The position numbers were made by a program, and so were the translations under genes. This document shows positions 1 through 64,000 of a stretch of DNA of 64,000 nt, piece by piece. How positions within the stretch are numbered: the stretch's first letter is position 1; every line of letters starts with the position of its first letter. The notes beneath the pieces are model-generated. The model was not told the DNA's origin. It did no database searches and saw nothing but the letters and a program-made list of their open reading frames with translations. The DNA comes from Gammaproteobacteria bacterium (GTDB lineage: Bacteria > Pseudomonadota > Gammaproteobacteria > GCA-001735895): positions 1 through 64,000 of the forward strand of contig JBNKUM010000040.1 in assembly GCA_050298595.1 (NCBI GenBank), given 5' to 3'.

Positions 1-865
1 ATTGGTCACTGCGACCGAGATTAGCTGGACTGCAGAGCCACCATTACCATCGTCGACTGTGACCTGCACCTGATAAACGCCATTGCTATCGGCATCGCTG
101 GGGTTCTCAAAGTCGGGAGCGCTGTTAAAGCTTAATATGCCGCCGCTTGTGATGCTAAACAGTGCGCTGTCTGTACCGCCGGTGATACTGTAACTCAGCG
201 CATCGCCATCCACATCTATGGCCGTGACAGTCGTTACTGCAGTCTGATTTTCGGCTGCGTTGACGTTGGCGTTGCTGGTAATCTGTGGCGCGTCATTCAC
301 ATTCGCGACATTGATGGTGAAGCTCTGGGTGGTGGTGAGGACTCCATCGGTCACTTCGATCACGACATTATGGTTACCCACTTCGGCATTGCCCGGGGTG
401 CCGCTGAGGAGCGCGGTGCCATCTCCGTTATCGGTGAGCATGAGCCAGGCTGGTAACGTGGTGGCGCTGATGCTCAGTGCATCGCCATCGTCATCGCTGC
501 TGCTGAGGGTGTAGCTATAGGCACTGTCCTGAGTGGCGCTGGTGATCGCGCTGCTGGTAATCTGTGGAGCATCATTTACATTGGTCACTGCAACCGAGAT
601 CAGCTGGACTGCAGAGCCACCCCGGCCATCGTCGACTGAGACCTGCACCTGATAAACGCCATTGCTATCGGCATCGCTGGGGTGCTCGAAGTCGGGGGCG
701 CTGTAAAAGCTCAACACACCGCCACTTGTGATACTGAACAGTGCGCTGTCTGTACCGCCGGTGATACTGTAACTGAGCGGATCGCCATCCACATCTGTGG
801 CCGTGACGGTCGTTACTGCGGTCTGGTTTTCAGCAGCATCAACACTGGCACCGCTGATGATCATG
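1..865 (-). repeat. Intragenic near-identical cadherin-domain repeats (~1-290 and ~580-865) separated by an Ig-like domain
   Basis: attggtcactgcgaccgagattagctggactgcagagccacc at 1 recurs nearly verbatim at ~580; period about 579 bp. Confidence 0.85.
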
Positions 866-3600
866 GGAGCAAAATTGGCGGTATGCTCATAGGCACCGAT
901 ATCGGCACTGAGTTCTCGCAGGTTACCAAGCTGATCGGTGACAGGTGCCGAACCGCCCGCAGCATTGTAGGCGATACTGGAGCCTGTAATCGCATGGAAA
1001 TACTGGCCAGTACCGGCATCCTGCACCAGCAGGCTCAAACTAGGATCACCACTCTGATCAGTCACATCAAGCGTAAACCCGGTAGAGTCACCAAAGATAT
1101 TGTGACCATTACTGGTAACAGCACCGTTGACATCAACCGCATACCACAGGGAGGTATTGTTAGCGAAGATTGAGTTACTTATGTTTGCAGTACCAGAAAG
1201 AAGATAGAGACCTCCCCCATTACCGTTAGTGGCTGAATTAAATGCCACCGTGCTGTAATTAATATTGATCGTACCACCCGCTATACGAATACCACCACCG
1301 TCAAATTCGGCGGTATTCCCACTGACGGTGACATTGGTCATGTTCAGTACACCAGACCTCACGGCAATGGCTCCGCCACCGGTTGCGGTATTGTTGTACA
1401 GTGAAACGCGATCCAGCGTCATGCTGCCCTCATTGTACAGAGCGCCTCCCACATTTCCGCTAATCGTGTTACCGCGAAATACAACATCACTGGCGACCAA
1501 TGTTCCAGCATTAGAAACAGCCCCGCCAGTCTGGTTAACGGTATTAGCACCCGTGACGGTCAGGTCTTTCAGGGTTAACGAAGCGCCTGGTTTGACGTCG
1601 AAAACTCGATCGCCGAGTAAGCTTGCGTCTATGGTGGTCAGCCCTGCACCTGCACCCTGTATGGTAATATCACCAGTAATATCCAGATCACCGAGCGCTC
1701 CCAGATCTTCATAAAGACCAGCCAGCGACAATGTATAGTTGCCCGCCGCCAGGAAGATCGTCTGGTGACCGGCTGTATTGTTGCTGGCTATGATCGCTTC
1801 ACGCAAGGAGATTAAACCGTCCAGCCCCTTGTCTGCGATCAGGTTGGACACCGAAGTTAAGCTACCGTCTACTACATCGCTCAAGGTGTCGACGATCAGA
1901 GCCTGATCAGCACTCACATTGGCGGAAAATTCAGAAGTTGAACCATAGCTCCTGTCTGCATTAATCACCGTAGCGGTCGCACTAATGGCCTGACCGCTTG
2001 TCACCGCCTGGTCAAAACTGGCAACAAAACTGGCATCGCCATTGCTATCGGTCAAAACGGTGGTATAGCCCAGGTAGTTTTGTCCTTCACCATATCCCGT
2101 AGCGTCAGCTGCTGCATTGGCGAAGAACTCGATGCGTAATGTGGTGTTGGCTGTACTGTTAATCGAGCCGGAAATAACGATTCTGCTACTATCTGATCCT
2201 GCCGCGGCAAGCACTGGGAAGTTCTGCAAATCATTGGCACCGCTATCGGCATCGCCAGCATCGTTGGCATTAACCCCATCGGTTGCCAGGTCGATCGCTA
2301 GGCCACTATTCCCAAAAATGCTGTTAGCAAGAAACGTATTAGCACTACCAGCATCACTGTTAACGAAAATTCCATCAGTACCGCAGCCAGTGATGACATT
2401 GCCAGCACCCGCAGTGTCACCACCGATCAGATTATTACTCGCGCCTGCGCTGAGGTATATGCCACCATTGTTACCCACGACATTGCCACTGGCATCCAGG
2501 CCAATGCTGTTGCTCTGTAAGGTGACATTGCTGGCGCCATTGAGCCAGATACCGTTGGTATTGCTGGTATTTAAGTTGTACAGGCCCAGCCCCTTGATGA
2601 TGGAGCCACTCGCGCCACTGTTGACGACCAGTCCATCGCTGGCACCAGCGGCGCTTCCATCGATAAACACCAGGGGGGTATCGATATATCCGGGTGCGGT
2701 GGTCGCATCAATGGTGATTTGATCGTTTAGCCCTGGCAATGCGCTTTGCAGCGAAATCGTACCAGCCACGCTGAATTCGATAGTATCCACACCACCAACG
2801 CTGTTGGCATCCAGAATGGCCTGGCGCAGTGTGCCTACACCTGAGTCAGCCAGTGAGGTCACCGTATAGGTCGCCAACGTCTCGCGATAGGTATCCTGGA
2901 ATCCAGTGCTCAGCGCGATATCATTGCCAATCTGACCGCGGTGATATTCAAGAATCCAGTCCCCGCCCAGGCTGCTATGACCGGTTAAGTCATCGGAGGC
3001 GGCAACATCAGCCATTGTCAGGTCACTCAGGTCATTAACCAGAGTTTTCCCAACCTCCGATTCGGCCAGGTTACAGCCGTAGATCAGGATATCGCCAGAT
3101 TCTGCGAAGGAATTAGCCCAAAGTGAAATATTCAGTCGATTTTCCTGCAGGGAGTCACTATTCAGAGAGCCACTTCCTAACTTTATTGATCCATCCGAAC
3201 CATGCGCAATGAGATGCAGTACATCCAGATTTTCATATTGCTGCAGAATAGAGGATATCTGTTCGACCCCATCACGCTGGCTATCGAGCACAACGATTTC
3301 GAGGTGACGACCGGTATCAGACTGGTTATTGATATCATCGATGAAGTTCTGGTAACCATCAATAGCACTATCGATAACGACGAGTTCGTGACTGAAATGC
3401 TGCTCAGCCTGCTCCGTGCCTGCGTCAAACTCCGAGATCACGTTATGCTGCTGACTGCTATCGACATCCAGATAGGTGGCGCTGGCAACGGAAGTAAGCT
3501 GCGTATCGATAACGCCTTCCAGCCCTGCCGAAAACAGCTGACGCGGTTCCAGCTCCTCCAGAATGAATGTGGTCTCCCTCCGGATAGACCGATGTTTCAT
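1..3600 (-). CDS. Giant secreted adhesin-like protein (LEPR-XLL leader, DUF4347, beta-helix repeats, cadherin/Ig repeats); 3' end beyond window edge
   Basis: Not in ORF track (open at edge). Manual translation from ATG at 3600: MKHRSIRRETTFILEELEPRQLFSAG, then DUF4347 motifs (LHLIAHGSDG, ILIYGCNLA, AASDDLTG..LGGDW), SLREAI and GGAI/GGGI repeats, DIGAYE, cadherin motifs (ATDVDGD.LSYSI, APDFE.P.D, V.NVNDAP). In frame to base 1. Confidence 0.9.
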   Translation of the reverse strand, partial: MKHRSIRRETTFILEELEPRQLFSAGLEGVIDTQLTSVASATYLDVDSSQQHNVISEFDAGTEQAEQHFSHELVVIDSAIDGYQNFIDDINNQSDTGRHLEIVVLDSQRDGVEQISSILQQYENLDVLHLIAHGSDGSIKLGSGSLNSDSLQENRLNISLWANSFAESGDILIYGCNLAESEVGKTLVNDLSDLTMADVAASDDLTGHSSLGGDWILEYHRGQIGNDIALSTGFQDTYRETLATYTVTSLADSGVGTLRQAILDANSVGGVDTIEFSVAGTISLQSALPGLNDQITIDATTAPGYIDTPLVFIDGSAAGASDGLVVNSGASGSIIKGLGLYNLNTSNTNGIWLNGASNVTLQSNSIGLDASGNVVGNNGGIYLSAGASNNLIGGDTAGAGNVITGCGTDGIFVNSDAGSANTFLANSIFGNSGLAIDLATDGVNANDAGDADSGANDLQNFPVLAAAGSDSSRIVISGSINSTANTTLRIEFFANAAADATGYGEGQNYLGYTTVLTDSNGDASFVASFDQAVTSGQAISATATVINADRSYGSTSEFSANVSADQALIVDTLSDVVDGSLTSVSNLIADKGLDGLISLREAIIASNNTAGHQTIFLAAGNYTLSLAGLYEDLGALGDLDITGDITIQGAGAGLTTIDASLLGDRVFDVKPGASLTLKDLTVTGANTVNQTGGAVSNAGTLVASDVVFRGNTISGNVGGALYNEGSMTLDRVSLYNNTATGGGAIAVRSGVLNMTNVTVSGNTAEFDGGGIRIAGGTININYSTVAFNSATNGNGGGLYLLSGTANISNSIFANNTSLWYAVDVNGAVTSNGHNIFGDSTGFTLDVTDQSGDPSLSLLVQDAGTGQYFHAITGSSIAYNAAGGSAPVTDQLGNLRELSADIGAYEHTANFAPMIISGASVDAAENQTAVTTVTATDVDGDPLSYSITGGTDSALFSITSGGVLSFYSAPDFEHPSDADSNGVYQVQVSVDDGRGGSAVQLISVAVTNVNDAPQITSSAITSATQDSAYSYTLSSSDDDGDALSISATTLPAWLMLTDNGDGTALLSGTPGNAEVGNHNVVIEVTDGVLTTTQSFTINVANVNDAPQITSNANVNAAENQTAVTTVTAIDVDGDALSYSITGGTDSALFSITSGGILSFNSAPDFENPSDADSNGVYQVQVTVDDGNGGSAVQLISVAVTN

Positions 3601-3825
3601 AGATCCCATGAATACTCGCTATGGAAATACTGCTTGGCTAATAGATTGCATATACAAAAACTACTTATTCGATCAGCTATTTTTTTGTTATTGCTGAACA
3701 GATTAAGTATAGATTGCCATCCTGAAGTTTCAGGGCAATAAGGATAGACGGTAATTAGAAACTATAGTAGTGAGAAGCTAATCACATAAACAGGCGTCAA
3801 ACAGGGGGGGAACTTGATTGGTGAG

Positions 3826-4662
3826 TTAATGGTCACGGATTACAGCCTGTGGCGCCTCAAAATCAAAACGCGCCCGGCAGTTAACACCAGGTACTAATCC
3901 TTCACCCAGGTTAGGTAGAATCATACGGACAGTAAAACTGCCACTGGCTGGATCTATCAGTTGGTCAACCACACTAACCCTGGCCTTAAAGGATTTATTC
4001 ACGGGTTGCTCTGGAAAGACATCTACATTCATTCCGCTACGGATCAGGCCAAAGTATTGCGCGGGAGCAATCACTTCCACACGTAAGGGGTCAATCTGAG
4101 CCAGCTTCATAATGGTACGATCAATCACCGATTCGCCGGCATGGGTGTAACTATCCACCACTATGCCATCAATCGGGCTTTTGAGGGTACGCAAGGCCAG
4201 TTCCACCTCGGCCTTGTGCAGGTTTAACTGAGCCAGCTTTCTATTTTCTTTCGCCTTGATGAGTTCGATTTTTGCCAATTCAAACTCTGTATTCGCCTTA
4301 TCTTTTTCAAATAGCGAGACAGAGTTTTTATTGTATAAATCCTGCACTCGTTTCAGATTTCGTTTAGCGTACTCCAACTGTACTCGTCTGTTTTCCACTT
4401 CACTCCAGGATTCCGCCTGTTGTTGAGCTAGCTCGAGCTTGGCGATCTCAACCGAATTTTCGAGCTGAACCAGAGGTTGCCCCTTAGTGATTTTGTCCCC
4501 TATTTTGACTAACATCTGTTTCAGGGTGGTATCCACTGGACTACTCAACTCGATGTACTTCTCAGGTCGAACCAGGCAATCGAGTTCAGCCTTATCAGCT
4601 AAGGCCGGGTCTGAACTTAGCAGAAGGCCAAGTGATAGCAATGTGGTAATTTTCAGTTTCAT
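3826..4662 (-). CDS. Membrane fusion protein / RND-type periplasmic adaptor (HlyD family)
   Basis: Likely start MKLKITT (4662) with signal peptide; lipoyl-like halves (VKIGDKITKGQPLVQL; LKSPIDGIV), coiled hairpin, IDPASGSFTVR. Confidence 0.88.
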   Translation of the reverse strand: MKLKITTLLSLGLLLSSDPALADKAELDCLVRPEKYIELSSPVDTTLKQMLVKIGDKITKGQPLVQLENSVEIAKLELAQQQAESWSEVENRRVQLEYAKRNLKRVQDLYNKNSVSLFEKDKANTEFELAKIELIKAKENRKLAQLNLHKAEVELALRTLKSPIDGIVVDSYTHAGESVIDRTIMKLAQIDPLRVEVIAPAQYFGLIRSGMNVDVFPEQPVNKSFKARVSVVDQLIDPASGSFTVRMILPNLGEGLVPGVNCRARFDFEAPQAVIRDH

Positions 4663-4678
4663 TGAGTATTTTCGCAAG

Positions 4679-6670
4679 TTATTCAAAACAGCCGGAAAAG
4701 GCCAGCACACGCCGCAATCGTTTATCTTCTTTCATGAGTTGATTTCTGATGCGACGTTGTTCTTTCTCATATTTTTTCTGTGGCAGATACAGTATCAGAT
4801 TTCCAGGCCAGGCTTTGACTGGAGCATGATCCGTCGCGAACCTGGCCATTAGCCTGAGCATAGCAGAAGAATAGTATTGCATTAAAAGCGGATCCTGCAG
4901 TGATAATATGGCTTCACTACTTCCGGGATCACCCTGGCGGGCGCAACGCCCGTAAAGCTGACGATCAACTCGACGCGAGGCATTGCGACACAGTGCCAGC
5001 ACATGCAGGCCGCCTTTTTCTGCCACACCGGGCGCCAGAGCGATATCCGTCCCCCTTCCCGCCATATTAGTTGCAACGGTAATGGTAGCAGACTGGCCAG
5101 CCTGGCTGATAATTTCCGCCTCCTGTTTATCCTGGCGCGCATTGAGGACCTGGTGCGGAAGTTCTTGCTGCTGTAGCCAGGCACTGACCTGTTCTGATTC
5201 GGCGACACTGCAGGTACCCACCAGCACCGGTCGCCCCTGCCGGTAAAGTTCGCCAATACGCTCAATAAAAGCCTGTTTTTTTTCATCCTCATTTCGGTAC
5301 AGCTTTTGCGCCATCATGTGACGTTTTGAGGGTTGATGGGTTGGGACCTTGATGACATCAAGGTCATACACCTGGCGTAATTCACTGGACACTTCGGCAA
5401 GGGTTCCCGAAGTACCCGCAAGACGCAGATAGCGACTAAAAAAGCGCTGGTAGCTAATCCTCGCCAGTGGTTCACGTTGCTCACTAATGATGCAACCTTC
5501 CTTGGCTTCGATCATCTGGTGTAAGCCCTGTTCCCAGGAGCGATCAGGCATCAGTCGACCAGTGGATTCATCGATAATTACCACCTTGCCATCCTGGACA
5601 ATATAATGCCTGTCCTTCAGGTAAAAATGCGTGGCGCTAAGTGCCAGAGTGACCAGGCGTTCGCGTTTGCGTTTATGCCGCCATTGTGCAGGCAGGTTAT
5701 GGATTAAATCAGCAAGCCTGTGCTCAGCGCGCTCAGTTAACTCAACCTGGCGTGCTTTTTGATCAAGCCGGTAATCCTGGTCCGGAAACAGGGTTGAGGC
5801 CAGGTAGAGCGCATCGCTATAGGTTTCATTGGATTCATCATTAGCTAGTGTACGGCTTATAATCAATGGGGTTTTCGCTTCGTCGATCAACACGCTGTCA
5901 GCCTCATCAATCAGGGCGAAGCACAGTCCGCGTAGTAGCAAAGGCTGTTTTGCGGCGCGCTGACGCTGATACTGTCTCCATTCAAAACGCTGGCGGCCGG
6001 TGTCCTGCCCCATCTCGATACGATCACGCAGATAGTCAAACACAATCTGTTTATTGGTGGTATGTACGATATCGCATTGATATCCCTGCTGACGCGTCTC
6101 CAGCTCCATGCCATCGGTAATAGCAGCCGCACTAAGTCCCAGGCGTTGATACAGGGGTTGCATGATCTCGCAATCACGCGCTGCCAGATAGTCATTCGCG
6201 GTAATGACGTGAACGGGTATCCCCGCCAAAGCCGCTGTACAGGCTGGCAGGGTGGTGGTCAGGGTTTTACCTTCACCGGTTTCCATTTCTGCCAGTATAC
6301 CGTTGATCATCAACCAGCCTCCGAATAGTTGTTCATCATAATGACTCTGCCCCAGGGTGCGCCCAGCTGCTTCGCGGATGAGTGCAAAAGCCTGAAACAT
6401 CAATGCTTCGTCAAGTCCCTGGCGATAGAGCTGTTCACGCAGTTGCTGGATGCTGTCGGTGAGCTCCTGTTCCGACATTGGCAGTAGCGACGCCTGTTGT
6501 TCATGCACTCGTTGAGCCACCCATTGCACGCTATGTTTTTTGCGCGTAAAGCGCTTTTTTAAATGCATGAAAAAATGCCTGACCTGTTGCTCCAGCTCGC
6601 TAAGATCGGAGGCCTTTTTCTGCGGATAACTGCCAAGACGCAAACCGGGGCGAAGGTGTAATTCAGACAT
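4679..6670 (-). CDS. SecA-like DEAD ATPase (short accessory SecA paralog)
   Basis: AEMETGEGKT, VHVITANDYLA.RD, IDEADSVLIDEA, ATNMAGRGTDI, RRVDRQLYGRCARQGDPGSS; 663 aa, lacks the C-terminal wing/Zn-finger region of housekeeping SecA. Confidence 0.92.
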   Translation of the reverse strand: MSELHLRPGLRLGSYPQKKASDLSELEQQVRHFFMHLKKRFTRKKHSVQWVAQRVHEQQASLLPMSEQELTDSIQQLREQLYRQGLDEALMFQAFALIREAAGRTLGQSHYDEQLFGGWLMINGILAEMETGEGKTLTTTLPACTAALAGIPVHVITANDYLAARDCEIMQPLYQRLGLSAAAITDGMELETRQQGYQCDIVHTTNKQIVFDYLRDRIEMGQDTGRQRFEWRQYQRQRAAKQPLLLRGLCFALIDEADSVLIDEAKTPLIISRTLANDESNETYSDALYLASTLFPDQDYRLDQKARQVELTERAEHRLADLIHNLPAQWRHKRKRERLVTLALSATHFYLKDRHYIVQDGKVVIIDESTGRLMPDRSWEQGLHQMIEAKEGCIISEQREPLARISYQRFFSRYLRLAGTSGTLAEVSSELRQVYDLDVIKVPTHQPSKRHMMAQKLYRNEDEKKQAFIERIGELYRQGRPVLVGTCSVAESEQVSAWLQQQELPHQVLNARQDKQEAEIISQAGQSATITVATNMAGRGTDIALAPGVAEKGGLHVLALCRNASRRVDRQLYGRCARQGDPGSSEAILSLQDPLLMQYYSSAMLRLMARFATDHAPVKAWPGNLILYLPQKKYEKEQRRIRNQLMKEDKRLRRVLAFSGCFE

Positions 6671-8810
6671 TAAACTGCCTCAGAAATATTTGACGCAAGC
6701 GGCGCATAAGCTGAGTTGCCAAAGGTTCACCACCATGATCGATCCGCACATAGGCGCGCATACCAAAAGGAATATTCTGCTGCTCGGGATCAAACCGGAG
6801 GTCAACCAGAAAAACCTTCTGCATAGCAAGTAATGGATTATTGTTATCCCCTGTGACAATAAATGAGCCGCCCCCGTCGATACTCAGAGCCGCATGGGGA
6901 AGTTGACTGGTCGCTTCCGGTGCCTGGCTGATGATACTGGCTGAATACTCCCTTTGGGTATCATTGGCAAAACGGATACGGATGTCCTTGATCTGTTGGC
7001 GTAATTGCCCAATATGGTCCTGACTGACGGCCATATGCACGGTAGAAGCTGGTTTATCAACTACATAGCCCAGCACTTCACCCTGATGGACGAAACGTCC
7101 CGGCAGGTCCTCGGCCTGTGGAATGACCAGCGTGCCGCCGACATTGGCCTTCAGCGACATTGAATTCAACTTATCCAGCAGATAGGAATATTCAGATTCA
7201 GCTATACCAAGCTCTTCCCTGATCAATCCCGCCTCAACCGGGTTTTCGATGCGTCTGGAGCGATACTGAATCTTAAGCTCACTTAACCTGGCTTCGGCAA
7301 TTTTCAATTTGCTCTGCAGAAAGGGGTCAATCAGTTGCAATACGGTGGTCCCCTCCTGCACCTGCTGCCCGTTATCCCGCTTTATCTGTCCAACAAAACC
7401 ATCGTGCCTGGCTTTTAGTAATCCCTCTTCCGGCTGCCACACCACACCTTCACTTAAGGTATATGAAGGAATAGGGACAAAGCCAATAAGAGCAACCAGT
7501 ACAATTACTAACACCATTGACCCCAGTACCGCACGCCCTCGATGCTTCTTCACCCCAGGACTGGTCAGCATGAAGTGCAATGCCCTGTATAGCGGTGACA
7601 GCAATTGCTGGCTGACTAGCCACAGGCTCAGCATCACACCCAGCAGGAAGAATTTTTCCGCAACCAGTACAAAGATGAACCATAAAACACTGAAGCGGTA
7701 AATCAGTGACGCAAGACTATAACCGATAAACCAGTAGACCTCCCCATCTGCCGAAACGGGTGAGTTGAGCTGCTTCAGTCCTAACAGGTAATGCTTGAAA
7801 ATATACTGCCAGTATTGGGCTGAGCGCTGGTAGAGGTTTGGGATACCAATCGCATCAGACAGAATATAGTAACCATCGTATTTTAACAGTGGATTCGCGT
7901 TAAAAAACAACGAGGAGATACCACCAATGATAAACATGTCAAACCCTATGTTATGTACCAGACCTGGTTCGGTCGCGAGGAATAACAGCAAGCCCAGAGC
8001 CGCGATGGAGGACTCAACCAGTATACCGGCTGCACTGACCAACATGCGCTTATATTTGTTACGAAAATGTGTGGCGGCAGATACATTGACATAAGGAACT
8101 GGCATCAGCAGCAGAAAAGTCACCCCCATTTCATGCACTTCACCACCTTCTAGCCGGGCACTGAAAGCATGCCCGAGTTCATGCAGAACTTTAATCGCCG
8201 GATATAACAGAAACATCAATAACAGGTTGTAGGGCGACAACGCATTAATCGCGAAATGCTGACTGATGCTCGGCCAGTTCTGTAACGCCTGTGACAGGCT
8301 GTAAACCATCAGGATCACCCACAGTAGCGCCATCCAGGGTGTAAAAACCCAACGCACCTTATCGAAATGACGTTGCAGAAAATGTTCCGGATCCCACAAT
8401 GGAACCTTTAATGCAGCCGGGTTGAGAAGGCGTTGCAACAGACGGTCTTTATGGTGTTTTTCCTTTCGCTCAAAGAGCTCCTCGGTATTGATAGCAAAAT
8501 CTGACTGGATCAGATCGGCTGCATGCAGCTGGCCGAGTAGCTGGATAATCTCAGGCTGGCCCGGTGCCTGATCATCAAGCTGTTCACTGACCAGTTGATA
8601 GATTTCTTCCACACTGCGCTTGCCGTCGAGATAGCCGATAACCAGATAAGCCGCAGGGTTAAAACGGTGACTGCGAGCAGTCATTGTATTTTCCAACAGG
8701 TACCAGATCAGGCCACGATATTGCTGCCGATGAATCACGACATGTTGATGTAATCGGGGTTTTAAATTGCTGACCCGATACCACAGGGGGCTAATCACTC
8801 CATCATTCAT
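6663..8810 (-). CDS. PqqD-like domain + site-2 (M50) zinc metalloprotease + HlyD-type adaptor fusion
   Basis: HELGH and NANPLLKYDGYY S2P motifs among TM helices; N-terminal LDGKRSVEEI winged-helix segment; C-terminal lipoyl/coiled-coil MFP. Confidence 0.85.
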   Translation of the reverse strand: MNDGVISPLWYRVSNLKPRLHQHVVIHRQQYRGLIWYLLENTMTARSHRFNPAAYLVIGYLDGKRSVEEIYQLVSEQLDDQAPGQPEIIQLLGQLHAADLIQSDFAINTEELFERKEKHHKDRLLQRLLNPAALKVPLWDPEHFLQRHFDKVRWVFTPWMALLWVILMVYSLSQALQNWPSISQHFAINALSPYNLLLMFLLYPAIKVLHELGHAFSARLEGGEVHEMGVTFLLLMPVPYVNVSAATHFRNKYKRMLVSAAGILVESSIAALGLLLFLATEPGLVHNIGFDMFIIGGISSLFFNANPLLKYDGYYILSDAIGIPNLYQRSAQYWQYIFKHYLLGLKQLNSPVSADGEVYWFIGYSLASLIYRFSVLWFIFVLVAEKFFLLGVMLSLWLVSQQLLSPLYRALHFMLTSPGVKKHRGRAVLGSMVLVIVLVALIGFVPIPSYTLSEGVVWQPEEGLLKARHDGFVGQIKRDNGQQVQEGTTVLQLIDPFLQSKLKIAEARLSELKIQYRSRRIENPVEAGLIREELGIAESEYSYLLDKLNSMSLKANVGGTLVIPQAEDLPGRFVHQGEVLGYVVDKPASTVHMAVSQDHIGQLRQQIKDIRIRFANDTQREYSASIISQAPEATSQLPHAALSIDGGGSFIVTGDNNNPLLAMQKVFLVDLRFDPEQQNIPFGMRAYVRIDHGGEPLATQLMRRLRQIFLRQFNV

Positions 8811-8822
8811 GACTGCCCGCCC

Positions 8823-10580
8823 CTATGGCCACCATGACCAGAACCAGAGCCTGGCCCAGTCGATAAAATCGTGCGTCCAGATCCACAACAGCTTAGCGCG
8901 CCCAACGTTTATTTTAGCGACACCCTGCATACCAGGGCGCAGAAAATCGGTGGCCTTGTTCAACGAGGCTTCCACCCGGAAAATGTTGGCGCCATCTTCT
9001 GCGCGTGAAGCGATAGTGACTTTTTCCACGCTCAGGGGAAGCTCAACATCGGACAGACTGGGCAGGATCAACTGCCCCTGCTGTCCCGGGTGAACCTTAG
9101 AAATCTGCTTTTCATCCACCTTGAGGATAATACGATACCCATCCAGCGGTGCGATCTTAAACAGGCTTTCCCCTCGCTCTATGGGTGATCCTAGCGACTG
9201 CGCCAAATCCCCCTCAATAACCACCCCATCAAATGGCGCGGTCAAATTAACGCGGTCGAGCTGCTGCTGGGCCAGTTCGATTTCGGCACTGATTTGCTTG
9301 AGCTGTTCATCCATGATGCGCACCTTGACCAGGTTGCGTGTCGACTGAGCCTCTCGATGTTCACGTCGTGCTTTCTGTAGCTTCCCCTGTAGCCTGGCCA
9401 GCTGCAAATTAATCTCGGCATCATTCAGGCTCGCCATGACGTCACCCTGGCGAACCGTGTCCCCGGCGCGCGCAGCGGCGGATAGTAGATACCCGTCAAA
9501 CGGTGCGCTAACCACTCGCTGAACCCGCCCTTCAAGAATCGCATCAGCGGTCACTCTATAGTCTGCATCAACCAGACTACCCACCGTAACCAGTAATACC
9601 AGCATGATGATGGCTAACTTCGCCTTCAGATGGTGGACACCTGTCAGCGATTGCATTGATTGTCTGAGTGCTTGGATATTCTTCTGCAGCAGATTTTTTT
9701 CCTGTTCCCGCTTTAACGCCAGATAGGGTGTCAGTAGCAGAAAAGCCTGTTGGCATAATCGACTGTTTTCTTCGGTGAATGGGGTTTCTTCATTACGTAG
9801 CAGGGAGATCGCAGCAAAAGGCTGTTCCTTGTGCATCAGAGGAATGGTTAGAATGGAACCAAAGCCATCTATGCGACCGAGTACCTGATGTGATCGTTGA
9901 ATGTAACGAGCATCCGGATTCGGGAACAAGATGACGCTATCCTGCTCTATAGCTTCATCCATGGCATCTGCCACTTTTTGAATCAAGTTTGAGCGCGTAT
10001 CGAAATCAGCACTATTGGAAAGCGCGACAACCTGACTGTAATACCCCTTATACTCAGAAAAAGCCACACGTTCACAATTGAACATCAACGTAAGTTCAGT
10101 GACCATAGCGATCAGGCTTTGCTGATAGGAGTTCTTCTCGAAACAGGCTGAGAGCAAGGCGACCACTGAAGCATAGAAGTTGTCATCATTATACTGAGAG
10201 GAAGTCGATACCAACCTCAACCACTGGATGCTTTTATTTAACAGCTCCTGTACAGCTTCTCTTCCAGTATCTGAGGTACTTTTAGTACGCACTAACAGCA
10301 CGCCCACTAATCTGGATTTCAGGTAAAATGGTAACGCAAACAGATCTGAATCCTGATCCTCGGTTTTTATCGCTTCTGGGAAACAAACAGGCTCGCGCTT
10401 CTTTAAGGCGTATTTCATGACGCCTGAGAAATAGTCAATCTTATTTTGATCTGCAGGCCATTTTGCCAATGGTCTTAACTGCTTATGCTTGCTATCCGGC
10501 ACCATAAGCAGAGCTGACTCAACACCCGACAACTGTGCACAAAGCAGGTTTAACCATTTTTGAGTAAAGGTTTTATTCAT
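8823..10580 (-). CDS. GAF-domain HlyD-family membrane fusion protein
   Basis: N-terminal GAF-like region, one TM, VSAPFDGYL..ARAGDTVRQGD, LTAPFDGVV, LRPGMQGVAKI. Confidence 0.85.
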   Translation of the reverse strand: MNKTFTQKWLNLLCAQLSGVESALLMVPDSKHKQLRPLAKWPADQNKIDYFSGVMKYALKKREPVCFPEAIKTEDQDSDLFALPFYLKSRLVGVLLVRTKSTSDTGREAVQELLNKSIQWLRLVSTSSQYNDDNFYASVVALLSACFEKNSYQQSLIAMVTELTLMFNCERVAFSEYKGYYSQVVALSNSADFDTRSNLIQKVADAMDEAIEQDSVILFPNPDARYIQRSHQVLGRIDGFGSILTIPLMHKEQPFAAISLLRNEETPFTEENSRLCQQAFLLLTPYLALKREQEKNLLQKNIQALRQSMQSLTGVHHLKAKLAIIMLVLLVTVGSLVDADYRVTADAILEGRVQRVVSAPFDGYLLSAAARAGDTVRQGDVMASLNDAEINLQLARLQGKLQKARREHREAQSTRNLVKVRIMDEQLKQISAEIELAQQQLDRVNLTAPFDGVVIEGDLAQSLGSPIERGESLFKIAPLDGYRIILKVDEKQISKVHPGQQGQLILPSLSDVELPLSVEKVTIASRAEDGANIFRVEASLNKATDFLRPGMQGVAKINVGRAKLLWIWTHDFIDWARLWFWSWWP

Positions 10581-11288
10581 AGGATCTTAAATCTGTCCCA
10601 AAACTTGATCGAATAACAAACAAACCATAAACCCAACTACAAAACAGGTCATATTCAAAGCGTCAAGAAACACTCCGATTAAAACGTAGATTCGGTCAGG
10701 GATTGTGCCCTGGCAAAAACTACAGCATATTTCATACACCCCTCAGCTTCATCCCAGTTGTCGATGTCAGGCTGAGCACTTTTGAAGTCCTACTATTGAT
10801 ATTAACAATGAAAGGCCCGCGTGAGCCTGCCCTCGCGCTGAAAACAATAGATTGAGGGTGGGTTACCATAAGGTCATTTTAGCCCTATTAACAAAAATGA
10901 AGCATACGAGTTCTTTCAAAATTGATTTTACAAGCAACCTTTTGAATCGATAGAGAACCTGACCATTAGAGATTGTAGTATGATACTGGCACAAATTCTG
11001 AAATTTATTCACTGACCGGGTCTGACCCATTAAATACACCAAAATGAATCACTACTCCGGGCTTACTATTAGCAAAAAAATCTGTGCTATAAGGTAGGGT
11101 TAGCGTTTGCTTTACGACTTTGTTTAATTTATACATTGCTGTATCTACGCAACTATGTAACTGCTCTATCTCCTCACCATCATCTGGATAAATTAAAGCA
11201 CCAATAATCTCTCCTGGTTTTTCCTCAATTGGGTTGTCTCGATGGATTGATTTAATTTAAGATCATAATTGTATATCGCCTCAATTAT

Positions 11289-11318
11289 TTGTCTTTCTCC
11301 TCGGCCTTGCCATATACT
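11289..11318 (+). promoter_or_regulatory. Putative sigma70 promoter of YdcH-like gene copy 1
   Basis: TTGTCT-N18-TATACT, conserved with the same spacing upstream of the paralog (45928-45957). Confidence 0.5.
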
Positions 11319-11359
11319 AATTACCACTTTCCTTTCCAATTCAACTCTCAGAGGTGAAC

Positions 11360-11602
11360 ATGCTAGGTGAACATCACGAAATCGAAACAGAATTCCCCGA
11401 GTTTCGCCTGCGATTAAAAGAACTGTCCGAAACCGATGCGGATTTCGCTGTAATTATCAAACGACATAACGAACTCGACAAGGAAATCCGCAAGCTGGAA
11501 GAACTCGGACAACCGGTTACAGACGAAACATTGGAGAAAATGAAATACGAACGCGCCGATCTGAAGGATGCGGTGTATGCACGTATTCGCTCAAGTTCAT
11601 AG
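11360..11602 (+). CDS. YdcH/DUF465 family small coiled-coil protein (copy 1)
   Basis: EHHEIETEFPE..D..F..HNELDKEI..LE..LEKMK.ER..LKD pattern; GAGG RBS. Confidence 0.85.
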   Translation: MLGEHHEIETEFPEFRLRLKELSETDADFAVIIKRHNELDKEIRKLEELGQPVTDETLEKMKYERADLKDAVYARIRSSS

Positions 11603-11634
11603 AGTTAATGTATTTTAATTTACTACTCCCGCTA

Positions 11635-14205
11635 TCACTTTAAATACTGTTTTATAAAGGCGCTTATTCCCTCAATATCAAACCCTTTCGCCAGTTTTAG
11701 TAGCTGATGGGCAAACGGAATGTAAGCCTCATTCTCTGCTTGCAGGCGAGAAGCTATCTCCTGTATTTCAAACACCAGTCCTACATCAGCTAACTGATAC
11801 AATTCATGCAGCTGTTCGCTGGGTGGTATGACCAAAACTGCCTCGCATTCGCTTTCTGCTTCAGCGTATAGCAATGTCAATCCCAGCTGCTTTTCCAGGC
11901 TGTGATAGATTTCTTCGAAGCGGTAGGGTTTGCTGACGTAGTCATCTATGCCTGATGTGCGTAAGGCTTCCTCCTGATCTTTTAAGGCAGAGGCGGTAAC
12001 GGCGACGACCTTCACCTGTTCCCCGCCCGGCAATTCGCGAATGCGACGGGTGGCCTCGACTCCGTCCATGACTGGCATGCGTCGGTCCATCCAGATCAGA
12101 TCTGGTTTCCAGTGCTGGAATATCTGTATGCACTCTTCGCCGTTCTGCGCCACCTTTACCTCCAGACCGAGGTCGGTCATCAGCCTGGCGAGCAGGATTT
12201 GATTGTCCCGCTGGTCCTCGACAATCAGGATGCGGCGGGTGGCCTGCCCCGGCGCGAGGCCTGCCACTGCTCCGTGACTTTCATCACTCAGGCGGATCAT
12301 CTCCGCCTCATCATCAGGCTCATTCAGCGGCAGCTCGACACGAAACAGAGCCCCCTTACCCGGTTTACTTTCTACAGAGACATTTCCTACCATCAGTTGC
12401 ACGAACTGATGCACGATAGCGAGTCCCAGTCCCGTCCCCCCCTGCGAAGAAGAGCCTGAAGACAGTTGTTCGAAAGGCTTGAATAGACGCTGCTGATCCT
12501 TTTTGCTAATCCCCGGACCTGTATCCTCGACCTCGATCAGTAGATGGTGATGGGCATTGTGTTTGCTACGCAGACGGATGGTCACACCGCCCTGTTCGGT
12601 GAACTTCACCGCATTGCTTACCAGATTAACCAGGATCTGCCGTAATCTCGCCTCATCCCCCCTGATTAAGTGAGGCAAATCTGACGATTGATCCAAAGCC
12701 AGTTGCAGCCCCTTCTGTTGCGCCCGCAGACTCATCATGTCACTCACCTCACGCACCAGTTTGTGCAGATCAAAGGTGGTGATCTCCAATTGCAGCTTAC
12801 CTGCCTCTATCTTGGCAATCTCCAGTACATCATTGATCAGTTTGAGCAGGTGATCACCGCTGTTATTGATGATTTCCAGGTTTTCCCGCTGGCTGGCACT
12901 TAGGGACTGATCCTGGCGAACCAGTTGGGAGAAACCGAGGATGGCGTTGAGTGGGGTACGCAATTCATGGCTCATGTTGGCCAGGAAGGCACTCTTGGCT
13001 TTGTTAGCCGAGTCCGCTGCATCGCGTGCCAGGCGCAACTCATGGGTACGTTGCTGGACAGTTTCCTCAAGGTGCTCCCTGTAGCGCAAAAGTTCCTGTT
13101 CCGCTCGTTTACGCTCGCTGAGGTCGTAAACCAGACCAACGAATCCCGTGATTTCCCCCCCTTCGTCCCGCAGCGCAGTCACGGATAAATTCACCGGCAC
13201 TCGCCTTCCATCCTTGCGAATGAAGGTCCATTCGTTTTCCTCGGTAAGATTGCGCCGCGGGCGGGCAGTAAACACGTCAAACCCCACCTGAATCGTTTCG
13301 CCCAGTTCGTCGGTCAACTGTTGGGCATAGCGCGCAACTTCTTCTGGATCGTGCCAGTAACCAGGCGTCTGCTTACCGACTATCTCCTCTGCTGAGTAAT
13401 CCAGCAAACGCTCGGCAGCAGGATTAAAGCTGGTGACGATTCCTTCGGGTGTCGCGGAAATGATGCCGTAGGCCACATTGTCCAGAATCGTGCGTTGAAA
13501 GATCGTAAGCTGGCGCAAGTCATCTTCTCGTTGCTGGATAACCTCCATCATGGCGTTGAAGTTTTTGCCTAGCTGAGCCACTTCATCTGTGCCGTTTGCG
13601 GGAACGCGATGCGTATAGCTCGCACTGGTCCGAACAAGTTCACTCGCCTGTGTCAGTTTTGCAATGGGACGCGTAAGCGTACGCCGCAAAACCAGTAATT
13701 GGGCAACCGTGACCAGAAGCAGAACGAGTACGCCCATGCCGAATATCCACAGGGCCTGCTGCGTTTGCTGACTAAGTTGTTCGAGCCCCATGCTAAGTCG
13801 CAGACGCCCTCCTCCAGGAAGCGCTTGCAGCAGCTCCGCCGTGTTAAGCTCCAGATAGAGGCCATCCGGCCTGGTAAGCAAAGGCGCTGGGGAGGCGTTT
13901 GGTACACGGCTGAAGCGAGCCAGCATCCGCCCGCCATCCAGATAAATGACTGCTTCCCGTATCTGCGGATTTGCACGCAGGGTATCAAGAATCTCCTGGG
14001 CACGGACGGGATCCTCAAATACCACCGCCGCATCCGTGCCAACGGAGACCAGTTGTGCATAAGGTTCCATGATCTGGCGGGTGCGATGCTCCAGGGTAAA
14101 GCTCTGATACAGCACTACCCCAGTGCCGACCATCACAAATGCCAGCAGGGCTGTGCCCCAAAGCACGAGTGCCAGTCTGTTATGTATGTTCAGTTGGATA
14201 GACAT
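11635..14205 (-). CDS. Hybrid histidine kinase: periplasmic YfiN-like sensor, HAMP, PAS, HisKA, HATPase, REC, helical tail
   Basis: Two TMs; [18 protein letters not shown]; [10 protein letters not shown]; DTGPGI; GGTGLGL; [10 protein letters not shown]. Confidence 0.93.
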
Positions 14206-14206
14206 C

Positions 14207-14809
14207 TTATCTCACGTGGCGGAGTTTGCCGTGTTCCAGAATATCACTGGAAACTTCCAGCATTCTGGTCTGTATCTTCAGTGCGGCAGCACGGGCCTGG
14301 TCGAGATTGATGCCCATAGACACCCTATCCACGACCTTAAACCCTATTACCCCACCTTCTCGCAGGAATTCCGGCGCATCACCGACCGTCAGTACCGGCC
14401 TGTTTTTCAATTTATCAAGAACCGAATGACGCTGCGCCGCATCCCTGTATGCAATGAAGATGATCTGGCATGGTGGTAACTCATCCGGCGTATCTGCGCG
14501 GAATATTTCAAACGCACGGCCCTGTTCGCTACGGCCCTCGAAGGTTTTTTCCAGAATCTCGCCAAAGGGATCCCGACCCAGAATGCCGATGCACCAGGGC
14601 GAATCGCTACCGGAAAATGCCTCATCTGGCCAGGTCACGTAGTGAGCGAAGTTGCGCAAAAAAGCAGCCTTGACTCTGTACGGGTTATCCACCACCAACT
14701 CCGCACTCACAACATGGCCTGGCATAGACAGTATGAATAGCAGAAAAATCACACTCAGCCCTGCCCTTGAGCCTCGTAGCAAACAAGAGTATCTGAACTG
14801 CGTTTTCAT
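14207..14809 (-). CDS. YfiR family (DUF4154) periplasmic protein
   Basis: Y.VKAAFL.NFA.YV.WP, C..CQIIFI, VLTVGD, INL..A..A.LKI..RML; start placed at MKTQ. Confidence 0.88.
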   Translation of the reverse strand: MKTQFRYSCLLRGSRAGLSVIFLLFILSMPGHVVSAELVVDNPYRVKAAFLRNFAHYVTWPDEAFSGSDSPWCIGILGRDPFGEILEKTFEGRSEQGRAFEIFRADTPDELPPCQIIFIAYRDAAQRHSVLDKLKNRPVLTVGDAPEFLREGGVIGFKVVDRVSMGINLDQARAAALKIQTRMLEVSSDILEHGKLRHVR

Positions 14810-14822
14810 ACCTGACCCTGAA

Positions 14823-17198
14823 TCAAAACTTTGACGAAAAGGTAAGGAGAAACTCACGCGGACGGCTGCGAGTGCTTTGCGAGGGCCGATAGTGTGCGTT
14901 AGTAAGGTTCTTGCCCATGAGGTCCACACTCATGCGCTGGTCGCGCCTGGCCCAGGAATAGCCAAGCATCACGTTGAGCAGCGTATAGGTCTGATGTGTT
15001 GAGTCAGGGCCACCCGGCAGGATCGTCTGGTCGTAAACATAATTGGCACCGCCACCAACATAAAGACCGTAAAGTCCACCTTCCTTGAAGTCATAGCGCG
15101 TCCACAGGTTGGCCATATGTGGTGCGCTCATTTGCAGGGGGGCGTTGTGCAACAGGCTTACATTCCTGTAATTTTCCTGCCCTGCGGCATCCAGCGTGGA
15201 GGGATCCTGCGCAAGAACAGCCGCATCGTTGCCGCTGAACTCGGTGATCCTGGCGTCCATATAGCTATAGGAAAAGTAGAGCTGCCAGTTGTCGGTCAGT
15301 GTGGCCGTGGCATCCAGTTCGACGCCGCGGGAACGCTGCTCACCGCTCTGCACGTTATAAATCACCACCGAGCCAAAGGCGTCTGTGTGAGCGAGATCAT
15401 TGACGATATTCCGGTTGCGGATATCGAAGAGGGTGAGCGTACCGGATAGACGGCCACCAAATAGATCTGCTTTGACGCCGATATCGTAACCCTGCCCGTA
15501 GGTCGGCCTGGCAGCTGAGGTCGAGCCATCAGGGTTATCGAGGATTTGTGAACCGGGAACGAACGACTCTGAATAGGAGGCATATGCCGAGATAGCAGGG
15601 GTGAGTTTGTACAGCACGCCGTATTGTGGCGTGACCGCACTCGCAGTGATTCGGGGTTGGCTCAGGCTGGTTAAATTGTCGATAATCTGGCTTTCCGTCG
15701 ATGTCTGACGCCAGCCGGTAAGAACCAGCAGACGATCATCAAAAAAACCGAAGGTACTACCGCCGTATATCGATTTGTCGGTGTAGTCGACTCTGCGGTC
15801 ATATGCGTTCTCGGTAAGTGCTGAGCGTGGAAAGGTGCCTGTGCGATCCCAACTGGAGGGATCGCTCAGATCCCACAGCGGAAACGGCGATGCAGTCGGA
15901 TCGCTTCCAAGCGCCGGATCGTTAGGGGCCTGACCGGCCCAGGAATCGAATCGGCGGTCGACGTACTGGGCACCGAGCAGCAGACGCAGGCTGGTGGGGC
16001 CGAATTCGTATTTGCCGACGGCCTCAGCCTCGTAGATGTCACCCCAGTTGGTGTAGGTCTGCCCTCTGACACGTCGGCCCTGTAGAGTGGTTGTATTGTT
16101 GGCCATGCCGAAGTTGCCGGAAAAAAGCGCATCGACTTCGTATATCTGGTGGGCGTAGCCAACTCGTAGGTTCCAGTGATCGTCTGCCTTGAAGTTCAGC
16201 GAGGTATTCAGGCTCTCTGTGTCGCTATTGCGAAAGTCGGCATAGGACATGCTGTTCCAGGTATCCGGCACATCGGCCAGCTCCCCCTGGCGGTTGGGAT
16301 CGGATGCGGTCGGCAGCACGCCACTCTGGCCATCGTAGCCGGGTAGTTGCATAAGTTGCGGTGTTTCCACCTTGCTGAAATTTTCATATTTAAGCGAAAC
16401 ACTCAGGCGATCATTGGGCTGCCACAGCAGGGATGGGGCGACGACTGTCGAGTGCGCATCATAGGGATCCCAGTAGTGCATGTCCTGAGCGTAGGAGGCC
16501 GAGAGCCTGTAGAACAGCGTTTTTGAAGCCGGTCCGGTCACGTCGGCTTGCAGCCGGTATTCGTCGTAAGAACCATTGCTGACATCCGCAGTGGCGGCAT
16601 AGCGGGGCTGTGGGTCCCTGGTAATGACGTTGACGATGCCGCCGGGAGCAACCTGGCCGTACAGGAACGAGGCTGGGCCTTTGACCACTTCCACGCGAGA
16701 TATATTGGTAAAGTCAAAGATCGACGGGCCATGAAAACCGTCGCGCAGAATCTGGATATTGCCGGGTGAGCCACTGACGGCGAAGCCGCGGATGGCAAGG
16801 TTGGCATTACCCTCGTTGAAATCGTTGCTGCGATAGGTGACGCCTGGTGAGTAGCGTGCGACATCAAAGATGTTCGCCGGCTTCTGATCTTCGATGAACG
16901 ACTCGGTAAAGGCCTGGATGGCGAAAGGCAGGTCACGAATCGGCGCGTCGAAGCGGGAACCGGATATGGAGTTCGACGCGCGATAGCCTTTATCCTGACT
17001 GGTGGAAACAACGAAGGGGGAAACCCTGACTTTCACCAGTTCCCCGATATCCATATCAGCTAGTTCTTTCACAGACGCCGTCTCTGCAACGGCATAAACT
17101 TCACTAGCCATAACAGACTGCAGCAACATCAGGCCGGGCACCAACGCTATCTTGACAGCAACTCGAACAGGAAGGCCTGAAAAGATACCCCTTTTCAT
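14823..17198 (-). CDS. TonB-dependent outer-membrane receptor
   Basis: Plug motifs (IRGF, RVEVVKGPASFLYG..PGGIVN), barrel strands, terminal F; start placed at MKRGIF. Confidence 0.92.
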   Translation of the reverse strand: MKRGIFSGLPVRVAVKIALVPGLMLLQSVMASEVYAVAETASVKELADMDIGELVKVRVSPFVVSTSQDKGYRASNSISGSRFDAPIRDLPFAIQAFTESFIEDQKPANIFDVARYSPGVTYRSNDFNEGNANLAIRGFAVSGSPGNIQILRDGFHGPSIFDFTNISRVEVVKGPASFLYGQVAPGGIVNVITRDPQPRYAATADVSNGSYDEYRLQADVTGPASKTLFYRLSASYAQDMHYWDPYDAHSTVVAPSLLWQPNDRLSVSLKYENFSKVETPQLMQLPGYDGQSGVLPTASDPNRQGELADVPDTWNSMSYADFRNSDTESLNTSLNFKADDHWNLRVGYAHQIYEVDALFSGNFGMANNTTTLQGRRVRGQTYTNWGDIYEAEAVGKYEFGPTSLRLLLGAQYVDRRFDSWAGQAPNDPALGSDPTASPFPLWDLSDPSSWDRTGTFPRSALTENAYDRRVDYTDKSIYGGSTFGFFDDRLLVLTGWRQTSTESQIIDNLTSLSQPRITASAVTPQYGVLYKLTPAISAYASYSESFVPGSQILDNPDGSTSAARPTYGQGYDIGVKADLFGGRLSGTLTLFDIRNRNIVNDLAHTDAFGSVVIYNVQSGEQRSRGVELDATATLTDNWQLYFSYSYMDARITEFSGNDAAVLAQDPSTLDAAGQENYRNVSLLHNAPLQMSAPHMANLWTRYDFKEGGLYGLYVGGGANYVYDQTILPGGPDSTHQTYTLLNVMLGYSWARRDQRMSVDLMGKNLTNAHYRPSQSTRSRPREFLLTFSSKF

Positions 17199-17492
17199 CG
17201 CTATCCATCTATTAGGAAATTCGCGCAAGAGGGAACAAGAAATAAAAAGTAGCATCAACATTGATTAGTTCTCCGAAATGGACCCATCAATAGGGTCTGT
17301 TACCTCTCCTAGAATCAATGAGTTAGATTCACTAACTGTCAAATCAAATAGTATAATTTTATTACACAAAGGCATTTTTTATCGAAGTCTCACTGTGCCA
17401 GGCCAGCTAAAAGCTGCGCAGTGGGCTCATCCTTTTCAACTGGGAGATATCATCATTTCTTTTCATATCTTTTTTATTGTTTAACTTCTTTG

Positions 17493-17675
17493 TTCTTTCA
17501 ATCCATATCCTTTAGACATGACCTTTATCACTCATAGAATAGACCATAAATTAATCAATAACTCGCAAAAAAACCAGGATTTGGGAAACAAACTATCCGT
17601 CTATGGCTCTGACAAATTCAATTCATGCAATATATTTGAAGGGTCAGAATGTAGTTCAATTTATTACATGTTCTA
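17493..17675. repeat. Conserved non-coding cassette leader, copy A
   Basis: tccatatcc..ctttatca..gaatagaccataaat..aacaaactatccgtct..acaaattcaattcatg..gtcagaat..tcaatt; similar to 24420-24620 and 45216-45383. Confidence 0.8.
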
Positions 17676-20648
17676 TCACTTTAAATACTGTTTAATAAAA
17701 GCGCTTATCCCCTCAATATCAAAACCTTTGGCCAGTTTCACAAGCTGCTGAGCAAACGGGATATAAGCTTCATTCTCTGCTTGCAGACGAACGGCCATCT
17801 CCTGTATTTCAAATACCAGTCCTACTTCGGCTAACTGATACAACTCGGACAGCTGTTCGCTGGGCGGCGTGACCAGAACTGTTTCGTGTTCACTATCTGC
17901 CTCTTCGTATTCCAATATCAATCCCAACTGTTTTTCCAGGCAGTGGTAGATCTCATCAAAGCGGTAGGGTTTGCTGACGTAGTCATCCATGCCTGATGCG
18001 CGTAAGATTTCTTCCTGCTCTTTTAATGCGGAGGCGGTAACGGCAACGATCTTCACCTGATCCCCGCTCGGCAATTCACGAATGCGTTGGGTGGCTTCGA
18101 CCCCGTCTATGACAGGCATGCGTTGATCCATCCAGATCAGCTCTGGTTTCCAGTCTTTGAAGATCTGTATACACTCCTCGCCGTTCTGCGCCACCTTCAC
18201 CTCCAGGCCAAGGTCAGCCATCAGCCTGGTGAGCAGAATTTGATTATCCAGCTGATCCTCGGCGATCAGGATGCGGTGGCTGGGTTGCCCTGGCGCGAGG
18301 CCTACCACTGCGCCGTCTCTTTCGCCACTCAGGCGGATCACCTCCGCCTCATCGGCCTCTTGCAGCGGCAACTTGACGCGGAATAACGTCCCCTTGCCCG
18401 TTTGACTTTTAACGCTGATGTCTCCCCCCATCAGTTGCACGAACTGGCGCGCGATGGCGAGCCCCAGGCCCGTCCCCCCTTGTGCAGCAGAGCCTGTGGA
18501 CAGTTGTTCGAAGGGTTTGAACAGGCGCTGCTGGTCGATAGAGCTAATCCCAGGACCGGTATCCTCGACCTCGATCAGCAAATGGTGATGTGCATTGTGT
18601 TTGCTGCTCAGGCGGATGGTCACTTTGCCCTGTTCGGTGAACTTCACTGCATTGCTCACCAGATTAACCAGAATCTGCCGTAACCGCGCCTCATCGCCCT
18701 TGATGTAGCGCGGAAACTCAGACGATTGATCCAGCTCCAGTTGCAACGCCTTCTGTAGCGCCCTCAGTTTCATCATCTCGCTCACCTCGCGTACCAGTTC
18801 GTGCAGATCGAAGGTGGCGATCTCCAGATGCAGCTTGCCCGCCTCGATCTTGGCAATCTCCAGTACGTCGTTAATCAGTTTAAGCAGGTGATCACCGCTG
18901 TTGTTGATGATTTCCAGGTTTTCTCGCTGGCTGACACTCAGCGACCGGTCTTTATGCATTAGATGGGAGAAGCCGAGGATGGCATTGAGCGGTGTGCGCA
19001 GCTCATGACTCATATTGGCGAGGAAGGTACTCTTCGCCTTGTTGGCTGCTTCCGCTGCATCGCGCGCCAGCATCAGTTCCGTGGTACGTTGTTGTACCTC
19101 CTCTTCGAGATGGTCACGGTAGCGACGCAGTTCATCCTCTCTCAGCTTCTGCTCGGTGATATCCTGCACCGTACCGACGGAACGCAACGGTTTGCCATCA
19201 GCGTCAAAAAAGCTTTCGCATCGCTCGTGCACGTATTTGAGCCGGCCATCTTTCATTTGCAGTCGGTGTACGATGTTGTAGGGCTTTTTGCTGTTGAGTG
19301 ACTCGGTATAGGCGTTGTTGACCATCTCCCTGTCATCCGGGTGGATCGCGTCCAGGAAGGCTTCGTAGGAGGCGCCGAATTTTTCCTTGCCTATTTCAAA
19401 AATGTGGAATATTTCATCCGACCAGATCAGTACATTATTCAATAGATTCAGCTCCCAACTGCCCAGATGCGCGATGCGCTGAGCTTCGGCCAGACCATGC
19501 TCACTGCGCCGCAGCTTCTCTTCGTCAAGCTTGCGCTCGGTGATATCCTGGATCGCAAAGACCACAGCTTCGATCTCGCCCTGTGCATCAAAGATAGGGG
19601 CACCATTAATCGATAGCAGCACGTGGCGACCATCCGGCCAGGTGATTGCATGCTGGACATCGAATACGGCCTGACGTGCTGCCATCACACGATTGAACGG
19701 TTGCGCCTCATCTGGAAAATGTCCGCCATCTATGGCTGTGGTATGCCATTCGGGAGAGTTGTAGCTGAGCTGGGTGATCTCTTGCTTGCTCAGCCCGAGG
19801 ATGTTTTCTGCCTGCGGGTTGGCGAAGGTGATCTTCCCCTCACGGTTTACCATCGCGATACCGACCGGGCTAGTCAGCATGATACGGTTCAGCAATGTCT
19901 GCTCGTGGAGCAATGCTTTTTCGGAGATCTTACGCTCGATAATTTCCTGTTGCAGGGCGGCGGCGGTCAGCTCCGCCTGCTCTCGCGCCTCAACGGCGTC
20001 TTCCATCAGATTGAACGCAGCAAGGCGGGATGCAACTAGCGTTTCGTTGGTGGACTGTAGTTCTGCAGTGCGTTCCGCCACGCGCTGCTCCAGTCCACGC
20101 GTCTGTGCATCAAGCTGCTGCGCCTGCTGCTCTATGCGTCGCTGGGCCAGGGCATTTCTCAGCGCCAGCGCCAGCACGGGGGAAAGGTGGCTAACAATCC
20201 TGTCCATCTCATCAATCCGATCCACTGTTGGCAGGTCCATCAACAACAACATGCCCACCAGACGGCGTCCCGCATGCAACGGGACGCGCAGCAGTGATTC
20301 AATACCCAGATCCAACAGCAGTGCCCGCAACGGATGATTCTGCGGAAAATCCTCCACACGGCCGGGTAAAATTTCCGAGAAGTTTTGCGTACAAAGCAGA
20401 TCGATACCGGCAGCGGAAAATAAGGTCTTACGCCGGGCTGGGCAGACGTGCAGCAACTCATGCGTATGTAGTTCATCATCGTGAGCGATGACCATGACGG
20501 TGCGGGCGCCAGTCAGTTCACGCAGTTGCTCGGTGAGCTTCTCTCCCATCTGGCTCGCATCGGTGGCAGCGAGCACCTGAGAGAAAACCTCTACTGCCAT
20601 AATTTGATCGGCAGCGTGGGTCGGGCTGCTGCGACCTGTATCACTCAT
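17676..20648 (-). CDS. Cytoplasmic hybrid histidine kinase GAF-PAS-PAS-HisKA-HATPase-REC
   Basis: No TM; GAF-like N-terminus, two PAS/PAC (IHPDDR, DITERK), [21 protein letters not shown]; same C-tail as the 11635 kinase. Confidence 0.93.
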   Translation of the reverse strand: MSDTGRSSPTHAADQIMAVEVFSQVLAATDASQMGEKLTEQLRELTGARTVMVIAHDDELHTHELLHVCPARRKTLFSAAGIDLLCTQNFSEILPGRVEDFPQNHPLRALLLDLGIESLLRVPLHAGRRLVGMLLLMDLPTVDRIDEMDRIVSHLSPVLALALRNALAQRRIEQQAQQLDAQTRGLEQRVAERTAELQSTNETLVASRLAAFNLMEDAVEAREQAELTAAALQQEIIERKISEKALLHEQTLLNRIMLTSPVGIAMVNREGKITFANPQAENILGLSKQEITQLSYNSPEWHTTAIDGGHFPDEAQPFNRVMAARQAVFDVQHAITWPDGRHVLLSINGAPIFDAQGEIEAVVFAIQDITERKLDEEKLRRSEHGLAEAQRIAHLGSWELNLLNNVLIWSDEIFHIFEIGKEKFGASYEAFLDAIHPDDREMVNNAYTESLNSKKPYNIVHRLQMKDGRLKYVHERCESFFDADGKPLRSVGTVQDITEQKLREDELRRYRDHLEEEVQQRTTELMLARDAAEAANKAKSTFLANMSHELRTPLNAILGFSHLMHKDRSLSVSQRENLEIINNSGDHLLKLINDVLEIAKIEAGKLHLEIATFDLHELVREVSEMMKLRALQKALQLELDQSSEFPRYIKGDEARLRQILVNLVSNAVKFTEQGKVTIRLSSKHNAHHHLLIEVEDTGPGISSIDQQRLFKPFEQLSTGSAAQGGTGLGLAIARQFVQLMGGDISVKSQTGKGTLFRVKLPLQEADEAEVIRLSGERDGAVVGLAPGQPSHRILIAEDQLDNQILLTRLMADLGLEVKVAQNGEECIQIFKDWKPELIWMDQRMPVIDGVEATQRIRELPSGDQVKIVAVTASALKEQEEILRASGMDDYVSKPYRFDEIYHCLEKQLGLILEYEEADSEHETVLVTPPSEQLSELYQLAEVGLVFEIQEMAVRLQAENEAYIPFAQQLVKLAKGFDIEGISAFIKQYLK

Positions 20649-21247
20649 GACGATTCTTCCCCTGGCGAACAGACTGAGGCTTCGGCTTCTAGCAGCAGCT
20701 CCAGCAAATGATCCAGCGTGACCGGCTCAACACGCCACGGTAATCCACTATAGTCCGCGCATCCGTCAAGCTCCGCACATGGTACCGGGGCCAGTCCAGT
20801 GTCCAGATAGACCAGTTCCTTGCGATTTTCCCGCATCAGGTCCCGCGCCACTGACGAGGAGAGACCCAGCTCCCTCTGCATGATCTCTTTCCAGCGTAGC
20901 GCCCATTCCGGCAGCAGGATGAATGCTTGCGCCTGCATCAATTCGTGATAACGGGCGCGCCCCACCAGCATTTGCGCGCAGTTGACGGCATGCACCCGCC
21001 CGACCTGAAAGTCGCGTACCAGATCAAGCATGCGGCAGCTGCAATCTCCATACACCACGACCACGCGTTCGCCCCTGGCAACAGACTGCTCCAGCGTAGC
21101 GCTCAGGGTCGTCTCCAGCGTCTGCGGATGCATGTGCAGCATGGAGTCAAGAAACTGCAAGTTACCATCTAGCCTTCCGCTGCGGTGGAGTTCCTCCAGC
21201 TCGCCGCGCAACACGCCGCAACTGATCCAGGTAGTGGAGGGATTCAT
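20645..21247 (-). CDS. DUF1638 family protein
   Basis: ISCGVL..E, LH.HP..L, VVYGDC, VNCAQML, YLDTG; ATGA-coupled on both sides. Confidence 0.8.
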   Translation of the reverse strand: MNPSTTWISCGVLRGELEELHRSGRLDGNLQFLDSMLHMHPQTLETTLSATLEQSVARGERVVVVYGDCSCRMLDLVRDFQVGRVHAVNCAQMLVGRARYHELMQAQAFILLPEWALRWKEIMQRELGLSSSVARDLMRENRKELVYLDTGLAPVPCAELDGCADYSGLPWRVEPVTLDHLLELLLEAEASVCSPGEESS

Positions 21248-22275
21248 ACTTGACTCCTTTCAGCAGAGTAGGTTTCACTGGCCGCGATCATGGCCCGCAG
21301 ATTTTCTTGCGGCGTGCTCAGGGGAATGTCTGCACCCGAGTTGGCCAGGATGAAGGGACCACCAGGTACAGCGTCACACAGGCAGGTCAGGCTGCGCTCG
21401 CGGATCTCTGCGGCGCTGGCGGCGGGGAAACCCAGATTGTCCAGATTGCCCAACAACAGTAGTTCAGGGCCAAGGCATTGCCGTGCTTCTGCCAGGTCGT
21501 CCCTGGAACTGACCACAACCCCGGCCAGCCCCGGCAAACCTGGCAACAAGTCCAGAATAGGATTGACGCGCCCACCCGTGTGGTGGAACACCATCGGGCC
21601 ACGCACGCGCGCGAACATGCTGCGTAGATGCGGCAGCATCTTTTCAGCGAACAGGCTACGCGGGGAGATTTCCACCGACGCCATACCTTCGGTAACAATC
21701 AGGGCGGTGGCACCTGCCTCCAGTAGCGTATTGGCCCAGGTGACGAAAAAGTCGCCGCAATATTCCAGCAATTGCTGCGCTGCGGCTTCATCGAACAACA
21801 GGGTCTCCAACCATGCTTCCAACCCCATAATCAGTGCCGGTAACGCAACAGGGCCGGGCAGCGCTGCGAACACTGGTACCTGTTCAAGGTAAATGGCGCT
21901 CAATTGCTGCGTTGCCTGCACAATAAATGGCAGGCGTCCAGTGCGCAGCGGGTCGGGTAACGGCAACGCGAGCGCCGCTGCGGCAGAGGTCACAGATGGA
22001 CGCTTCAGGTTGGGCGGCTGCTCGTCGAACCAGACCACTTCACCGCCAAACGCCTCCACGATGGCGCTGTAATCGAATGGTGCCAACACCATATCAAGAC
22101 CGAAGGCCTCCTGAACAGCACGTTGCCCAGTGACATAGGCCGCAATATCGCTGTAGAGGGTTCGCAGATCGGTGCCGGTGAGTCTACCGCCATAAGCGCC
22201 GAGGACCGCAAATACCGGCACGCGGTCCACCGGTTTGCCCTGCAAGGTGTTCATCACCCGTTGATAGGCGTTCAT
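21244..22275 (-). CDS. UroD/MtaA-CmuA family TIM-barrel (methylcobamide methyltransferase-like)
   Basis: G..VDRVPV, EAFGGEV, GRLP, GP..L...G, LLGNLD, FILA.SG.DIP..TP.ENL.AM. Confidence 0.88.
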   Translation of the reverse strand: MNAYQRVMNTLQGKPVDRVPVFAVLGAYGGRLTGTDLRTLYSDIAAYVTGQRAVQEAFGLDMVLAPFDYSAIVEAFGGEVVWFDEQPPNLKRPSVTSAAAALALPLPDPLRTGRLPFIVQATQQLSAIYLEQVPVFAALPGPVALPALIMGLEAWLETLLFDEAAAQQLLEYCGDFFVTWANTLLEAGATALIVTEGMASVEISPRSLFAEKMLPHLRSMFARVRGPMVFHHTGGRVNPILDLLPGLPGLAGVVVSSRDDLAEARQCLGPELLLLGNLDNLGFPAASAAEIRERSLTCLCDAVPGGPFILANSGADIPLSTPQENLRAMIAASETYSAERSQV

Positions 22276-22943
22276 GACGGAGTCCCTGCTTTCGCTTCGC
22301 TTTGCAGTCTGCGCAGAAGGGCATCGGCTTCGGCGGCGTTTTCGGACGTGCCATCCGCGCCCACCTCGGCAACGAGATCCGGGCGCCAGTTGAAAACCGC
22401 GCCGCCCACTGCCAGTTTCAGCCGGTCCTGCAAACCCCGTTCGTCGATCAGGGAGCGAACCTTGCGAATATTGAGAGCAGTGGTCTGCATCATGGCAGAC
22501 ACCCCCACCACTGCGGCCTGCACCTCGATGGCTTTATCAACGAACTCTTCCGCCATTACATCGTTACCCAGATCATAAACCTCCCAGCCGGCGGCGCGCA
22601 GGAAAGTCGCCACGATGCGCCGCCCCAGACTGTGGAAATCATCCTCGATGTTGCCTATCACCACCGGGCTCTTATGTGGCGCGCTAGTCCCTGCCTCTGG
22701 CATACAGCGCAGCAGCACGTCTTCGGAAATCTTTGCCGCCACGAAGGTCTGCGCCAGCGACACCGACTCCTTCCCCCACAGGATTCCTATCCGCACGAGC
22801 ACCGGTCCAAGGATGTCCGTGATAACGTGGTCGGGGGGCATTCCCTGCTGGATAATTTGATCTATCAGCACCGCCGCCCCCTCGCGATCAGTTTCGATCA
22901 TGGCCTTCAGCAATTGTTTGATACTGGTTTTGTTAGTATTCAT
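22272..22943 (-). CDS. Corrinoid (B12)-binding protein, MtaC/MttC-like
   Basis: Four-helix cap (IG.LW..SLAQ) plus DFHSLG (DxHxxG), DLG.DV, VGVSAMM.TT, VGGA. Confidence 0.92.
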   Translation of the reverse strand: MNTNKTSIKQLLKAMIETDREGAAVLIDQIIQQGMPPDHVITDILGPVLVRIGILWGKESVSLAQTFVAAKISEDVLLRCMPEAGTSAPHKSPVVIGNIEDDFHSLGRRIVATFLRAAGWEVYDLGNDVMAEEFVDKAIEVQAAVVGVSAMMQTTALNIRKVRSLIDERGLQDRLKLAVGGAVFNWRPDLVAEVGADGTSENAAEADALLRRLQSEAKAGTPS

Positions 22944-24295
22944 TGGGATGGACCTGGGGTTGGAACTTCGGTGAAGTCCAGTTTATAACGCGGTGCCTGA
23001 CCGCTGGCCTCGCACAGTTCGTTGATTTCTCGTTTCAAGTCAATCATGCGCAACTCGCGCCCCGTGGCGGCCCGGTTAAAACGTGCAAGCTCTTCATTGC
23101 TCGCCTGCATCTCCTGCTCTACCCGCTTGCGCTCGTCTATATCCATCCCGATACCGAGCACACGTGCCACTTTGCCTTCCTGATCGCGCTCAGTAGCGAA
23201 CCCCATCACCTGTTGCCAGCGGTATGTTCCATCGGCGTGCCGCATCCGCGCCTCGTAGCGGTATTCGTCTCGTCCACGTGTCATTACATCCTGCATCTTC
23301 TCGGCCACCTGCATGCGGTCATCTGGATGTACAAGTCCCATCCATTCATCCTGGTTCGTGGCCCCCTCCTTCGGCGCGTAGCCGAGCATGCTGTAGTAGG
23401 TGGGCGAGGCGAACCAGTCATCATTCTTTACGTCCCAATCCCAGATACCGATCTGGCTGGCTTCCAGCGTCAGCCGCAGGCGCTTCTCCGATTCCTGCAG
23501 CCGTAGCTCCGCCACCTCGAATTCCCGGGAAATGAGGGTGAGAGGGTCCTTGAATCCTGTTCCGAGTATTGATCGATAGATGAGGTAGAAAGCCGCCAGC
23601 TTAGTGATATGGCCAACCAGATTGGCAAAGCCATACACACTCACATAAGCGGTGAAGGCCAACTCGGATACCACCATGCAGGCAATGGAAGCAGACATCA
23701 GGCGAAAGGCCGTGTCATTGAACTGATCACGCTTTCGGTAAAAGAGGTAGAGCGATACCAGCAACAGCGTGGTAATCACGTATTCGCTGCTAATCTTGAA
23801 CTCGGTCAGCCCCTTGCCGTCGACATAGCAGTCGGGGAAGTTAGCGGAGAAGATCAACGCCAGCAGGAGCAGATCCGCACCGACAAAGGCTGCGATGACG
23901 GCGTGATCGTTGATTTTGCGGCTAACGAAAAACGGCGCTGCCACCAGGGTAGCCGCCTGCAGATAGCGGGCTGCGATCCACAGTTGAGTAGGCAGATTGG
24001 TGCTATCAGGGAACACACCCATGCCTTTGTAGGTCAGAGTATGGATCATGTCGATCAGGGCGATGAAAGCGAAGCCAATGCCAAGTAAGCGAAGATAGCC
24101 GTTGGCCAGATATTCACGGGTGTTCCATGTCACTCCGAACAGCATGAACGCAACGGCAACGGTGACGATCTCGATGATACTATGGAATAGCAGGTAGCTG
24201 AAGAGGCTGCTGGCATAAAGCGCGAGCACGGCAAGGGCGATGCCCATGCCGTACCAGATCTTTTCATGCCAGTATTGCCTGTATCCAGTAGTCAT
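22940..24295 (-). CDS. MASE3 membrane sensor + PAS protein lacking an output domain
   Basis: YLLFHSIIE, D..HTL.YKGMGVF, QLWIAARY, GLT.FKI.SEY, NLVGHI.K (MASE3); PAS_3 (IWDWD, VHPDDR); ends GRELRMIDLKREINEL. GAGG RBS before 24295. Confidence 0.88.
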   Translation of the reverse strand: MTTGYRQYWHEKIWYGMGIALAVLALYASSLFSYLLFHSIIEIVTVAVAFMLFGVTWNTREYLANGYLRLLGIGFAFIALIDMIHTLTYKGMGVFPDSTNLPTQLWIAARYLQAATLVAAPFFVSRKINDHAVIAAFVGADLLLLALIFSANFPDCYVDGKGLTEFKISSEYVITTLLLVSLYLFYRKRDQFNDTAFRLMSASIACMVVSELAFTAYVSVYGFANLVGHITKLAAFYLIYRSILGTGFKDPLTLISREFEVAELRLQESEKRLRLTLEASQIGIWDWDVKNDDWFASPTYYSMLGYAPKEGATNQDEWMGLVHPDDRMQVAEKMQDVMTRGRDEYRYEARMRHADGTYRWQQVMGFATERDQEGKVARVLGIGMDIDERKRVEQEMQASNEELARFNRAATGRELRMIDLKREINELCEASGQAPRYKLDFTEVPTPGPSQ

Positions 24296-24419
24296 ATTCT
24301 CTACCTCTATGAAGCCGAGAGTCCGAAGCGAAAGCAAGCTACAACAGGCCAGCGCATCAGTTGCAATATTTCACAGGATCATTGCTTTGTCTGCTCAAGC
24401 GGAGCCTTAACCCACATTA

Positions 24420-24620
24420 TTCTTTCAGTCCATATCCCTTAGACATAATCTTTATCACCCTTAATCTTTATCACCCTTAAGAATAGACCATAAATCATTC
24501 GATAACTGGTATAAAAAATCAGGGTTTCGCTAACAAACGATCCGTCTGTTGCTCTTACAAATTCAATTCATGGAATATTTTTGAAGAGTCAGAATATAGC
24601 TCAATTCACTACATAATTAA
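24420..24620. repeat. Conserved cassette leader, copy B (with internal 16-bp tandem duplication)
   Basis: Aligns by eye with 17493-17675; aatctttatcaccctt is duplicated. Confidence 0.8.
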
Positions 24621-24671
24621 TCACTTTAAGTTCGGTTTTATAAAAGCGCTTATCCCTTCAATATTGAACCC
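24621..24671 (-). pseudogene. Relic of the 3' end of a deleted hybrid kinase
   Basis: tcactttaa..ttttataaaagcgcttatcccttcaatattgaaccc matches the GF(D/N)[11 protein letters not shown] tail of the intact kinases. Confidence 0.75.
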
Positions 24672-24849
24672 GAGATTTCTGGAGATTCCTCGATTCCCTA
24701 TAGCCTGATTTACTCATCAGCATCAGATTCCAGTTACTGCCAGGGTGTGTATCCAGGGCCAGGTCGCGAACGTTCATTCCTGGGTCGTCCCCAGCGTAAT
24801 GCTGATTGTTGAACGGCGCTAAAATTGCAAAAAATTTGCGGAATAAAAT

Positions 24850-26892
24850 ATGAGTTTACGCCTGGGCATCGATACCGGTGGTACTTTCACTGACGCGGTT
24901 CTTGTTGACGATGAGCGGCATATCATCGCATCGGGAAAGTGCCTGACCACCCGATTAGATTTGACTCACGGAATTGGTGACGTCATTGGTCAGTTTGACA
25001 ACGATCGTCTGGCGCGAGTCAGTATGGTGTCACTGTCAACCACCTTGACCACTAATTCCGTCGTCGAAGATCTGGGGCCTCCGGTTGCTGTGCTGCTACC
25101 GGGTTACGATCAACGCCAGATCGAGCAAACAGGGTTGTTGCAGATACTTGCGCCACAATACCTGGTTGCGTTGCAAGGAGGCTTCGATGCGGTAGGCTGT
25201 GAACTGCAACCACTCGACGACAACGAGATCCGTAACGCGATACAGCGTCTGCGTAAGCAGGTTTCGGCCTTTGCCGTGTCGTCACAGTTCGGTACCCGTA
25301 ACAACAGCCATGAATTACGTGTCAAAGCCCTGATCCATGAGCTGGATAAAGATATTCCAGTGATTTGTGGTCATGAACTCGCATCTACCCTTGGTGCGCC
25401 CCGACGCGCCCTGACCGCCGCATTGAATGCTCGAATGGTCGCGCCAATACATGATCTGATCGAATCAGTTCAGACCATCCTGAAGCGATATGGCATCGAT
25501 GCGCCGCTGATGATCGTTAAGGGCGATGGTTCGTTGGCAAGCCTCGCGCAAGCGCTGGAAAAGCCGATTGGGACGGTGCTTTCCGGACCGGCTGCAAGTG
25601 TCATCGGTGCCTGCGCGTTGAGTGGAGAAGATACTGCGATTATTGCCGATATGGGCGGCACCACAACCGATGTCGCGGTGGTCAGCGGCGGCCTGCCACG
25701 GCTCTCCGTCGATGGTGCTCGTATCGGCAACTGGCAGCCGATGGTCGAAGCGGTGCAGGTTAATTCGATCGGTCTCGGGGGTGATAGCGAAGTCAGCTTT
25801 GGCGGACCAGACGGCCTGATTATAGGACCTCGGCGGGTGGTGCCCACCAGCCTGTTGGGTCAGCTGTATCCGGAGGTGATTCCGCGTCTGCAAGCGCAAC
25901 TTACCGGCATGATCAATGCGCGCAGCAACCGCTTTGTGCTGCGTCTGGAAAACAACCCGGCTTTGTTGGCGCAACTGGACCCGGTCGAACGTGATGCCTG
26001 GGAACTGCTCGCGGACGGCCCTGTTGAGCTGGATGAGGCTGTGAGCAACGACCGCAATCTTGGCCGCGCGCTGGCACGGCTGAAACGCCTGGGCCTGGCC
26101 ATTTACAGCGGTTTCACACCGAGCGATGCGGTACATGTACTGGGTATGAATACGCATTGGAGCAGCGAGGCGGCCGAGCTTGCCGCGCACATATGGATGC
26201 GCCAGATGCGTTATCTGTATGGATTCGGTCAATGGGCTGAAGGCGATATCGAGTCCGCCAGCCGCATGGTTTACCAACTGGTGCATACACGAATCCGCCA
26301 GCTGCTCGTTACAGTGGGGATGAACGTGGCAGTGCCAAATCAGGGTGGTGGAAACCTGGAACACTTAATTGACGCGGTGACGCGCATGATCATGCACGGT
26401 GGAACACATGATAACCACAAGCCTCTTTTCAAGGTAGATTTCGCTAGTGACTACCCGCTTGTCGCAGTGGGCGCGCCAGCAGCGACCTATTACCATGAGG
26501 TTGCACGCAGTATGAAGATGGATCTTCGGGTACCGCCGCATGCAGAGGTTGCCAATGCCTATGGCGCTGTCATGGGCAGTATCATCCAGCGCGCAGAGGT
26601 CATGGTGACACAGCCACAACAGGGCGAATTTAAACTATTCTACGGCGGTGATCCGCTGTTGTTTGACAGCCTGGAGGAAGCCCGTCAGCACGGAGAGGAA
26701 CTGGTGCGTGCACAAGCAACACAACAAATTTGTGCCGCCGGTGCGCACGGCCATGAAATTACCATCGCCTATCATGATATTCATGTCCCGGATAGTGGAG
26801 ATGGCGAGCTGTTTCTCGAATCGCGTATCGTCGCTACCGCCATTGGCCCTGCCTGCAGCTGGAAATCCGATGCACCGTCGCATAGTGCGTGA
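24850..26892 (+). CDS. Hydantoinase/oxoprolinase A-type (ASKHA ATPase) family protein, no B subunit nearby
   Basis: LGIDTGGTFTD, LSTTL.TN, LSGPAAS..GA, DMGGTTTD, GLGGDS, VANAYGA. Confidence 0.88.
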   Translation: MSLRLGIDTGGTFTDAVLVDDERHIIASGKCLTTRLDLTHGIGDVIGQFDNDRLARVSMVSLSTTLTTNSVVEDLGPPVAVLLPGYDQRQIEQTGLLQILAPQYLVALQGGFDAVGCELQPLDDNEIRNAIQRLRKQVSAFAVSSQFGTRNNSHELRVKALIHELDKDIPVICGHELASTLGAPRRALTAALNARMVAPIHDLIESVQTILKRYGIDAPLMIVKGDGSLASLAQALEKPIGTVLSGPAASVIGACALSGEDTAIIADMGGTTTDVAVVSGGLPRLSVDGARIGNWQPMVEAVQVNSIGLGGDSEVSFGGPDGLIIGPRRVVPTSLLGQLYPEVIPRLQAQLTGMINARSNRFVLRLENNPALLAQLDPVERDAWELLADGPVELDEAVSNDRNLGRALARLKRLGLAIYSGFTPSDAVHVLGMNTHWSSEAAELAAHIWMRQMRYLYGFGQWAEGDIESASRMVYQLVHTRIRQLLVTVGMNVAVPNQGGGNLEHLIDAVTRMIMHGGTHDNHKPLFKVDFASDYPLVAVGAPAATYYHEVARSMKMDLRVPPHAEVANAYGAVMGSIIQRAEVMVTQPQQGEFKLFYGGDPLLFDSLEEARQHGEELVRAQATQQICAAGAHGHEITIAYHDIHVPDSGDGELFLESRIVATAIGPACSWKSDAPSHSA

Positions 26893-27049
26893 TGATACTG
26901 TTATGTTATCGATCTGATTGAGCGATGTTCAGCGTTATCCAAAAGGAGAAAACTGTGTGCAATAAATCTCGCCCAATGATTGCGGTGTCCGAAGCCCTTG
27001 CGCAGGCGATTCATGCGCTTGCTGACCGAAAACAAAGCTGGATTCTACT

Positions 27050-27751
27050 ATGAGCGACTCCAGGCAGGTGAATCAGCAAGCGTTAAACGACTACCTGTCA
27101 CAATGCGGACTGGCGCTGCGCGGAATCGGAGAACTTACGCAAGATGACCGGCAGCAATACGGATTGACCGCATCGAAGATTGCGCTCGTAGGCAATGTCG
27201 GTGCGGACATGTGGGGACATTTTTCTGCAGCGGCCGAGTATCATGACGGGCAGCCACATCCGCTGGATCGATGGAGTCGCCGGGTGGCGAATGGGGTATG
27301 CGAGCGTTTCGAGCTAGAAGCAATATTTCCCTTCGATGGACCGCCTTACCTGCCATTCCAACGCTGGGCTCGCAGCGCTGAAGCGCTCGAACAATCTCCA
27401 CTGGGTTTGATGATGCATCCGCAATACGGACTATGGCACGCTTATCGGTTCGCCCTGTTATTACCAGATACCAGTGTCATGCTGAAAGCGCAGCAGGTGG
27501 CATCAGTTTGTGATAGTTGTAGCGATAAACCCTGCCTGCATACCTGTCCGGTTAATGCATTGACCGAGTCGGGCTATGATGTTCCCGCCTGCATCCGTTA
27601 CCTTGAACACGATGTGGATGCAGCCTGTCACCAGCATGGTTGTATGGCGCGCTATCGATGTCCGCAGGGGCAAACCTGGCGTTATCACGATGCGCAAAGT
27701 CAGTTTCATCTGCGCGCTTTCCTGCGCGCCAACCGGAATGCGGCAGTCTAA
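27050..27751 (+). CDS. Fe-S protein with CblC(MMACHC)/QueG-like cobalamin-binding fold
   Basis: HPLDRWS, PFQRWA, LGLMMHPQYGLWHAYR, then CDSC..KPC...CP and C..GC.AR..CP. Confidence 0.7.
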   Translation: MSDSRQVNQQALNDYLSQCGLALRGIGELTQDDRQQYGLTASKIALVGNVGADMWGHFSAAAEYHDGQPHPLDRWSRRVANGVCERFELEAIFPFDGPPYLPFQRWARSAEALEQSPLGLMMHPQYGLWHAYRFALLLPDTSVMLKAQQVASVCDSCSDKPCLHTCPVNALTESGYDVPACIRYLEHDVDAACHQHGCMARYRCPQGQTWRYHDAQSQFHLRAFLRANRNAAV

Positions 27752-27944
27752 GACGAGACTCAATGAGAATCAGGATAGACAACACTACGCATTATTATTA
27801 ATCATTCAGAATCGTAAAATTATAGTGCAGCGTTAACCGCAACTGCTACACTGCCAGCCCGCATATCTAACCGGATAATCTCACTCCGATAGTATTATCT
27901 GAGATATTCGGGCTAAACAAGGTCAAACAGCTAGAGGCAACAAT

Positions 27945-28250
27945 ATGGCAAAACTAACCGTGCTTTACTGGCGTGATATACCGGCCCAGATTATCGCAAA
28001 ACAGGGGCGCAAAACTGCCAAAAAAATACTGCCCGAGCGCTTTAGCGAAGCGATCGACAAGGCCGCAATGCGCAGCAAGCTCGCCGGCACAGACGCTTAT
28101 CTTGAACATTGGCAGCGACGTGTAGAAGATCTAAACGGTGACCTTGAGCAATTGGTACAGGAGCGGCTGCAGCAAATCGACAGCGAATATAACGCCGAAC
28201 GTCTAAAACTGCTGATTCGCCAGGGCGGACTGGAACAGGCAGAAACTTAA
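27945..28250 (+). CDS. So-called 'virulence factor' family small protein (typical of corrinoid methyl-transfer clusters)
   Basis: YWRDIPAQ, L.ERF..AID.AAM, DAYL..W, Y..ERL..L...GG. Confidence 0.8.
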   Translation: MAKLTVLYWRDIPAQIIAKQGRKTAKKILPERFSEAIDKAAMRSKLAGTDAYLEHWQRRVEDLNGDLEQLVQERLQQIDSEYNAERLKLLIRQGGLEQAET

Positions 28251-28280
28251 ACTGCGTTTCAGGTTTGTAAAAAAACAGAA

Positions 28281-28343
28281 AAATCCGGGGCAGAGAACAA
28301 TAATCGCTAATATATGAAAGTATTGCTCTCTGATCTAGGTTTT
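28281..28343. repeat. REP-like palindrome (GGGTCAGAG family), inverted relative to 29323-29384
   Basis: ccggggcagagaacaa...ttgctctctgatctagg; matches the reverse complement of the 29.3-kb copy including its loop. Confidence 0.65.
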
Positions 28344-28381
28344 CCAAATTATCAAGGGGCAGAAAATGGTTAGGTTAAATT

Positions 28382-28414
28382 TATGGAACCTCCGATTAAT
28401 TCAGAGCTTCCTTA
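28382..28414. repeat. Imperfect palindrome, probably collapsed MITE ends
   Basis: tatggaacctccgatt/aattcagagcttcctta. Confidence 0.4.
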
Positions 28415-28479
28415 TATCTGAACCCGGTTAATCCTCTTGTAGTGGCAGTCTTGATGTTTAATAGTTTGAAATCTGCATT

Positions 28480-28960
28480 CACTCAAAGAAAGGAGAAATA
28501 TCAGATAACTTAAAAGAATTTCCTACCTCCCCCTCTAGCCTTTGAAACTCTACAAAACCTACTCTGGCACCTATCACATACTCCCCTAAAGTCTGGTCTA
28601 AAAGTAAAAAACCTACTTGCTCAAATATTTGATTTGCGGTTTTCAAGAGAAGGCACTTTTTCTACCAGGGCTATTACTGAGGAGAAAGAACTTTTTATAC
28701 CTCCAGCACTTATGACGAAATCCAATTCTCTCGTCCGGCAATATACCAAACTCAAATGTAACATTTTCATCAATTTTTAAAAGCTGAGAACTCAGTTGGT
28801 CAAACAATTTTTCTCGTTTTTCTAAGTCTCCAAAGTCAAATTTATAGTATTTAGATTCATTGGACTGAAACCAGTCCCAAAAATCTGAATATTCATCTGC
28901 AATCGTATTGAAACTGAAAACGGATAACAGTATGACTAATAAAATCTTTACTTTAAGCAT
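28480..28960 (-). pseudogene. Frameshifted, internally deleted exported protein (FWDWF...FVISAGG...LLDQTLGEY)
   Basis: Signal peptide and N-part in the track ORF; continues in other frames as ELDFVISAGGIKSSF and QVGFLLLDQTLGEY..VGFVEF; AT-rich. Confidence 0.6.
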
Positions 28961-29097
28961 GATAGATCTCTAATTAAACATTGATGTCACGATAATTAAT
29001 ACCTTCCGAAAAGTCGGGAGCAGCTCTCTACTTGTTGCATCCGACAACTGCCGGAAGCGAAGTTGATGTGATTGTTGGATTTTCTGATCAATCGGAA

Positions 29098-29320
29098 TTA
29101 CTCCGGCATCTCAGCCGCTGCAACCAAGCTATCACTCAAGGCTCTGGACACCGCTAAGCGTCGTCGATGCGGCATATATAAGAGCGAAAATGATCGTGAG
29201 CGTCCGCGCAACTCCTGCAGCACTTCCAGCAGTGAACCTCGCTCTATATATTTCTGGGCAATAAACTCAAATATCTGGCAGATGCCCAAACCCTGTTCAG
29301 CCAACGAAACGACGCCATGA
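29098..29320 (-). pseudogene. LysR-type regulator C-terminal fragment
   Basis: GLGICQ..F....IERGSL.EVL...SLLY..RR.L...RAL.D.L; no HTH; cut at a REP palindrome. Confidence 0.7.
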
Positions 29321-29322
29321 AT

Positions 29323-29384
29323 AAACCGGGTCAGAGAGCAACACCTTCTAATATTAGCGAATATTGCTCTCTGACCCAGGTTTT
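29323..29384. repeat. REP-like palindrome
   Basis: aaaccgggtcagagagcaa...ttgctctctgacccaggtttt. Confidence 0.7.
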
Positions 29385-29657
29385 CTTAAAAACGGCTACT
29401 AAATAATCCTCAGATTTATTCAAAAACTGCTATATAAATACCCCATACGAAGTATTTTATCTGTTTCAACAGTTTACAGCTTATAACAAATACAAGAGGC
29501 TCCGCAAAACATAGATATGACGTTAAAATCACCGTCAACAGTCAATGTATACCCTATGACATGGAAGGGTGGAGCAAGCACAGGATAGACATGTCAAGCT
29601 CTGCCTGTGCCAGCTTGACCGTTCAACCTGCAATACGGAAATAACAGCCCTGATACA

Positions 29658-31682
29658 ATGAAAAACCGTCTGAGCATTCTTATTCTTCTTGCCATATTGC
29701 AGTGTTACAGCATGACACTCGCGCTTGCGAGTGAGGGCGAGAAAATCGATATTACCCAAATATCGTTAGAACAGTTACTTGAGACCGAATTCATTCCAGC
29801 CAGTCGTATTGCACGCCAGATCAGCGACGCCCCTTCAGCCGTTTCAATCATCACCGCCCAGGACATTCATGATTTTGGCTACCGTAGCTTATCTGACATT
29901 CTCAAGAGTATGCGCGGGCTGTATGTAACCTCAGGACTGAATTACGAGTATCTTGGTGGACGCGGCTTCGGCGCCCCCAAAGATTATGCTGGACGCATCA
30001 TGCTGGTCATCGATGGCTATGTCACCAATGAGAATGTCTACAATCAGATATTCCTCGGTGAAGACGCACTCATCAATGTCGATATGATCGATCGTGTGGA
30101 ATACATTCCCGGTCCAGGCTCCACCACCTACGGCAACAGTGCATTTCTCGGCGTCATCAATATCAGGACTAAACGCGGTCGAGACCTTGATAGCGTTCAG
30201 GTGGCTGCCGACGTTGGTGATAATAATAGTCGCAGGGCGCGCCTGAGTTTTGGCAAGCAATTCGATAATGGCGCAGAAATTCTACTCTCTGTATCAAAAA
30301 ATGAAGATGATGGCCTCAGCGTCAAATTTCCAGAACTGGATGACTGGGAGTCATTCTACGGTGACCCCTATACAAACCAGGCGATTTCTCCTATTAAAAA
30401 AACAACCACCGAACGCCTGTTTTTCAAGGGCGGTGTTGACAACTGGACACTGGAACTGGCTACAGGTCAGCGCGATCTAGAAGAAACTGCATTCATGACG
30501 GCCTTCGAACCGGCTGATTTTGCTTCCAGGAACTATATGTCAGACAAAAACAGCTTTCTTAAGCTCAATCATGATAGTGAGTTGTATGAAGATTTAAAAC
30601 TCTCTACCCAGCTGTATTTCGGGCAGTATGAATACAGATCAGATGATCAATCATTTGATGGGTACCAAGAAACTCAGGCATCACAGGGTGAATGGAGAGG
30701 GGTAAGTTTCACCTTTATCGGCAGCTGGTTTGAGCAGCACAAAGTATTATTTGGCATAGAATATCGCGACGATTATCAACAATCCTATAGTAGCGATTTA
30801 TCAGATCCTGCATTTGGTGACTTCTTTAACCAGCAAAATGATTACCATACAACGACCACCAGTGTGTTTGTTCAGGATGAATACCGACTCACAGACAAGC
30901 TAACACTGGTCCCCGGATTACGTTACGACTACATCACTAATTATGGCAGTACTTTAAGCAACTCTATTTTCTCCGCCCCTTTCAGCAGCGAAACTGATTT
31001 AGATAACTCTCTCAGCCCACGTATTGCCGCTATTTACCAGCCCTGGCCTGCATCGATATTCAAACTTTCCTACGGTAGGGCATTTCGCAACATCAACCCC
31101 TGGGAAGATATCAAGTATATTTTCAGCGCCCCTCCCAGCAAAAAGGAAGCTATTTCGACCCTGGAACTGGTCTGGCAGCAGCAAATAAGCTCTAAAACAC
31201 GATCAACTGTCTCGCTTTATCGTAATAAAATCACGGATGCCATTTCGCCGATTTATTACGATCTGGACACTCTCGGGCAGGAGATAGGGATAGAGCATGT
31301 TAGCCGTGATGGCTTCAGGCTGAATGCCAGCCTGGCTCACCAGGTCACAGAAGATAATTTTGGCCAATGGTTATACAACTCACCACACTGGTTGGCAAAA
31401 TTGAATATGGCGCAACCCTTATTCCAGAACAAAGCCACACTAGGGTTTGAGCTACAAACAACGGGTGATCGTCTTGATATTGAGCGTAACGATGTCAGTT
31501 CAGATACTGTAGCCAACCTTACGCTAAGCTCCAACCAGGTATTACCAAATACCGACATCAGATTCAGCATACGTAACCTGTTCGATGCCCAACGGAAGGA
31601 TGTGCTGAAACACGATGTATTGACCGCCTTACCTCTGGAAGGGCGTAATTTCTGGTTACAACTGGAGTACAACTTCAGATGA
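29658..31682 (+). CDS. TonB-dependent receptor (YfiR-associated type), copy 1
   Basis: Signal peptide, ISLEQLL, APSAVS.ITA.DI, IDRVEYIPGPGS..YG, terminal EYNFR. Confidence 0.92.
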   Translation: MKNRLSILILLAILQCYSMTLALASEGEKIDITQISLEQLLETEFIPASRIARQISDAPSAVSIITAQDIHDFGYRSLSDILKSMRGLYVTSGLNYEYLGGRGFGAPKDYAGRIMLVIDGYVTNENVYNQIFLGEDALINVDMIDRVEYIPGPGSTTYGNSAFLGVINIRTKRGRDLDSVQVAADVGDNNSRRARLSFGKQFDNGAEILLSVSKNEDDGLSVKFPELDDWESFYGDPYTNQAISPIKKTTTERLFFKGGVDNWTLELATGQRDLEETAFMTAFEPADFASRNYMSDKNSFLKLNHDSELYEDLKLSTQLYFGQYEYRSDDQSFDGYQETQASQGEWRGVSFTFIGSWFEQHKVLFGIEYRDDYQQSYSSDLSDPAFGDFFNQQNDYHTTTTSVFVQDEYRLTDKLTLVPGLRYDYITNYGSTLSNSIFSAPFSSETDLDNSLSPRIAAIYQPWPASIFKLSYGRAFRNINPWEDIKYIFSAPPSKKEAISTLELVWQQQISSKTRSTVSLYRNKITDAISPIYYDLDTLGQEIGIEHVSRDGFRLNASLAHQVTEDNFGQWLYNSPHWLAKLNMAQPLFQNKATLGFELQTTGDRLDIERNDVSSDTVANLTLSSNQVLPNTDIRFSIRNLFDAQRKDVLKHDVLTALPLEGRNFWLQLEYNFR

Positions 31683-32203
31683 GCCTGAACCTACGCCAAC
31701 TGTTACTCCTGTCATGCTGCCTGCTCGGTTTCGGCTTTGCTAGCTACGTTCATGCGCGCGAGGCACTACCGGAATATACACTCAAGGCGGCCTATCTATA
31801 CAAATTTGCATTATTGACCGAATGGCCAGCCGATACCCTGGGCAACAATATTAACTTATGCTTTATAGCTGACGAGGATTTCGGCAAAGCACTTGACTCC
31901 ATTCAAGGAAAACAGATCAACAATAGGCCCATTAATACTCGCCCTATAGTGAGCGCTGAACAAACAGGAAACTGCAATATTATTTTCATCGGACAAATGA
32001 CTCATACAAACCTCCCGGACCTGATAAGTGAAATATCCACTCAACCCATATTAACCGTCACGGATGACGAGCAGCTGGCCAAATCAGGAGCATGCATATT
32101 CTTACGCCCACAAGGCCAACGTCTGGTGTTTGAAATTAATACAGAAGTCGCTCAAAGTGCTAAGCTTAACATCAGCTCTCGTTTGTTACGTCTTTCAAAG
32201 TAG
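31679..32203 (+). CDS. YfiR family protein, copy 1
   Basis: EY.LKAAYLYKF...EWP, CNIIFI, ILTVTD, FEIN...A..AKL.ISSRLL.L; ATGA overlap. Confidence 0.9.
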   Translation: MSLNLRQLLLLSCCLLGFGFASYVHAREALPEYTLKAAYLYKFALLTEWPADTLGNNINLCFIADEDFGKALDSIQGKQINNRPINTRPIVSAEQTGNCNIIFIGQMTHTNLPDLISEISTQPILTVTDDEQLAKSGACIFLRPQGQRLVFEINTEVAQSAKLNISSRLLRLSK

Positions 32204-32208
32204 ACTTA

Positions 32209-32400
32209 GCGCCTGTTAACACCTGTTGATTGTCACCGTTATGGTTTCCTCGGCTCAGGCATCCTGCTTCGCCCTACCACCTAAGTCCCTTTAGACATCC
32301 TGCATTTAAGTCGCTTATATGTAGAACGACTCGCTTCTTCTGCCTTGCTGGAAGAAAAAATGGTCTCCAGCAGTGTCAATCAACAGGTGTTAACAGGCCC
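32209..32400. mobile_element. MITE, family B (TIR GGGCCTGTTAACAC.TGTTGATTG)
   Basis: gcgcctgttaacacctgttgattg ... caatcaacaggtgttaacaggccc, flanked tta/taa; isolated ends at ~35234, ~45868 and ~47206. Confidence 0.75.
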
Positions 32401-32686
32401 TAATAGACAAATGATTGACATCCTTTATAAAGGCCACTAATAATCCTCAGATTCATTCAAAAAATCTGCTATATAAATACCTCAAAAAAGTATTTATATA
32501 GCAGTTCACCGTTTATAAGAAAAGCTAGACGCTCCGCTAAACATAGATATGACATTAAAATTACCGTCAACAGTCAATGTTTCCTTACGACTTGGGGCGG
32601 GGGAAACACAGGATAGACATATCAAGCCCTGCCTGTGCTAGCTTTACTATTCAACCTGCAATACAGTAATAACTGATTTAAACCTA

Positions 32687-34708
32687 ATGACAAATCGTCT
32701 ATCCATTCTTCTTATTCTTGCCTTATTGCAGTGTCACAGCATGGCGCTTGCTTTAGCGAGTGAGGACGAAAAAATCGATATTACCCAGATATCGTTAGAA
32801 CAGTTACTAGAGACCGAATTCATTCCAGCCAGTCGTATTGCACGCCAAATCAGCGACGCCCCTTCAGCCGTTTCAATCGTCACCGCCAAGGACATTCATG
32901 ATTTTGGCTACCGTAGCTTATCTGACATTCTAAAAAGTATGCGCGGGCTGTATGTCACCTCATCACCGAATTTCGAGTATCTTGGTGGACGCGGCTTCGG
33001 CGCGCCCGGAGATTATGCTGGACGCATCATGCTGGTCATCGACGGCTATGTCACCAATGAGAATGTCTACAATCAGGTCTTCCTCGGTGAAGACGCACTA
33101 ATCAATGTCGATATGATCGATCGTGTGGAATACATTCCCGGTCCAGGTTCCACCACCTACGGCAATAGTGCATTTCTCGGCGTCATCAATATCAGGACTA
33201 AACGCGGTCGAGACTTTGATAGCGTTCAACTAGCCGTCGACGCTGGTGATAACAATAGTCGCAGAGCACGCCTGAGCTATGGTAAGCAATTTGATAATGG
33301 CGCAGAAATTCTACTCTCTGCATCAAAATATGAAGATGATGGCTTCAGCGTTAAATTTCCAGAACTGGATGACTGGGAACCATACTCCGGTGATCCCTAT
33401 ACAAACCAGGCGATTTCTCCTGTAAAAAAAACAACCAGCGAACGCCTGTTTTTCAAGGGCAGTATTGATAACTGGACACTGGAACTGGCTACTGGTCAGC
33501 GTGAGCTAGACGATACAGCATTCATGACATTCTTCGAACCGGGCGCTTTGACTTCAAGGAATTACGCTTCAGACAAAAACAGCTTTCTCAAGCTCAATCA
33601 TGATAGCGAGCTGGATGAAGATTTAAAACTCTCTACCCAGCTGTATTTCGGACAGTATGATTACAGATCAGATAATAAATCACTTGAATACCGAGAAAAT
33701 CAAGCGTCACAGGGTGAATGGAGAGGGGTCAGTTTCACCTTTATCGGTAGCTGGTTTGAACAGCATAAATTTTTATTTGGCATAGAGTATCGAGACGATT
33801 ATCAACAATCTTTTAGTAGCGATATATCAGATCCTGAATATGATTACTTCTTTGACGAGCAAAATGATTACCATACAACGACCACCAGTGTTTTTGTTCA
33901 GGATGAATACCGAGTAACAGACAAACTAACACTGGTCCCCGGATTACGTTACGACTATAACACTAAGTATGACAGTACTTTAAGAAACTCTATTTTTGCC
34001 GCCCCTTTAAGCAGCAAAAATGATTTAGAGAACTCTCTCAGCCCACGTATTGCCGCTATTTATCAGCCCTGGCCAGCATCGATATTCAAACTTTCCTACG
34101 GTAGGGCATTTCGCAACATCAATCCCTGGGAAGATATCCACTATCTTTACTTTGACCCTCCCAGCAAGCAGGAAGCCATATCGACCCTGGAACTGGTCTG
34201 GCAGCAGCAAATAAGGTCTAAAACACGATTAACTGCCTCGCTCTATCGCAATAAAATCACGGATGCCATTGCGCCAATTTATTACGAGCTGGACACTCTC
34301 GGGCAGGAGATAGGGATAGAACATGTTAGCCGCGATGGCTTCAGGCTGAATGCCAGCCTGGCTCACCAGGTCACAGAAGATGATTTAGGCCAATGGTTAT
34401 ACAACTCACCACACTGGCTGGCCAAACTGAATATGGCGCAACCCTTATTCCAGAACAAAGCCATGCTAGGGTTTGAACTACAAACTACGGGTGATCGTCT
34501 TGATATTGAGGGTAACGATGTCAGTTCAGATACCGTAGCCAACCTTACGCTAAGCTCCAACCAGGTATTACCAAATACCGATATCAGATTCAGCATACGT
34601 AACCTGTTCGATACCCAACGGGAGGATGTACAAACTCACCCTGTATTGACCGCCTTACCTCTAGAAGGGCGTAATTTCTGGTTACAACTGGAGTACAACT
34701 TCAGATGA
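32687..34708 (+). CDS. TonB-dependent receptor, copy 2 (tandem paralog)
   Basis: Near-identical plug and strands to 29658-31682, with divergent patches. Confidence 0.92.
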   Translation: MTNRLSILLILALLQCHSMALALASEDEKIDITQISLEQLLETEFIPASRIARQISDAPSAVSIVTAKDIHDFGYRSLSDILKSMRGLYVTSSPNFEYLGGRGFGAPGDYAGRIMLVIDGYVTNENVYNQVFLGEDALINVDMIDRVEYIPGPGSTTYGNSAFLGVINIRTKRGRDFDSVQLAVDAGDNNSRRARLSYGKQFDNGAEILLSASKYEDDGFSVKFPELDDWEPYSGDPYTNQAISPVKKTTSERLFFKGSIDNWTLELATGQRELDDTAFMTFFEPGALTSRNYASDKNSFLKLNHDSELDEDLKLSTQLYFGQYDYRSDNKSLEYRENQASQGEWRGVSFTFIGSWFEQHKFLFGIEYRDDYQQSFSSDISDPEYDYFFDEQNDYHTTTTSVFVQDEYRVTDKLTLVPGLRYDYNTKYDSTLRNSIFAAPLSSKNDLENSLSPRIAAIYQPWPASIFKLSYGRAFRNINPWEDIHYLYFDPPSKQEAISTLELVWQQQIRSKTRLTASLYRNKITDAIAPIYYELDTLGQEIGIEHVSRDGFRLNASLAHQVTEDDLGQWLYNSPHWLAKLNMAQPLFQNKAMLGFELQTTGDRLDIEGNDVSSDTVANLTLSSNQVLPNTDIRFSIRNLFDTQREDVQTHPVLTALPLEGRNFWLQLEYNFR

Positions 34709-35229
34709 GCCTGAACCTACGCCAACTGCTACTCCTGTCATGCTGCCTGCTCGGTTTTGGCCATGCCAGCTATGTTCATGCACGCGAGGCGCTACCGGAA
34801 TATACCCTGAAGGCTGCCTATCTATACAAATTTGCATTATTGACCGAATGGCCAGCCGATACCCTGGGCAACAGTATTAACTTATGCTTTATAGCTGACG
34901 AGGATTTCGGCAAAGCACTTGACTCCATTCAAGGAAAACAGATCAACAATAGACCCATCAATACTCGCCCTATAGTGAGCGCTGAACAAACAGGAAACTG
35001 CAATATTATTTTCATCGGACAAATGACTCATACAAACCTCTCGGACCTGATAAGTGAAATATCCACTCAACCCATATTAACCGTCACGGATGACGAGCAG
35101 CTGGCCAAAGCAGGAGCAAGCATATTCTTACGCCCACAAGGCCAACGCCTGGTGTTTGAAATCAATACAGAAGCCGCCCAAAGTGCTAAACTTAATATCA
35201 GCTCCCGTTTGTTACGTCTTGCAAAGTAA
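34705..35229 (+). CDS. YfiR family protein, copy 2
   Basis: A few substitutions versus copy 1. Confidence 0.9.
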   Translation: MSLNLRQLLLLSCCLLGFGHASYVHAREALPEYTLKAAYLYKFALLTEWPADTLGNSINLCFIADEDFGKALDSIQGKQINNRPINTRPIVSAEQTGNCNIIFIGQMTHTNLSDLISEISTQPILTVTDDEQLAKAGASIFLRPQGQRLVFEINTEAAQSAKLNISSRLLRLAK

Positions 35230-35248
35230 ACTTAGGGCCTGTTAACTC

Positions 35249-36484
35249 ATGAAGCTGAAAACATGGTTTAGCAATCAGCTAATTCAAACAAAGCTAATTC
35301 TAATCAATGTATTGGTTCTAATAATCGCTTTATCCCCAGTGTTGCTAGTAATGTCTGCTTACGAATATTTTGCTCTTCGCAAAGCGACCCTGGAGGCTAT
35401 CCACGTTAACGCTGACATCGTTAGTGATAATGCTGCCTCGGCGATGGCCTTCAACGACAACATCACTGCGACAGAGGCTTTGGCGACCCTGCAGGCATCA
35501 TCCGACATACTGTATGCCTCGTTAACACTACCCGATGGGACGATACTGGCAACATTCAAACGCGAAGATATCTCTGTCATAGTAGCCAGCGATCCCCCTC
35601 CACTGCCAAAGGTTGAAGAACAGTTGACATGGGACCGCTTCAAATTAACCAAGCCGGTGTTTTTAAAATCTGAATTCGTCGGCACATTATCACTAGAAGC
35701 CAGCCTCAACATAGTTTACCAGCGCATATTCCTGTATATAGGCGTCATTACTGCAGCGGTTATTGTCAGCCTGTTTTTCTCACTATGGCTAGCTATAAAA
35801 TTAGAAAATTCGATCATAAGACCATTAAAGCATTTAATGGATTCAGTTAAGCGTGTGACCCAAAATCAGGACTACAGTGTGCGCCCTATGGTAGAGCGCA
35901 CTGATGAGATAGGTGATCTTTCACGTGCCTTTTACGACATGATGTGCAAAGTGCAGGAACGTGATGACCATCTTCAGGACATGGCCTTTTATGATGGAGT
36001 AACCGGGCTGCCCAACCGCCATTTTTTCAAGGAACGCATAGAACAGGCTGTCAGCACTGCATTACATTACCAGCAACATTGTGGCCTGTTGTTTATCGAT
36101 CTTGATGATTTCAAAATCGTTAACGATACATTAGGCCATCATATCGGCGACGACTTGTTACGCAATATCGGGCAACGCCTTCAGGAAGTTTTACGTCACA
36201 ATGACATGGTCTTTCGCATCGGTGGTGATGAGTTTGCAGTAATTTTAGAAGATATTAAAGAGATAGAAATCTCAACAATTATCGCTGTCAAAATAATAGA
36301 AAATGTGTCACAGCCAGTCATGCTGCAGGGACATGAAGTTAAGGTAGGGGCCAGCATAGGAGTTAGTGTTTATCCCGATTATGCTAATGATGCTACCACT
36401 TTACTAAAAACTGCTGATTTAGCCATGTATGTTGCCAAAGGGGGTAGCAAAAACACCTACCATCTATATACCCCTGAAGCGTAA
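35249..36484 (+). CDS. YfiN-like diguanylate cyclase (periplasmic sensor, HAMP, GGDEF)
   Basis: Two TMs, HAMP (DEIGDL..AF..M), D..TGLPNR, DLDDFK.VND..GH..GD, RHND I-site, RIGGDEF. Confidence 0.93.
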   Translation: MKLKTWFSNQLIQTKLILINVLVLIIALSPVLLVMSAYEYFALRKATLEAIHVNADIVSDNAASAMAFNDNITATEALATLQASSDILYASLTLPDGTILATFKREDISVIVASDPPPLPKVEEQLTWDRFKLTKPVFLKSEFVGTLSLEASLNIVYQRIFLYIGVITAAVIVSLFFSLWLAIKLENSIIRPLKHLMDSVKRVTQNQDYSVRPMVERTDEIGDLSRAFYDMMCKVQERDDHLQDMAFYDGVTGLPNRHFFKERIEQAVSTALHYQQHCGLLFIDLDDFKIVNDTLGHHIGDDLLRNIGQRLQEVLRHNDMVFRIGGDEFAVILEDIKEIEISTIIAVKIIENVSQPVMLQGHEVKVGASIGVSVYPDYANDATTLLKTADLAMYVAKGGSKNTYHLYTPEA

Positions 36485-36560
36485 AGACACCTCTACTAAG
36501 TCAGGTGAAACAACGAAAACCTGTCCTTTTACAGGCCTGCTTTTTTTACTATTCAATTCA

Positions 36561-36954
36561 ACCAGGAATCCGCAGTTGAACGAGTTGTAGTGCGTTTGAG
36601 GTGATGTAGATCAAGGAGTTACAAAGCTTCCGCGTCCTGCTCACGCCCCTTACCTATGTCCCTATAGGCAAGGCTTCCGCGTCCTGCTCACGCCCCTTAC
36701 CTATGTCCCTATAGGCAAGGCTTCCGCGTCCTGCTCACGCCCCTTACCTATGTCCCTATAGGCAACGCAGAGATACGCCGGTGCAAACGTGCAATTCAGC
36801 TCGTAGCGGGATCCACCTGTTGGGTTTTCAGCATGGATGCTGTTATTTCGCGAATGCATGTAAGCATAGGAACGTGAAAATACAAACTGACCATGATCGT
36901 TTACGAAACAGAGGGTTACTCACTAATACGAGCGGTCAACTGCGAAATCCAGGT
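36561..36954. mobile_element. MITE, family A (TIR ACC(A/T)GGA.T.CGCAGTTGA, TCA target duplication)
   Basis: tca|accaggaatccgcagttga ... tcaactgcgaaatccaggt|tca; other ends at 39301-39324 and 45482. Confidence 0.75.
36626..36765. repeat. Three perfect 47-bp tandem repeats inside the MITE
   Basis: gcttccgcgtcctgctcacgccccttacctatgtccctataggcaa(g) at 36626, 36673 and 36720; single copy at ~45547. Confidence 0.9.
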
Positions 36955-37003
36955 TCAACCATCTGATTGACCGCGTCAATAACATGATTAACAGGAACGA
37001 TTT

Positions 37004-38542
37004 TTATAACTGATGAAGTTGTAGAAATCTACTGTTGCCTATTGACGAGGAACTGCTAACTGCCCCCGTAACAAGACCCAATGGTGCTTCCTGATCACGT
37101 ATGGCTGGCCAGTCGAGTTTTTCACCTCTCACATCCCAGTCTTGTTTGTGTTCTCTGATCAGCTTAAATTGACAGCATGTCTTTTTATCACCCATTCTTC
37201 TATTATCAGTATTAATTGATGCTATTAACTTTTCTTCAAAGCTTTCAAAATAGTTATCTTTATCCTGTTCAACAAATTGACTATCGTCAATAATCAGTTC
37301 AATTATTCTATTATCCTGGGTGCCAAAAGCATTGACTCCGATATTGCTGGTTGCGATACAATCCATTATATAATGTAGCTCCTTTGTCAATAGTGCACCG
37401 TAGCGCAGAGTATCATCCAGAGTTGATGTCTCAAGGAAAATCTGTAGCTTGTATGGTTCCTGCAATGACGGACTGACCCTCATAGTGACATCCGGTCTTG
37501 ACGCTACCTTTATACCTTTAGCAAATTCATTTTCAGTAATCTCCAGCACCAACATATCTGAACCGGAATAAGCATGTACATTTCTGACAGTTTGATAAAT
37601 TTTGCCATTATGAATGGTGGGCTGAATCGATAAACAGGGGTCGATGTGATAATCAAGCAGCCCTGTTTTATGTAACAAGTTCAGGTCTTTATCGTAGAGT
37701 CGGATTACTTCTCCCTTTTCAGCCCATCTTGCAACACCATAAAAATACTCTCCAAAAGGAAAAACTCCGCAAGCATTAATATCTCCGGATGAATTTCCTG
37801 AATCTGGTAAAAACTCATCATAACCCGTATCTTTTTTCCATTCGACCTCACCATTATCAGGGTTTATGACATATAGAACTGCCTGACACACTGCATAAAT
37901 TTTTCCCTGCATCAGAACATTACTGGTAGGATTATCCACAAAAGTGTATTTCCAGACCTCTTCACCTGTGTGTTTGTTTAAGGCTATGATGTCACAAGCG
38001 TGGTTGATAATTACAAGGTCGTTATGGATTTGGGGTTTAAGTTCAAAATCAATGCAGTGCTCTCCATCAAGTTGAAAACCCCAATGTTTGTTTAAGTCAT
38101 AATCATAAGCGATAATATTATCAGTGAAAGTTGATCTTAAAAAAATATAGTTAGTATCAGCTTCAACATAAATTACACCATTATATGAAATGATTTTTTT
38201 TTCTGAATTAGCTGTATTAATAAGATAAAACTCTTCACCTAATAAATTATCAATAAGTAAATAACCATTGATAGACTCAGGCTGAATAACTCGAAAATCT
38301 AAATCTTTAAATTCATAGCCATGCTGAAAAACATCCCAAAACTGGGATACTTTTAACTTTCTGTTATATATCCATATCCCTTCTTTAGAACAACTTACTG
38401 TTTCATTTATACCTTTGGTATAATAAGGAACAATATCGTTTTTATTAAAGGCGTATAATGTATTATCGGACTCTAAAAGAGTAAGCTCTTTAAAAAATCT
38501 AACTGACGAAATCCCTTCATAAACACAACCTTGAATTTTCAC
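37004..38542 (-). CDS. AT-rich PQQ-like beta-propeller protein, function unknown
   Basis: IIALNKHTGEEVWKY and LYVINPDNGEVEWK blades; AAGGAG RBS before GTG. Confidence 0.7.
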   Translation of the reverse strand: MKIQGCVYEGISSVRFFKELTLLESDNTLYAFNKNDIVPYYTKGINETVSCSKEGIWIYNRKLKVSQFWDVFQHGYEFKDLDFRVIQPESINGYLLIDNLLGEEFYLINTANSEKKIISYNGVIYVEADTNYIFLRSTFTDNIIAYDYDLNKHWGFQLDGEHCIDFELKPQIHNDLVIINHACDIIALNKHTGEEVWKYTFVDNPTSNVLMQGKIYAVCQAVLYVINPDNGEVEWKKDTGYDEFLPDSGNSSGDINACGVFPFGEYFYGVARWAEKGEVIRLYDKDLNLLHKTGLLDYHIDPCLSIQPTIHNGKIYQTVRNVHAYSGSDMLVLEITENEFAKGIKVASRPDVTMRVSPSLQEPYKLQIFLETSTLDDTLRYGALLTKELHYIMDCIATSNIGVNAFGTQDNRIIELIIDDSQFVEQDKDNYFESFEEKLIASINTDNRRMGDKKTCCQFKLIREHKQDWDVRGEKLDWPAIRDQEAPLGLVTGAVSSSSSIGNSRFLQLHQL

Positions 38543-39298
38543 TAACCTATCTCCTTTACAAGCTCTTTAACCATCATTTTAATAACTCTCCTTTAGCATT
38601 ATTCCATGCCATTATTGCCTCAGCGCTATCTCCAGCAAGACCCTGGATATTCTTCGGTGCATCTCCACTAGTCGCGTGACTTTTTTTACCGCAAGTGAAA
38701 ACCCTAATCCTTGATTCCATTATTGGAAAAAATTCCGCACATCCAGTTATAAGAATGAGATATTTTCATAAATGACTTTTAAATAAATCATTGAAAAGCG
38801 AACGGAAAAATTAAACTCGGATATCTGCGGATTTATCAAATAAAAATCATCCTGCTAAAAAATAATAATCACAGATATAATTTAGATGATAGGCAGCCGT
38901 CTTACAATTAGCAAAACAGCGTAGAAAAGAAAACTATATAAGCTCTTTAGCGTACGATATCCATTGAAAAATGAACGTAGTTATGGAGGTAGAGTGTTAG
39001 AGGATTAACTGCTCCATCTCCAATCTTCTTTGGTCAGCCTTGTGTTAGCCTGACCTATCTTGATAATATATTTTCTTTCAATCCCTTGTTTAAACCGATC
39101 ATCCCTCTACCGATTGACAGTAAGTTCATTGCTTAATGTATCAAGTGTAAATCTCTCACATCAATATAGTTCTTAATCCTTAACAAGAACGACAAAGCTG
39201 CGGGGTGCACCGGGATTTTTCTCAAATTCCTGTAGCGTTAATGAACTTACCAATGGGTGAGAATAAAATCGATCTTTTGATGTGGTGAATCATTGCCT

Positions 39299-41692
39299 TT
39301 AGCGGTCAACTGCGGAATCCAGGTTCAAATACTGTTTTATAAAAGCGCTTATCCCATCAATATTAAACCCTTTAGCCAGTTTCTGTAGCTGTTTGGCAAA
39401 CGGGATATAAGCCTCATTCTCTGCTTGCAGACGAGAAGCTATCTCCTGTATTTCAAACACCAGTCCTACTTCGGCCAACTGATACAACTCATGCAGCTGT
39501 TCGCTGGACGGCGCGACCATGAGGGCTTCGCGTTCACTATCTTCCTCAGCGTATTCCCATGTCAATCCCAACTGCTTTTCCAGGCTCTGGTATATCTCAT
39601 CCAGTCGATAGGGTTTGCTGACGTAGTCATCCATGCCTGATGCACGTAAGGTTGCTTCCTCCTCTTTTAAGGCAGAGGCGGTAACAGCAACAATCTTCAC
39701 CTGGTCCCCGCCCGGCAGTTCGCGAATGCGCCGGGTAGCCTCACCCCCGTCCATGACTGGCATGCGCTGGTCCATCCAGATCAGGTCTGGTTTCCAGCCT
39801 TTAAATATCTGTATGCACTCCTCGCCGTTCTGCGCCACTTTCACCTCGAGGCCAAGGTCGGTCATCAGTTTGCTCAACAACAGCTGGTTTTCGCGCTGAT
39901 CCTCAGCGATCAGGATTCTGCAGCTGGCTTGCCCCGGCGCGAGGCCTGTCACTGCTCCGTGCATTTTACTACTCAGGTGGATCATCTCCGCCTTATCGGC
40001 CTCTTCCAGCGGCAGCTTGACGCGAAACAGCGCCCCCTTGCCCAGTTCGCTTTCAACGGAGATCTCACCCTGCATCAGTTGCACGAACTGGTGTACGATG
40101 GCGAGTCCCAGGCCAGTCCCCCCCTGCGAAGAAACGCCTACGGACAGTTGCTCGAAGGGCCTGAACAGACGCTTCTGATCGATGCTACTTATTCCTGGAC
40201 CGCTATCCTCGACTTCAATCAGCAGATGGTGATGTAAATTGTGTTTGCTGCCGAGGCGGATGGTCACGCTGCCCTGCTCGGTGAACTTCACCGCATTGCT
40301 CACCAGATTGACCAGGATCTGGCGTAGCCTCGCCTCGTCACCCTTAATGTAGCGGGGAAACGTTGACGATTGATCCAGCTCCAGTTGCACCCCCTTCTGT
40401 TGCGCCCGCAGCCTCATCATCTCGCTTACTTCCCGTACAAGAGTGTGCAAATCAAAACTGGCGATCTCCAGTTGCAGCTTGCCCGCCTCGATCTTGGCTA
40501 TCTCCAGTACGTCATTGATCAGCCTGAGCAGATGATCGCCGCTGTTATTAATGATTTCCAGGTTTTCCCGCTGGCTGGTATTCAGCGACAGGTCCTTATG
40601 CATCAGTTGCGAGAAACCGAGGATAGCGTTGAGAGGGGTGCGCAGCTCATGGCTCATGTTGGCGAGGAACACGCTCTTGGCCTTGTTGGCCGCCTCCGCT
40701 GCATCGCGAGCCAGGCGCAGCTCATTAGTACGTTGTTGTACTGTTTCTTCCAGTTGATCCTTGTAACGCCTTAGCTCCTGTTCCGTCTGCTTGCGCTCGG
40801 TGAGGTTATAGATCATGCCGACAAATCCGATGATATGATCAGCGTCGTCACTCAACATGGTTACGGAAAGATTCACCGGCACGCTTGTCCCATCCTTGCG
40901 AATGTAGATCCATTCGCGCTCTTCGGGAAGGTTGCGTTTGGGACGAGCCGTAAATACATCAAACCCAGGGGGGATCTTTTCGCCCAGCTCTTCGGACAAG
41001 CGCAGGGCGTGTTGCCTGATCTCCTGTGGGTCATGCCAGATCACTGGGGTTTGTTTGTCAACCACTTCAGCCGCAGTGTACCCCAGCAAGCGCTCGGCAG
41101 CAGGATTGAAGGCGGTGATGATCCCGTCAGGAGTCGTAGAGACTATACTGTACGGGGCGCTGTTCAGAATCGTCTGCTGGAAGAGTGTAAGCCGATGCAA
41201 TTCCTCCCCGGCCTGCCTGCGCTCAGAGATCTCCTCCGCTAGCCTTTTATTGGCAACCATCAACTCTTCGGTACGTGCGTCAACCTCCTGTTCCAGTCCT
41301 TCGGTGAGTTCCCGCATCCGCAGATGTATGCGTACCCGGGCCAGCATCTCCTCCTGCTGGAACGGTTTGGTGATGTAGTCCACTCCACCTGCCTGAAAGG
41401 CGTTCACTTTGTCGTGTTCATCCTCCAGGGCACTGAGGAAAATGACAGGTATCGAAGCGCTCCGATCGTCCGCTTTGAGTCGTCGGCAGACTTCAAAGCC
41501 ATCCATCCCCGGCATCTTGATGTCCAGCAAAATGAGATCAGGGAGGGTAGACTGGACGAACTCCAGTGCCAGCTCTCCGTCCGAAGCGGGATAAATGGTA
41601 TAGCCCTGCTCGGTCAGCAGGTTCATCAGTAGCTGAAGATTGGCAGTACTGTCGTCGACAACCAGTATCCGATTGAAGCGCCCATGATTCAT
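39299..41692 (-). CDS. Hybrid kinase REC-PAS-HisKA-HATPase-REC
   Basis: [17 protein letters not shown]; PAS paralogous to the 11635 kinase; SHELRTPL; same conserved tail, with the last codons supplied by a MITE end. Confidence 0.93.
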
Positions 41693-43962
41693 ACCTGTCG
41701 CCCTGTACCGTTTCCATTATGGTAATCACGAATTAAATGCCGAATCCGTCCATACTGGAGATTGCTGGCTTCCACATCTAATGTGTCTGCCAGAGCAGCA
41801 TCATGGACACGTATTTCGTCGATGGCGCGGCTCACCGCCTCGACATCAAGACGGGTAAGCGCCTGTTCCAGCCCTTTCAGTAATTCGCCCGGCAGGCCCG
41901 CCAGTGCTGCCGTATCCAACAGGACTTCTCTGGCAGCTGGAGAGGTTTCCCCCGAGTAGACGAAACGCACACCAAGATGAAACTTCAGTGCATCGAGTAT
42001 TTCATCCTGCGTATAGGGTTTGCGAATAAAACCATCACATCCTGCCGCCAGGATTTCGCGCCGTTCCTCTTCCAGGGCGTGGGCGGTGATGGCGACGATC
42101 CGGGTTTGTGCGCCATTTTCGCTTGCCTTAATGCGTCGGGTTGCTTCCAGTCCGTCCATGACAGGCATGCGCCAGTCCATCCAGATGAGTTCGGGCTGCC
42201 ACTGTTCGAAAACGGCAATCGCCTCCTGCCCGTTAGTGGCTTCTCGCAGATCGAAACCCAACGGCTCCAGTAGTTTATGAAGCAGCCGACGGCTGTCCGG
42301 CTGGTCCTCGACAATGAGCAGCCGATGGCTTGGCTGCCCCTCTGCCAACCCCATCACGCGCCCCCGCTTCTTCTTAACAGGGATATCTATTGATGGCTGC
42401 TCGGTAACCGGAATTTCGACGTGAAACTCCGAACCTTTTCCAGCTTCACCGGCTACCCAAATCGTTCCATTCATCAAGCCGGTATACTGTTTGCATAGTG
42501 CCAGCCCAAGGCCGGTACCAGCTTCTGTAGATGGACGATTCTCCAGTTGTACAAAGGGTGTAAAGATGCGTTCCCGATCCGCGGCACTGATGCCAGGCCC
42601 TGTGTCTATGACGGCGAATTTTAGATCGATTTGTGACGCAGAGCCGGCTTCGCCCTCGTTCTCGCTGTGCAATACACTAAAGTCAACTTTAAGGGTTACG
42701 CCCCCATGGGTAGTATATTTGATCGCGTTTCCTATAAGATTGATCAGGACCTGTCGTAGCTTACCCCCGTCCACGCTGATATGCCGGGGAAGATCAGGGG
42801 GTTGTTCAAGTTTAAAGTCCAATCCTTTCTCCTGTGCTCGCACCGACACCAGGGAAACGAGCTCCTGTAAAAATTGGTACAAATCCAGCGGCGATTCCTC
42901 CACTTCCTCCCGGCCCGCCTCGATCTTGGAGAGGTCCAGAACATTGTTGATCAGATTCAACAGATGTTCCCCACTACGGTTGATAATCTCCAGATTTTTA
43001 ATCTGATCTGTATGCAGATTTTTTTCATCTACCATCAGGCGAGAAAATCCCAGGATTGAATTTAAAGGTGTGCGCAATTCGTGACTCATATTAGCCAGAA
43101 ATGTGCTTTTTGCCTGATTGGCATTTTCTGCTTTCTCTTTGGCAATTTTCAACTTTTCCTGACTCTGTTCCAGTTCGGCTGACCGTTCCGCAACTCTGAT
43201 TTCCAGAGTCTCCTGATTTTTATAGAGCTTTGCCCGAGTTTGCAGGAGATTATGGATCATGCCCATGAACGCATTTTCAAGAATTTTTAGTTCGTTATTT
43301 CCTTTAGTGTTTACATCGATTTTTATATTTTCCAGATTATCAAGCTGCAATTGTTCTGCAGCACGTGTGAGCTCAGCCAGAGGCTTGCTGAGTAAAGACC
43401 TGGAAATCAGCAGGAACAGGATCCAGAACCCAATAATTTTAATAATCGCGTTCAGAATCAGGATTATTACACTGAACTTTACTTTATCAATAATAATATT
43501 TCTGCTTGAGTAAATCGTTACTGTGCCCACATGAAATGATCTATCTCCCCGCAAATGATCTATCTGAAACGTTTTCCAGAAAAGGCCGGAAGAACTTAAA
43601 ACATCGTTTTGATTTTCATTTGAACCACTGCTTGCCGCCGAATAGGACAGGTGTAAAGTTTTCCCCATTTCGCCCAGATATTTTCCCTCAGGGTTTACAA
43701 TCTCAATACCCTCAACATTGGGAAGTTGCATTATTCCGGTGAGAGTAGACTGCAGTTGAATATCGTTCATCTCCCAAAGTGCCTGTTCCAGAGTAGGTTT
43801 AAAAGTCTGCGTAAGTATCTCCAGTTCCTGAATAACAAGACTTCGCGTATGTGCGTATTCCGCAACGATATGTGCAGCGGTTACGGTTACAGCCAGGATA
43901 AGATAGAAAGAAAACACTACCTTTAAAAGCCTGGCTGCTATCGTGTCTTTATACAGATACAA
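41689..43962 (-). CDS. Membrane hybrid histidine kinase (periplasmic sensor, HAMP, HisKA, HATPase, REC)
   Basis: Two TMs, [33 protein letters not shown]; ATGA overlap with the downstream kinase. Confidence 0.92.
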
Positions 43963-44008
43963 ATTCCGCGCCTACAACATTTTCATTAAACGAATACTTC
44001 AGTGACAA

Positions 44009-44908
44009 TTAAGGTGTGTACCATAATCTTTTGTCATTTAAAGGTGTTTCTTTCGGTAACAACGGGTTTTTCAGTTCAAAGATCCTTCTGTTTTTCAGAT
44101 CAGCTTTTTCCAGAACTGTTTTCATGTCAGGATGATTATAAAAAAGCGTATCGAATGAACCGTCGTCAAGAGCCATCCTGAACCCGCGTTCGAGCCTGTC
44201 GTACAGCTTTTTGTTATTCTTGTTGGTAAAAATATAGCCGGCAGCCGGATAGTGTAGTGCCAGATCGGTTTCCACTACCAGCCCGGGATGTTTCACGTCA
44301 GCCAGCTCTTTCCATGGTTCATGAACGCCTCTGGGGAAAAAATCAAATCTCCTGTCTTTTAGCATATCGAAGAGTTCAACATAGCCCGAAATTCCTACCA
44401 CCTTGAAGCCATTAGTGCGAAGTATTTTCGTGTCCGGCCAAAGCTCACCTTGACCGGCCCACAACTTTTGAAAGTCTTCCAATGTTCGAACGGCGGAGAA
44501 TCTCGCTTGATCACCTTCATTGATAATAGCGAGGCGATAGCCGTACATTCCTTTGTAAATGGGAATTCGGATGGGATGAAATTCTTGCTCACGCTCTTTC
44601 GATGTCATTGTTAACACCACATCAAAATAGCCGTCTTTTAACAAATCAACATCCCTGGCCTGTGGACCCTCATTTTGTGGGGTTTCAATTCTGAAGGGGC
44701 CATCGGTTTGCTGTGTCTTTGCCAATATCAATTGCAACAACTGATATTTATATTCTTTGCTCGGGTCGTAGTTAGATGAAGTCCCCCTTAATGAACGGGT
44801 TTTTACAACCAACGGTTCTTCCGGCGTAGCCGCCCAAAGTGGCAGCGAATTTATATACACCATAAAACAGGAAATCATCAATATCGCAGTTTTTAAATAG
44901 TGTTTCAT
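44009..44908 (-). CDS. Periplasmic solute-binding (family 3-like) sensor partner
   Basis: Signal peptide; TSKEREQ..PIRIPI.KG..GYR, GQG..WPD..IL..NG, RFDFFPRG..E. Confidence 0.8.
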   Translation of the reverse strand: MKHYLKTAILMISCFMVYINSLPLWAATPEEPLVVKTRSLRGTSSNYDPSKEYKYQLLQLILAKTQQTDGPFRIETPQNEGPQARDVDLLKDGYFDVVLTMTSKEREQEFHPIRIPIYKGMYGYRLAIINEGDQARFSAVRTLEDFQKLWAGQGELWPDTKILRTNGFKVVGISGYVELFDMLKDRRFDFFPRGVHEPWKELADVKHPGLVVETDLALHYPAAGYIFTNKNNKKLYDRLERGFRMALDDGSFDTLFYNHPDMKTVLEKADLKNRRIFELKNPLLPKETPLNDKRLWYTP

Positions 44909-45215
44909 TTTCTCCTCCAGAGTTTGAATTGATCAGGTTGTGCACGACCAACGCCTCAGGGGGCGGATCGGCAATGTGGGGTCATCTTAAATCAATCGAA
45001 TTCGTTTAATGGCTTTTCATATAGATCACCTTCTTTCTTTCATGCGCAGTAGCGCAAAATAAATAGACTGAGTCGCGGTCAGGTTCTCCTACGGCCCACC
45101 CCCAGCTGACATGCCGGGGGATGATGCAATGCATAATTGACCCGACAGACACTGGAGCCTGGATTTCTTTTGCGTGGTATATAACCGCTTGACCACTTTA
45201 TTCCTTCAGTTTCCA

Positions 45216-45383
45216 TCAGTCCATATCCCTGAAATTTAATCTTTATCATTCATATAATAGTTCATAAGTTAATCGAAAACCCTGATAAAAGACCTATAGC
45301 AACAAACTATCCGACTATTGCAGCTACAAATACAATTCATGGAACCTGTTTAAGGAGTCAGAGTTGATTTCAATTTTCTACTT
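45216..45383. repeat. Conserved cassette leader, copy C (more diverged)
   Basis: tcagtccatatccc..aatctttatca..aacaaactatccg..caattcatgg..gagtcaga..tcaatt. Confidence 0.7.
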
Positions 45384-45480
45384 TCACTTTAGATACTGTT
45401 TTATATTTGTGTAGCTTTCGGGCAAACGGGATATAAGCCTCATTATCTACTTGCAGGCGAGAGGCTACCGCATGTATTTC
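45384..45480 (-). pseudogene. Decayed 3' end of another hybrid kinase
   Basis: tcacttt.gatactgttttata..ggcaaacgggatataagcctcatt..cttgcaggcgaga matches the [18 protein letters not shown] tail; cut by a MITE. Confidence 0.75.
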
Positions 45481-45481
45481 T

Positions 45482-45868
45482 ACCTGGAATCCACAGTTGG
45501 ACGAGTTGTAGTGCATTTGAGGTGATGTAGATCAAGGAGTTACAAAGCTTCCGCATCCTGCTCTCGCCCCTTACCTATATCCCTATAGGCAACAACGAGT
45601 GGCACATTTTTAGCCACAACCCGAAGCACCCAAAGGGCATAAAGGCTGGGACCATTTTTCCTCCAGCGGCATTATCTCGACAATTGCTCTGCTCTGGCTT
45701 CCTGCTTCGCCCTACCACCTAAGTCCCTTTAGGTGTCCTGCATTGTCGAAATACAGTCCTTCCATGGACATAAGTCGCTTATGTAGAATGACTACAAGTC
45801 GCTCCTTCTGCCTTGCTGGAAGATAAAATGGTCTCCAGCAGTGTCAATCAACACGTGTTAACAGGCCC
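45482..45868. mobile_element. Chimeric MITE (family A left arm + family B right arm)
   Basis: Starts like 36561-36670 with one 47-bp unit; ends like 32260-32400 (..aatcaacacgtgttaacaggccc). Confidence 0.7.
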
Positions 45869-45998
45869 TAGCGTACTGAGACCAATAAAACGCCCTGGAT
45901 TTCATCGATGTCCTTGTCCTCTCATATTTGTCTTTCTCCTCAGGCTTGCCGTATACTGATTGCCACTTTCCTTTTCAATACAACTGCCGGAGGCAAGC

Positions 45999-46241
45999 AT
46001 GCAAGGAGAACATCACGAAATCGAAACTGAATTCCCCGAGTTTCACCAGCGGTTAAAAGAACTGTCCGAAGCAGACCCCAATTTTTCAGCTAGTATCAAG
46101 CGACATAACGAACTCGATAAGGAAATCCGCAAACTGGAAGAACTCGGGCAACCGGTAACAGACGAAACACTGGAGAAAATGAAATACGAACGCGCCGAAC
46201 TGAAAGATGCCGTGTATGCACGTATTCGCTCAGGTGCGTAG
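45999..46241 (+). CDS. YdcH/DUF465 family protein (copy 2)
   Basis: Close paralog of 11360-11602 including promoter; GGAGG RBS before ATG 45999. Confidence 0.85.
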   Translation: MQGEHHEIETEFPEFHQRLKELSEADPNFSASIKRHNELDKEIRKLEELGQPVTDETLEKMKYERAELKDAVYARIRSGA

Positions 46242-46421
46242 AGCTTTCACCATATAAAGTTCATCCTGTTATTCTAACGACATACCTCCATAAGCAATGC
46301 CACTAAGGGATGCCATCTATTGCATTGTCGATAAATAGCCCTGGATTCAACATGTTTGTTTGACAGCGTAATCATCCACTATCATTATCACAAGACATCA
46401 TCACTACTCAGGTAAATAACC

Positions 46422-47153
46422 GTGTCAGATAGAAAAAGGATTGCATTACTTATTGACTGCGATAACGTCAGCCATAATTCTGTAGAAGGTGTTTTAGAAG
46501 AACTGGCAAAATACGGCACAGTGAATGTTCGACATGCCCACGGAGACTGGAACAACCCTTCTCTATCAGGCTGGAGAGAACGTCTGCATCCTAATGCTAT
46601 TCGTCCCATGCAACAGTTCGCCTACACCAAAGGCAAGAATGCCACTGACTCAGCAATGATTATCGACGCCATGGATTTGCTTTACAGTGGCAATGTAGAT
46701 GCCTTTGCCCTGATGACCAGTGATAGCGATTTCACTCCTCTCGTGCTCAGGCTACTGGAAAATGGGTTCCCCGTTTATGGATTTGGTGAAAAGAAAACCC
46801 CTCAACCTTTTGTCGATGCCTGTTCTCCTTTCATCTTTACCGAAAACTTGCTCCCGCCAGAAGAAGACAAGAAAACAGGTAAGGCAAAACAACCCACTCG
46901 AAAAACTAAAGTACAGTTAAGAAGTGATACCGCCCTGGTGAAACTGTTAAGAACCGCCGTCGAACAAACCTCAGAGGATGACGGCTATGCACACATGGGA
47001 CAGGTAGGGCATTACATCTCAAATAACAGTTCCTTTTCCTCTATCAACTATGGCTATAAAAAGATGAGTGATCTGATCAGAGCTACGGAGCTGTTCAATA
47101 TTGAGATGAGAAATAACGGCTCATCCATGTACATAAAGGATTCGCGCAAGTAG
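46422..47153 (+). CDS. NYN (PIN-like) domain protein with OST-HTH/LOTUS domain
   Basis: IALLIDCDN, GKNATDSAMIIDAMD, SDSDFTPL, NYGYKK.SDLI. Confidence 0.9.
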   Translation: MSDRKRIALLIDCDNVSHNSVEGVLEELAKYGTVNVRHAHGDWNNPSLSGWRERLHPNAIRPMQQFAYTKGKNATDSAMIIDAMDLLYSGNVDAFALMTSDSDFTPLVLRLLENGFPVYGFGEKKTPQPFVDACSPFIFTENLLPPEEDKKTGKAKQPTRKTKVQLRSDTALVKLLRTAVEQTSEDDGYAHMGQVGHYISNNSSFSSINYGYKKMSDLIRATELFNIEMRNNGSSMYIKDSRK

Positions 47154-47264
47154 GTTCATTGAATTAAGTAGTTAACCAATAAATAGCATCCATAGCTTTA
47201 TATTAGGGCCTGTTAACTCGTGTTGATTATGATAGGAAAGTGGAAATTACATTTCCGCTTTCCT

Positions 47265-47453
47265 TCATTCGGCTAATCTCCGGCCACTTCGGATCAAGGT
47301 AAGCTCTTGTTCCATATCTTCTATGATTTCCTGAAGAAAATCGGAATGTCGGGACTGGTTTTTTTCGATTCGATAATACAATTGGCTAGAAATCTTGTTG
47401 ATCGTTTCAACCAGATGCTTTTCACTGCTAGAGGTTGTTTGTGAGTATTTCAT
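47265..47453 (-). CDS. Small hypothetical protein, paralog 1
   Basis: Shares E..LV..IN..S.QL....K..SRHS.FLQE.IEDME..L..IR.GR with 47703-47915. Confidence 0.7.
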   Translation of the reverse strand: MKYSQTTSSSEKHLVETINKISSQLYYRIEKNQSRHSDFLQEIIEDMEQELTLIRSGRRLAE

Positions 47454-47702
47454 TTCGCTGCACTTCTAGTGGTTTCCATATCGATAATTCTAGAACGCTA
47501 ATCTATTAAAAATTGTGAAGCTGATCTCGTCAGGAAGTTAAACAAGTTCTCTCTTAATTCAAAATTTGATATTGGACACATAAAATTCAGATTTTTCCTT
47601 GAGGACAGGGATTACAAGCGCTGCGAAGGCAACGCCTAACAGGATGAACGAAGCGAATAAGCAGTGAACGGATGCGCTATCTGTATTTATAGATAGAGGT
47701 GC

Positions 47703-47915
47703 TTAATAGAAACTGGTGATTCCTCTCGGCTTGATAAATCCCCTGCCTGCACGGATCATATTGAGTTGTAGCTCCATATCTTCAATAACTTCCTGTAGAA
47801 AACTGGAATGTCTGGAGTGGTATTTATCACCACTAAACCTCAACTGAATTGACATGTTATTTATTGAGTCAACGAGATAAGCTTCTCTGCTCTGGACTAT
47901 CGGTGTGTGTTTCAT
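47703..47915 (-). CDS. Small hypothetical protein, paralog 2
   Basis: Protein-level conservation with paralog 1 despite diverged DNA. Confidence 0.7.
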   Translation of the reverse strand: MKHTPIVQSREAYLVDSINNMSIQLRFSGDKYHSRHSSFLQEVIEDMELQLNMIRAGRGFIKPRGITSFY

Positions 47916-48056
47916 CTATCACTATCCCTGCAGGTTTTTGTATAGATAATAGTAGAACTCTCAGCTATTACAAGCTGTGGATGATAGATCAGAAGCTAGG
48001 GGTGGTTTCACCAGAGCAGTTAAACAGCCATTGCTGGCAAGAAAATCTTTTTTAAT

Positions 48057-48095
48057 TTCACAAAATCTTCACATCATCTTAACAGCTTAATCACA
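48057..48095 (+). promoter_or_regulatory. Four hexamer direct repeats at 11-bp period (OmpR/PhoB-type box)
   Basis: TTCACA 48057, TTCACA 48068, TTAACA 48079, ATCACA 48090. Confidence 0.55.
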
Positions 48096-48139
48096 GCTCC
48101 TGGCCCAGGATTGACACTCAATCAATGAGGAGTTAAGTC

Positions 48140-48205
48140 ATGTCACGTTATGAACAACAAATTCTTGAAACAGACAGGTGGATCCCGACATTTTTTATTA
48201 GGTAG
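48140..48205 (+). CDS. Putative 21-aa peptide MSRYEQQILETDRWIPTFFIR
   Basis: GAGGAG 7 nt before ATG; directly downstream of the phased repeats. Confidence 0.4.
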   Translation: MSRYEQQILETDRWIPTFFIR

Positions 48206-48495
48206 TCCCAGGTAGCCGCTTACACGAATATATCAATAACCCTGTTACCGAAAGTATTGATGAAGGCTGATTCGCCTACTGATATTACCTCCAGCGTGGC
48301 TGGCAAAGGCACGTAATGTCGCCTGATATTCTCTGAGTCTGAAGTTTACGAGTTATAATCACAAAACGGCAAACCTGAAAGAGGTAATCCCCCCGTTCTT
48401 TTTCATCAAAAATCTGCTATAAAACATCAATAATAAACGCTCCGAGATGTATACTTTGTCCCAGGTCCCCATTACGCTAATTAACCTGAATACAC

Positions 48496-51036
48496 ATGAC
48501 TAAGTCTCTCTGGAAGAAAGACTGGTTTATCGGCTTATTGCTGATGTTACTCTTCCTGCTACTTGCAAATACACGCTTCATTCAATCCATTGAATGGCTG
48601 GCCTATGATATGGGTTTACGCTTTTCATCGGTCAAACCGGCGAATAAGGATATAGTAGTGGTGGCAATTGATGACCGCTCACTACATACTTATGGTGCCT
48701 GGCCGTGGCCCCGCACTCTGCTGGCAGAAGCCACACGCAAGCTAGCCAGATCTCGTCCCGATGTCATTGGTTTTACTGTTCCCTTCGATGTCCCACAAAA
48801 TAATCGAAGTCTGGATCAAATCGAAAAGCTTAAGCAGGCTTTGACCGATGCCCGAGCTATGCACGGTAAAGTTCTCAAAGCATTTCGAGCCACACAGTCC
48901 ACATTGTTGGCCGATCAGGTTCTGGCTTCACGTTTCCGTACTTCCGGTCGTATTGTGCTAGCAATACCCTATGGTAAAGATTTCAGCCAGGAGACCGAAC
49001 CCACAGGGCCATTGCCGGATTATCTGAACAAATTCACGCTGCAATATGTAAATACTAAAGCCCCTGATACTCAACTGTTACCCTGGTTGAAACAGAATCC
49101 AGTTCCAACGGCGGATATTGTTTACCCTCCGATAGAGACTCTTAGCAAAGAGGTGGGAGGCGCGGGTGTAATATATCTGGGTGGTGACAATCCGGACTCA
49201 GCCAGGCGTCAACCGCTGATAGTACGCTATGCAGACCAGTATCTTCCCTCTTTCACACTCATGCTGGCTGTGCGGCATCAACGTATGGCAACCAGTCACA
49301 TCAGTGCCACATTAGGCGACAGCCTGAAACTGGATGGAAAGAAACTACAAACCGACCGTCAGTTGCATATCTACCCGCGTTATTACAAGCAGAAGAATAA
49401 TCAACCCGCTTTCAAAGTTTATTCCATGGCAGACATCCTGGAAGATCAACTGGATAAATCATCGCTACGCGATAAAATTGTTATCGTTGGCGTAACCTCA
49501 AGACAACATGCACGCCCTGTCATAACGCCTATCGGAGAAGCAATGTCTCCAACACTGGTGATAGCACATACCGTATCCAGCCTGCTGAACGAGGAACTAT
49601 ACAAGGCACCGGACTGGACTACTCTGGTACAGGCTTTGGCTATTATCATCGTCGGACTGTACCTGATGTTCATCCTGCCGCGCTTGCCCACGGGTACTGC
49701 CTTAGTCATCAGTTTGTTGATCATCATCGCATTATTCAATGCGCATTTCTTTTTCATGATATCTGAATCGACCTGGATACCGCTGATGACAGCTCTGCTG
49801 ACATTACTATCTGGACACCTGCTGATCGGATTCAAAAAAGTGATCGAAAATCGTGCTGACCTTGTATATGGCGAATTATCCAACGCTAATCATCAACTGG
49901 GACAATCTTATCAATCGCAGGGCCAGCTCGATCAGGCATTTGAAAAGTATCGCAACTGCCGTATTGATCAAACCCTGCTGCACCAGCTATATAACCTGGG
50001 TCTTGATTATGAACGCAAACGCCAGTTCAACAAGGCTGTTTCGGTATTCGAATTTATCGCGCAACACGATGATGCATTCAGAGATATTGATGAGCGCATC
50101 TCACGTAATAGAGAGGCATCCACCGCCATAGTGTTCAACGGTACTACCTCATCGGGTAATAAGACCAACCTGTTTCTAGGTAAATCCGGCTTACAGAAAC
50201 CAATGCTAGGTCGCTATCAAATCGACAGAGAGATCGGTAAAGGCGCTATGGGTACAGTTTATCTAGGACACGATCCCAGAATCAGCCGCACTGTTGCGAT
50301 CAAGACACTATCGCTGACTGAGGAATTTGAAAACGAAAAACTGGAAGAGATTAAGAGTCGTTTCTTCCGTGAGGCCGAAGCAGCTGGCCGCCTTAAGCAT
50401 CCTAATATTGTGACCATCTACGACATTGGGGAGGATCAGGATCTGGCCTATATCGCGATGGATTACCTTGAGGGCAAAGATCTCAGTTCCTATTGCAAAA
50501 AGGACAGGCGTCTACCCGATGAAGAAGTATTAAAAGTAATCATACAGGTCGCCAGAGCGCTGGATTATGCACATGCGAACCATGTCGTTCATCGTGACAT
50601 CAAGCCTGCGAATATTATCTACGACGAAATTACAGGCAAACCCACCGTAACCGATTTTGGTGTGGCCTGCTTGACAGATTCGAGCAAAACTAAAACAGGA
50701 ACCGTACTCGGCAGTCCTTATTATATGTCACCCGAACAACTGGCTGGCGGCAAGGTGGATGGACGCTCCGATCTATTTTCACTAGGCGTCACTCTGTATC
50801 AAATGCTATCGGGTGAACTCCCTTTTCTGGGCGATTCTATGGCCAATCTAATGTACAAGATCACCAACGAAAAACACATGGATATCCGCATTCTGCGACC
50901 TGATCTGCCCAGTTGTGTCGCTAACCTGATCAACAAAGCTCTCTGCAAGGATATCGAGAAGCGCTTTCAGTCCGGCAAGTTGATGGTGACATCGATACAG
51001 CGTTGTAGTGAAAAACTGGGGGATACCTTTATTTGA
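48496..51036 (+). CDS. CHASE2-TM-TPR-Ser/Thr (Hanks) protein kinase
   Basis: VVAIDDRS..G.WPWPR (CHASE2), three TMs, LYNLGLDYERKR, GKGAMG, VAIK, HRDIKPAN, DFG, YMSPEQ. Confidence 0.93.
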   Translation: MTKSLWKKDWFIGLLLMLLFLLLANTRFIQSIEWLAYDMGLRFSSVKPANKDIVVVAIDDRSLHTYGAWPWPRTLLAEATRKLARSRPDVIGFTVPFDVPQNNRSLDQIEKLKQALTDARAMHGKVLKAFRATQSTLLADQVLASRFRTSGRIVLAIPYGKDFSQETEPTGPLPDYLNKFTLQYVNTKAPDTQLLPWLKQNPVPTADIVYPPIETLSKEVGGAGVIYLGGDNPDSARRQPLIVRYADQYLPSFTLMLAVRHQRMATSHISATLGDSLKLDGKKLQTDRQLHIYPRYYKQKNNQPAFKVYSMADILEDQLDKSSLRDKIVIVGVTSRQHARPVITPIGEAMSPTLVIAHTVSSLLNEELYKAPDWTTLVQALAIIIVGLYLMFILPRLPTGTALVISLLIIIALFNAHFFFMISESTWIPLMTALLTLLSGHLLIGFKKVIENRADLVYGELSNANHQLGQSYQSQGQLDQAFEKYRNCRIDQTLLHQLYNLGLDYERKRQFNKAVSVFEFIAQHDDAFRDIDERISRNREASTAIVFNGTTSSGNKTNLFLGKSGLQKPMLGRYQIDREIGKGAMGTVYLGHDPRISRTVAIKTLSLTEEFENEKLEEIKSRFFREAEAAGRLKHPNIVTIYDIGEDQDLAYIAMDYLEGKDLSSYCKKDRRLPDEEVLKVIIQVARALDYAHANHVVHRDIKPANIIYDEITGKPTVTDFGVACLTDSSKTKTGTVLGSPYYMSPEQLAGGKVDGRSDLFSLGVTLYQMLSGELPFLGDSMANLMYKITNEKHMDIRILRPDLPSCVANLINKALCKDIEKRFQSGKLMVTSIQRCSEKLGDTFI

Positions 51037-51128
51037 ACCTTCTGATTTTTTGCGAATTACGTTCACTACTGGAACTCCCTGCAACTGAGGGAATCTAACG
51101 AAAACCAAATAATCAATAAAGCTATAAA

Positions 51129-51692
51129 ATGATGCTGATAAGAATTATCTTCTGGTTTTCGCTGGTCGCAATTTTTACAGGTTGCCAGACCTATAACGGA
51201 TCTATAGATAGAAACCGTCCCACCTATACCCCCCCTGTGGATAGCATCATTGAATTACACCAACCCCTCAGCGTCTATCCGGGTTACAGCAGGAGTTTTA
51301 TTCAATTTGGTAAGGCATTAAAAGCCAGTGAACTTAATCAACGCTATCCCTGGTGCCAGTTCCGCTTGTACGAACCTGCGTCAGCTTTAGAGACAGAACG
51401 CAGTATACAGCCGGATCGTTTTCTGGTTACCCAGTCGAATAGAAGAATGGAAAATGTTGCATCGAATCCGCGTGTGCTGGCTTCATCTATACTGTTAATA
51501 AATATGCTGGATGATGATCCATCCGATCAATATCTGTCCAGCATTATGCGTATCCAGTCAGAAACGCAACCGCAGGTATTTGAATTCAAGTGCTCGATTT
51601 ACACCGAGCCACGTATTTATAACTATGTCACTATTAATGAAATGCAACAGGCGTTAGGAGATGTGGCGACGATCCGTTTACCCGCACAATAA
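51129..51692 (+). CDS. Hypothetical lipoprotein
   Basis: Hydrophobic leader ending in FTGC lipobox. Confidence 0.7.
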   Translation: MMLIRIIFWFSLVAIFTGCQTYNGSIDRNRPTYTPPVDSIIELHQPLSVYPGYSRSFIQFGKALKASELNQRYPWCQFRLYEPASALETERSIQPDRFLVTQSNRRMENVASNPRVLASSILLINMLDDDPSDQYLSSIMRIQSETQPQVFEFKCSIYTEPRIYNYVTINEMQQALGDVATIRLPAQ

Positions 51693-51704
51693 AGACAGGG
51701 CTGT

Positions 51705-52661
51705 TTATTGATTCTTCACAGATGACATAATCTCACGTTTACTACTCTGGAATTCCTGATTCTCCGGATCAAGCTCAAGCGCCTGATTTACCGACATAAT
51801 CGCAGCCTTAAACTTACCCTGAAAAAGCTGCGCATAAGCCAGGTTATTCCAGCTTTCAGCGCGCTGTGTATCTAGTTGTGTCGCCTGCAAATACAAAGAT
51901 TCTGCCTGTGCATAATCCTGTTTAGCAAAAGCAGCATTCGCCAGCCCCATCAACAAAATATAGCTTTGAGGCCAGCGCCTGAAACCATTCTGGTACATCT
52001 TTTGATTTAAATCAGGTAATAACTTAGGTTCCAGCGCGACTGCTGCCTGGATAAAGCTTTCCTGGGTAGCTGTTAGCGGCATGACATCAGGGGGAATCAC
52101 CACCACCGACCAGTAGCTCGATCTTTCCCAGGTTCGTTCAAATACGCCAAAGGGACGTACTAATCTTTTAATTTCACCCGATCTCATAATGAGTTGCTGA
52201 TTCTCCAAGTCGTAGCCAACAATCACTGCATAGTGCCAGAATGGATAAAACCCATAGCCAAGGTTCTGGAGTACAAGAACCGGATGCCCTGCTGCCACCT
52301 CACTCAAGATCGAATTCAACTGTCCATCCTGTTCTATCGCTAGCAATTTATACTGCCTCACTGCAGCGAGCATTTCAGCCTGCAGTGAGCCTTTCAACTG
52401 TGGTATGTACACCATCGGCAATAACTGCTCGGGTGAGGTGGATTGCTGATAGTAATTAATCACTGTGGCCAGTGCCGCAGGGCCGCACTGATATTTTTGT
52501 TGAGGATAAAAAGGAACTTCCTCAAGCTCTACCAGAGGTGGAATATCAGGAGGATGGTCAAGCAGTTGCCGGGTTTGCGGCGTAGTCGCACAGGCGGAAA
52601 TACCCAGCAATAAAATCAACACAGCTGCCAGGCGGCGGCTGTGTTGTAGTCCAGTCTTCAA
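51705..52661 (-). CDS. PA2778-family C39-like cysteine peptidase lipoprotein with TPR
   Basis: ISAC lipobox, VPFYPQ..YQCGPAALA, PVLVLQNLG...WHYAVIVGYD, WNNLAYA. Confidence 0.88.
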   Translation of the reverse strand: MKTGLQHSRRLAAVLILLLGISACATTPQTRQLLDHPPDIPPLVELEEVPFYPQQKYQCGPAALATVINYYQQSTSPEQLLPMVYIPQLKGSLQAEMLAAVRQYKLLAIEQDGQLNSILSEVAAGHPVLVLQNLGYGFYPFWHYAVIVGYDLENQQLIMRSGEIKRLVRPFGVFERTWERSSYWSVVVIPPDVMPLTATQESFIQAAVALEPKLLPDLNQKMYQNGFRRWPQSYILLMGLANAAFAKQDYAQAESLYLQATQLDTQRAESWNNLAYAQLFQGKFKAAIMSVNQALELDPENQEFQSSKREIMSSVKNQ

Positions 52662-52667
52662 ATTAGA

Positions 52668-53039
52668 TTATCTGACAGGTTCAATAAAAGGGAAGATATC
52701 GGTTGCTCCAATCACATCTGTAATCACAAACACGATGAAGATAGTCAACAGAATACCGCCTGCACTTGCACCAGCAGGAAGATCGGATAACTGACTGGAG
52801 ATATCCGCAACCTGTTGATCTGACAGACTATCAATTCTTGCCTTAGCCATTTCAGGCTCAACACCCAGGTCTATCAGCTGGTTTAGAATTGACATGCGCG
52901 CCTGCTGGTCCTGTTGAGTCAGGCTGTGTGGCAGTAAATTTTGCGTGCCAACCATACCTGCGTTGGCGGCCTGTGGCAGGCCGGCGATAAATACCAGTGC
53001 CATAATGATTGAAGCTAAATTAATCTTATATTTATTCAT
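52668..53039 (-). CDS. PA2779-family protein
   Basis: LGV....A..R...LSD, LPAG, FIVFVITDVIGATDIFPF; usual partner of PA2778. Confidence 0.85.
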   Translation of the reverse strand: MNKYKINLASIIMALVFIAGLPQAANAGMVGTQNLLPHSLTQQDQQARMSILNQLIDLGVEPEMAKARIDSLSDQQVADISSQLSDLPAGASAGGILLTIFIVFVITDVIGATDIFPFIEPVR

Positions 53040-53250
53040 AAACAACTCCGCTAGTTAAACTAGTTAATATATGTAAAACCGTAGAGATGCTAACAGGATT
53101 TTAAGTTTTATGAAATAAATTGGTTTTCTAAATATTTACGGTGAGTCATCAACTGCTAGCAAGCGAAGCCAGCCCGCTAAACTGTAGATTCATATATCGC
53201 TTACTATGCTACTATTTAATAGATATAAAGCTAATTGAGGAAAGGGAATC

Positions 53251-55698
53251 ATGCCATTATCAGAAGCAATCCTTATCTTAATGGCTTTATTGCTCATCGG
53301 TGTTTTTGCATCCGGCATGGGGCGAAGCTCACCTGTCCCATACACGGTTCTTCTAGTCACTATTGGTATCGCCCTTAGCGAGCTATCTCTGCTCTGGCAA
53401 CCACTCGCTATCATCAAAGATTTTAAACTTACACCCGAGATGGTGTTATTTGTCTTTCTGCCGACACTGGTTTTTGAGTCTGGACTTAAACTTGACTCAC
53501 GCCAGCTAATTAAGGATATCGCCCCAGTTATGATGCTGGCAATACCCGCCCTGTTCCTCTCAACGACCATTATTGGTGTAGGGATCTGGCTACTATTTAC
53601 TATTGATCTCATCACCGCCCTGCTCTTTGGAGCACTTATCTCAGCCACCGACCCTGTGGCTGTTATATCCCTCTTTAAGGAATTAGGTGCCCCCCAGAGA
53701 CTGACAGTACTGATTGAGGGCGAGTCTTTGATGAATGATGCCTCAGCCATCGTCCTTTTCTCTATTTTACTGGGGTTGTCTCTAGCCGATGATGCAGCCA
53801 GCTTTAGCCTGGCGGCTGGATTATTACAATTTATCGAAGTCTTTTTCGGCGGTATCGTTGTCGGGGCTGTTCTCGGATATTTTGTCTGCAGCATCATAAA
53901 TCGCATGCGCCTGTCAACAGGCGCCGTCATCTCACTATCCATGGGAATGGCCTATGGAACATTCATCATTGCTGAGCACTATCTCCACCTTTCAGGCGTT
54001 ATGGCGGTGGTATCCAGTGCCATCATCTTCGGGATTATCGGTGCCCCCAGGCTCTCGCAGGAGAAGACTATCGCTCTGGGAGAGACCTGGGAATTTATGG
54101 TATTTGTTGCCAACACCCTGCTCTTTATCCTGGTAGGAGTTTCCATTGATACCGCCTCCCTGATAGACCATATCAACACTATCTCTATTGCTATTATCCT
54201 GGTCTTAATCGCCCGTGCCAGCGCCATCTACACACTGGTCCCTCTCACCGTATGGATGTTTAAATTACCCAAAATATCGCTCAGTGAACGGCATGTGATG
54301 TGGTGGGGCGGACTTAAAGGTGCCCTCGCTATCGCCATTGTCCTGTCGATACCTGAAAGCCTTCCCGGCAAAGAGTTATTAATTAACCTCACCCTTGGGG
54401 TTGTACTGTTTACCCTGCTGGTTAACGCCCCATCAATTCGTTCGTTAATCCGCATGCTTGGCATCAATGAGATGAACCCATATGAAAAGGCCGAGTTTAA
54501 GATGGGCATAGAGGAAACCAGAGCGAGCACCCAACGACTGCTCACAAAATTTCGTGATGCAAAAATCCTCTCAAACACCAGTCTGCATCAGGTAGAAAAA
54601 CAGTCTGATACTATCCTTAAGGCTAGCCTGCCGGAGAGTTCAGCAGAGAATAGACTACGACTTGTACGACTCAACCTGTTGGGAGTGGAGAGCAACGTAC
54701 TCAACCAGCTCTACCATCAGGGTGTGATACAGCAATACACCTTTCTCGACCTTAGAGGAGAATTAAGGCGCAAAAGAGAGCATCTAATCAGTGGTATACA
54801 TGGCGAAAACAGCATTCAGGCACGCAAGAACAATCTCTTCCTGAGATTAGAAGATAGCATTTTAAGGCAACTCAGAGAGCACGACTGGGCGACGAGCCTG
54901 CTGGTTTCCTATCAAAACAGGCGCATCTCTCAACATTTAATTAAAGATATTGCCAGCGTCTTTATGACCCAGGCCGCCCTTGATGAGAGTGCCAGGATAG
55001 ACAGTATCAGCACTGATGAAATTAAGCAGTTGCAGCAGGGGTATCAGAAGCGTTTTGATATTTTCATCAAGCGTATTACAGAAACCAGAATGAACTATCC
55101 TGAGTTCTACAGGCGTTATGAGCAGCACCTCTCACTACGCACAGCAATCAGAGGGGCAATTCAGGATGTAGATACCAGCCTGCAGCACAGCACCATCGGA
55201 GGAAAGGCCTACGCCAGCATCCGCCAGATACTCCTCTCTGCGCTGATAAGCATTCCTCCAATTAGCAAACCGGTTCAGGAGCTTGATAAGCAGCAGTTAA
55301 TCACTATCGTTCCTCTGTTTAAGGGTCTGCCTGATTCAATCTCCAGAAAATTAAGCGAAAAAGCCAGACTCATCACCTTCCTGGCTGATGATACCGTGGT
55401 GGAACAGGGCGAACATGGTAACGCACTGTATATCATCGTTAATGGTCTATTTGGAGTTTTCAAGGTTAATGAATCAGGTGAAGAACAGCTCATTGCCCAA
55501 TTGACTGATGGTGACTTTTTTGGCGAAACGGGCCTGCTTAATCATTCGGTTAGAACGGCAACAGTCAGGTCTATTAGATCAGGCAGTGTGCTACGCATTG
55601 ATCACAAAACGATTACCCGAATCGCAAAACAGCACCATGAAATTGCCGAAAGACTGCAGCAGGCTCGCGAGAAAAGGGGAATGAGTCGCACCTGCTAG
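53251..55698 (+). CDS. CPA1 Na+/H+ antiporter with C-terminal cyclic-nucleotide-binding domain
   Basis: FLP.LVFE, SATDPVAV, EGESLMNDA, WGGLKGA; EQGE.G.ALYII..G, GDFFGE..LL..RTATV. Confidence 0.92.
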   Translation: MPLSEAILILMALLLIGVFASGMGRSSPVPYTVLLVTIGIALSELSLLWQPLAIIKDFKLTPEMVLFVFLPTLVFESGLKLDSRQLIKDIAPVMMLAIPALFLSTTIIGVGIWLLFTIDLITALLFGALISATDPVAVISLFKELGAPQRLTVLIEGESLMNDASAIVLFSILLGLSLADDAASFSLAAGLLQFIEVFFGGIVVGAVLGYFVCSIINRMRLSTGAVISLSMGMAYGTFIIAEHYLHLSGVMAVVSSAIIFGIIGAPRLSQEKTIALGETWEFMVFVANTLLFILVGVSIDTASLIDHINTISIAIILVLIARASAIYTLVPLTVWMFKLPKISLSERHVMWWGGLKGALAIAIVLSIPESLPGKELLINLTLGVVLFTLLVNAPSIRSLIRMLGINEMNPYEKAEFKMGIEETRASTQRLLTKFRDAKILSNTSLHQVEKQSDTILKASLPESSAENRLRLVRLNLLGVESNVLNQLYHQGVIQQYTFLDLRGELRRKREHLISGIHGENSIQARKNNLFLRLEDSILRQLREHDWATSLLVSYQNRRISQHLIKDIASVFMTQAALDESARIDSISTDEIKQLQQGYQKRFDIFIKRITETRMNYPEFYRRYEQHLSLRTAIRGAIQDVDTSLQHSTIGGKAYASIRQILLSALISIPPISKPVQELDKQQLITIVPLFKGLPDSISRKLSEKARLITFLADDTVVEQGEHGNALYIIVNGLFGVFKVNESGEEQLIAQLTDGDFFGETGLLNHSVRTATVRSIRSGSVLRIDHKTITRIAKQHHEIAERLQQAREKRGMSRTC

Positions 55699-56019
55699 AT
55701 TTAATTTACTGAGGGCATAAAGCTTGGTTTTTAAGCAGATTATTGGCTGTATTCTGCTAGCCATAGCAGGGATCAGCGGCTCAGTTTATGCGTAAGTCAG
55801 TTATCAATTCGTCCTTAATCAACCTCTTCAAGATTTCAGTGGATCAACTACTCCTGATCATCCAGTTCCACTACAGGATGTTATTATTGAGAGGCATGTC
55901 CCTTATTCTGGTTACAGTGCTCCCTACGCACTCGGTTCGTCTATCTTTCAAGTAAAACACAGAATAACCAATTCCCTTCAAAAACGCATGTAATCAACAT
56001 GAGATTTCAAGAAAAAGTG

Positions 56020-57019
56020 AGGCTTCATGGCGTAGTAACGTGCTTCTCCCAATGACGCCCAGTGAGGAATTACACCTGGCTACCATCTTGGAGAAGCGAT
56101 CAAAGATGCGATAGTAACACCTAAAGACGGTTGGGATTATCACCGTGTCTATGATGACGACTACGGGTTGGCCCACCCTCCAAAGACTACCACAAACACA
56201 GAATATAATGTTAAAGAGGCCTGGAATGAATCACCATTTGGGGCCATTATCTGGTGGACTTATGGGTCGAAAGAAGGAACAGCTGGTATCATGGATATAA
56301 CTCATGCATCCACTTTGGATGACACGCATGCAGGGTTTACCTTCAAGGCTTCATCGACTAAATCCAATCCTGAGTATTCCGATAACCTTAGCTATTCCTT
56401 GTTAAAGAATGGGGGCATCAGCACAGTTGGTGCAACTCGTGCTTCCTGGTATTACCCTGGTCAAACGTCTTATTCTGGTACTACCACTGATTTAGGGATG
56501 TTTTGTGAGTACGCACAAAGGTTGATCACCGAAGGATATGTAAGCAGTCTAAGCCTGAACGATTTGAAACAGGTACTTTCACCTGGTAGAGCTTGTAGGT
56601 GGATGAACTTTACAGGCTTTAACATCTATGGCGACCTTTCCATTGGTCTGTTCTCTTTCAATTCGGATTTTATCCTGACGGCCAATAAACTAGGCACTAT
56701 CGAAGTTCGTTTTTCTGAAGGAAATGGAACCTTTGAAATACCGATTTTGATTAACGAAGACCTGGGAGTCAACTATGGCGAGTATTCTATTGCTGACTTT
56801 ACTGGTGACGGTTTGCAGGACTTTATTGTGGCTACAGACGAAAACCCTGCAAAACTCTATCTATTTACACGGACGGGCTTTACCGAGTTTCAGTGGAGCT
56901 TTCTAACTACGCTGGATGAAGCCCCTAAACCAACACCAGACCACGGCCTCGGTTTAACTGCCGTTGATCTAGATAATGATGACGATATTGATTTTCTGAT
57001 GACTCTGCTTCGTTTTTAG
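56020..57019 (+). pseudogene. Fragment of C25 (gingipain-like) peptidase with FG-GAP repeats
   Basis: Broken upstream frames (WRSNVLLP / GEAIK..HRVYDDDYG), GGISTVGATR.SWY, FNIYGD, ADFTGDG..DF, DLDNDDDIDF; no proper start, abrupt end. Confidence 0.55.
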
Positions 57020-57294
57020 ACACGGATGTAGCAGGGTCGGCGTTTCCTGGACTAAGTGGAAATGATATTTTATTAGCTAGTCTAAGATTTAGTGCCGCAA
57101 CTGTGGGAAGTTATTCAATTGGCATCCAGTCGGATATTTTGAATCTAAATCAAGGTCTTATCACGTCGCTTTATCCTCAAATTCAAATAGCTCCTGAAAC
57201 TTCTGTTCAAGTAACGGTGCCAGAACCTCATACGATATATCTACTTTCGCTTGGTCTTGTTGGTGCTGGTTTGGTGCGAATTAGACGTCGTTGA
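56998..57294 (+). pseudogene. C-terminal fragment of a PEP-CTERM protein
   Basis: DDSASFLDTDVAGSAFPG...VPEPHTIYLLSLGLVGAGLVRIRRR*; no start or signal peptide. Confidence 0.7.
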
Positions 57295-57420
57295 AAATTG
57301 GTTAATCTTATCATCCATGATCTGGAAACTATGGGCTGGAGCAGAAGAAGTGGTGACGAATGCAGGTAGATACGCAAGCAAAAAAATCATCAATTCCAGC
57401 GCTGATGATTTTACCCAATC

Positions 57421-57462
57421 AAAGGTACGCATTAGTGTGAAAGGTACGCATTAGTGTGAAAG
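57421..57462. repeat. 19-bp tandem duplication
   Basis: aaaggtacgcattagtgtg twice. Confidence 0.8.
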
Positions 57463-57497
57463 TATAAATATAGCTATTTGAGTAGCATGGTCACAAG

Positions 57498-57577
57498 TTC
57501 TAACCCTTCGCTCAAGCGGAACTGAGTAAAAGCGCGCAGCCCCTTAGCTCCACAATTGAATGACCGGGTCGTTAGTA
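57498..57577 (+). other. Degenerate integron attC-like site
   Basis: TTCTAACCCTTCGCTCAAGCGGA...GCCCCTTAGCTC typical R''/L''/L' boxes; R' (GTTRRRY) is damaged or displaced. Confidence 0.5.
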
Positions 57578-57881
57578 GTCATAGAAGGTCAGAATGTGAA
57601 CGACTCCCTCCTGGAAGCGATCGTTCCGGGTTATTGACTGCAGGTCTCTGCTGTTCCATGAGTGGTTAATTGCAATTGATACACCCAATCTCATCCGTAT
57701 CGACCTCGCCACCATTTCTGAGTATTACCTGAAACCACGGATTGAGGTATTAAACATTAAATATTGTGTTCCTATATTTAAGAGATACTTCAGTTTCTTT
57801 ATTTATTCTGCAGTACAACGTTCACCAGCTATAATTCTGGCCATTAACCTTCTAAAGAAACATATAGATAATTCCAGGATA

Positions 57882-58250
57882 ATGGCTAAACTTATTTTTA
57901 AACTTAAATCCGTGTCTTTCGAGGAAGCCGATGATATAAAAAATCTGCTAACCGAAAATAAAATTGATTTTTACGAGTCACCTGCCGGCAACTGGGGGGT
58001 ATCCATGCACGCGCTATGGTTGAATGATGAAGCTCAATGTGTTCAGGCAAAGCTGCTAATTGATGAATACCAGCTTAAAAGAAGCCAGCGGATAAAGCTA
58101 GAAACACAGCAGAAAATAGATGAAGGAGAGTTTGAAACATTTTTTCAGCGACTATTAAGCAGGCCTGTTCAGTTTATTATTCTTCTAGCAATTATACTTT
58201 TTATACTTTATTTATCTGTCATGCCTTTTCTCGAATTCGGTCAGGTATAA
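57882..58250 (+). CDS. DUF6164/DUF2007-like membrane-anchored protein
   Basis: F.L..V..EEADDI..LL....I.FYE..AG.WG.S..ALW, C-terminal TM. Confidence 0.8.
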   Translation: MAKLIFKLKSVSFEEADDIKNLLTENKIDFYESPAGNWGVSMHALWLNDEAQCVQAKLLIDEYQLKRSQRIKLETQQKIDEGEFETFFQRLLSRPVQFIILLAIILFILYLSVMPFLEFGQV

Positions 58251-58513
58251 AAGTCGTAGAGTTTATCGTGCTCGTCCAGGGCTTCGAAAAAACAGGCCAG
58301 GTAGCCGTCCATCTCACATTCGCTGCTATCTGGTGCCTTTAAGCTGGGGCGAGACTTGTTGGTAGTAAGGGGCTAGAGCACCTTGGCGCTGCCTTCGAGT
58401 ATGATACAGTTGAGTTTCTCGGCGAGGTCGTTGCTTGCTTATGCAATCTGTCAGGTAATAAAAAAACTTAATATCATAATGAAAGTACCGAATTTGACGG
58501 CTGGCTATGATAA

Positions 58514-58982
58514 GGTATTGTCAAGTTAAGGAGTACTCTGTCAGACTGATGATATGAATAATGAAAGCTCAAATTACCAGAGATATCGTTATCCAGCCGA
58601 GATCATCAGTCATGTAGTATGACTCAATCATCGGTTTAGTTTAACCTGAATCCATAATTTCATGGCGTAAGAGATTGATTTCACGGTAAAATTAAAAAAT
58701 CTTAGCTTCACCCATAGGTTTAGTGCTCGTTTACATGCACTTATCTTAAGGTAAGTGAGCATTTTTAAAACCGCTGATAGGTCAATAACTTGCATCAGGA
58801 GCCGGCATGAAACTACGAATTCAGGTTTAAGCTTTCGCGATGTAGAGGGTTCTACTGGCAGAGCGAGAAACTATAGTCACCTACGAAATTATTCGGAATG
58901 GGTACCGCAGTAAGTTCGATCCGGATGATGTTCGTGCCAACAAAAAGCACTGTAGCTCTCTCGGTAACACTTGACAGCAGCC
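58514..58982 (+). mobile_element. Internally deleted IS6-family element (transposase pseudogene)
   Basis: IRs ggtattgtcaagt / acttgacagcagcc; relic reads YRYPAEIISHVV*L.HRFSL|SFRDVE..LAER..V.YE.IR. Confidence 0.8.
58644..58826. mobile_element. MITE nested in the IS6 relic, TTA target duplication
   Basis: tta|acctgaatccataatttcatg ... catgaaactacgaattcaggt|tta; removal restores the transposase frame RFSLSFRDVE. Confidence 0.8.
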
Positions 58983-59019
58983 TAGTGTGTCTATAGATCT
59001 GGAATAAAACCAAAAACAG

Positions 59020-59688
59020 TTGTTCATTTTTTACAATTTAACACTACCATTTGAGATTAATAAATACGTGACTACTTTAGATGCTATATATAGATGGATT
59101 GAGGTAGATGGTTTTGAGTATAAGGTTCCAAAGAACATTACTCGTATCGATCCCTCAAGATATGATACAAACACAACGGGTTGGCAACTACGGTTTTCTC
59201 GAAAAGGAGAGCCTTATTATTCCAAAATGTTTTCTGACAATGTCTGGGGCAATGTCGATGAAGCGTTATCAGCTGCACTTGAAGAATGGGAAAAGCAACT
59301 TGAGAGCCGAAAATCACCATTTCTAGCAAGGCTTAAGAAAAAAACGCTAAAAGGTAAAAATTTGCCATGCGGGATTCATTTTAGTACATCAACAAAAAAA
59401 AATCGTCGCTATGCTGAATATTCTTTCGTAGTTACCATTTGTTTACCACAGGAAAGGGTTTATAAATCATTCTACATCGGAACGGAAAATACAATTTCAT
59501 CAGACAAATTTTATCAAAAGCAAAAGGAAGCGGTCGCCTTTAGATTGTATGCTGAACACCTTATGTTTAAAGGAGATTTCGCTAAAGTGTCAAAACAAAT
59601 GAAAATCCCTAAAACTTTTATTGAATCGAAAAAGAAAGAAATTAATAAAATTTATTTAAGGCTATCGAAGGTTATTAAACCTTCCTGA
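59020..59688 (+). CDS. AT-rich basic protein with AP2-like DNA-binding domains (start uncertain)
   Basis: NITRID..T.GWQLRF.R....SK.FSD..G...AL.AA and KSFYIG......A.AFR. Confidence 0.55.
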   Translation: MFIFYNLTLPFEINKYVTTLDAIYRWIEVDGFEYKVPKNITRIDPSRYDTNTTGWQLRFSRKGEPYYSKMFSDNVWGNVDEALSAALEEWEKQLESRKSPFLARLKKKTLKGKNLPCGIHFSTSTKKNRRYAEYSFVVTICLPQERVYKSFYIGTENTISSDKFYQKQKEAVAFRLYAEHLMFKGDFAKVSKQMKIPKTFIESKKKEINKIYLRLSKVIKPS

Positions 59689-59737
59689 ATACAGCTGAAA
59701 CTCAGCTGATTCACCGCATTTAAAAAAACACTTGTTT

Positions 59738-59870
59738 GGTTTTCAGCATGGATGCTGTTATTTCGCGAATGCATGGACGCCTAAAGGGATTTAGGTGATA
59801 GTGCGAAGCACGACTCCAGGGAAGTAGGAGGTAGGGCGAAGCAGGATGCCTGAGCTGAGGATACCAAAGC
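59738..59870. repeat. Composite repeat built from MITE internal modules
   Basis: ggttttcagcatggatgctgttatttcgcgaatgcatg as at ~36823; gtagggcgaagcaggatgcctgagc is the reverse complement of ~32253-32277. Confidence 0.7.
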
Positions 59871-59894
59871 CGAGCTTTTCAACGCCGAACGGGA

Positions 59895-60506
59895 TCAGTT
59901 CAGCATTCCTTTATCAATAATAAAACTGACGACTTCCTGCAGCCCGGTATCCTTCTTTAAATTGGTGAACACATAGGGTTTGTCACCGCGCATACGCTTT
60001 GTGTCAGCTTCCATCACTTCAAGCGATGCACCGACATAAGGAGCCAGGTCTATTTTATTGATCACCAGCAAATCAGATCGAGTTATACCCGGCCCACCTT
60101 TACGTGGGATTTTTTCGCCTTCTGCAACGTCAATCACGTATATCATCAGGTCGGCCAGCTCGGGGCTAAAAGTTGCTGATAGATTATCGCCTCCACTTTC
60201 TATAAAAATCGCATCCAGATTACCAAAGCGTTCTGTCAGGTCTTCTACAGCAGCCAGGTTCATAGAGGCATCTTCACGAATTGCCGTATGTGGGCAGCCA
60301 CCAGTCTCGACGCCTACGATACGGTCAGCTGCCAGCGCTTCGCTGCGTACCAGATACTCGGCATCTTCGCGTGTGTAGATATCATTGGTGACCACCGCTA
60401 TTTGATAATCGTCGCGCATGGTTTTGCACAGCCGGTCCAGCAGAGCCGTTTTGCCCGAGCCTACCGGGCCACCAATGCCTATTCGTAAGGGTTGCTTATC
60501 TGTCAT
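59895..60506 (-). CDS. ureG: Urease accessory GTPase UreG
   Basis: [27 protein letters not shown]. Confidence 0.97.
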
Positions 60507-60530
60507 TTTATTGCCTGTCTCTGTTTGATT

Positions 60531-61202
60531 TTAAGAACGGAATAATCTTGTATATTGAGTTTCATGTTGAGCACTGGCAATCGACATCGCCATGGAAGAA
60601 CTGCCTATATCCATATCTTCGACCAAAGCAGCCTGCTCGATAATATAGGGCAGGCGTTCAGAGAGCTTGAAGATCACTCTTTGTCCTGCACTCTGCCCCA
60701 GTGGAATAATCTTTACCGCTGAAAGTACGGTGTTTTCCAGCCAACTCCATGATAGTCCATAACCCGCATTCTGCTGATTGATACCCCAGTGTACGCAGGC
60801 GTAACTGAAGCAGGCGTGCTGCGAGCCCATTAATTCATCCTTGTGAGATTTCGCTGCAGGTTCAAGCGAGGTTAATACCTGATAGAAAGCACGCGCACGA
60901 TTAAGCTCTTCCTGTCGTAGTTCTGATGTTTCTCGACTAGCCAGCAGGTATTCATTCCAGTGATGAATCCCCTCTATATCCTGACTGGTCCAGGCATCCA
61001 TCATGCGGAATAACACTGGTAATTCCAGATAGCATAGATTGCTTTCCATCAAGCCGCTTAACCATGCATCCAGATCATCTTCGCTTTTAATCCAGCCTGC
61101 CTCAACCGCCCATTCAACACCCTGTGAATAGGTATAGCTTCCAATCGGTAACGAAGGGCTAATCAGTTGAAATAATCGGGTTAGAGCCAGATCAGTGCGC
61201 AT
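60531..61202 (-). CDS. ureF: Urease accessory protein UreF
   Basis: SPSLPIGSYTYSQG.E, PLGQ..GQ, HETQYTRLFRS; start placed at MRTD. Confidence 0.95.
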   Translation of the reverse strand: MRTDLALTRLFQLISPSLPIGSYTYSQGVEWAVEAGWIKSEDDLDAWLSGLMESNLCYLELPVLFRMMDAWTSQDIEGIHHWNEYLLASRETSELRQEELNRARAFYQVLTSLEPAAKSHKDELMGSQHACFSYACVHWGINQQNAGYGLSWSWLENTVLSAVKIIPLGQSAGQRVIFKLSERLPYIIEQAALVEDMDIGSSSMAMSIASAQHETQYTRLFRS

Positions 61203-61647
61203 GCTGGTGAGCACCGGAAGTCGTATGACTGTGATAGGCACCGGCTTCCGGTTCGAATGGAGCCTGCTCTACCTTCACATGCAGCCCCATGCCATGCAGC
61301 ATATCATCCAGCACATGATCATGCTGATAACGAATGAACTCGGCTGTAATCTGCAATGGCACATGGCGGTTGCCCAGATGGTAGCAGGCTTTGGCAATCA
61401 GCAGGGGATCATCGATATAGAGACTACTTACGGTTTCACTGGCAGCAACAATATCAATCACTTCGCCTGTTTCTGCCTGTAAGCGATCGCCATGTTGCAT
61501 CACGCTACCACGTGGTAGAAACAGCCCGGCTTCTTCACCATTGTCCAGCATCACTTTCTGACGCGATTTGATGCGCAGCTCCAGCGGCAGAGTAATCGTG
61601 CTGTAGCTGCTAAGCTCTGCTTCGGTAAATTGTGTAAAACGTAACAT
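61192..61647 (-). CDS. ureE: Urease nickel chaperone UreE
   Basis: YHLGNRH, F.PE.GAY, short His tail. Confidence 0.95.
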   Translation of the reverse strand: MLRFTQFTEAELSSYSTITLPLELRIKSRQKVMLDNGEEAGLFLPRGSVMQHGDRLQAETGEVIDIVAASETVSSLYIDDPLLIAKACYHLGNRHVPLQITAEFIRYQHDHVLDDMLHGMGLHVKVEQAPFEPEAGAYHSHTTSGAHQHAH

Positions 61648-61649
61648 AG

Positions 61650-63353
61650 TCAGAATAGAAAATATTTTTGTGCCATGGGTAATTCACTGGCTGGTTCACA
61701 GATTAGCAATTCACCATCCGCATGCACCTGATAGGTTTGCGAATCTACTGTAATTTCAGGCATATAATCATTGTGAATCATGGATGACTTACCGATGTTA
61801 CGACAGCCTTTGACATGACCGATTAGCGATTGCAGATTCAGTTGCTGATGCACTCCGGCCTGTATCGCCGCCTCGGATAGAAAGGTCATGGTGGTTTTAC
61901 CTCTGGCCTTACCCAATGCACCGAACATATGGCGATAATGCACCGGCTGTGGTGTAGGAATAGAGGCATTAGGGTCACCCATGGGTGCTGCGATAATCAA
62001 GCCGCCCTTGATAATGAGTGAAGGTTTGGTGCCAAAGAAGGCGGGCTTCCACAGCACCAGATCGGCCAGCTTGCCGACTTCCACCGACCCCACTTCATGC
62101 GAGATACCATGCGCTATCGCCGGGTTGATGGTGTACTTGGAGATATAGCGACGCACACGCATATTATCCGCTTTATCACTATCGCCATCCAGACTACCGC
62201 GCTGCACCTTCATCTTATGGGCGGTTTGCCAGGTACGGGTAATCACTTCACCTACACGACCCATGGCCTGTGAATCGGAAGCAATCATCGAGAATGCACC
62301 CTTGTCATGCAGAATATCTTCGGCAGCTATAGTCTCGCGTCGAATACGCGATTCGGCAAAGGAAACATCTTCTGCAATATTGGGGTCAAGGTGATGACAG
62401 ACCATCAACATATCCAGATGCTCATCCACTGTATTCACTGTATAGGGTCGGGTTGGATTGGTCGATGATGGCAATACATGAGAAAAACCAGCAGCCTTGA
62501 TAATATCAGGCGCATGGCCACCACCGGCACCTTCGGTATGGTAGGTATGTATGGTACGACCTTTCATTGCCTTTAGCGTATCTTCCACAAAGCCAGATTC
62601 ATTTAAGGTATCAGTGTGGATAGCGACCTGAACATCCATCGCCTCGGCTACGGACAGGCAATTATCGATAGCAGCTGGTGTAGTGCCCCAGTCTTCGTGT
62701 AGTTTCAGACCAATGGCACCGGCTTTCACCTGCTCTTCCAGTGCCGCTGGCAGGCTTGCATTACCCTTGCCCAGAAAACCCAGGTTCATCGGCAGATCAT
62801 CCGCAGCTTCCAGCATACGATGGATATTCCATGGGCCTGGTGTGCAGGTGGTTGCATTGGTTCCTGTCGCAGGGCCAGTGCCGCCGCCCAACATAGTGGT
62901 GACACCTGACATCAGCGCATCATCGACCTGTTGCGGGCAGATAAAATGTATATGCGAATCGATACCTCCAGCAGTAAGGATCTGACCTTCGCCAGCAATC
63001 GCTTCGGTACCTGGACCAACAACGATATTCACTCCGGCCTGGGTATCTGGGTTACCGGCTTTACCGATACCGCTAATGCGGCCATTCTTGATTCCCACAT
63101 CGGCCTTAATCACACCCCAGTGATCCACGATTAATGCATTGGTGATGACCACATCGACTACTTCATCCGCTACGCGCTGACATTGTCCCATGCCATCACG
63201 AATCACCTTACCGCCGCCGAATTTTACCTCGTCGCCGTAAACGGTTTTATCATCCTCTACCCTGATCCATAACTCGCTATCGCCCAGACGAACACGATCC
63301 CCGGTGGTGGGGCCATACATTTCTGCATAAGCCTGTCTTGATATCTTAGCCAT
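61650..63353 (-). CDS. ureC: Urease alpha (catalytic) subunit
   Basis: [41 protein letters not shown]. Confidence 0.98.
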
Positions 63354-63979
63354 TAGTCAACCTTCCCCATTACCTGTGCGTTGAATCCGTAGATCACCTG
63401 TTCACCAGCATATTTCACCAGCGCTACCGTGCGGCTTTGTCCCGGCTCAAATCGAACCGCCGTGCCTGCCGGAATATCCAGCCGGTAGCCTTTGCAGATT
63501 TCTCGATCAAACTGTAATGCAGAGTTGGTTTCATAGAAGTGGTAATGCGAACCAACCTGAATCGGACGATCACCCGTATTGGAAACCTCGACCTCGACCA
63601 TTTCACGAAAGGCATTCAGCTCTATGTCACCTGGCTCAGTAATGACTTCACCTGCAATCAAGGCAGGGGCTTTATTACTGATGATCGGCTCATGTACGGT
63701 GACCAGCTTGGTGCCATCCGGGAAGGTGGCTTCCACCTGCACATCGTGGATCATTTCAGGTACACCATCCATCACATCATCGCCTGTGAGCAGTGTGCGC
63801 CCATAGTCCATTAATTCAGCGACGGTTTTACCTTCTCGCGCACCTTCCATAATCTCGGCACTGATAAAAGCAATAGCTTCAGGGTAGTTCAACTTCAGGC
63901 CCTTATTTTTACGCCTTTCGGCCAGCAGGCCTGCGCTGAAGATGAGTAATTTATCTTTTTCTCTGGGTGTTAATTCCAT
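63353..63979 (-). CDS. ureAB: Fused urease gamma-beta subunit
   Basis: [25 protein letters not shown] continues without a stop into [22 protein letters not shown]. Confidence 0.95.
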
Positions 63980-64000
63980 AGTCTTTCCTGTTGGTTTTCA

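Follow-up and report, generated by a model that had tools for sequence, protein, structure and literature searches.

Gene Content of the Cassette

The window analyzed here, a stretch of 64,000 nt on contig C40 of an uncultured MAG, carries five co-oriented genes at positions 1-10580, all on the minus strand, as are the features within them described below. Read along that strand, these are ORF 1 (8823..10580; 585 aa), a GAF-GAF-adaptor protein; ORF 2 (6663..8810; 715 aa, P0002), a fusion of an RRE (PqqD-like) domain, an M50 intramembrane zinc protease, and an HlyD-type adaptor; ORF 3 (4679..6670; 663 aa, P0003), a short SecA paralog; ORF 4 (3826..4710; 294 aa as called), a small adaptor (membrane-fusion protein); and ORF 5 (1..3609; P0001), the N-terminal 1203 residues of a giant adhesin-like protein whose frame is open at the window edge. 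Assignments were made with Pfam and NCBIfam (Pfam for ORF 5), together with an AlphaFold2 model for ORF 2 and an alignment for ORF 3, and they bear out the gene run proposed in an earlier sequence-only reading. The window begins at the first base of contig C40, so the truncation of the giant gene reflects the assembly and is not biological. The genes are tightly packed, with an 8-base overlap between ORF 2 and ORF 3 and a gap of 12 bases between ORF 1 and ORF 2. A promoter and terminator scan of 3300-11800 returned fewer sites than shuffled sequence, and an Rfam scan of 1-20000 gave nothing at gathering scores. The order GAF-adaptor, M50-adaptor, (SecA), adaptor, and giant is repeated in the related loci L004-L007 and in loci from the class sample described below. 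A related-locus search from a single protein gave six loci, and L008, which has high G+C and unresolved ORFs, was excluded from all counts.

ORF 1 (GAF_3, GAF, HlyD_3/HlyD_D23) is predicted to span the membrane once (residues 322-340), with two GAF domains in the cytoplasm and an HlyD-type membrane-fusion domain in the periplasm, and its orthologues hold the same place in related loci. ORF 4 (HlyD_D23, HlyD_3) was probably called too long; the true start is likely an internal methionine (MKLKNTT..., about 4662), and the orthologues in L005 and L007 begin at the matching residue. With its Sec-type signal peptide, ORF 4 would be a soluble periplasmic adaptor. The HlyD-type membrane-fusion protein by which type 1 secretion is recognized is therefore present three times at this locus, and weak matches to NHLM_micro_HlyD (NCBIfam) occur among the adaptors. 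The four genes upstream of the giant (the "cassette") rather probably form a dedicated envelope-spanning apparatus for the adjoining giant protein.

The Giant Protein and Its Leader

The N-terminus of the giant (residues 1-29; 3523..3609) comprises a basic stretch and then reads ...FILEELEPRQLFSAG, with the motif LEELEPRQLFS. In an alignment of 21 leaders (the window giant and 20 others), residues L20, E21, and R23 are invariant, and the leader alone is predicted to be disordered. The highest 19-residue Kyte-Doolittle value within the first 80 residues is 0.82, which agrees with the earlier description of a giant that has this motif and lacks a hydrophobic signal. The LEPR-8K model NF012209 (24 positions, 17-bit threshold) gave no match to the window giant at E ≤ 10 and none in its own genome (G000) at E ≤ 0.05, where the HMMER filters may lose so short a match; giants of related loci pass the model, including those of L063 (36.2 bits) and L040 (27.7 bits). 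The leader is followed by a DUF4347 domain (residues 76-245; 2875..3384; PF14252, 171.7 bits against a cut-off of 24.6) and then by cadherin, Big_9, and He_PIG repeats (Pfam). According to the alignment, the model, and fold matches, DUF4347 has a CHAT/caspase-like alpha/beta fold with invariant His136 and Cys179.

The remainder of the giant was found on contig C83, the last 106 bases of which are identical to the first 106 bases of C40. This piece adds 1342 residues with cadherin/Big_9 repeats and ends in a moderately hydrophobic segment and a basic tail, with no HemolysinCabind match, RTX repeats, or T1SS-type C-terminus at this end. A C-terminal membrane anchor was rejected as a general cargo trait: the hydrophobic segment and basic tail recur only in the close relative in L005, and eight other C-termini differ. 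Some LEPR giants do carry RTX-type repeats, as in L042 and in a Vibrio protein (PMC10868602). Downstream of the giant, C83 encodes a PAS-GGDEF-EAL protein, an acyltransferase, and unrelated genes. At this locus, as in L005, L045, and L049, an orthologous PAS-GGDEF-EAL gene lies 3′ of the giant; the protein aligns over its full length (36% identity) to those of L049 and L045, and paralogs from its own genome align in the C-terminal half only. HDOD genes were also observed near the cassettes of L006 and L042.

The RRE-M50-Adaptor Fusion and the Predicted Leader Complex

The N-terminal part of ORF 2 resembles peptidases that recognize and remove leader peptides. Pfam matches to PqqD (22 bits on residues 47-101) and Peptidase_M50 (23.7 bits) fall just below and below their cut-offs of 23.4 and 27.2, respectively, and HlyD_3 was also matched. 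The daptide RRE/site-2 protease model NF041824 is matched by residues 18-414 over positions 1-372 of its 379 (E 5.8e-34); at 117.8 bits the equivalog cut-off of 300 is not reached, so ORF 2 is a homologue and not a member of that family. The leader-recognition domain (about residues 18-101; 8508..8759), assigned from the PqqD match, the model, and the predicted leader contacts, shows three strands and then three helices between residues 24 and 97 in the AlphaFold2 model (mean pLDDT 81.9 for the 715-aa fusion). The M50 domain carries the zinc-binding motif HELGH (residues 210-214; 8169..8183) and the downstream NxxPxxxxD zinc ligands, which together make up a site-2 protease core, and H210, E211, H214, N304, N306, P307, and D312 are invariant across 28 aligned sequences. 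The periplasmic adaptor part (residues about 446-715; 6666..7475), with an alpha-hairpin at 496-549, was identified by Pfam, the model, and Foldseek, for which the best matches were MacA, MexA, and EmrA. A sequence search with P0002 against solved structures gave no match at E ≤ 0.01. Among proteins clustered at 90% identity, no fewer than 2874 clusters match the fusion.

The proposal that the RRE binds the LEPR leader gained support, as a prediction, from modeling of the leader with the fusion, besides the homology to RRE-containing peptidases and the invariant HExxH and NxxP..D residues. The complex scored 0.73 (runs of 0.74, 0.73, and 0.73), whereas the best of three controls scored 0.00. 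In the calibration, 116 of 157 solved complexes and 2 of 215 mismatched pairs attained this mark; unlike the present input, that calibration did not include own alignments and a riding zinc ion. The runs agreed in at least 82% of contacts, with a partner pLDDT no lower than 53. Residues 12-29 and 31-33 of the leader are predicted to contact RRE residues 38-39, 45-51, and 81-98 as well as M50 residues 207, 210-211, 214, 231-247, 299-312, and 324-325. Binding of the leader to both the RRE and the M50 site is thus predicted by the model, although part of the score may derive from likeness to solved RRE-leader complexes.

Co-occurrence of the Cassette With LEPR-Type Giants

Genome-wide profiling ties the cassette to giants with LEPR-type leaders, defined here by a LEPR-8K match at E ≤ 1e-3. 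In the class sample (300 genomes scored; G248 was not scored and G141 is unpublished), P0002 was matched in 37 genomes and LEPR-8K in 15. LEPR-positive genomes make up 13 of the 36 M50-positive genomes other than the window's own, compared with 2 of 263 negatives, and these two are either 82% complete (G058) or in 780 contigs (G105). The phylum sample (301 genomes) gave matches to the M50-adaptor profile A1 in 88 genomes and to LEPR-8K in 38; all 38 LEPR-positive genomes carry the M50-adaptor fusion, and LEPR was found in none of the 213 fusion-negative genomes. Counted by genus, LEPR occurs in 22 of 45 M50-positive and 0 of 123 negative genera (Fisher test; related genomes are not independent).

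Adjacency points in the same direction. Among 54 LEPR matches, 27 are on the same contig as a listed M50-adaptor gene, and in at least 25 of these 27 no more than 12 kb separates the two; with three candidates scored per genome and 28 matches beyond those listed, these counts are lower bounds. Genome G320 contains three cassettes, each adjoining its own giant. The earlier suggestion that the cassette belongs with a LEPR-type giant is therefore upheld both by the profiling (38/38 vs 0/213) and by the adjacency among the matches listed (at least 25/27). Fifty of the 88 M50-adaptor-positive genomes have no LEPR match at E ≤ 1e-3, and these may encode divergent leaders, such as that of L058 (16.2 bits), or other cargo.

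The tight linkage to LEPR giants also bears on whether the cassette might instead mature and export a small RiPP-like peptide, with the adjoining giant being unrelated. Homologues of the RRE-M50 part include RiPP leader peptidases (NF041824, NF058609), and adaptors of this kind also serve bacteriocin exporters, although the NHLM_micro_HlyD matches are weak. However, the neighboring ORFs scanned in related loci include no modification enzymes or precursor-like genes, and the leader-RRE prediction was made with the giant's own N-terminus, so that this explanation appears highly improbable.

The Truncated SecA Paralog

ORF 3 (SecA_DEAD, SecA_PP_bind, P-loop_SecA) retains NBD1, the preprotein cross-linking domain, NBD2, and the start of the scaffold helix, while the C-terminal third of SecA is absent; it aligns to residues 17-648 of the 822 residues of Thermotoga maritima SecA. 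The paralog presumably lacks the helical wing and the two-helix finger, which canonical SecA uses at SecY. All 10 SecA paralogs compared share Walker A GEGKT (132-136), DEAD (255-258), and the NMAGRGTD motif without change. A housekeeping SecA is encoded at C8:209630-211453 and shares 38% identity with the 663-aa paralog, which falls below the cut-offs of all accessory SecA2 models (TIGR03714, TIGR04221, TIGR04397, and NF012136; NCBIfam).

The paralog is not a constant companion of the cassette. It is absent from 11 of the 38 LEPR-positive genomes of the phylum sample, which have housekeeping SecA only, and 5 of 13 informative strong-tier loci in the class sample lack an adjacent copy. Genomes G292, G148, and G291 of the class sample have the cassette and the giant with only a housekeeping SecA, and hence a motor role for the paralog cannot be essential to the family. 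The idea that SecA replaces the ABC motor may accordingly hold where a paralog with intact ATPase motifs is present, as in the window, and does not hold as a general rule.

A two-step Sec route would give SecA a different part to play, in that the paralog or the housekeeping SecA would bring the giant to SecYEG, the M50 protein would act as a leader or signal peptidase, and the adaptors with TolC would carry it from the periplasm over the outer membrane, in the manner proposed for MacAB-TolC and some peptides. Compatible with this route are the paralog's preprotein cross-linking domain and complete set of ATPase motifs, as are the housekeeping SecA of paralog-free systems and the soluble periplasmic nature of the small adaptor. 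Gram-positive accessory SecA2 systems, moreover, export giant adhesins with unusual N-terminal leaders. On the other hand, the leader is devoid of a hydrophobic core (its 19-residue hydropathy peaks at 0.82), the paralog stops where the scaffold helix begins, no SecY-like gene lies among the neighbors scanned, and the RRE is cytoplasmic and fused to an adaptor, which suggests direct hand-over. Export by way of SecYEG is thus considered unlikely.

Absence of a Linked ABC Transporter and the Probable TolC Partner

Whole-genome family searches identified no OEP, ACR_tran, or ABC nucleotide-binding match within C40:1-64000, confirming that the window is free of ABC, RND, and TolC genes as had been noted in the sequence-only reading; the nearest ABC matches are at C40:65075-66468, beyond the window. 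An ABC transporter and RTX signal to the left of the window had been named as findings that would speak against the proposal, and both were rejected because C83 holds the remainder of the giant, the GGDEF-EAL gene, the acyltransferase, and unrelated genes. No ABC or RND domains were detected in 78 neighboring ORFs of related loci (17 and 61, the latter made up of a hand-picked subset of 109 candidates together with six others), nor did these ORFs include a SecY-like gene, modification enzyme, or precursor-like gene.

TolC-type (OEP) genes adjoin the cassette in L044, L057, L058, L059, and L063. The window's own genome has four OEP genes, all outside the window, and the OEP of L044 is closest to that at C8:230168-231430 (31% identity, E 7e-56). 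The TolC-family partner is probably this unlinked gene at C8:230168-231430. The description of the locus as an ABC-less system resembling type 1 secretion therefore stands as regards the ABC transporter, which is lacking in the window and to its left, and needs qualification for TolC, which would be required and is unlinked here although linked in five related loci. The only T1SS-type ABC transporter of the genome is part of a complete Lap-type locus on C68 (OMF, LapG-like, LapD-like, ABC, adaptor, and its own cadherin adhesin), and it is unlikely to be the missing motor.

The Lap-type locus also brings to mind the control of LapA by LapD and LapG, and the cassette might by analogy be a retention-and-release or signaling device, in which the giant leaves the cell by another path and the cassette, on a GAF or c-di-GMP cue, retains or cuts the N-terminal end of the giant. 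Such a role would fit the GAF domains on one adaptor, the orthologous PAS-GGDEF-EAL gene after the giant in several loci, the HDOD genes near L006 and L042, and the RTX-type repeats of some LEPR giants (L042; the Vibrio protein of PMC10868602). However, the window giant has neither RTX repeats nor a T1SS-type C-terminus, no ABC transporter lies beside any locus examined, and the sole T1SS-type ABC of the genome belongs with a LapD, a LapG, and an adhesin of that locus. Moreover, three adaptors and linked TolC genes are not readily accounted for unless the system forms a duct, and a retention or signaling device seems improbable.

Proposed Export Mechanism

Most likely, the four cassette genes, which provide three adaptors (one with a leader-binding domain and a membrane protease) and a shortened SecA, constitute an ABC-pump-free route for the recognition, trimming, and export of tagged giants. 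The leader, with its basic stretch and a motif of ~14 residues around L-E-x-R-x-L, would dock as an added strand on the cytoplasmic RRE of the fusion, and the residues past the motif would enter the M50 intramembrane zinc protease site, where the leader may be removed. The fusion polypeptide would run via its membrane helix into the periplasmic HlyD-type adaptor with the alpha-hairpin, and the fusion, the GAF-adaptor, and the small soluble adaptor could together form a duct to a TolC-family outer-membrane channel. As for the energy source, the shortened SecA, which keeps the motor and preprotein clamp and lacks the SecY-facing parts, may provide ATP-driven unfolding or pushing in this clade. 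The process would probably be regulated by gating through the GAF domains and the conserved GGDEF-EAL neighbor. M50 proteases that form protein-conducting pores are not known to us, and since the cluster also encodes no transporter-like protein, the inner-membrane step through such a portal would be without precedent.

A more far-reaching proposal, which can be put forward only tentatively and appears more doubtful than not, is that the system represents a further class of TolC-coupled machine with a non-transporter inner-membrane part. A ring of RRE-M50-adaptor proteins would read the L-E-x-R-x-L leader, thread proteins of thousands to about 19,000 residues N-terminus first, and clip the leader in passage; in one clade the truncated SecA would serve as an additional ATP-driven motor, and in the clade without SecA the ratchet would come from calcium-binding repeats that fold outside the cell.

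Giant surface proteins are among the largest bacterial proteins, and to our knowledge there is no established export route for those with LEPR tags. The present data tie the LEPR tag to a specific and widespread machine and make the recognition step concrete. If the proposed route is correct, a diderm envelope would be crossed without an ABC, RND, or MFS component, site-2 proteases and SecA-type motors would have a new job, and the leader could find use as a transferable tag in the secretion of very large proteins.

Comparison With Known Systems

Literature searches gave passing mentions only for "LEPR-XLL", nothing about secretion for "DUF4347", nothing relevant for SecA with HlyD, M50, and secretion, and nothing for T12SS, T13SS, or "type XII secretion" or for a SecA paralog or homolog with a membrane fusion protein, a site-2 protease, and a giant. 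Two studies nevertheless bear directly on the locus. The association of SecA_DEAD and type 1 secretion genes, which the sequence-only reading had mentioned, was published as a conserved "secondary SecA_DEAD / type-I-secretion-related" locus (Kamneva, Poudel and Ward 2015, PLoS One, PMC4452313), and searches for work following up that paper found none. According to the text consulted, clustered GAF+HlyD, Peptidase_M50+HlyD, short SecA_DEAD, and HlyD/Biotin_lipoyl genes are common to that locus, which sometimes includes an OEP gene, and to the window; a second short SecA_DEAD is likewise present here besides the housekeeping SecA, together with a same-strand cluster of M50+HlyD, GAF+HlyD, and HlyD/Biotin_lipoyl. 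The authors proposed the SecA paralog as the ATPase or motor and the M50 protein as the membrane component or pore, and both the module and this idea are thus already known (PMC4452313). Among the carriers of the module, the paper lists Methylobacterium extorquens AM1 (genes META1p2399-2402), which can be cultivated. In contrast, the cargo is unnamed there and the main text does not use "PqqD", "adhesin", or "cadherin"; relative to that main text, the link to LEPR giants, the RRE-leader prediction, and the SecA-less tier that also goes with LEPR giants are new. The second study, a 2026 bioRxiv preprint on Chlorobium chlorochromatii (10.64898/2026.03.19.712371), in the text consulted describes LEPRxLL giants (Cag_663 and Cag_665) that are flanked by SapC and a TolC-like gene and reported to be expressed and to leave the cell though they "lack known signals". 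Its authors favor export that starts with the C-terminus and relies on SapC, TolC, and an unlinked HlyD, and "M50" does not occur in that text. The arrangement with SapC and TolC-like neighbors is also found in L063, L041, and L048, while the window has no SapC gene.

Accessory SecA2 of Gram-positive bacteria and mycobacteria provides a second SecA for special cargo, and the cargo of SecA2-SecY2 consists of giant adhesins with unusual leaders. Unlike in these systems, the paralog of the window breaks off past NBD2, early in the scaffold helix, no SecY2 or Asp genes were seen, and the paralog is accompanied by adaptors and an M50 protease in a diderm cell. RiPP leader peptidases (MpaP, NF041824; YydH/LiaK, NF058609) likewise combine an N-terminal PqqD-like RRE with a site-2-type M50 domain and an intact HExxH, and MpaP, the founding member of NF041824, is described in the text consulted as an RRE-dependent intramembrane leader peptidase (PMC10036551). 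In contrast to these peptidases, the fusion has an extra membrane helix and a periplasmic adaptor of 270 residues, has no RiPP-modifying enzymes nearby, and presumably acts on a protein of thousands of residues and not on a short peptide.

Type 1 secretion (HlyBD-TolC, LapBCE-LapA) likewise involves HlyD-type adaptors, a TolC-family channel (in the related loci), and a giant repeat adhesin without a Sec signal. The cassette differs from it in having no ABC transporter, an N-terminal recognition signal, no RTX-type C-terminus, three different adaptors, and, in part of the family only, a SecA-type ATPase. Peptidase-containing ABC exporters also remove an N-terminal leader by means of an inner-membrane protease domain; the proposed counterpart here would be the M50 zinc enzyme with its RRE, as opposed to their C39 cysteine protease. 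The cassette may best be regarded as a variant of TolC-coupled secretion.

Gene Organization of the Cassette

Bases 1–10580 of the window, itself the first 64 kb of contig C40 in a 5.49-Mb assembly of 119 contigs (genome G000), are filled by five ORFs, all on the minus strand. The first (8823–10580) encodes a GAF-adaptor with two GAF domains, one hydrophobic helix (residues 322–340), and a HlyD-type adaptor. It is followed by P0002 (6663–8810, 715 aa), a fusion of a PqqD-like domain, an M50 core, and a HlyD-type domain, and by P0003 (4679–6670, 663 aa), a short SecA paralog with a SecA_DEAD domain, a preprotein cross-linking domain, and a second P-loop domain. The small adaptor that completes the cassette (3826–4710) has orthologues that begin at what is an internal Met of this ORF, with a signal-peptide-like N-terminus. 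The fifth ORF (1–3609) encodes P0001, the N-terminal 1203 residues of a giant protein combining a DUF4347 domain (171.7 bits), a beta-helix-like region, and cadherin/Big_9/He_PIG repeats. Twelve bases separate the first two ORFs, and the second and third overlap by 8 bases.

The PqqD-like domain and the M50 core of P0002 scored below their cut-offs (22 versus 23.4 bits and 23.7 versus 27.2 bits, respectively); the M50 core has the HELGH motif at residues 210–214. The daptide RRE/site-2-protease model NF041824 aligns over its whole length with residues 18–414, at 117.8 bits (E 5.8e-34) against a cut-off of 300. P0003 shares 38% identity with the housekeeping SecA on contig C8. P0001 starts with a basic stretch followed by the motif ...FILEELEPRQLFSAG, and no stretch of signal-peptide hydrophobicity was found in its first 80 residues (best 0.82). 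The co-oriented run of five genes described in the sequence-only reading is therefore confirmed as written by the ORF layout, the domains, the leader motif and its hydropathy, and the tight spacing.

Upstream of the cassette, at 11635–17261 (minus strand), are genes for a CHASE8-HAMP-PAS hybrid histidine kinase, a YfiR-like periplasmic protein scoring above the cut-off of NF053591 (TOL_0243 family), and a TonB-dependent receptor, which may form a separate sensory module. The 1-kb gap between the cassette and the kinase gene (10581–11634) has a G+C content of 0.42 (10001–12000 bin) compared to ~0.50 around it, and its sole ORF of at least 80 aa is on the plus strand (11354–11602). No Rfam match was found within this gap, where promoter-like sites were not commoner than in shuffles.

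The Giant Gene Beyond the Window

The last 106 bases of contig C83 are identical to the first 106 bases of C40. The giant gene is broken by the contig end, and the 1342 further residues on C83, with the same repeats as P0001, bring the encoded protein to at least ~2500 residues, unless the assembly collapsed repeats. RTX repeats were not found at its C-terminus, which consists of a glycine-rich, moderately hydrophobic segment and a lysine-rich tail (C83, L001:11865–12110, minus strand; best 19-residue hydropathy 1.46) and resembles a tail anchor or a signal for sorting. This arrangement is kept in the giant of locus L005, not in eight other LEPR giants; those of genomes G128 and G147 have a faintly similar end, with a G/A-rich stretch and a basic cluster.

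The giant gene is followed on C83 by a PAS-GGDEF-EAL gene and then unrelated genes; neither an ABC transporter nor TolC was found in this neighbourhood. Elsewhere, the genome encodes four OEP-family (TolC-family channel) proteins, several RND pumps, and one T1SS-type ABC transporter, which belongs to a complete Lap-type locus on contig C68. That locus (L107:1–10468) combines OMF, BTLCP (LapG-like), LapD-like, ABC, adaptor, and LuxR-type genes with a cadherin adhesin of its own, which the start of the contig truncates. The TolC-like protein encoded there (714 aa) is a fusion that also carries a cadherin/Big_9 domain and, at its C-terminus, an OmpA-family domain. A dedicated ABC transporter with an RTX signal directly beyond the window, which the sequence-only reading had set as its refutation, is therefore not found.

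Association With LEPR-Type Giants

Relatives of P0002 are widespread (at least 2874 among 90%-identity clusters at E ≤ 1e-5), and many have exactly 715 residues at ~60% identity. In the class sample (300 genomes scored; G248 was not scored and G141 is unpublished), P0002 matched 37 genomes at E ≤ 1e-20, including 17 besides G000 at E ≤ 1e-95, and the curated 24-position leader model LEPR-8K (NF012209) matched 15 at E ≤ 1e-3. The latter comprised 13 of the 36 other M50-positive genomes versus 2 of 263 M50-negative genomes, namely G058 (82% complete) and G105 (780 contigs). At E ≤ 0.05 the counts were 19/36 and 15/263, most of the 15 being short ORFs close to the threshold. Among 301 genomes of the phylum sample, the M50-adaptor profile A1 matched 88 and LEPR-8K (E ≤ 1e-3) matched 38. 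The association of LEPR proteins with M50-adaptor genes, for which phylogenetic profiling had been proposed, is borne out here, as all 38 LEPR-positive genomes were M50-positive and none of the 213 M50-negative genomes carried a match. Counted by genus, the model matched 22 of 45 M50-positive versus 0 of 123 M50-negative genera, and Fisher p-values for this co-occurrence overstate it because related genomes are not independent.

For at least 27 of 54 LEPR hits in the phylum sample, a listed M50-adaptor gene is on the same contig, and in 25 of these 27 the distance is at most 12 kb among the matches listed; these counts are floors because three candidates per genome were scored and 28 matches lay beyond those listed. 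Three cassettes occur in genome G320, and a separate giant and SecA paralog accompany each of them. The N-terminus of the neighbouring giant, read directly, has a basic stretch and the pattern phi-E-x-L-E-x-R-x-L-phi-S-A-D/G at loci L004–L007, L040, L043, L047, L049, L058, and L063; the same pattern was located by coordinates in G149 and G147, and in broken form in G148 and G056. An alignment of 21 leaders shows L20, E21, and R23 as the only invariant positions, with L25 almost so. The window's own leader was not reported by LEPR-8K and is a divergent LEPR member by eye, not by threshold. In G147, the LEPR giant and the cassette are separated by an inserted two-partner secretion pair (L062:12688–19930, plus strand), a ShlB/POTRA transporter with a TPS-domain protein that exceeds 1661 aa.

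Co-occurrence and adjacency thus place the cassette with LEPR-type giants, and the cargo link holds up in silico. That the cassette is an unrelated peptide exporter seems very improbable.

Predicted Leader Recognition by the M50-Adaptor Fusion

P0002 was modelled with AlphaFold2 from a 28-row alignment (mean pLDDT 81.9, pTM 0.60). Residues 24–97 form three strands followed by three helices, which we take to be the arrangement of an RRE, a leader-recognition domain. The model continues with a helical membrane domain that includes the HExxH helix, a long membrane helix (418–444), and an adaptor part with a two-helix hairpin (496–549) and beta domains, for which Foldseek ranks MacA, MexA, and EmrA highest (E 1e-10 to 1e-8). 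Residues H210, E211, H214, N304, N306, P307, and D312 are invariant in 28 sequences of 29–78% identity.

The predicted complex of P0002 residues 1–425 with residues 1–50 of the giant and a zinc ion scored 0.73 (runs 0.74, 0.73, and 0.73) versus 0.00 for the best of three controls; the custom alignments and the zinc ion depart from the calibration of the tool. Of 157 solved complexes, 116 attain this mark, as do 2 of 215 mismatched pairs. RRE-leader complexes have already been solved, and part of the score may therefore be likeness to these. The runs share at least 82% of contacts, with a partner pLDDT of at least 53, and the leader modelled alone is predicted to be disordered (pLDDT < 50 for residues 6–69). 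In the lowest-error contacts, leader residues 16–20 are predicted to pair with RRE strand residues 46–51; residues 20–23 would contact N325 and Y315, and the predicted interface takes in H210, E211, H214, and D312. The earlier proposal that the RRE binds the leader is thus supported in silico, with the model predicting binding by the RRE and M50 domains together. MpaP, a daptide protein homologous to P0002, is described as an intramembrane peptidase that cleaves off the leader in an RRE-dependent manner (PMC10036551).

The best reading of the cassette, and in our judgement a fairly probable one, is an apparatus that is guided by the leader, coupled to TolC, and devoted to the giant next to it. 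The RRE would recognise the leader, the M50 domain would remove it, and the three adaptors would form a duct, with the SecA paralog providing the ATP input in this clade. Passage through the inner membrane is the weakest step because, to our knowledge, no M50 protein conducts proteins.

The SecA Paralog

P0003 aligns to residues 17–151 and 207–648 of 822 in Thermotoga maritima SecA and to residues 35–605 of ~800–840 in Bacillus subtilis SecA, and hence ends at the start of the scaffold helix; from the domain limits, it presumably lacks the helical wing domain, the two-helix finger, and the C-terminal tail. The Walker A (GEGKT), DEAD, NMAGRGTD, and RxDxQLxGRxxRQG motifs are invariant in ten SecA paralogs; ATPase activity is most likely retained. 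The giant could alternatively take a two-step Sec route in which the M50 protein acts as leader peptidase, and we regard this as unlikely given the non-hydrophobic leader and a SecA paralog without the parts that contact SecY.

Not every cassette has this paralog. In the strong tier of the class sample, the paralog is next to the fusion gene in 8 of 13 informative loci (G149, G128, G107, G048, G147, G010, G069, and G135), two further loci (G195 and G068) being cut at a contig end. Of the remaining five, G112 has a paralog elsewhere, G215 is fragmentary, and G292, G148, and G291 have solely a SecA of ~900–930 residues. In none of five weaker-tier loci does the paralog adjoin the fusion gene. 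Of the 38 phylum-sample genomes that are LEPR-positive, 27 carry one or more short paralogs, each beside an M50-adaptor gene wherever both were listed, and 11 have the housekeeping SecA only. The suggestion that SecA replaces the ABC motor may thus apply at most to one clade and fails as a general rule. Since the paralog is missing from many loci, the core comprises the M50-adaptor, further adaptors, and a TolC-type channel; from its distribution, the paralog is an addition in one large clade, including the window.

Channel and c-di-GMP Genes

TolC-family genes adjoin the cassette in L044 (in the tier with SecA), L063, and the weaker-tier loci L057–L059. The L044 channel is closest to C8:230168–231430 of the Gammaproteobacteria genome G000 (31% identity, E 7e-56), which is the likely TolC-type partner. 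No ABC or RND domain was found among 78 neighbouring ORFs scanned in related loci (17 plus 61, the 61 being a hand-picked subset of 109 candidates, plus six others). SapC genes (L041, L048, and L063) and DUF3467 genes (L042 and L048) recur beside the cassette where the giant lies upstream of it. Genes for HDOD proteins (L006, twice, and L042) and stand-alone C39-like peptidases (L005 and L050) also occur nearby.

The PAS-GGDEF-EAL gene directly after the giant gene (C83, L001:8700–11729, minus strand; 1009 aa) occupies the same position in L005, L045, and L049. Its orthologues share 36% identity over the full length in L049 and L045 and 78% over the 160 available residues in L005, and the alignment of paralogs within the genome is limited to the C-terminal half. 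The recurrence of full-length orthologues directly after the giant hints at c-di-GMP control of this adhesin. The GAF domains, the GGDEF-EAL gene, and RTX repeats in some LEPR giants would also suit a retention-and-release or signalling device like LapD/LapG, but the linked TolC genes and the lack of a linked ABC transporter in the loci scanned argue against such a device, which we consider improbable. In the preferred export apparatus, the GAF domains and c-di-GMP enzymes would gate secretion.

The DUF4347 Domain

The DUF4347 domain of P0001 (2875–3384, minus strand; residues 76–245) follows the leader in 14 of 15 LEPR giants examined. Fifteen DUF4347 sequences share invariant H132, H136, C179, D173, and D201, among others, in '..HG..' and '..YGC..' contexts. 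In its AlphaFold2 model, most 10-residue blocks have pLDDT ≥ 90, and the fold comes closest to a Pseudomonas T6SS effector chain (9qpe, VIA Z 11.6), followed by the SAVED-CHAT protein's CHAT domain (8tl0, Z 9.1; rmsd 3.1 over 135 aligned residues), with caspases, legumain, and C11 proteases in the background range (Z ~6–7). The domain looks like a CHAT/caspase-type, clan CD-like fold and may be an autoprocessing protease. A second DUF4347 protein of this genome (3020 aa; contig C110, L002:5481–14543, minus strand) has a C-terminal OmpA-like beta-barrel, and a sulfotransferase gene adjoins its gene. DUF4347 is not bound to one export route because this protein carries an ordinary Sec-type signal peptide, with no LEPR motif and no cassette nearby.

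Comparison With Known Systems

Kamneva et al. (2015; PMC4452313) described a module of GAF+HlyD, Peptidase_M50+HlyD, secondary SecA_DEAD, HlyD, and sometimes OEP genes, and suggested that the SecA paralog serves as its ATPase and the M50 protein forms its membrane pore; what the module does in the cell they called 'completely unknown'. Neither the module nor the motor/pore idea is therefore new. Their main text contains no 'PqqD', 'adhesin', or 'cadherin', and no follow-up was found in the literature; as far as literature searches reach, the cargo link and the leader-recognition step were not found in print.

A 2026 preprint on Chlorobium chlorochromatii (10.64898/2026.03.19.712371) reports two LEPRxLL giants that have SapC and a TolC-like gene as flanking neighbours, an order resembling that of the SapC loci L041, L048, and L063. 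Export of LEPRxLL giants has experimental support because both proteins were expressed and transferred to the partner cell. Its authors propose C-terminus-first export via SapC, TolC, and an unlinked HlyD, which opposes the N-terminus-first direction that we infer, and the available part does not mention the M50 module. We regard the system as a probable variant of TolC-coupled secretion that stands far from all those characterised so far.

Follow-up and report, generated by a model that had tools for sequence, protein, structure and literature searches.

The window analysed here is a stretch of 64,000 nucleotides of contig sequence from a Gammaproteobacteria bacterium. On its minus strand, five genes form a chain in the order MASE3-PAS, corrinoid protein, URO-D/MtaA-like protein, DUF1638, and GAF-PAS-PAS hybrid kinase (Table 1). 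Each gene is coupled to the next by an ATGA overlap in which the stop codon TGA overlaps the following ATG; these four consecutive overlaps, described in an earlier sequence-only reading, were verified at all four junctions, and Pfam placed signalling proteins at both ends of the operon as that reading had it, with MASE3 and PAS_3 first and the GAF-PAS-PAS hybrid kinase last. The ATG start of the first gene has GAGGT 8 nt upstream. A ~190-nt repeat occurs in three copies genome-wide (blastn against the whole genome), every one within the window. Its upstream copy sits inside the 555-nt leader of the operon and reads as a relic, specifically the final codons of a hybrid-kinase gene with its downstream spacer, and its downstream copy spans the 3′ end of the kinase gene and the spacer preceding a TonB-receptor operon.

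Table 1. Features of the five-gene operon and its flanks (positions in the window).
Feature	Coordinates	Strand	Basis
Repeat, upstream copy, ~190 nt	24440..24660	-	Whole-genome blastn and alignment
MASE3-PAS gene (gene 1)	22940..24295 from ATG at 24295 (ORF 22940-24337 from TTG)	-	Pfam MASE3 E 3.1e-82, PAS_3 E 8.8e-22
Corrinoid protein gene (gene 2): helical cap and Rossmann-type B12-binding domain	22272..22943	-	Pfam B12-binding_2 and B12-binding
URO-D-like gene (gene 3): URO-D fold, MtaA-like without zinc-binding cysteines	21244..22275	-	Pfam URO-D E 1.7e-52
DUF1638 gene (gene 4)	20645..21247	-	Pfam DUF1638 E 6e-25; AlphaFold2 model pLDDT 93.2
Hybrid kinase gene (gene 5)	17676..20648	-	Pfam GAF, 2 PAS, HisKA, HATPase_c, REC
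Kinase residues 1-175: cassette-specific N-terminal GAF	20124..20648	-	Homology in 37 loci; model
Kinase residues ~176-490: coiled coil and two PAS	19179..20123	-	Pfam PAS_4 260-373, PAS_3 407-494
Kinase residues 491-990, transmitter half: HisKA, HATPase_c, REC, unnamed C-terminal domain	17676..19178	-	Paralogue identity
Repeat, downstream copy, ~190 nt	17500..17720	-	Whole-genome blastn and alignment

The corrinoid protein carries the His-on motif DFHSLG (DxHxxG) at residues 102-107, and D102, F103, H104, L106, and G107 are invariant in 42/42 aligned relatives, bearing out the earlier description of the motif as intact. Its best models are of the methyltransferase type (E 2e-37, versus E 2.4e-12 for CarH), and its score against TIGR02370 is 128.5 bits, under the NCBIfam cut-off of 215.3. 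G53xxW56 is present, with T66-F67 where the light-responsive ‘EH’ pair would be expected, and nearly all of the 42 relatives have Phe at position 67.

For the URO-D-like protein, the best solved relative is MtaA (4AY7; E 1.2e-23), in keeping with the label ‘MtaA-like’ given to it earlier; however, the label holds only in part, as the protein falls below the cut-off of the NCBIfam MtaA/CmuA models (136.5 bits, cut-off 235.4) and lacks the HxC...C motif. The ‘HIC’ and ‘GCG’ of 4AY7 align to ‘HHT’ and ‘GAD’, no cysteine was found at either MtaA zinc position in any of 28 family members (0/28), among which D316 is invariant, and the site is lost in both cassette types. Because the protein is zinc-less, a role as a thiol methyltransferase appears unlikely. 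Conservation is nonetheless strong (mean column identity 71%, many invariant polar residues), which would fit an enzyme with real turnover, and the protein could itself be the methyl-loading enzyme that was earlier taken as missing.

In DUF1638, C10, H38, C69, and C90 are invariant across 38 sequences. The modelled fold is a generic alpha/beta one, with cobalt chelatase CbiK as the best Foldseek match (E 8.6e-4, TM 0.38) and VIA Z <=8.4; these matches lie at background level, and the predicted fold gives no function. Among 16 longer DUF1638 proteins, nine combine URO-D with DUF1638 and six combine DUF1638 with a kinase, HD-GYP, or GGDEF. DUF1638 and GAF share one reading frame at three loci (L016, L027, and L028), and a genome of the same genus contains a sister cassette in which the corrinoid and URO-D genes are followed by a DUF1638-kinase fusion. 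Because the domain fusions point there, DUF1638 is proposed to be the part that contacts the signalling protein, forming a putative bridge from the corrinoid/URO-D pair; the earlier reading had put forward the kinase GAF as what may read the cobalt state.

The N-terminal GAF of the hybrid kinase shares 29-57% identity with its counterpart in the protein encoded after DUF1638 at 37 loci, and a profile search recovered 82 cluster representatives at E<=1e-30, with the GAF N-terminal in nearly all. The model (pLDDT 82.6) has a GAF fold, for which bilin-binding GAFs are the nearest solved folds, phytochromes being over-represented in the PDB. The alignment of the 37 loci contains no invariant Cys or His and no residue marking a cofactor site; R43, R72, and R144 are invariant. 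The transmitter half matches the kinase at 11635-14205 with 79% identity (526 residues) and the one at 39299-41692 with 82% identity (499 residues), both of which carry other inputs (CHASE8 or REC-PAS), and it ends in an unnamed domain of 75 residues with eight copies in the genome. It is a local paralogous module common to several hybrid kinases.

The MASE3-PAS protein consists of a membrane sensor domain, a PAS domain, and a coiled C-terminal tail, with no kinase core or output domain recognised by Pfam. Its conserved tail (NEELxRFNRxxxxRELRMIxLKxEINxL) aligns with the upstream PAS-only proteins of four loci (L009, L010, L013, and L033), occurs once in this genome, and is also found away from cassettes in other genomes. 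Among the cassette loci compared, the MASE3-PAS gene is present only in this lineage, with related PAS-only genes in four Verrucomicrobiota loci. It is best read as a lineage-specific upstream addition outside the conserved cassette, and its inclusion as a component of the system, as first put forward, was not upheld. Translationally coupled upstream, this output-less membrane protein is probably a second input.

Conservation was assessed in 46 loci found via the URO-D-like protein, mostly from metagenome bins and a few with frame breaks, of which 41 had downstream sequence. The order corrinoid protein, URO-D, DUF1638, GAF protein was found in 39/41; five of the 46 loci were ended by contig ends and two were lone URO-D paralogues. 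By record titles and tree labels the cassette loci span about nine phyla, and the genes flanking them are unrelated to B12. To judge by record titles, the carriers are mostly Geobacteraceae, Syntrophaceae, Verrucomicrobiota, and similar groups, recovered from bins; these are largely dwellers in dark, anoxic habitats, which counts against light as the stimulus. In a second, independent sample, 46 of 301 Pseudomonadota genomes carried DUF1638. Among the 29 best loci, which were inspected, 21 had no URO-D and resembled the metabolic DUF1638 copy described below, and in all eight URO-D-containing loci (8/8) a signalling protein came next, with a kinase core in six and PAS/GAF in two. In both samples, then, the trio of corrinoid protein, URO-D-like protein, and DUF1638 is usually found with signalling genes rather than without them. 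The conserved unit has four parts: these three proteins and a dedicated N-terminal GAF.

The output attached to the GAF varies. A kinase ATPase domain was present in 33 of the 38 GAF proteins scanned (three of the HisKA_2/HWE type) and HD_5 in one, the other four being incomplete or frame-broken; the top 65 GAF-profile matches included HATPase_c (51), HisKA (40), HisKA_2 (9), HD_5 (2), GGDEF (1), and EAL (1). Across 34 loci and the window, GAF and trio distances correlated at r 0.73-0.85 (reached in 0/2000 permutations), versus r 0.34-0.49 between the kinase core and the trio and r 0.51 between the kinase core and its own GAF, all of these correlations being inflated by shared descent. The GAF tracks the trio in evolution, whereas its own kinase core does not.

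On balance, we lean toward the view that the trio, with its zinc-less URO-D-like member, works together with the N-terminal GAF of the next gene as a single module for sensory input and not as a metabolic pathway. Gene order, translational coupling, conservation, absent partners, fusions, output swapping, and co-evolution are observed; what binds what, by which chemistry, and in answer to which signal (a methyl donor, an oxidant, or the redox state) is what we infer. The URO-D-like enzyme and the corrinoid protein would set the state of the bound cobamide, as methyl-Co(III), Co(I), or oxidised Co(II), and this state would answer to a methyl donor and/or an oxidant. DUF1638, elsewhere tied genetically to keeping corrinoid proteins active (in Phaeobacter inhibens it is reported as co-fit with a split MetH and a RamA-like protein; PMC5764234), would bind the pair in a state-dependent manner and relay the state by touching the GAF or, in the sister cassette, the kinase itself. 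The GAF would then switch whichever output it is joined to; in this genome that is a hybrid-kinase transmitter, duplicated locally, which several other sensors use as well. The sequence-only reading had proposed an enzyme module repurposed as a receptor, and the comparative evidence for this, with a signalling protein after the trio in both samples, is strong; two of its details did not stand, as the MASE3-PAS gene is not in the conserved unit and the ‘MtaA-like’ protein is zinc-less. No published description of the cassette was found, and the occurrence of the trio, whose proteins ordinarily transfer methyl groups by means of vitamin B12, immediately ahead of a signalling kinase here and in many unrelated bacteria suggests a B12-based chemical sensor of a type not yet described.

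It is unlikely that the cassette is instead an ordinary metabolic corrinoid methyltransferase system, with adjoining kinases that regulate its expression and sense the substrate by their own GAF/PAS, and with a second methyltransferase and activase acting in trans. The family resemblance to MtaC/MtaA is genuine, PocR domains adjoin the cassette at two loci (L010 and L042), and the mec cassette of dichloromethane degraders is, as described, an earlier case of a corrinoid pathway equipped with a PocR-kinase of its own (10.1101/2021.08.30.458270). Two RACo-type activases occur elsewhere in this genome, which holds a full metabolic cluster on contig C110 (corrinoid protein, DUF1638, MTHFR, pterin-binding methyltransferase, RACo, and FTHFS) and a second RACo; RACo-type activases are also present in 4/5 other cassette genomes, one complete genome being without RACo, and a metabolic role in trans for the trio is accordingly possible. 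Against this, a scan of 15 nearby ORFs in the window found no MtaB/MttB/MtrH-type methyltransferase or RACo/RamA activase, and one of 51 same-strand ORFs flanking the cassettes of related loci found no partner methyltransferase or activase, in agreement with the earlier observation that the operon has neither MtaB/MttB nor RamA/RACo. In addition, DUF1638 is fused to kinases and c-di-GMP enzymes, the GAF co-evolves with the trio rather than with its own kinase core, the outputs include non-kinase types (HD-GYP, GGDEF, and EAL), a DNA-binding response regulator adjoins the cassette at only one of the loci scanned (L009), and the zinc site for thiol methylation is absent.

Two further explanations appear quite improbable, and equally so. 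In one, the trio would act on a small molecule, making or demethylating it, and the GAF would bind the product as a classical ligand, with no protein contact. GAF domains commonly bind small molecules, the three invariant arginines could hold an anionic ligand, and the URO-D-like protein appears catalytically constrained; however, the fusion of DUF1638 to GAF, or to GAF-less kinases, argues for contact signalling, and a methyl acceptor enzyme is absent from the same 15 window ORFs and 51 flanking ORFs. In the other, the system senses cobamide supply or identity, the signal being the holo/apo state or the lower-ligand type, and the URO-D-like protein and DUF1638 are loading or chaperone factors. 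The conserved His-on motif and cap would imply real cofactor binding, CbiK is the top, though weak, Foldseek match of DUF1638, and a B12-synthesis role for DUF1638 was weighed, and argued against, by Price et al. (PMC5764234). Yet neither a cobalamin riboswitch nor any gene for B12 transport or synthesis was recognised next to the cassette in the window, the fold matches of DUF1638 are at background level, and the flanking genes across loci bear no relation to B12. Least probable of all is a B12 photoreceptor, in which light would cleave the upper ligand of the protein-bound cobamide, leaving the cobamide to be re-methylated or reset in the dark by the URO-D-like protein and DUF1638: cobalamin-binding domains are described as light sensors fused to GAF, diguanylate-cyclase, and other domains (PMC11796333), and bilin-binding GAFs lie nearest to the GAF model, albeit in a PDB rich in phytochromes, but the ‘EH’ pair, placed by that source ten residues past the GxxW tryptophan, is replaced by T66-F67, and methyltransferase-type models beat CarH for the corrinoid protein.

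Several known systems resemble parts of the cassette. As in CarH and related light-responsive domains (PMC11796333), a cobalamin-binding domain would be the sensory element for varied outputs; however, those photoreceptors are presented as single proteins or fusions with a GxxW/EH/GxxH signature, whereas the cassette has no EH pair, a methyltransferase-type corrinoid protein, and two further obligatory proteins. The type 1 mlp clusters (PMC10418091), for which a metabolic role in methyl-sulfur or selenide chemistry has been proposed, similarly pair widespread MtaA-like UroD-superfamily proteins with a corrinoid protein and no tetrahydrofolate methyltransferase, in anaerobe hosts and with apparent horizontal transfer, but have a Ram/RACE activase as well as two or three Mlp paralogues; searching that paper by term gave no mention of sensors, GAF, or DUF domains. 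The mec (methylene chloride catabolism) cassette (10.1101/2021.08.30.458270) likewise unites a corrinoid protein, an MtaA/CmuA-family protein, a protein of unknown function, and a sensor kinase in one cluster, but is described as adding MtrH and further methyltransferases, RACo, a transporter, and a DNA-binding regulator; the kinase there takes its input through PocR, and the cassette is interpreted as a catabolic pathway plus its regulator. In the split methionine synthase/MtgC glycine-betaine system of Rhodobacterales (PMC5764234; PMC12478193), a DUF1638 gene also directly follows the corrinoid-protein gene, but as reported there is no URO-D between them and no signalling gene after, and the company is MTHFR, a pterin-binding methyltransferase, and RACo. 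DUF1638 copies of this metabolic type are found on contig C110 of the present genome and in 21/29 of the sampled Pseudomonadota loci; the metabolic and cassette copies of this genome are 22% identical in alignment and have C69 and C90 in common. The corrinoid and URO-D-like proteins resemble the MtaC/MtaA-type soluble methylcobamide:coenzyme M methyltransferase systems of Methanosarcina (MtaA 4AY7), in which a cap-plus-Rossmann corrinoid protein with DxHxxG likewise adjoins a URO-D-fold partner. Unlike that pair, the cassette proteins both score under the NCBIfam cut-offs, the HxC...C positions are without cysteine in 28/28 URO-D-like family members, and the operon, with no MtaB-type partner or activase, is wired to a GAF signalling protein.

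The five open reading frames of the operon were recovered on the minus strand as the sequence-only reading had described them, each stop codon overlapping the next start codon at all four ATGA junctions; GAGGT stands before the start codon of the first gene, the ATG at 24295. Pfam assignments likewise placed a signalling protein at both ends and three corrinoid-system relatives between them, the DxHxxG motif said to be intact in the corrinoid protein (Corr) was found as DFHSLG (residues 102-107), and none of the 15 neighbouring window ORFs scanned encodes a methyltransferase partner or corrinoid activase. On these ORFs, junctions, domains, motif and partner-free neighbourhood, the earlier observation was thus confirmed as written, including its statement that the operon has no substrate-specific methyltransferase or activase. 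Among the 15 ORFs, a TonB-dependent receptor, a YfiR-like protein and a CHASE8 hybrid kinase lie downstream of the operon; a hydantoinase-like gene lies upstream and is divergent. A cobalamin riboswitch, considered near the neighbouring TonB receptor, was not found in the window at Rfam gathering thresholds, and a promoter and terminator scan of the operon gave the same counts as chance.

Coordinates of the operon, of repeated elements and of further features in the window and at related loci
Feature	Record	Coordinates	Strand	Content
Gene 1, MASE3-PAS	window	22940-24295	minus	Pfam MASE3, PAS; without kinase core
Gene 2, corrinoid protein	window	22272-22943	minus	Pfam B12-binding_2, B12-binding
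Gene 3, URO-D-like	window	21244-22275	minus	Pfam URO-D
Gene 4, DUF1638	window	20645-21247	minus	Pfam DUF1638
Gene 5, hybrid kinase	window	17676-20648	minus	Pfam GAF, two PAS, HisKA, HATPase_c, receiver
~190-nt repeat	window	17500-17720	minus	last hybrid-kinase codons and spacer after
~190-nt repeat	window	24440-24660	minus	last hybrid-kinase codons and spacer after
~190-nt repeat	window	45240-45460	minus	last hybrid-kinase codons and spacer after
75-residue domain copies	window	17676-17903, 11638-11862, 39323-39547		
CHASE8-HAMP-PAS kinase	window	11635-14205		
REC-PAS kinase	window	39299-41692		
TonB receptor/DUF4154 unit 1	window	14823-17261 / 14207-14929 / 11635-14205		
TonB receptor/DUF4154 unit 2	window	29658-31682 / 31679-32203		
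TonB receptor/DUF4154 unit 3	window	32687-34708 / 34705-35229 / 35249-36484		
5' ureB small RNA	window	62918-63200	plus	Rfam
SecA/HlyD cluster	window	3826-10580	minus	
233-residue ORF	window	27050-27751	plus	
Metabolic corrinoid cluster	L003 (C110)	38000-55807		
Type-2 cassette	L062 (C141)	1115-7135		
Type-2 cassette	L061 (C77)			
Type-2 near type-1 cassette	L009	3684-9306		
Type-2 near type-1 cassette	L044	16202-19108		
Type-2 near type-1 cassette	L013	16476-18130		
In-frame stop/frame break	L028	9360-9998		corrinoid gene
In-frame stop/frame break	L035	2229-2699		DUF1638 gene
In-frame stop/frame break	L016	11656-11934		GAF gene
ETR1_N kinase	L012	13867-18354		
ETR1_N kinase	L031	13786-17619		
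ETR1_N kinase	L042	5822-6934		
PocR domain protein	L010	4145-6526		
PocR domain protein	L042	6934-9321		

Across the window, a TonB-dependent receptor and a YfiR-like DUF4154 protein form three repeated units, two of which are extended by a CHASE8 sensor (one hybrid kinase, one diguanylate cyclase). The 5' ureB small RNA scored 98.4 bits against a gathering score of 40. One cluster encodes a 663-residue SecA-like ATPase, two HlyD-type proteins, one bearing GAF domains at its N-terminus, and a protein of 715 residues whose HlyD_3 and peptidase-M50 matches are weak and sub-threshold, and a 233-residue ORF without family assignment gave a below-threshold match to MMACHC (B12-trafficking; E 0.032, 14.3 bits vs. 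a cut-off of 27).

The corrinoid protein consists of a helical cap (PF02607, E 7.6e-12) followed by a Rossmann B12-binding domain (PF02310, E 1e-23), and its DFHSLG, the motif of the His-on cobalt ligand, was invariant in 42 of 42 sequences; against TIGR02370 (MtaC/MtbC/MtgC type) it scored 128.5 bits, below the curated cut-off of 215.3. For the gene 3 product, called MtaA-like from sequence, the likeness held and the membership did not: it has URO-D fold homology (Pfam E 1.7e-52), and MtaA of Methanosarcina mazei was the best solved relative in a search with a profile of 28 relatives (4AY7, E 1.2e-23), but its scores fell below the cut-offs of TIGR01463 (MtaA/CmuA; 136.5 vs. 235.4 bits) and PRK06252 (146.7 vs. 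244 bits), and the zinc-site cysteines are missing. MtaA 'HIC' aligns with 'HHT' and 'GCG' with 'GAD', none of the 28 URO-D-like sequences has a cysteine at either MtaA zinc-ligand column, and the neighbouring D316 is invariant; the His-x-Cys ... Cys of MtaA we take to be the ligands of a thiol-activating zinc. By these scores and motifs, both proteins are relatives of the methanogen families rather than members. In the available text of one study, the UroD superfamily also includes phenolic O-demethylases that load methyl onto corrinoid proteins (PMC10418091), and a zinc-less member such as the URO-D-like protein could thus, by analogy, be a methyl-loading enzyme.

Among the matches listed, the URO-D-like protein had at least 120 relatives with 59-98% identity, three of them URO-D+DUF1638 fusions. 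Scanning one genome per species with the 28-sequence alignment yielded 46 loci (numbered L), whose gene order was taken from tblastn matches to the proteins of the window. The order Corr, URO-D, DUF1638, GAF protein, hereafter the cassette, was found at 39 of the 46 loci, or 39 of 41 informative ones, with five loci ending at contig ends before the GAF position (L008, L018, L029, L049, and L052); the N-terminus of the protein after DUF1638 was 29-57% identical to the first 175 residues of the window's kinase. Two Geomonas loci, L047 and L050, have a URO-D paralogue on its own, in L047 between polyphosphate kinase and hydrogenase genes. L048, counted among the 39, is without DUF1638 and part of URO-D, and a few of the 39 contain frame breaks; in-frame stops or frame breaks were located in one corrinoid, one DUF1638 and one GAF gene. 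Assigned from database-record and tree labels, the 46 loci belong to Thermodesulfobacteriota (26), Verrucomicrobiota (6), Myxococcota (4), Pseudomonadota (3), and Omnitrophota, Planctomycetota, Riflebacteria, Spirochaetota, and Lentisphaerota (one each), with no phylum assigned for two.

The flanks of related loci were scanned for 51 of 137 ORFs, mostly those closest to the cassette on its own strand; none of the 51 was an MtaB/MttB/MtrH- or pterin-type methyltransferase or a RACo/RamA activase, and all were unrelated housekeeping genes or more signalling proteins. RACo-type genes occur elsewhere in the window's genome (two, on contigs C110 and C9). Of five other cassette genomes searched, four have one or more, and a 4.9-Mb cassette genome (chromosome record) yielded none. 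ETR1_N (ethylene-receptor-like) kinases adjoin the cassette at three loci, fused to a copper-type P-type ATPase in two of them, and further neighbours include a hemerythrin (L042) and a rubredoxin-like PAS protein (L014). PocR domains were present in signalling proteins of or adjoining the cassette at two loci; according to the accessible text on the mec cassette, its kinase MecA also uses PocR (10.1101/2021.08.30.458270).

Domains were scanned in 38 of the 39 GAF proteins, one 59-residue fragment being left out. A kinase ATPase domain was present in 33 of the 38, three of these with a HisKA_2/HWE-type phospho-acceptor; the L028 protein has an HD_5 (HD-GYP-type) domain, that of L010 has PocR and PAS before the contig ends, and those of L016, L048, and L051 are interrupted or cut short. 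A profile of 38 GAF sequences, excluding L016 and L027, was run against 1.84 billion cluster representatives; 82 had E<=1e-30, and the matches rose to 461 at E<=1e-10. GAF occupied residues about 10-175 in nearly all matches listed and followed about 205 residues in three, the place expected for a fused DUF1638. In the best 65 of the 82 matches, Pfam identified HATPase_c (51), HisKA (40), REC (27), HisKA_2 (9), HD_5 (2), PocR (2), and GGDEF, EAL, and DUF1638 (one each). A fold search with the GAF model identified the domain as GAF and no more.

Co-evolution was assessed from pairwise distances across the window and the 34 loci at which each of the four parts is full-length. All distance correlations are inflated by shared descent, and it is the difference between GAF and kinase core that is informative. 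For GAF, r was 0.85 against Corr, 0.73 against URO-D, and 0.82 against DUF1638, and for pairs within this trio (Corr, URO-D, and DUF1638) it was 0.81-0.88; 0 of 2000 permutations reached any of these values. In a control of 27 loci with a HisKA-type core, r for the kinase core was only 0.34-0.49 against the trio and 0.51 against the GAF of the same protein.

The window's DUF1638 protein matched PF07796 at 88.4 bits (gathering score 27). Its 16 longer relatives comprised URO-D+DUF1638 (9), DUF1638 plus kinase (3), DUF1638-(GAF)-PAS-HD_5 (2), DUF1638-PAS-GGDEF (1), and DUF1638 with no other Pfam domain (1), and a single open frame spans DUF1638 and GAF at L016, L027, and L028. C69 and C90 are common to the window's form of the cassette (type 1), a sister form with a DUF1638-kinase fusion (type 2), and a metabolic copy on contig C110; C10 and H38 occur in four of five compared copies. 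No solved relative was found by sequence (best E 0.13). Although the AlphaFold2 model had a pLDDT of 93.2, its fold matches were generic alpha/beta only (Foldseek top hit, CbiK at TM 0.38; VIA-align, flavodoxin-like/periplasmic-binding-protein folds at Z <= 8.4), and function was not read from the fold. A DUF1638 gene of Phaeobacter inhibens is co-fit with a split methionine synthase and a RamA-like protein in the work of Price et al., the available part of which offers no specific function for it (PMC5764234), and a 2025 paper, in its accessible text, predicts that DUF1638 and RamA recharge cobalamin (PMC12478193). In the cassette, DUF1638 is best read as a putative bridge from the corrinoid/URO-D pair to the signalling protein.

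The type-2 cassette of a genome of the same genus (G002, L062) consists of Corr, URO-D, and a 583-residue DUF1638-kinase fusion followed by REC-PAS-GGDEF-EAL; in another (G037, L061), the DUF1638 protein has a C-terminal extension of ~230 residues without known family. Type-2 URO-D proteins likewise lack the zinc-site cysteines. A finished, careful tree of URO-D-like proteins separated type 1 from type 2 at 100/98 and supported some cross-phylum pairs; the pairing of the window's protein with L008 and L009 in a quick tree was without support in the careful one. In some genomes, type 2 lies within 10 kb of a type-1 cassette. At L009, the type-2 trio precedes a 1131-residue PAS-GAF protein with the same C-terminal coiled tail as the window's MASE3-PAS, and at L044 a stop-to-stop frame with a DUF1638 match also matches that tail weakly. 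The separate, apparently metabolic cluster in the window's genome (L003) encodes formate-THF ligase, a GFA-family protein, a corrinoid protein, DUF1638, MTHFR and its C-terminal domain protein, a pterin-binding methyltransferase, and a RACo-type activase, beside a 428-residue protein without Pfam family.

A direct search found DUF1638 in 46 of 301 Pseudomonadota genomes, and the 29 best DUF1638 loci outside the window's genome formed an independent sample. In the 21 loci without URO-D, DUF1638 was 39-49% identical to the metabolic copy (27% in L063), a 71-76% identical corrinoid protein adjoined it in 13, and MTHFR, pterin-methyltransferase or RACo genes lay in the 1.5-kb flanks of three. The remaining eight had Corr, URO-D, and DUF1638 followed by a kinase core (six) or a PAS/GAF protein (two). 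To the possibility, raised with the sequence-only reading, that the trio usually occurs without signalling genes, these 29 Pseudomonadota loci answer the opposite: with a signalling protein next in all eight, the URO-D-containing trio goes with signalling genes.

In the window, the kinase is a hybrid histidine kinase by Pfam (HisKA, E 1.1e-21; HATPase_c, E 1.7e-32; receiver, E 5e-21), with no HPt domain and a last 75 residues that match no Pfam family. Its residues 491-990 (HisKA, ATPase, receiver, and 75-residue tail) closely match two other kinases of the window: the CHASE8-HAMP-PAS kinase at 79% identity (526 residues) and the REC-PAS kinase at 82% (499 residues). In this genome, eight hybrid kinases terminate in the 75-residue domain, which contains no histidine; its copies, in the window and on contigs C67, C94, and C48, show 61-87% identity to that of the corrinoid operon; an Atlas search with the last 86 residues returned unnamed clusters only. 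Kinases sharing this domain may converge on one downstream partner. The 79-82% identities and eight domain copies thus place the GAF-PAS head on a locally amplified transmitter, beside classical sensors, and attachment to a shared local transmitter is as would be expected of an input module. All three copies of the ~190-nt repeat in the 5.49-Mb genome are in the window, each upstream of a minus-strand operon ending in a kinase with a transmitter of this family; two flank the corrinoid operon on either side, suggesting recombination between the ends of paralogous kinases. The operon's G+C is 56.4% vs. 45.0% for the genome (paralogous kinases, 54%). The URO-D-like gene occurs in four of 61 related genomes, this one included, and in type-1 form in two of the four; the closest named copy is at L008, labelled Candidatus Thiodiazotropha (79-81% identity), and near-identical copies are found at L052 and L005.

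The gene 1 product spans positions 2-385 of the 655 of NF047874 (MASE3 sensor histidine kinase) at 224.9 bits, below the cut-off of 560, and ends in a conserved coiled tail in place of a kinase core. An upstream MASE3-PAS occurs only in the window and in L052 and L005, and it is treated here as a putative lineage-specific second input outside the cassette core. At four Verrucomicrobiota loci, the protein encoded immediately before the cassette is PAS-only or REC-PAS and has the coiled tail at its C-terminus too. A word-based search with the tail gave only three matches; its motif is unique in the window's genome and has 20 matches in five other cassette genomes. The idea of a cassette-specific docking tail was rejected because the tail also lies away from cassettes in other genomes, as a general motif would; none of seven fetched sites of this kind adjoined corrinoid-protein, DUF1638 or GAF genes.

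We are fairly confident that the cassette is a signalling input and not a pathway. That it is specifically a corrinoid-based sensory input module, in which DUF1638 would link the corrinoid chemistry to the signalling protein, we favour slightly. A fuller scheme, with a methyl group as the first signalling currency of a chemoreceptor, is a long shot: the zinc-less URO-D enzyme would load the corrinoid protein with methyl from an environmental donor (candidates being a methyl halide, a methylated sulfur compound or a methoxylated aromatic), the methyl, or the oxidation state in which oxidants (N2O, O2) leave the cobalt, would be accepted or sensed by the invariant DUF1638 cysteines, and the GAF contact would turn this mark on the protein, methyl or redox, into phosphorylation or c-di-GMP turnover. 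If true, bacterial sensing would gain a new principle in a conserved, horizontally spread module connecting corrinoid methyl-transfer chemistry to kinase or c-di-GMP signalling. Such a module would also give a first functional handle on DUF1638, which is fitness-linked to corrinoid-protein upkeep and without a proposed function, and assign a set of orphan kinases of sediment, groundwater, and symbiont-related bacteria a defined chemistry (methyl donor, oxidant or low-potential redox). As cultured carriers exist in Geomonas and Geomesophilobacter (L038, L041, L044, and L045), the sensory idea is directly testable.

No description of this cassette was found in the literature searched, which comprised main texts without supplements, where such operons might be listed. 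The B12-based sensors found there were photoreceptors; B12 riboswitches are also known. Compared with metabolic corrinoid clusters (MtaABC, O-demethylase, mec, and mlp), the cassette is without a second methyltransferase and without a RamA/RACo activase across 15 window and 51 flanking ORFs, whereas the mec cassette (10.1101/2021.08.30.458270) and mlp clusters (PMC10418091) are, in their available texts, metabolic clusters with activases. Light-responsive cobalamin-binding domains carry GxxW, EH, and GxxH motifs and need the EH pair, according to the accessible text of PMC11796333. Compared with such CarH-type domains, the window's corrinoid protein departs from the motif set, keeping G53xxW56 and the DxH histidine but carrying T66-F67 where EH stands.
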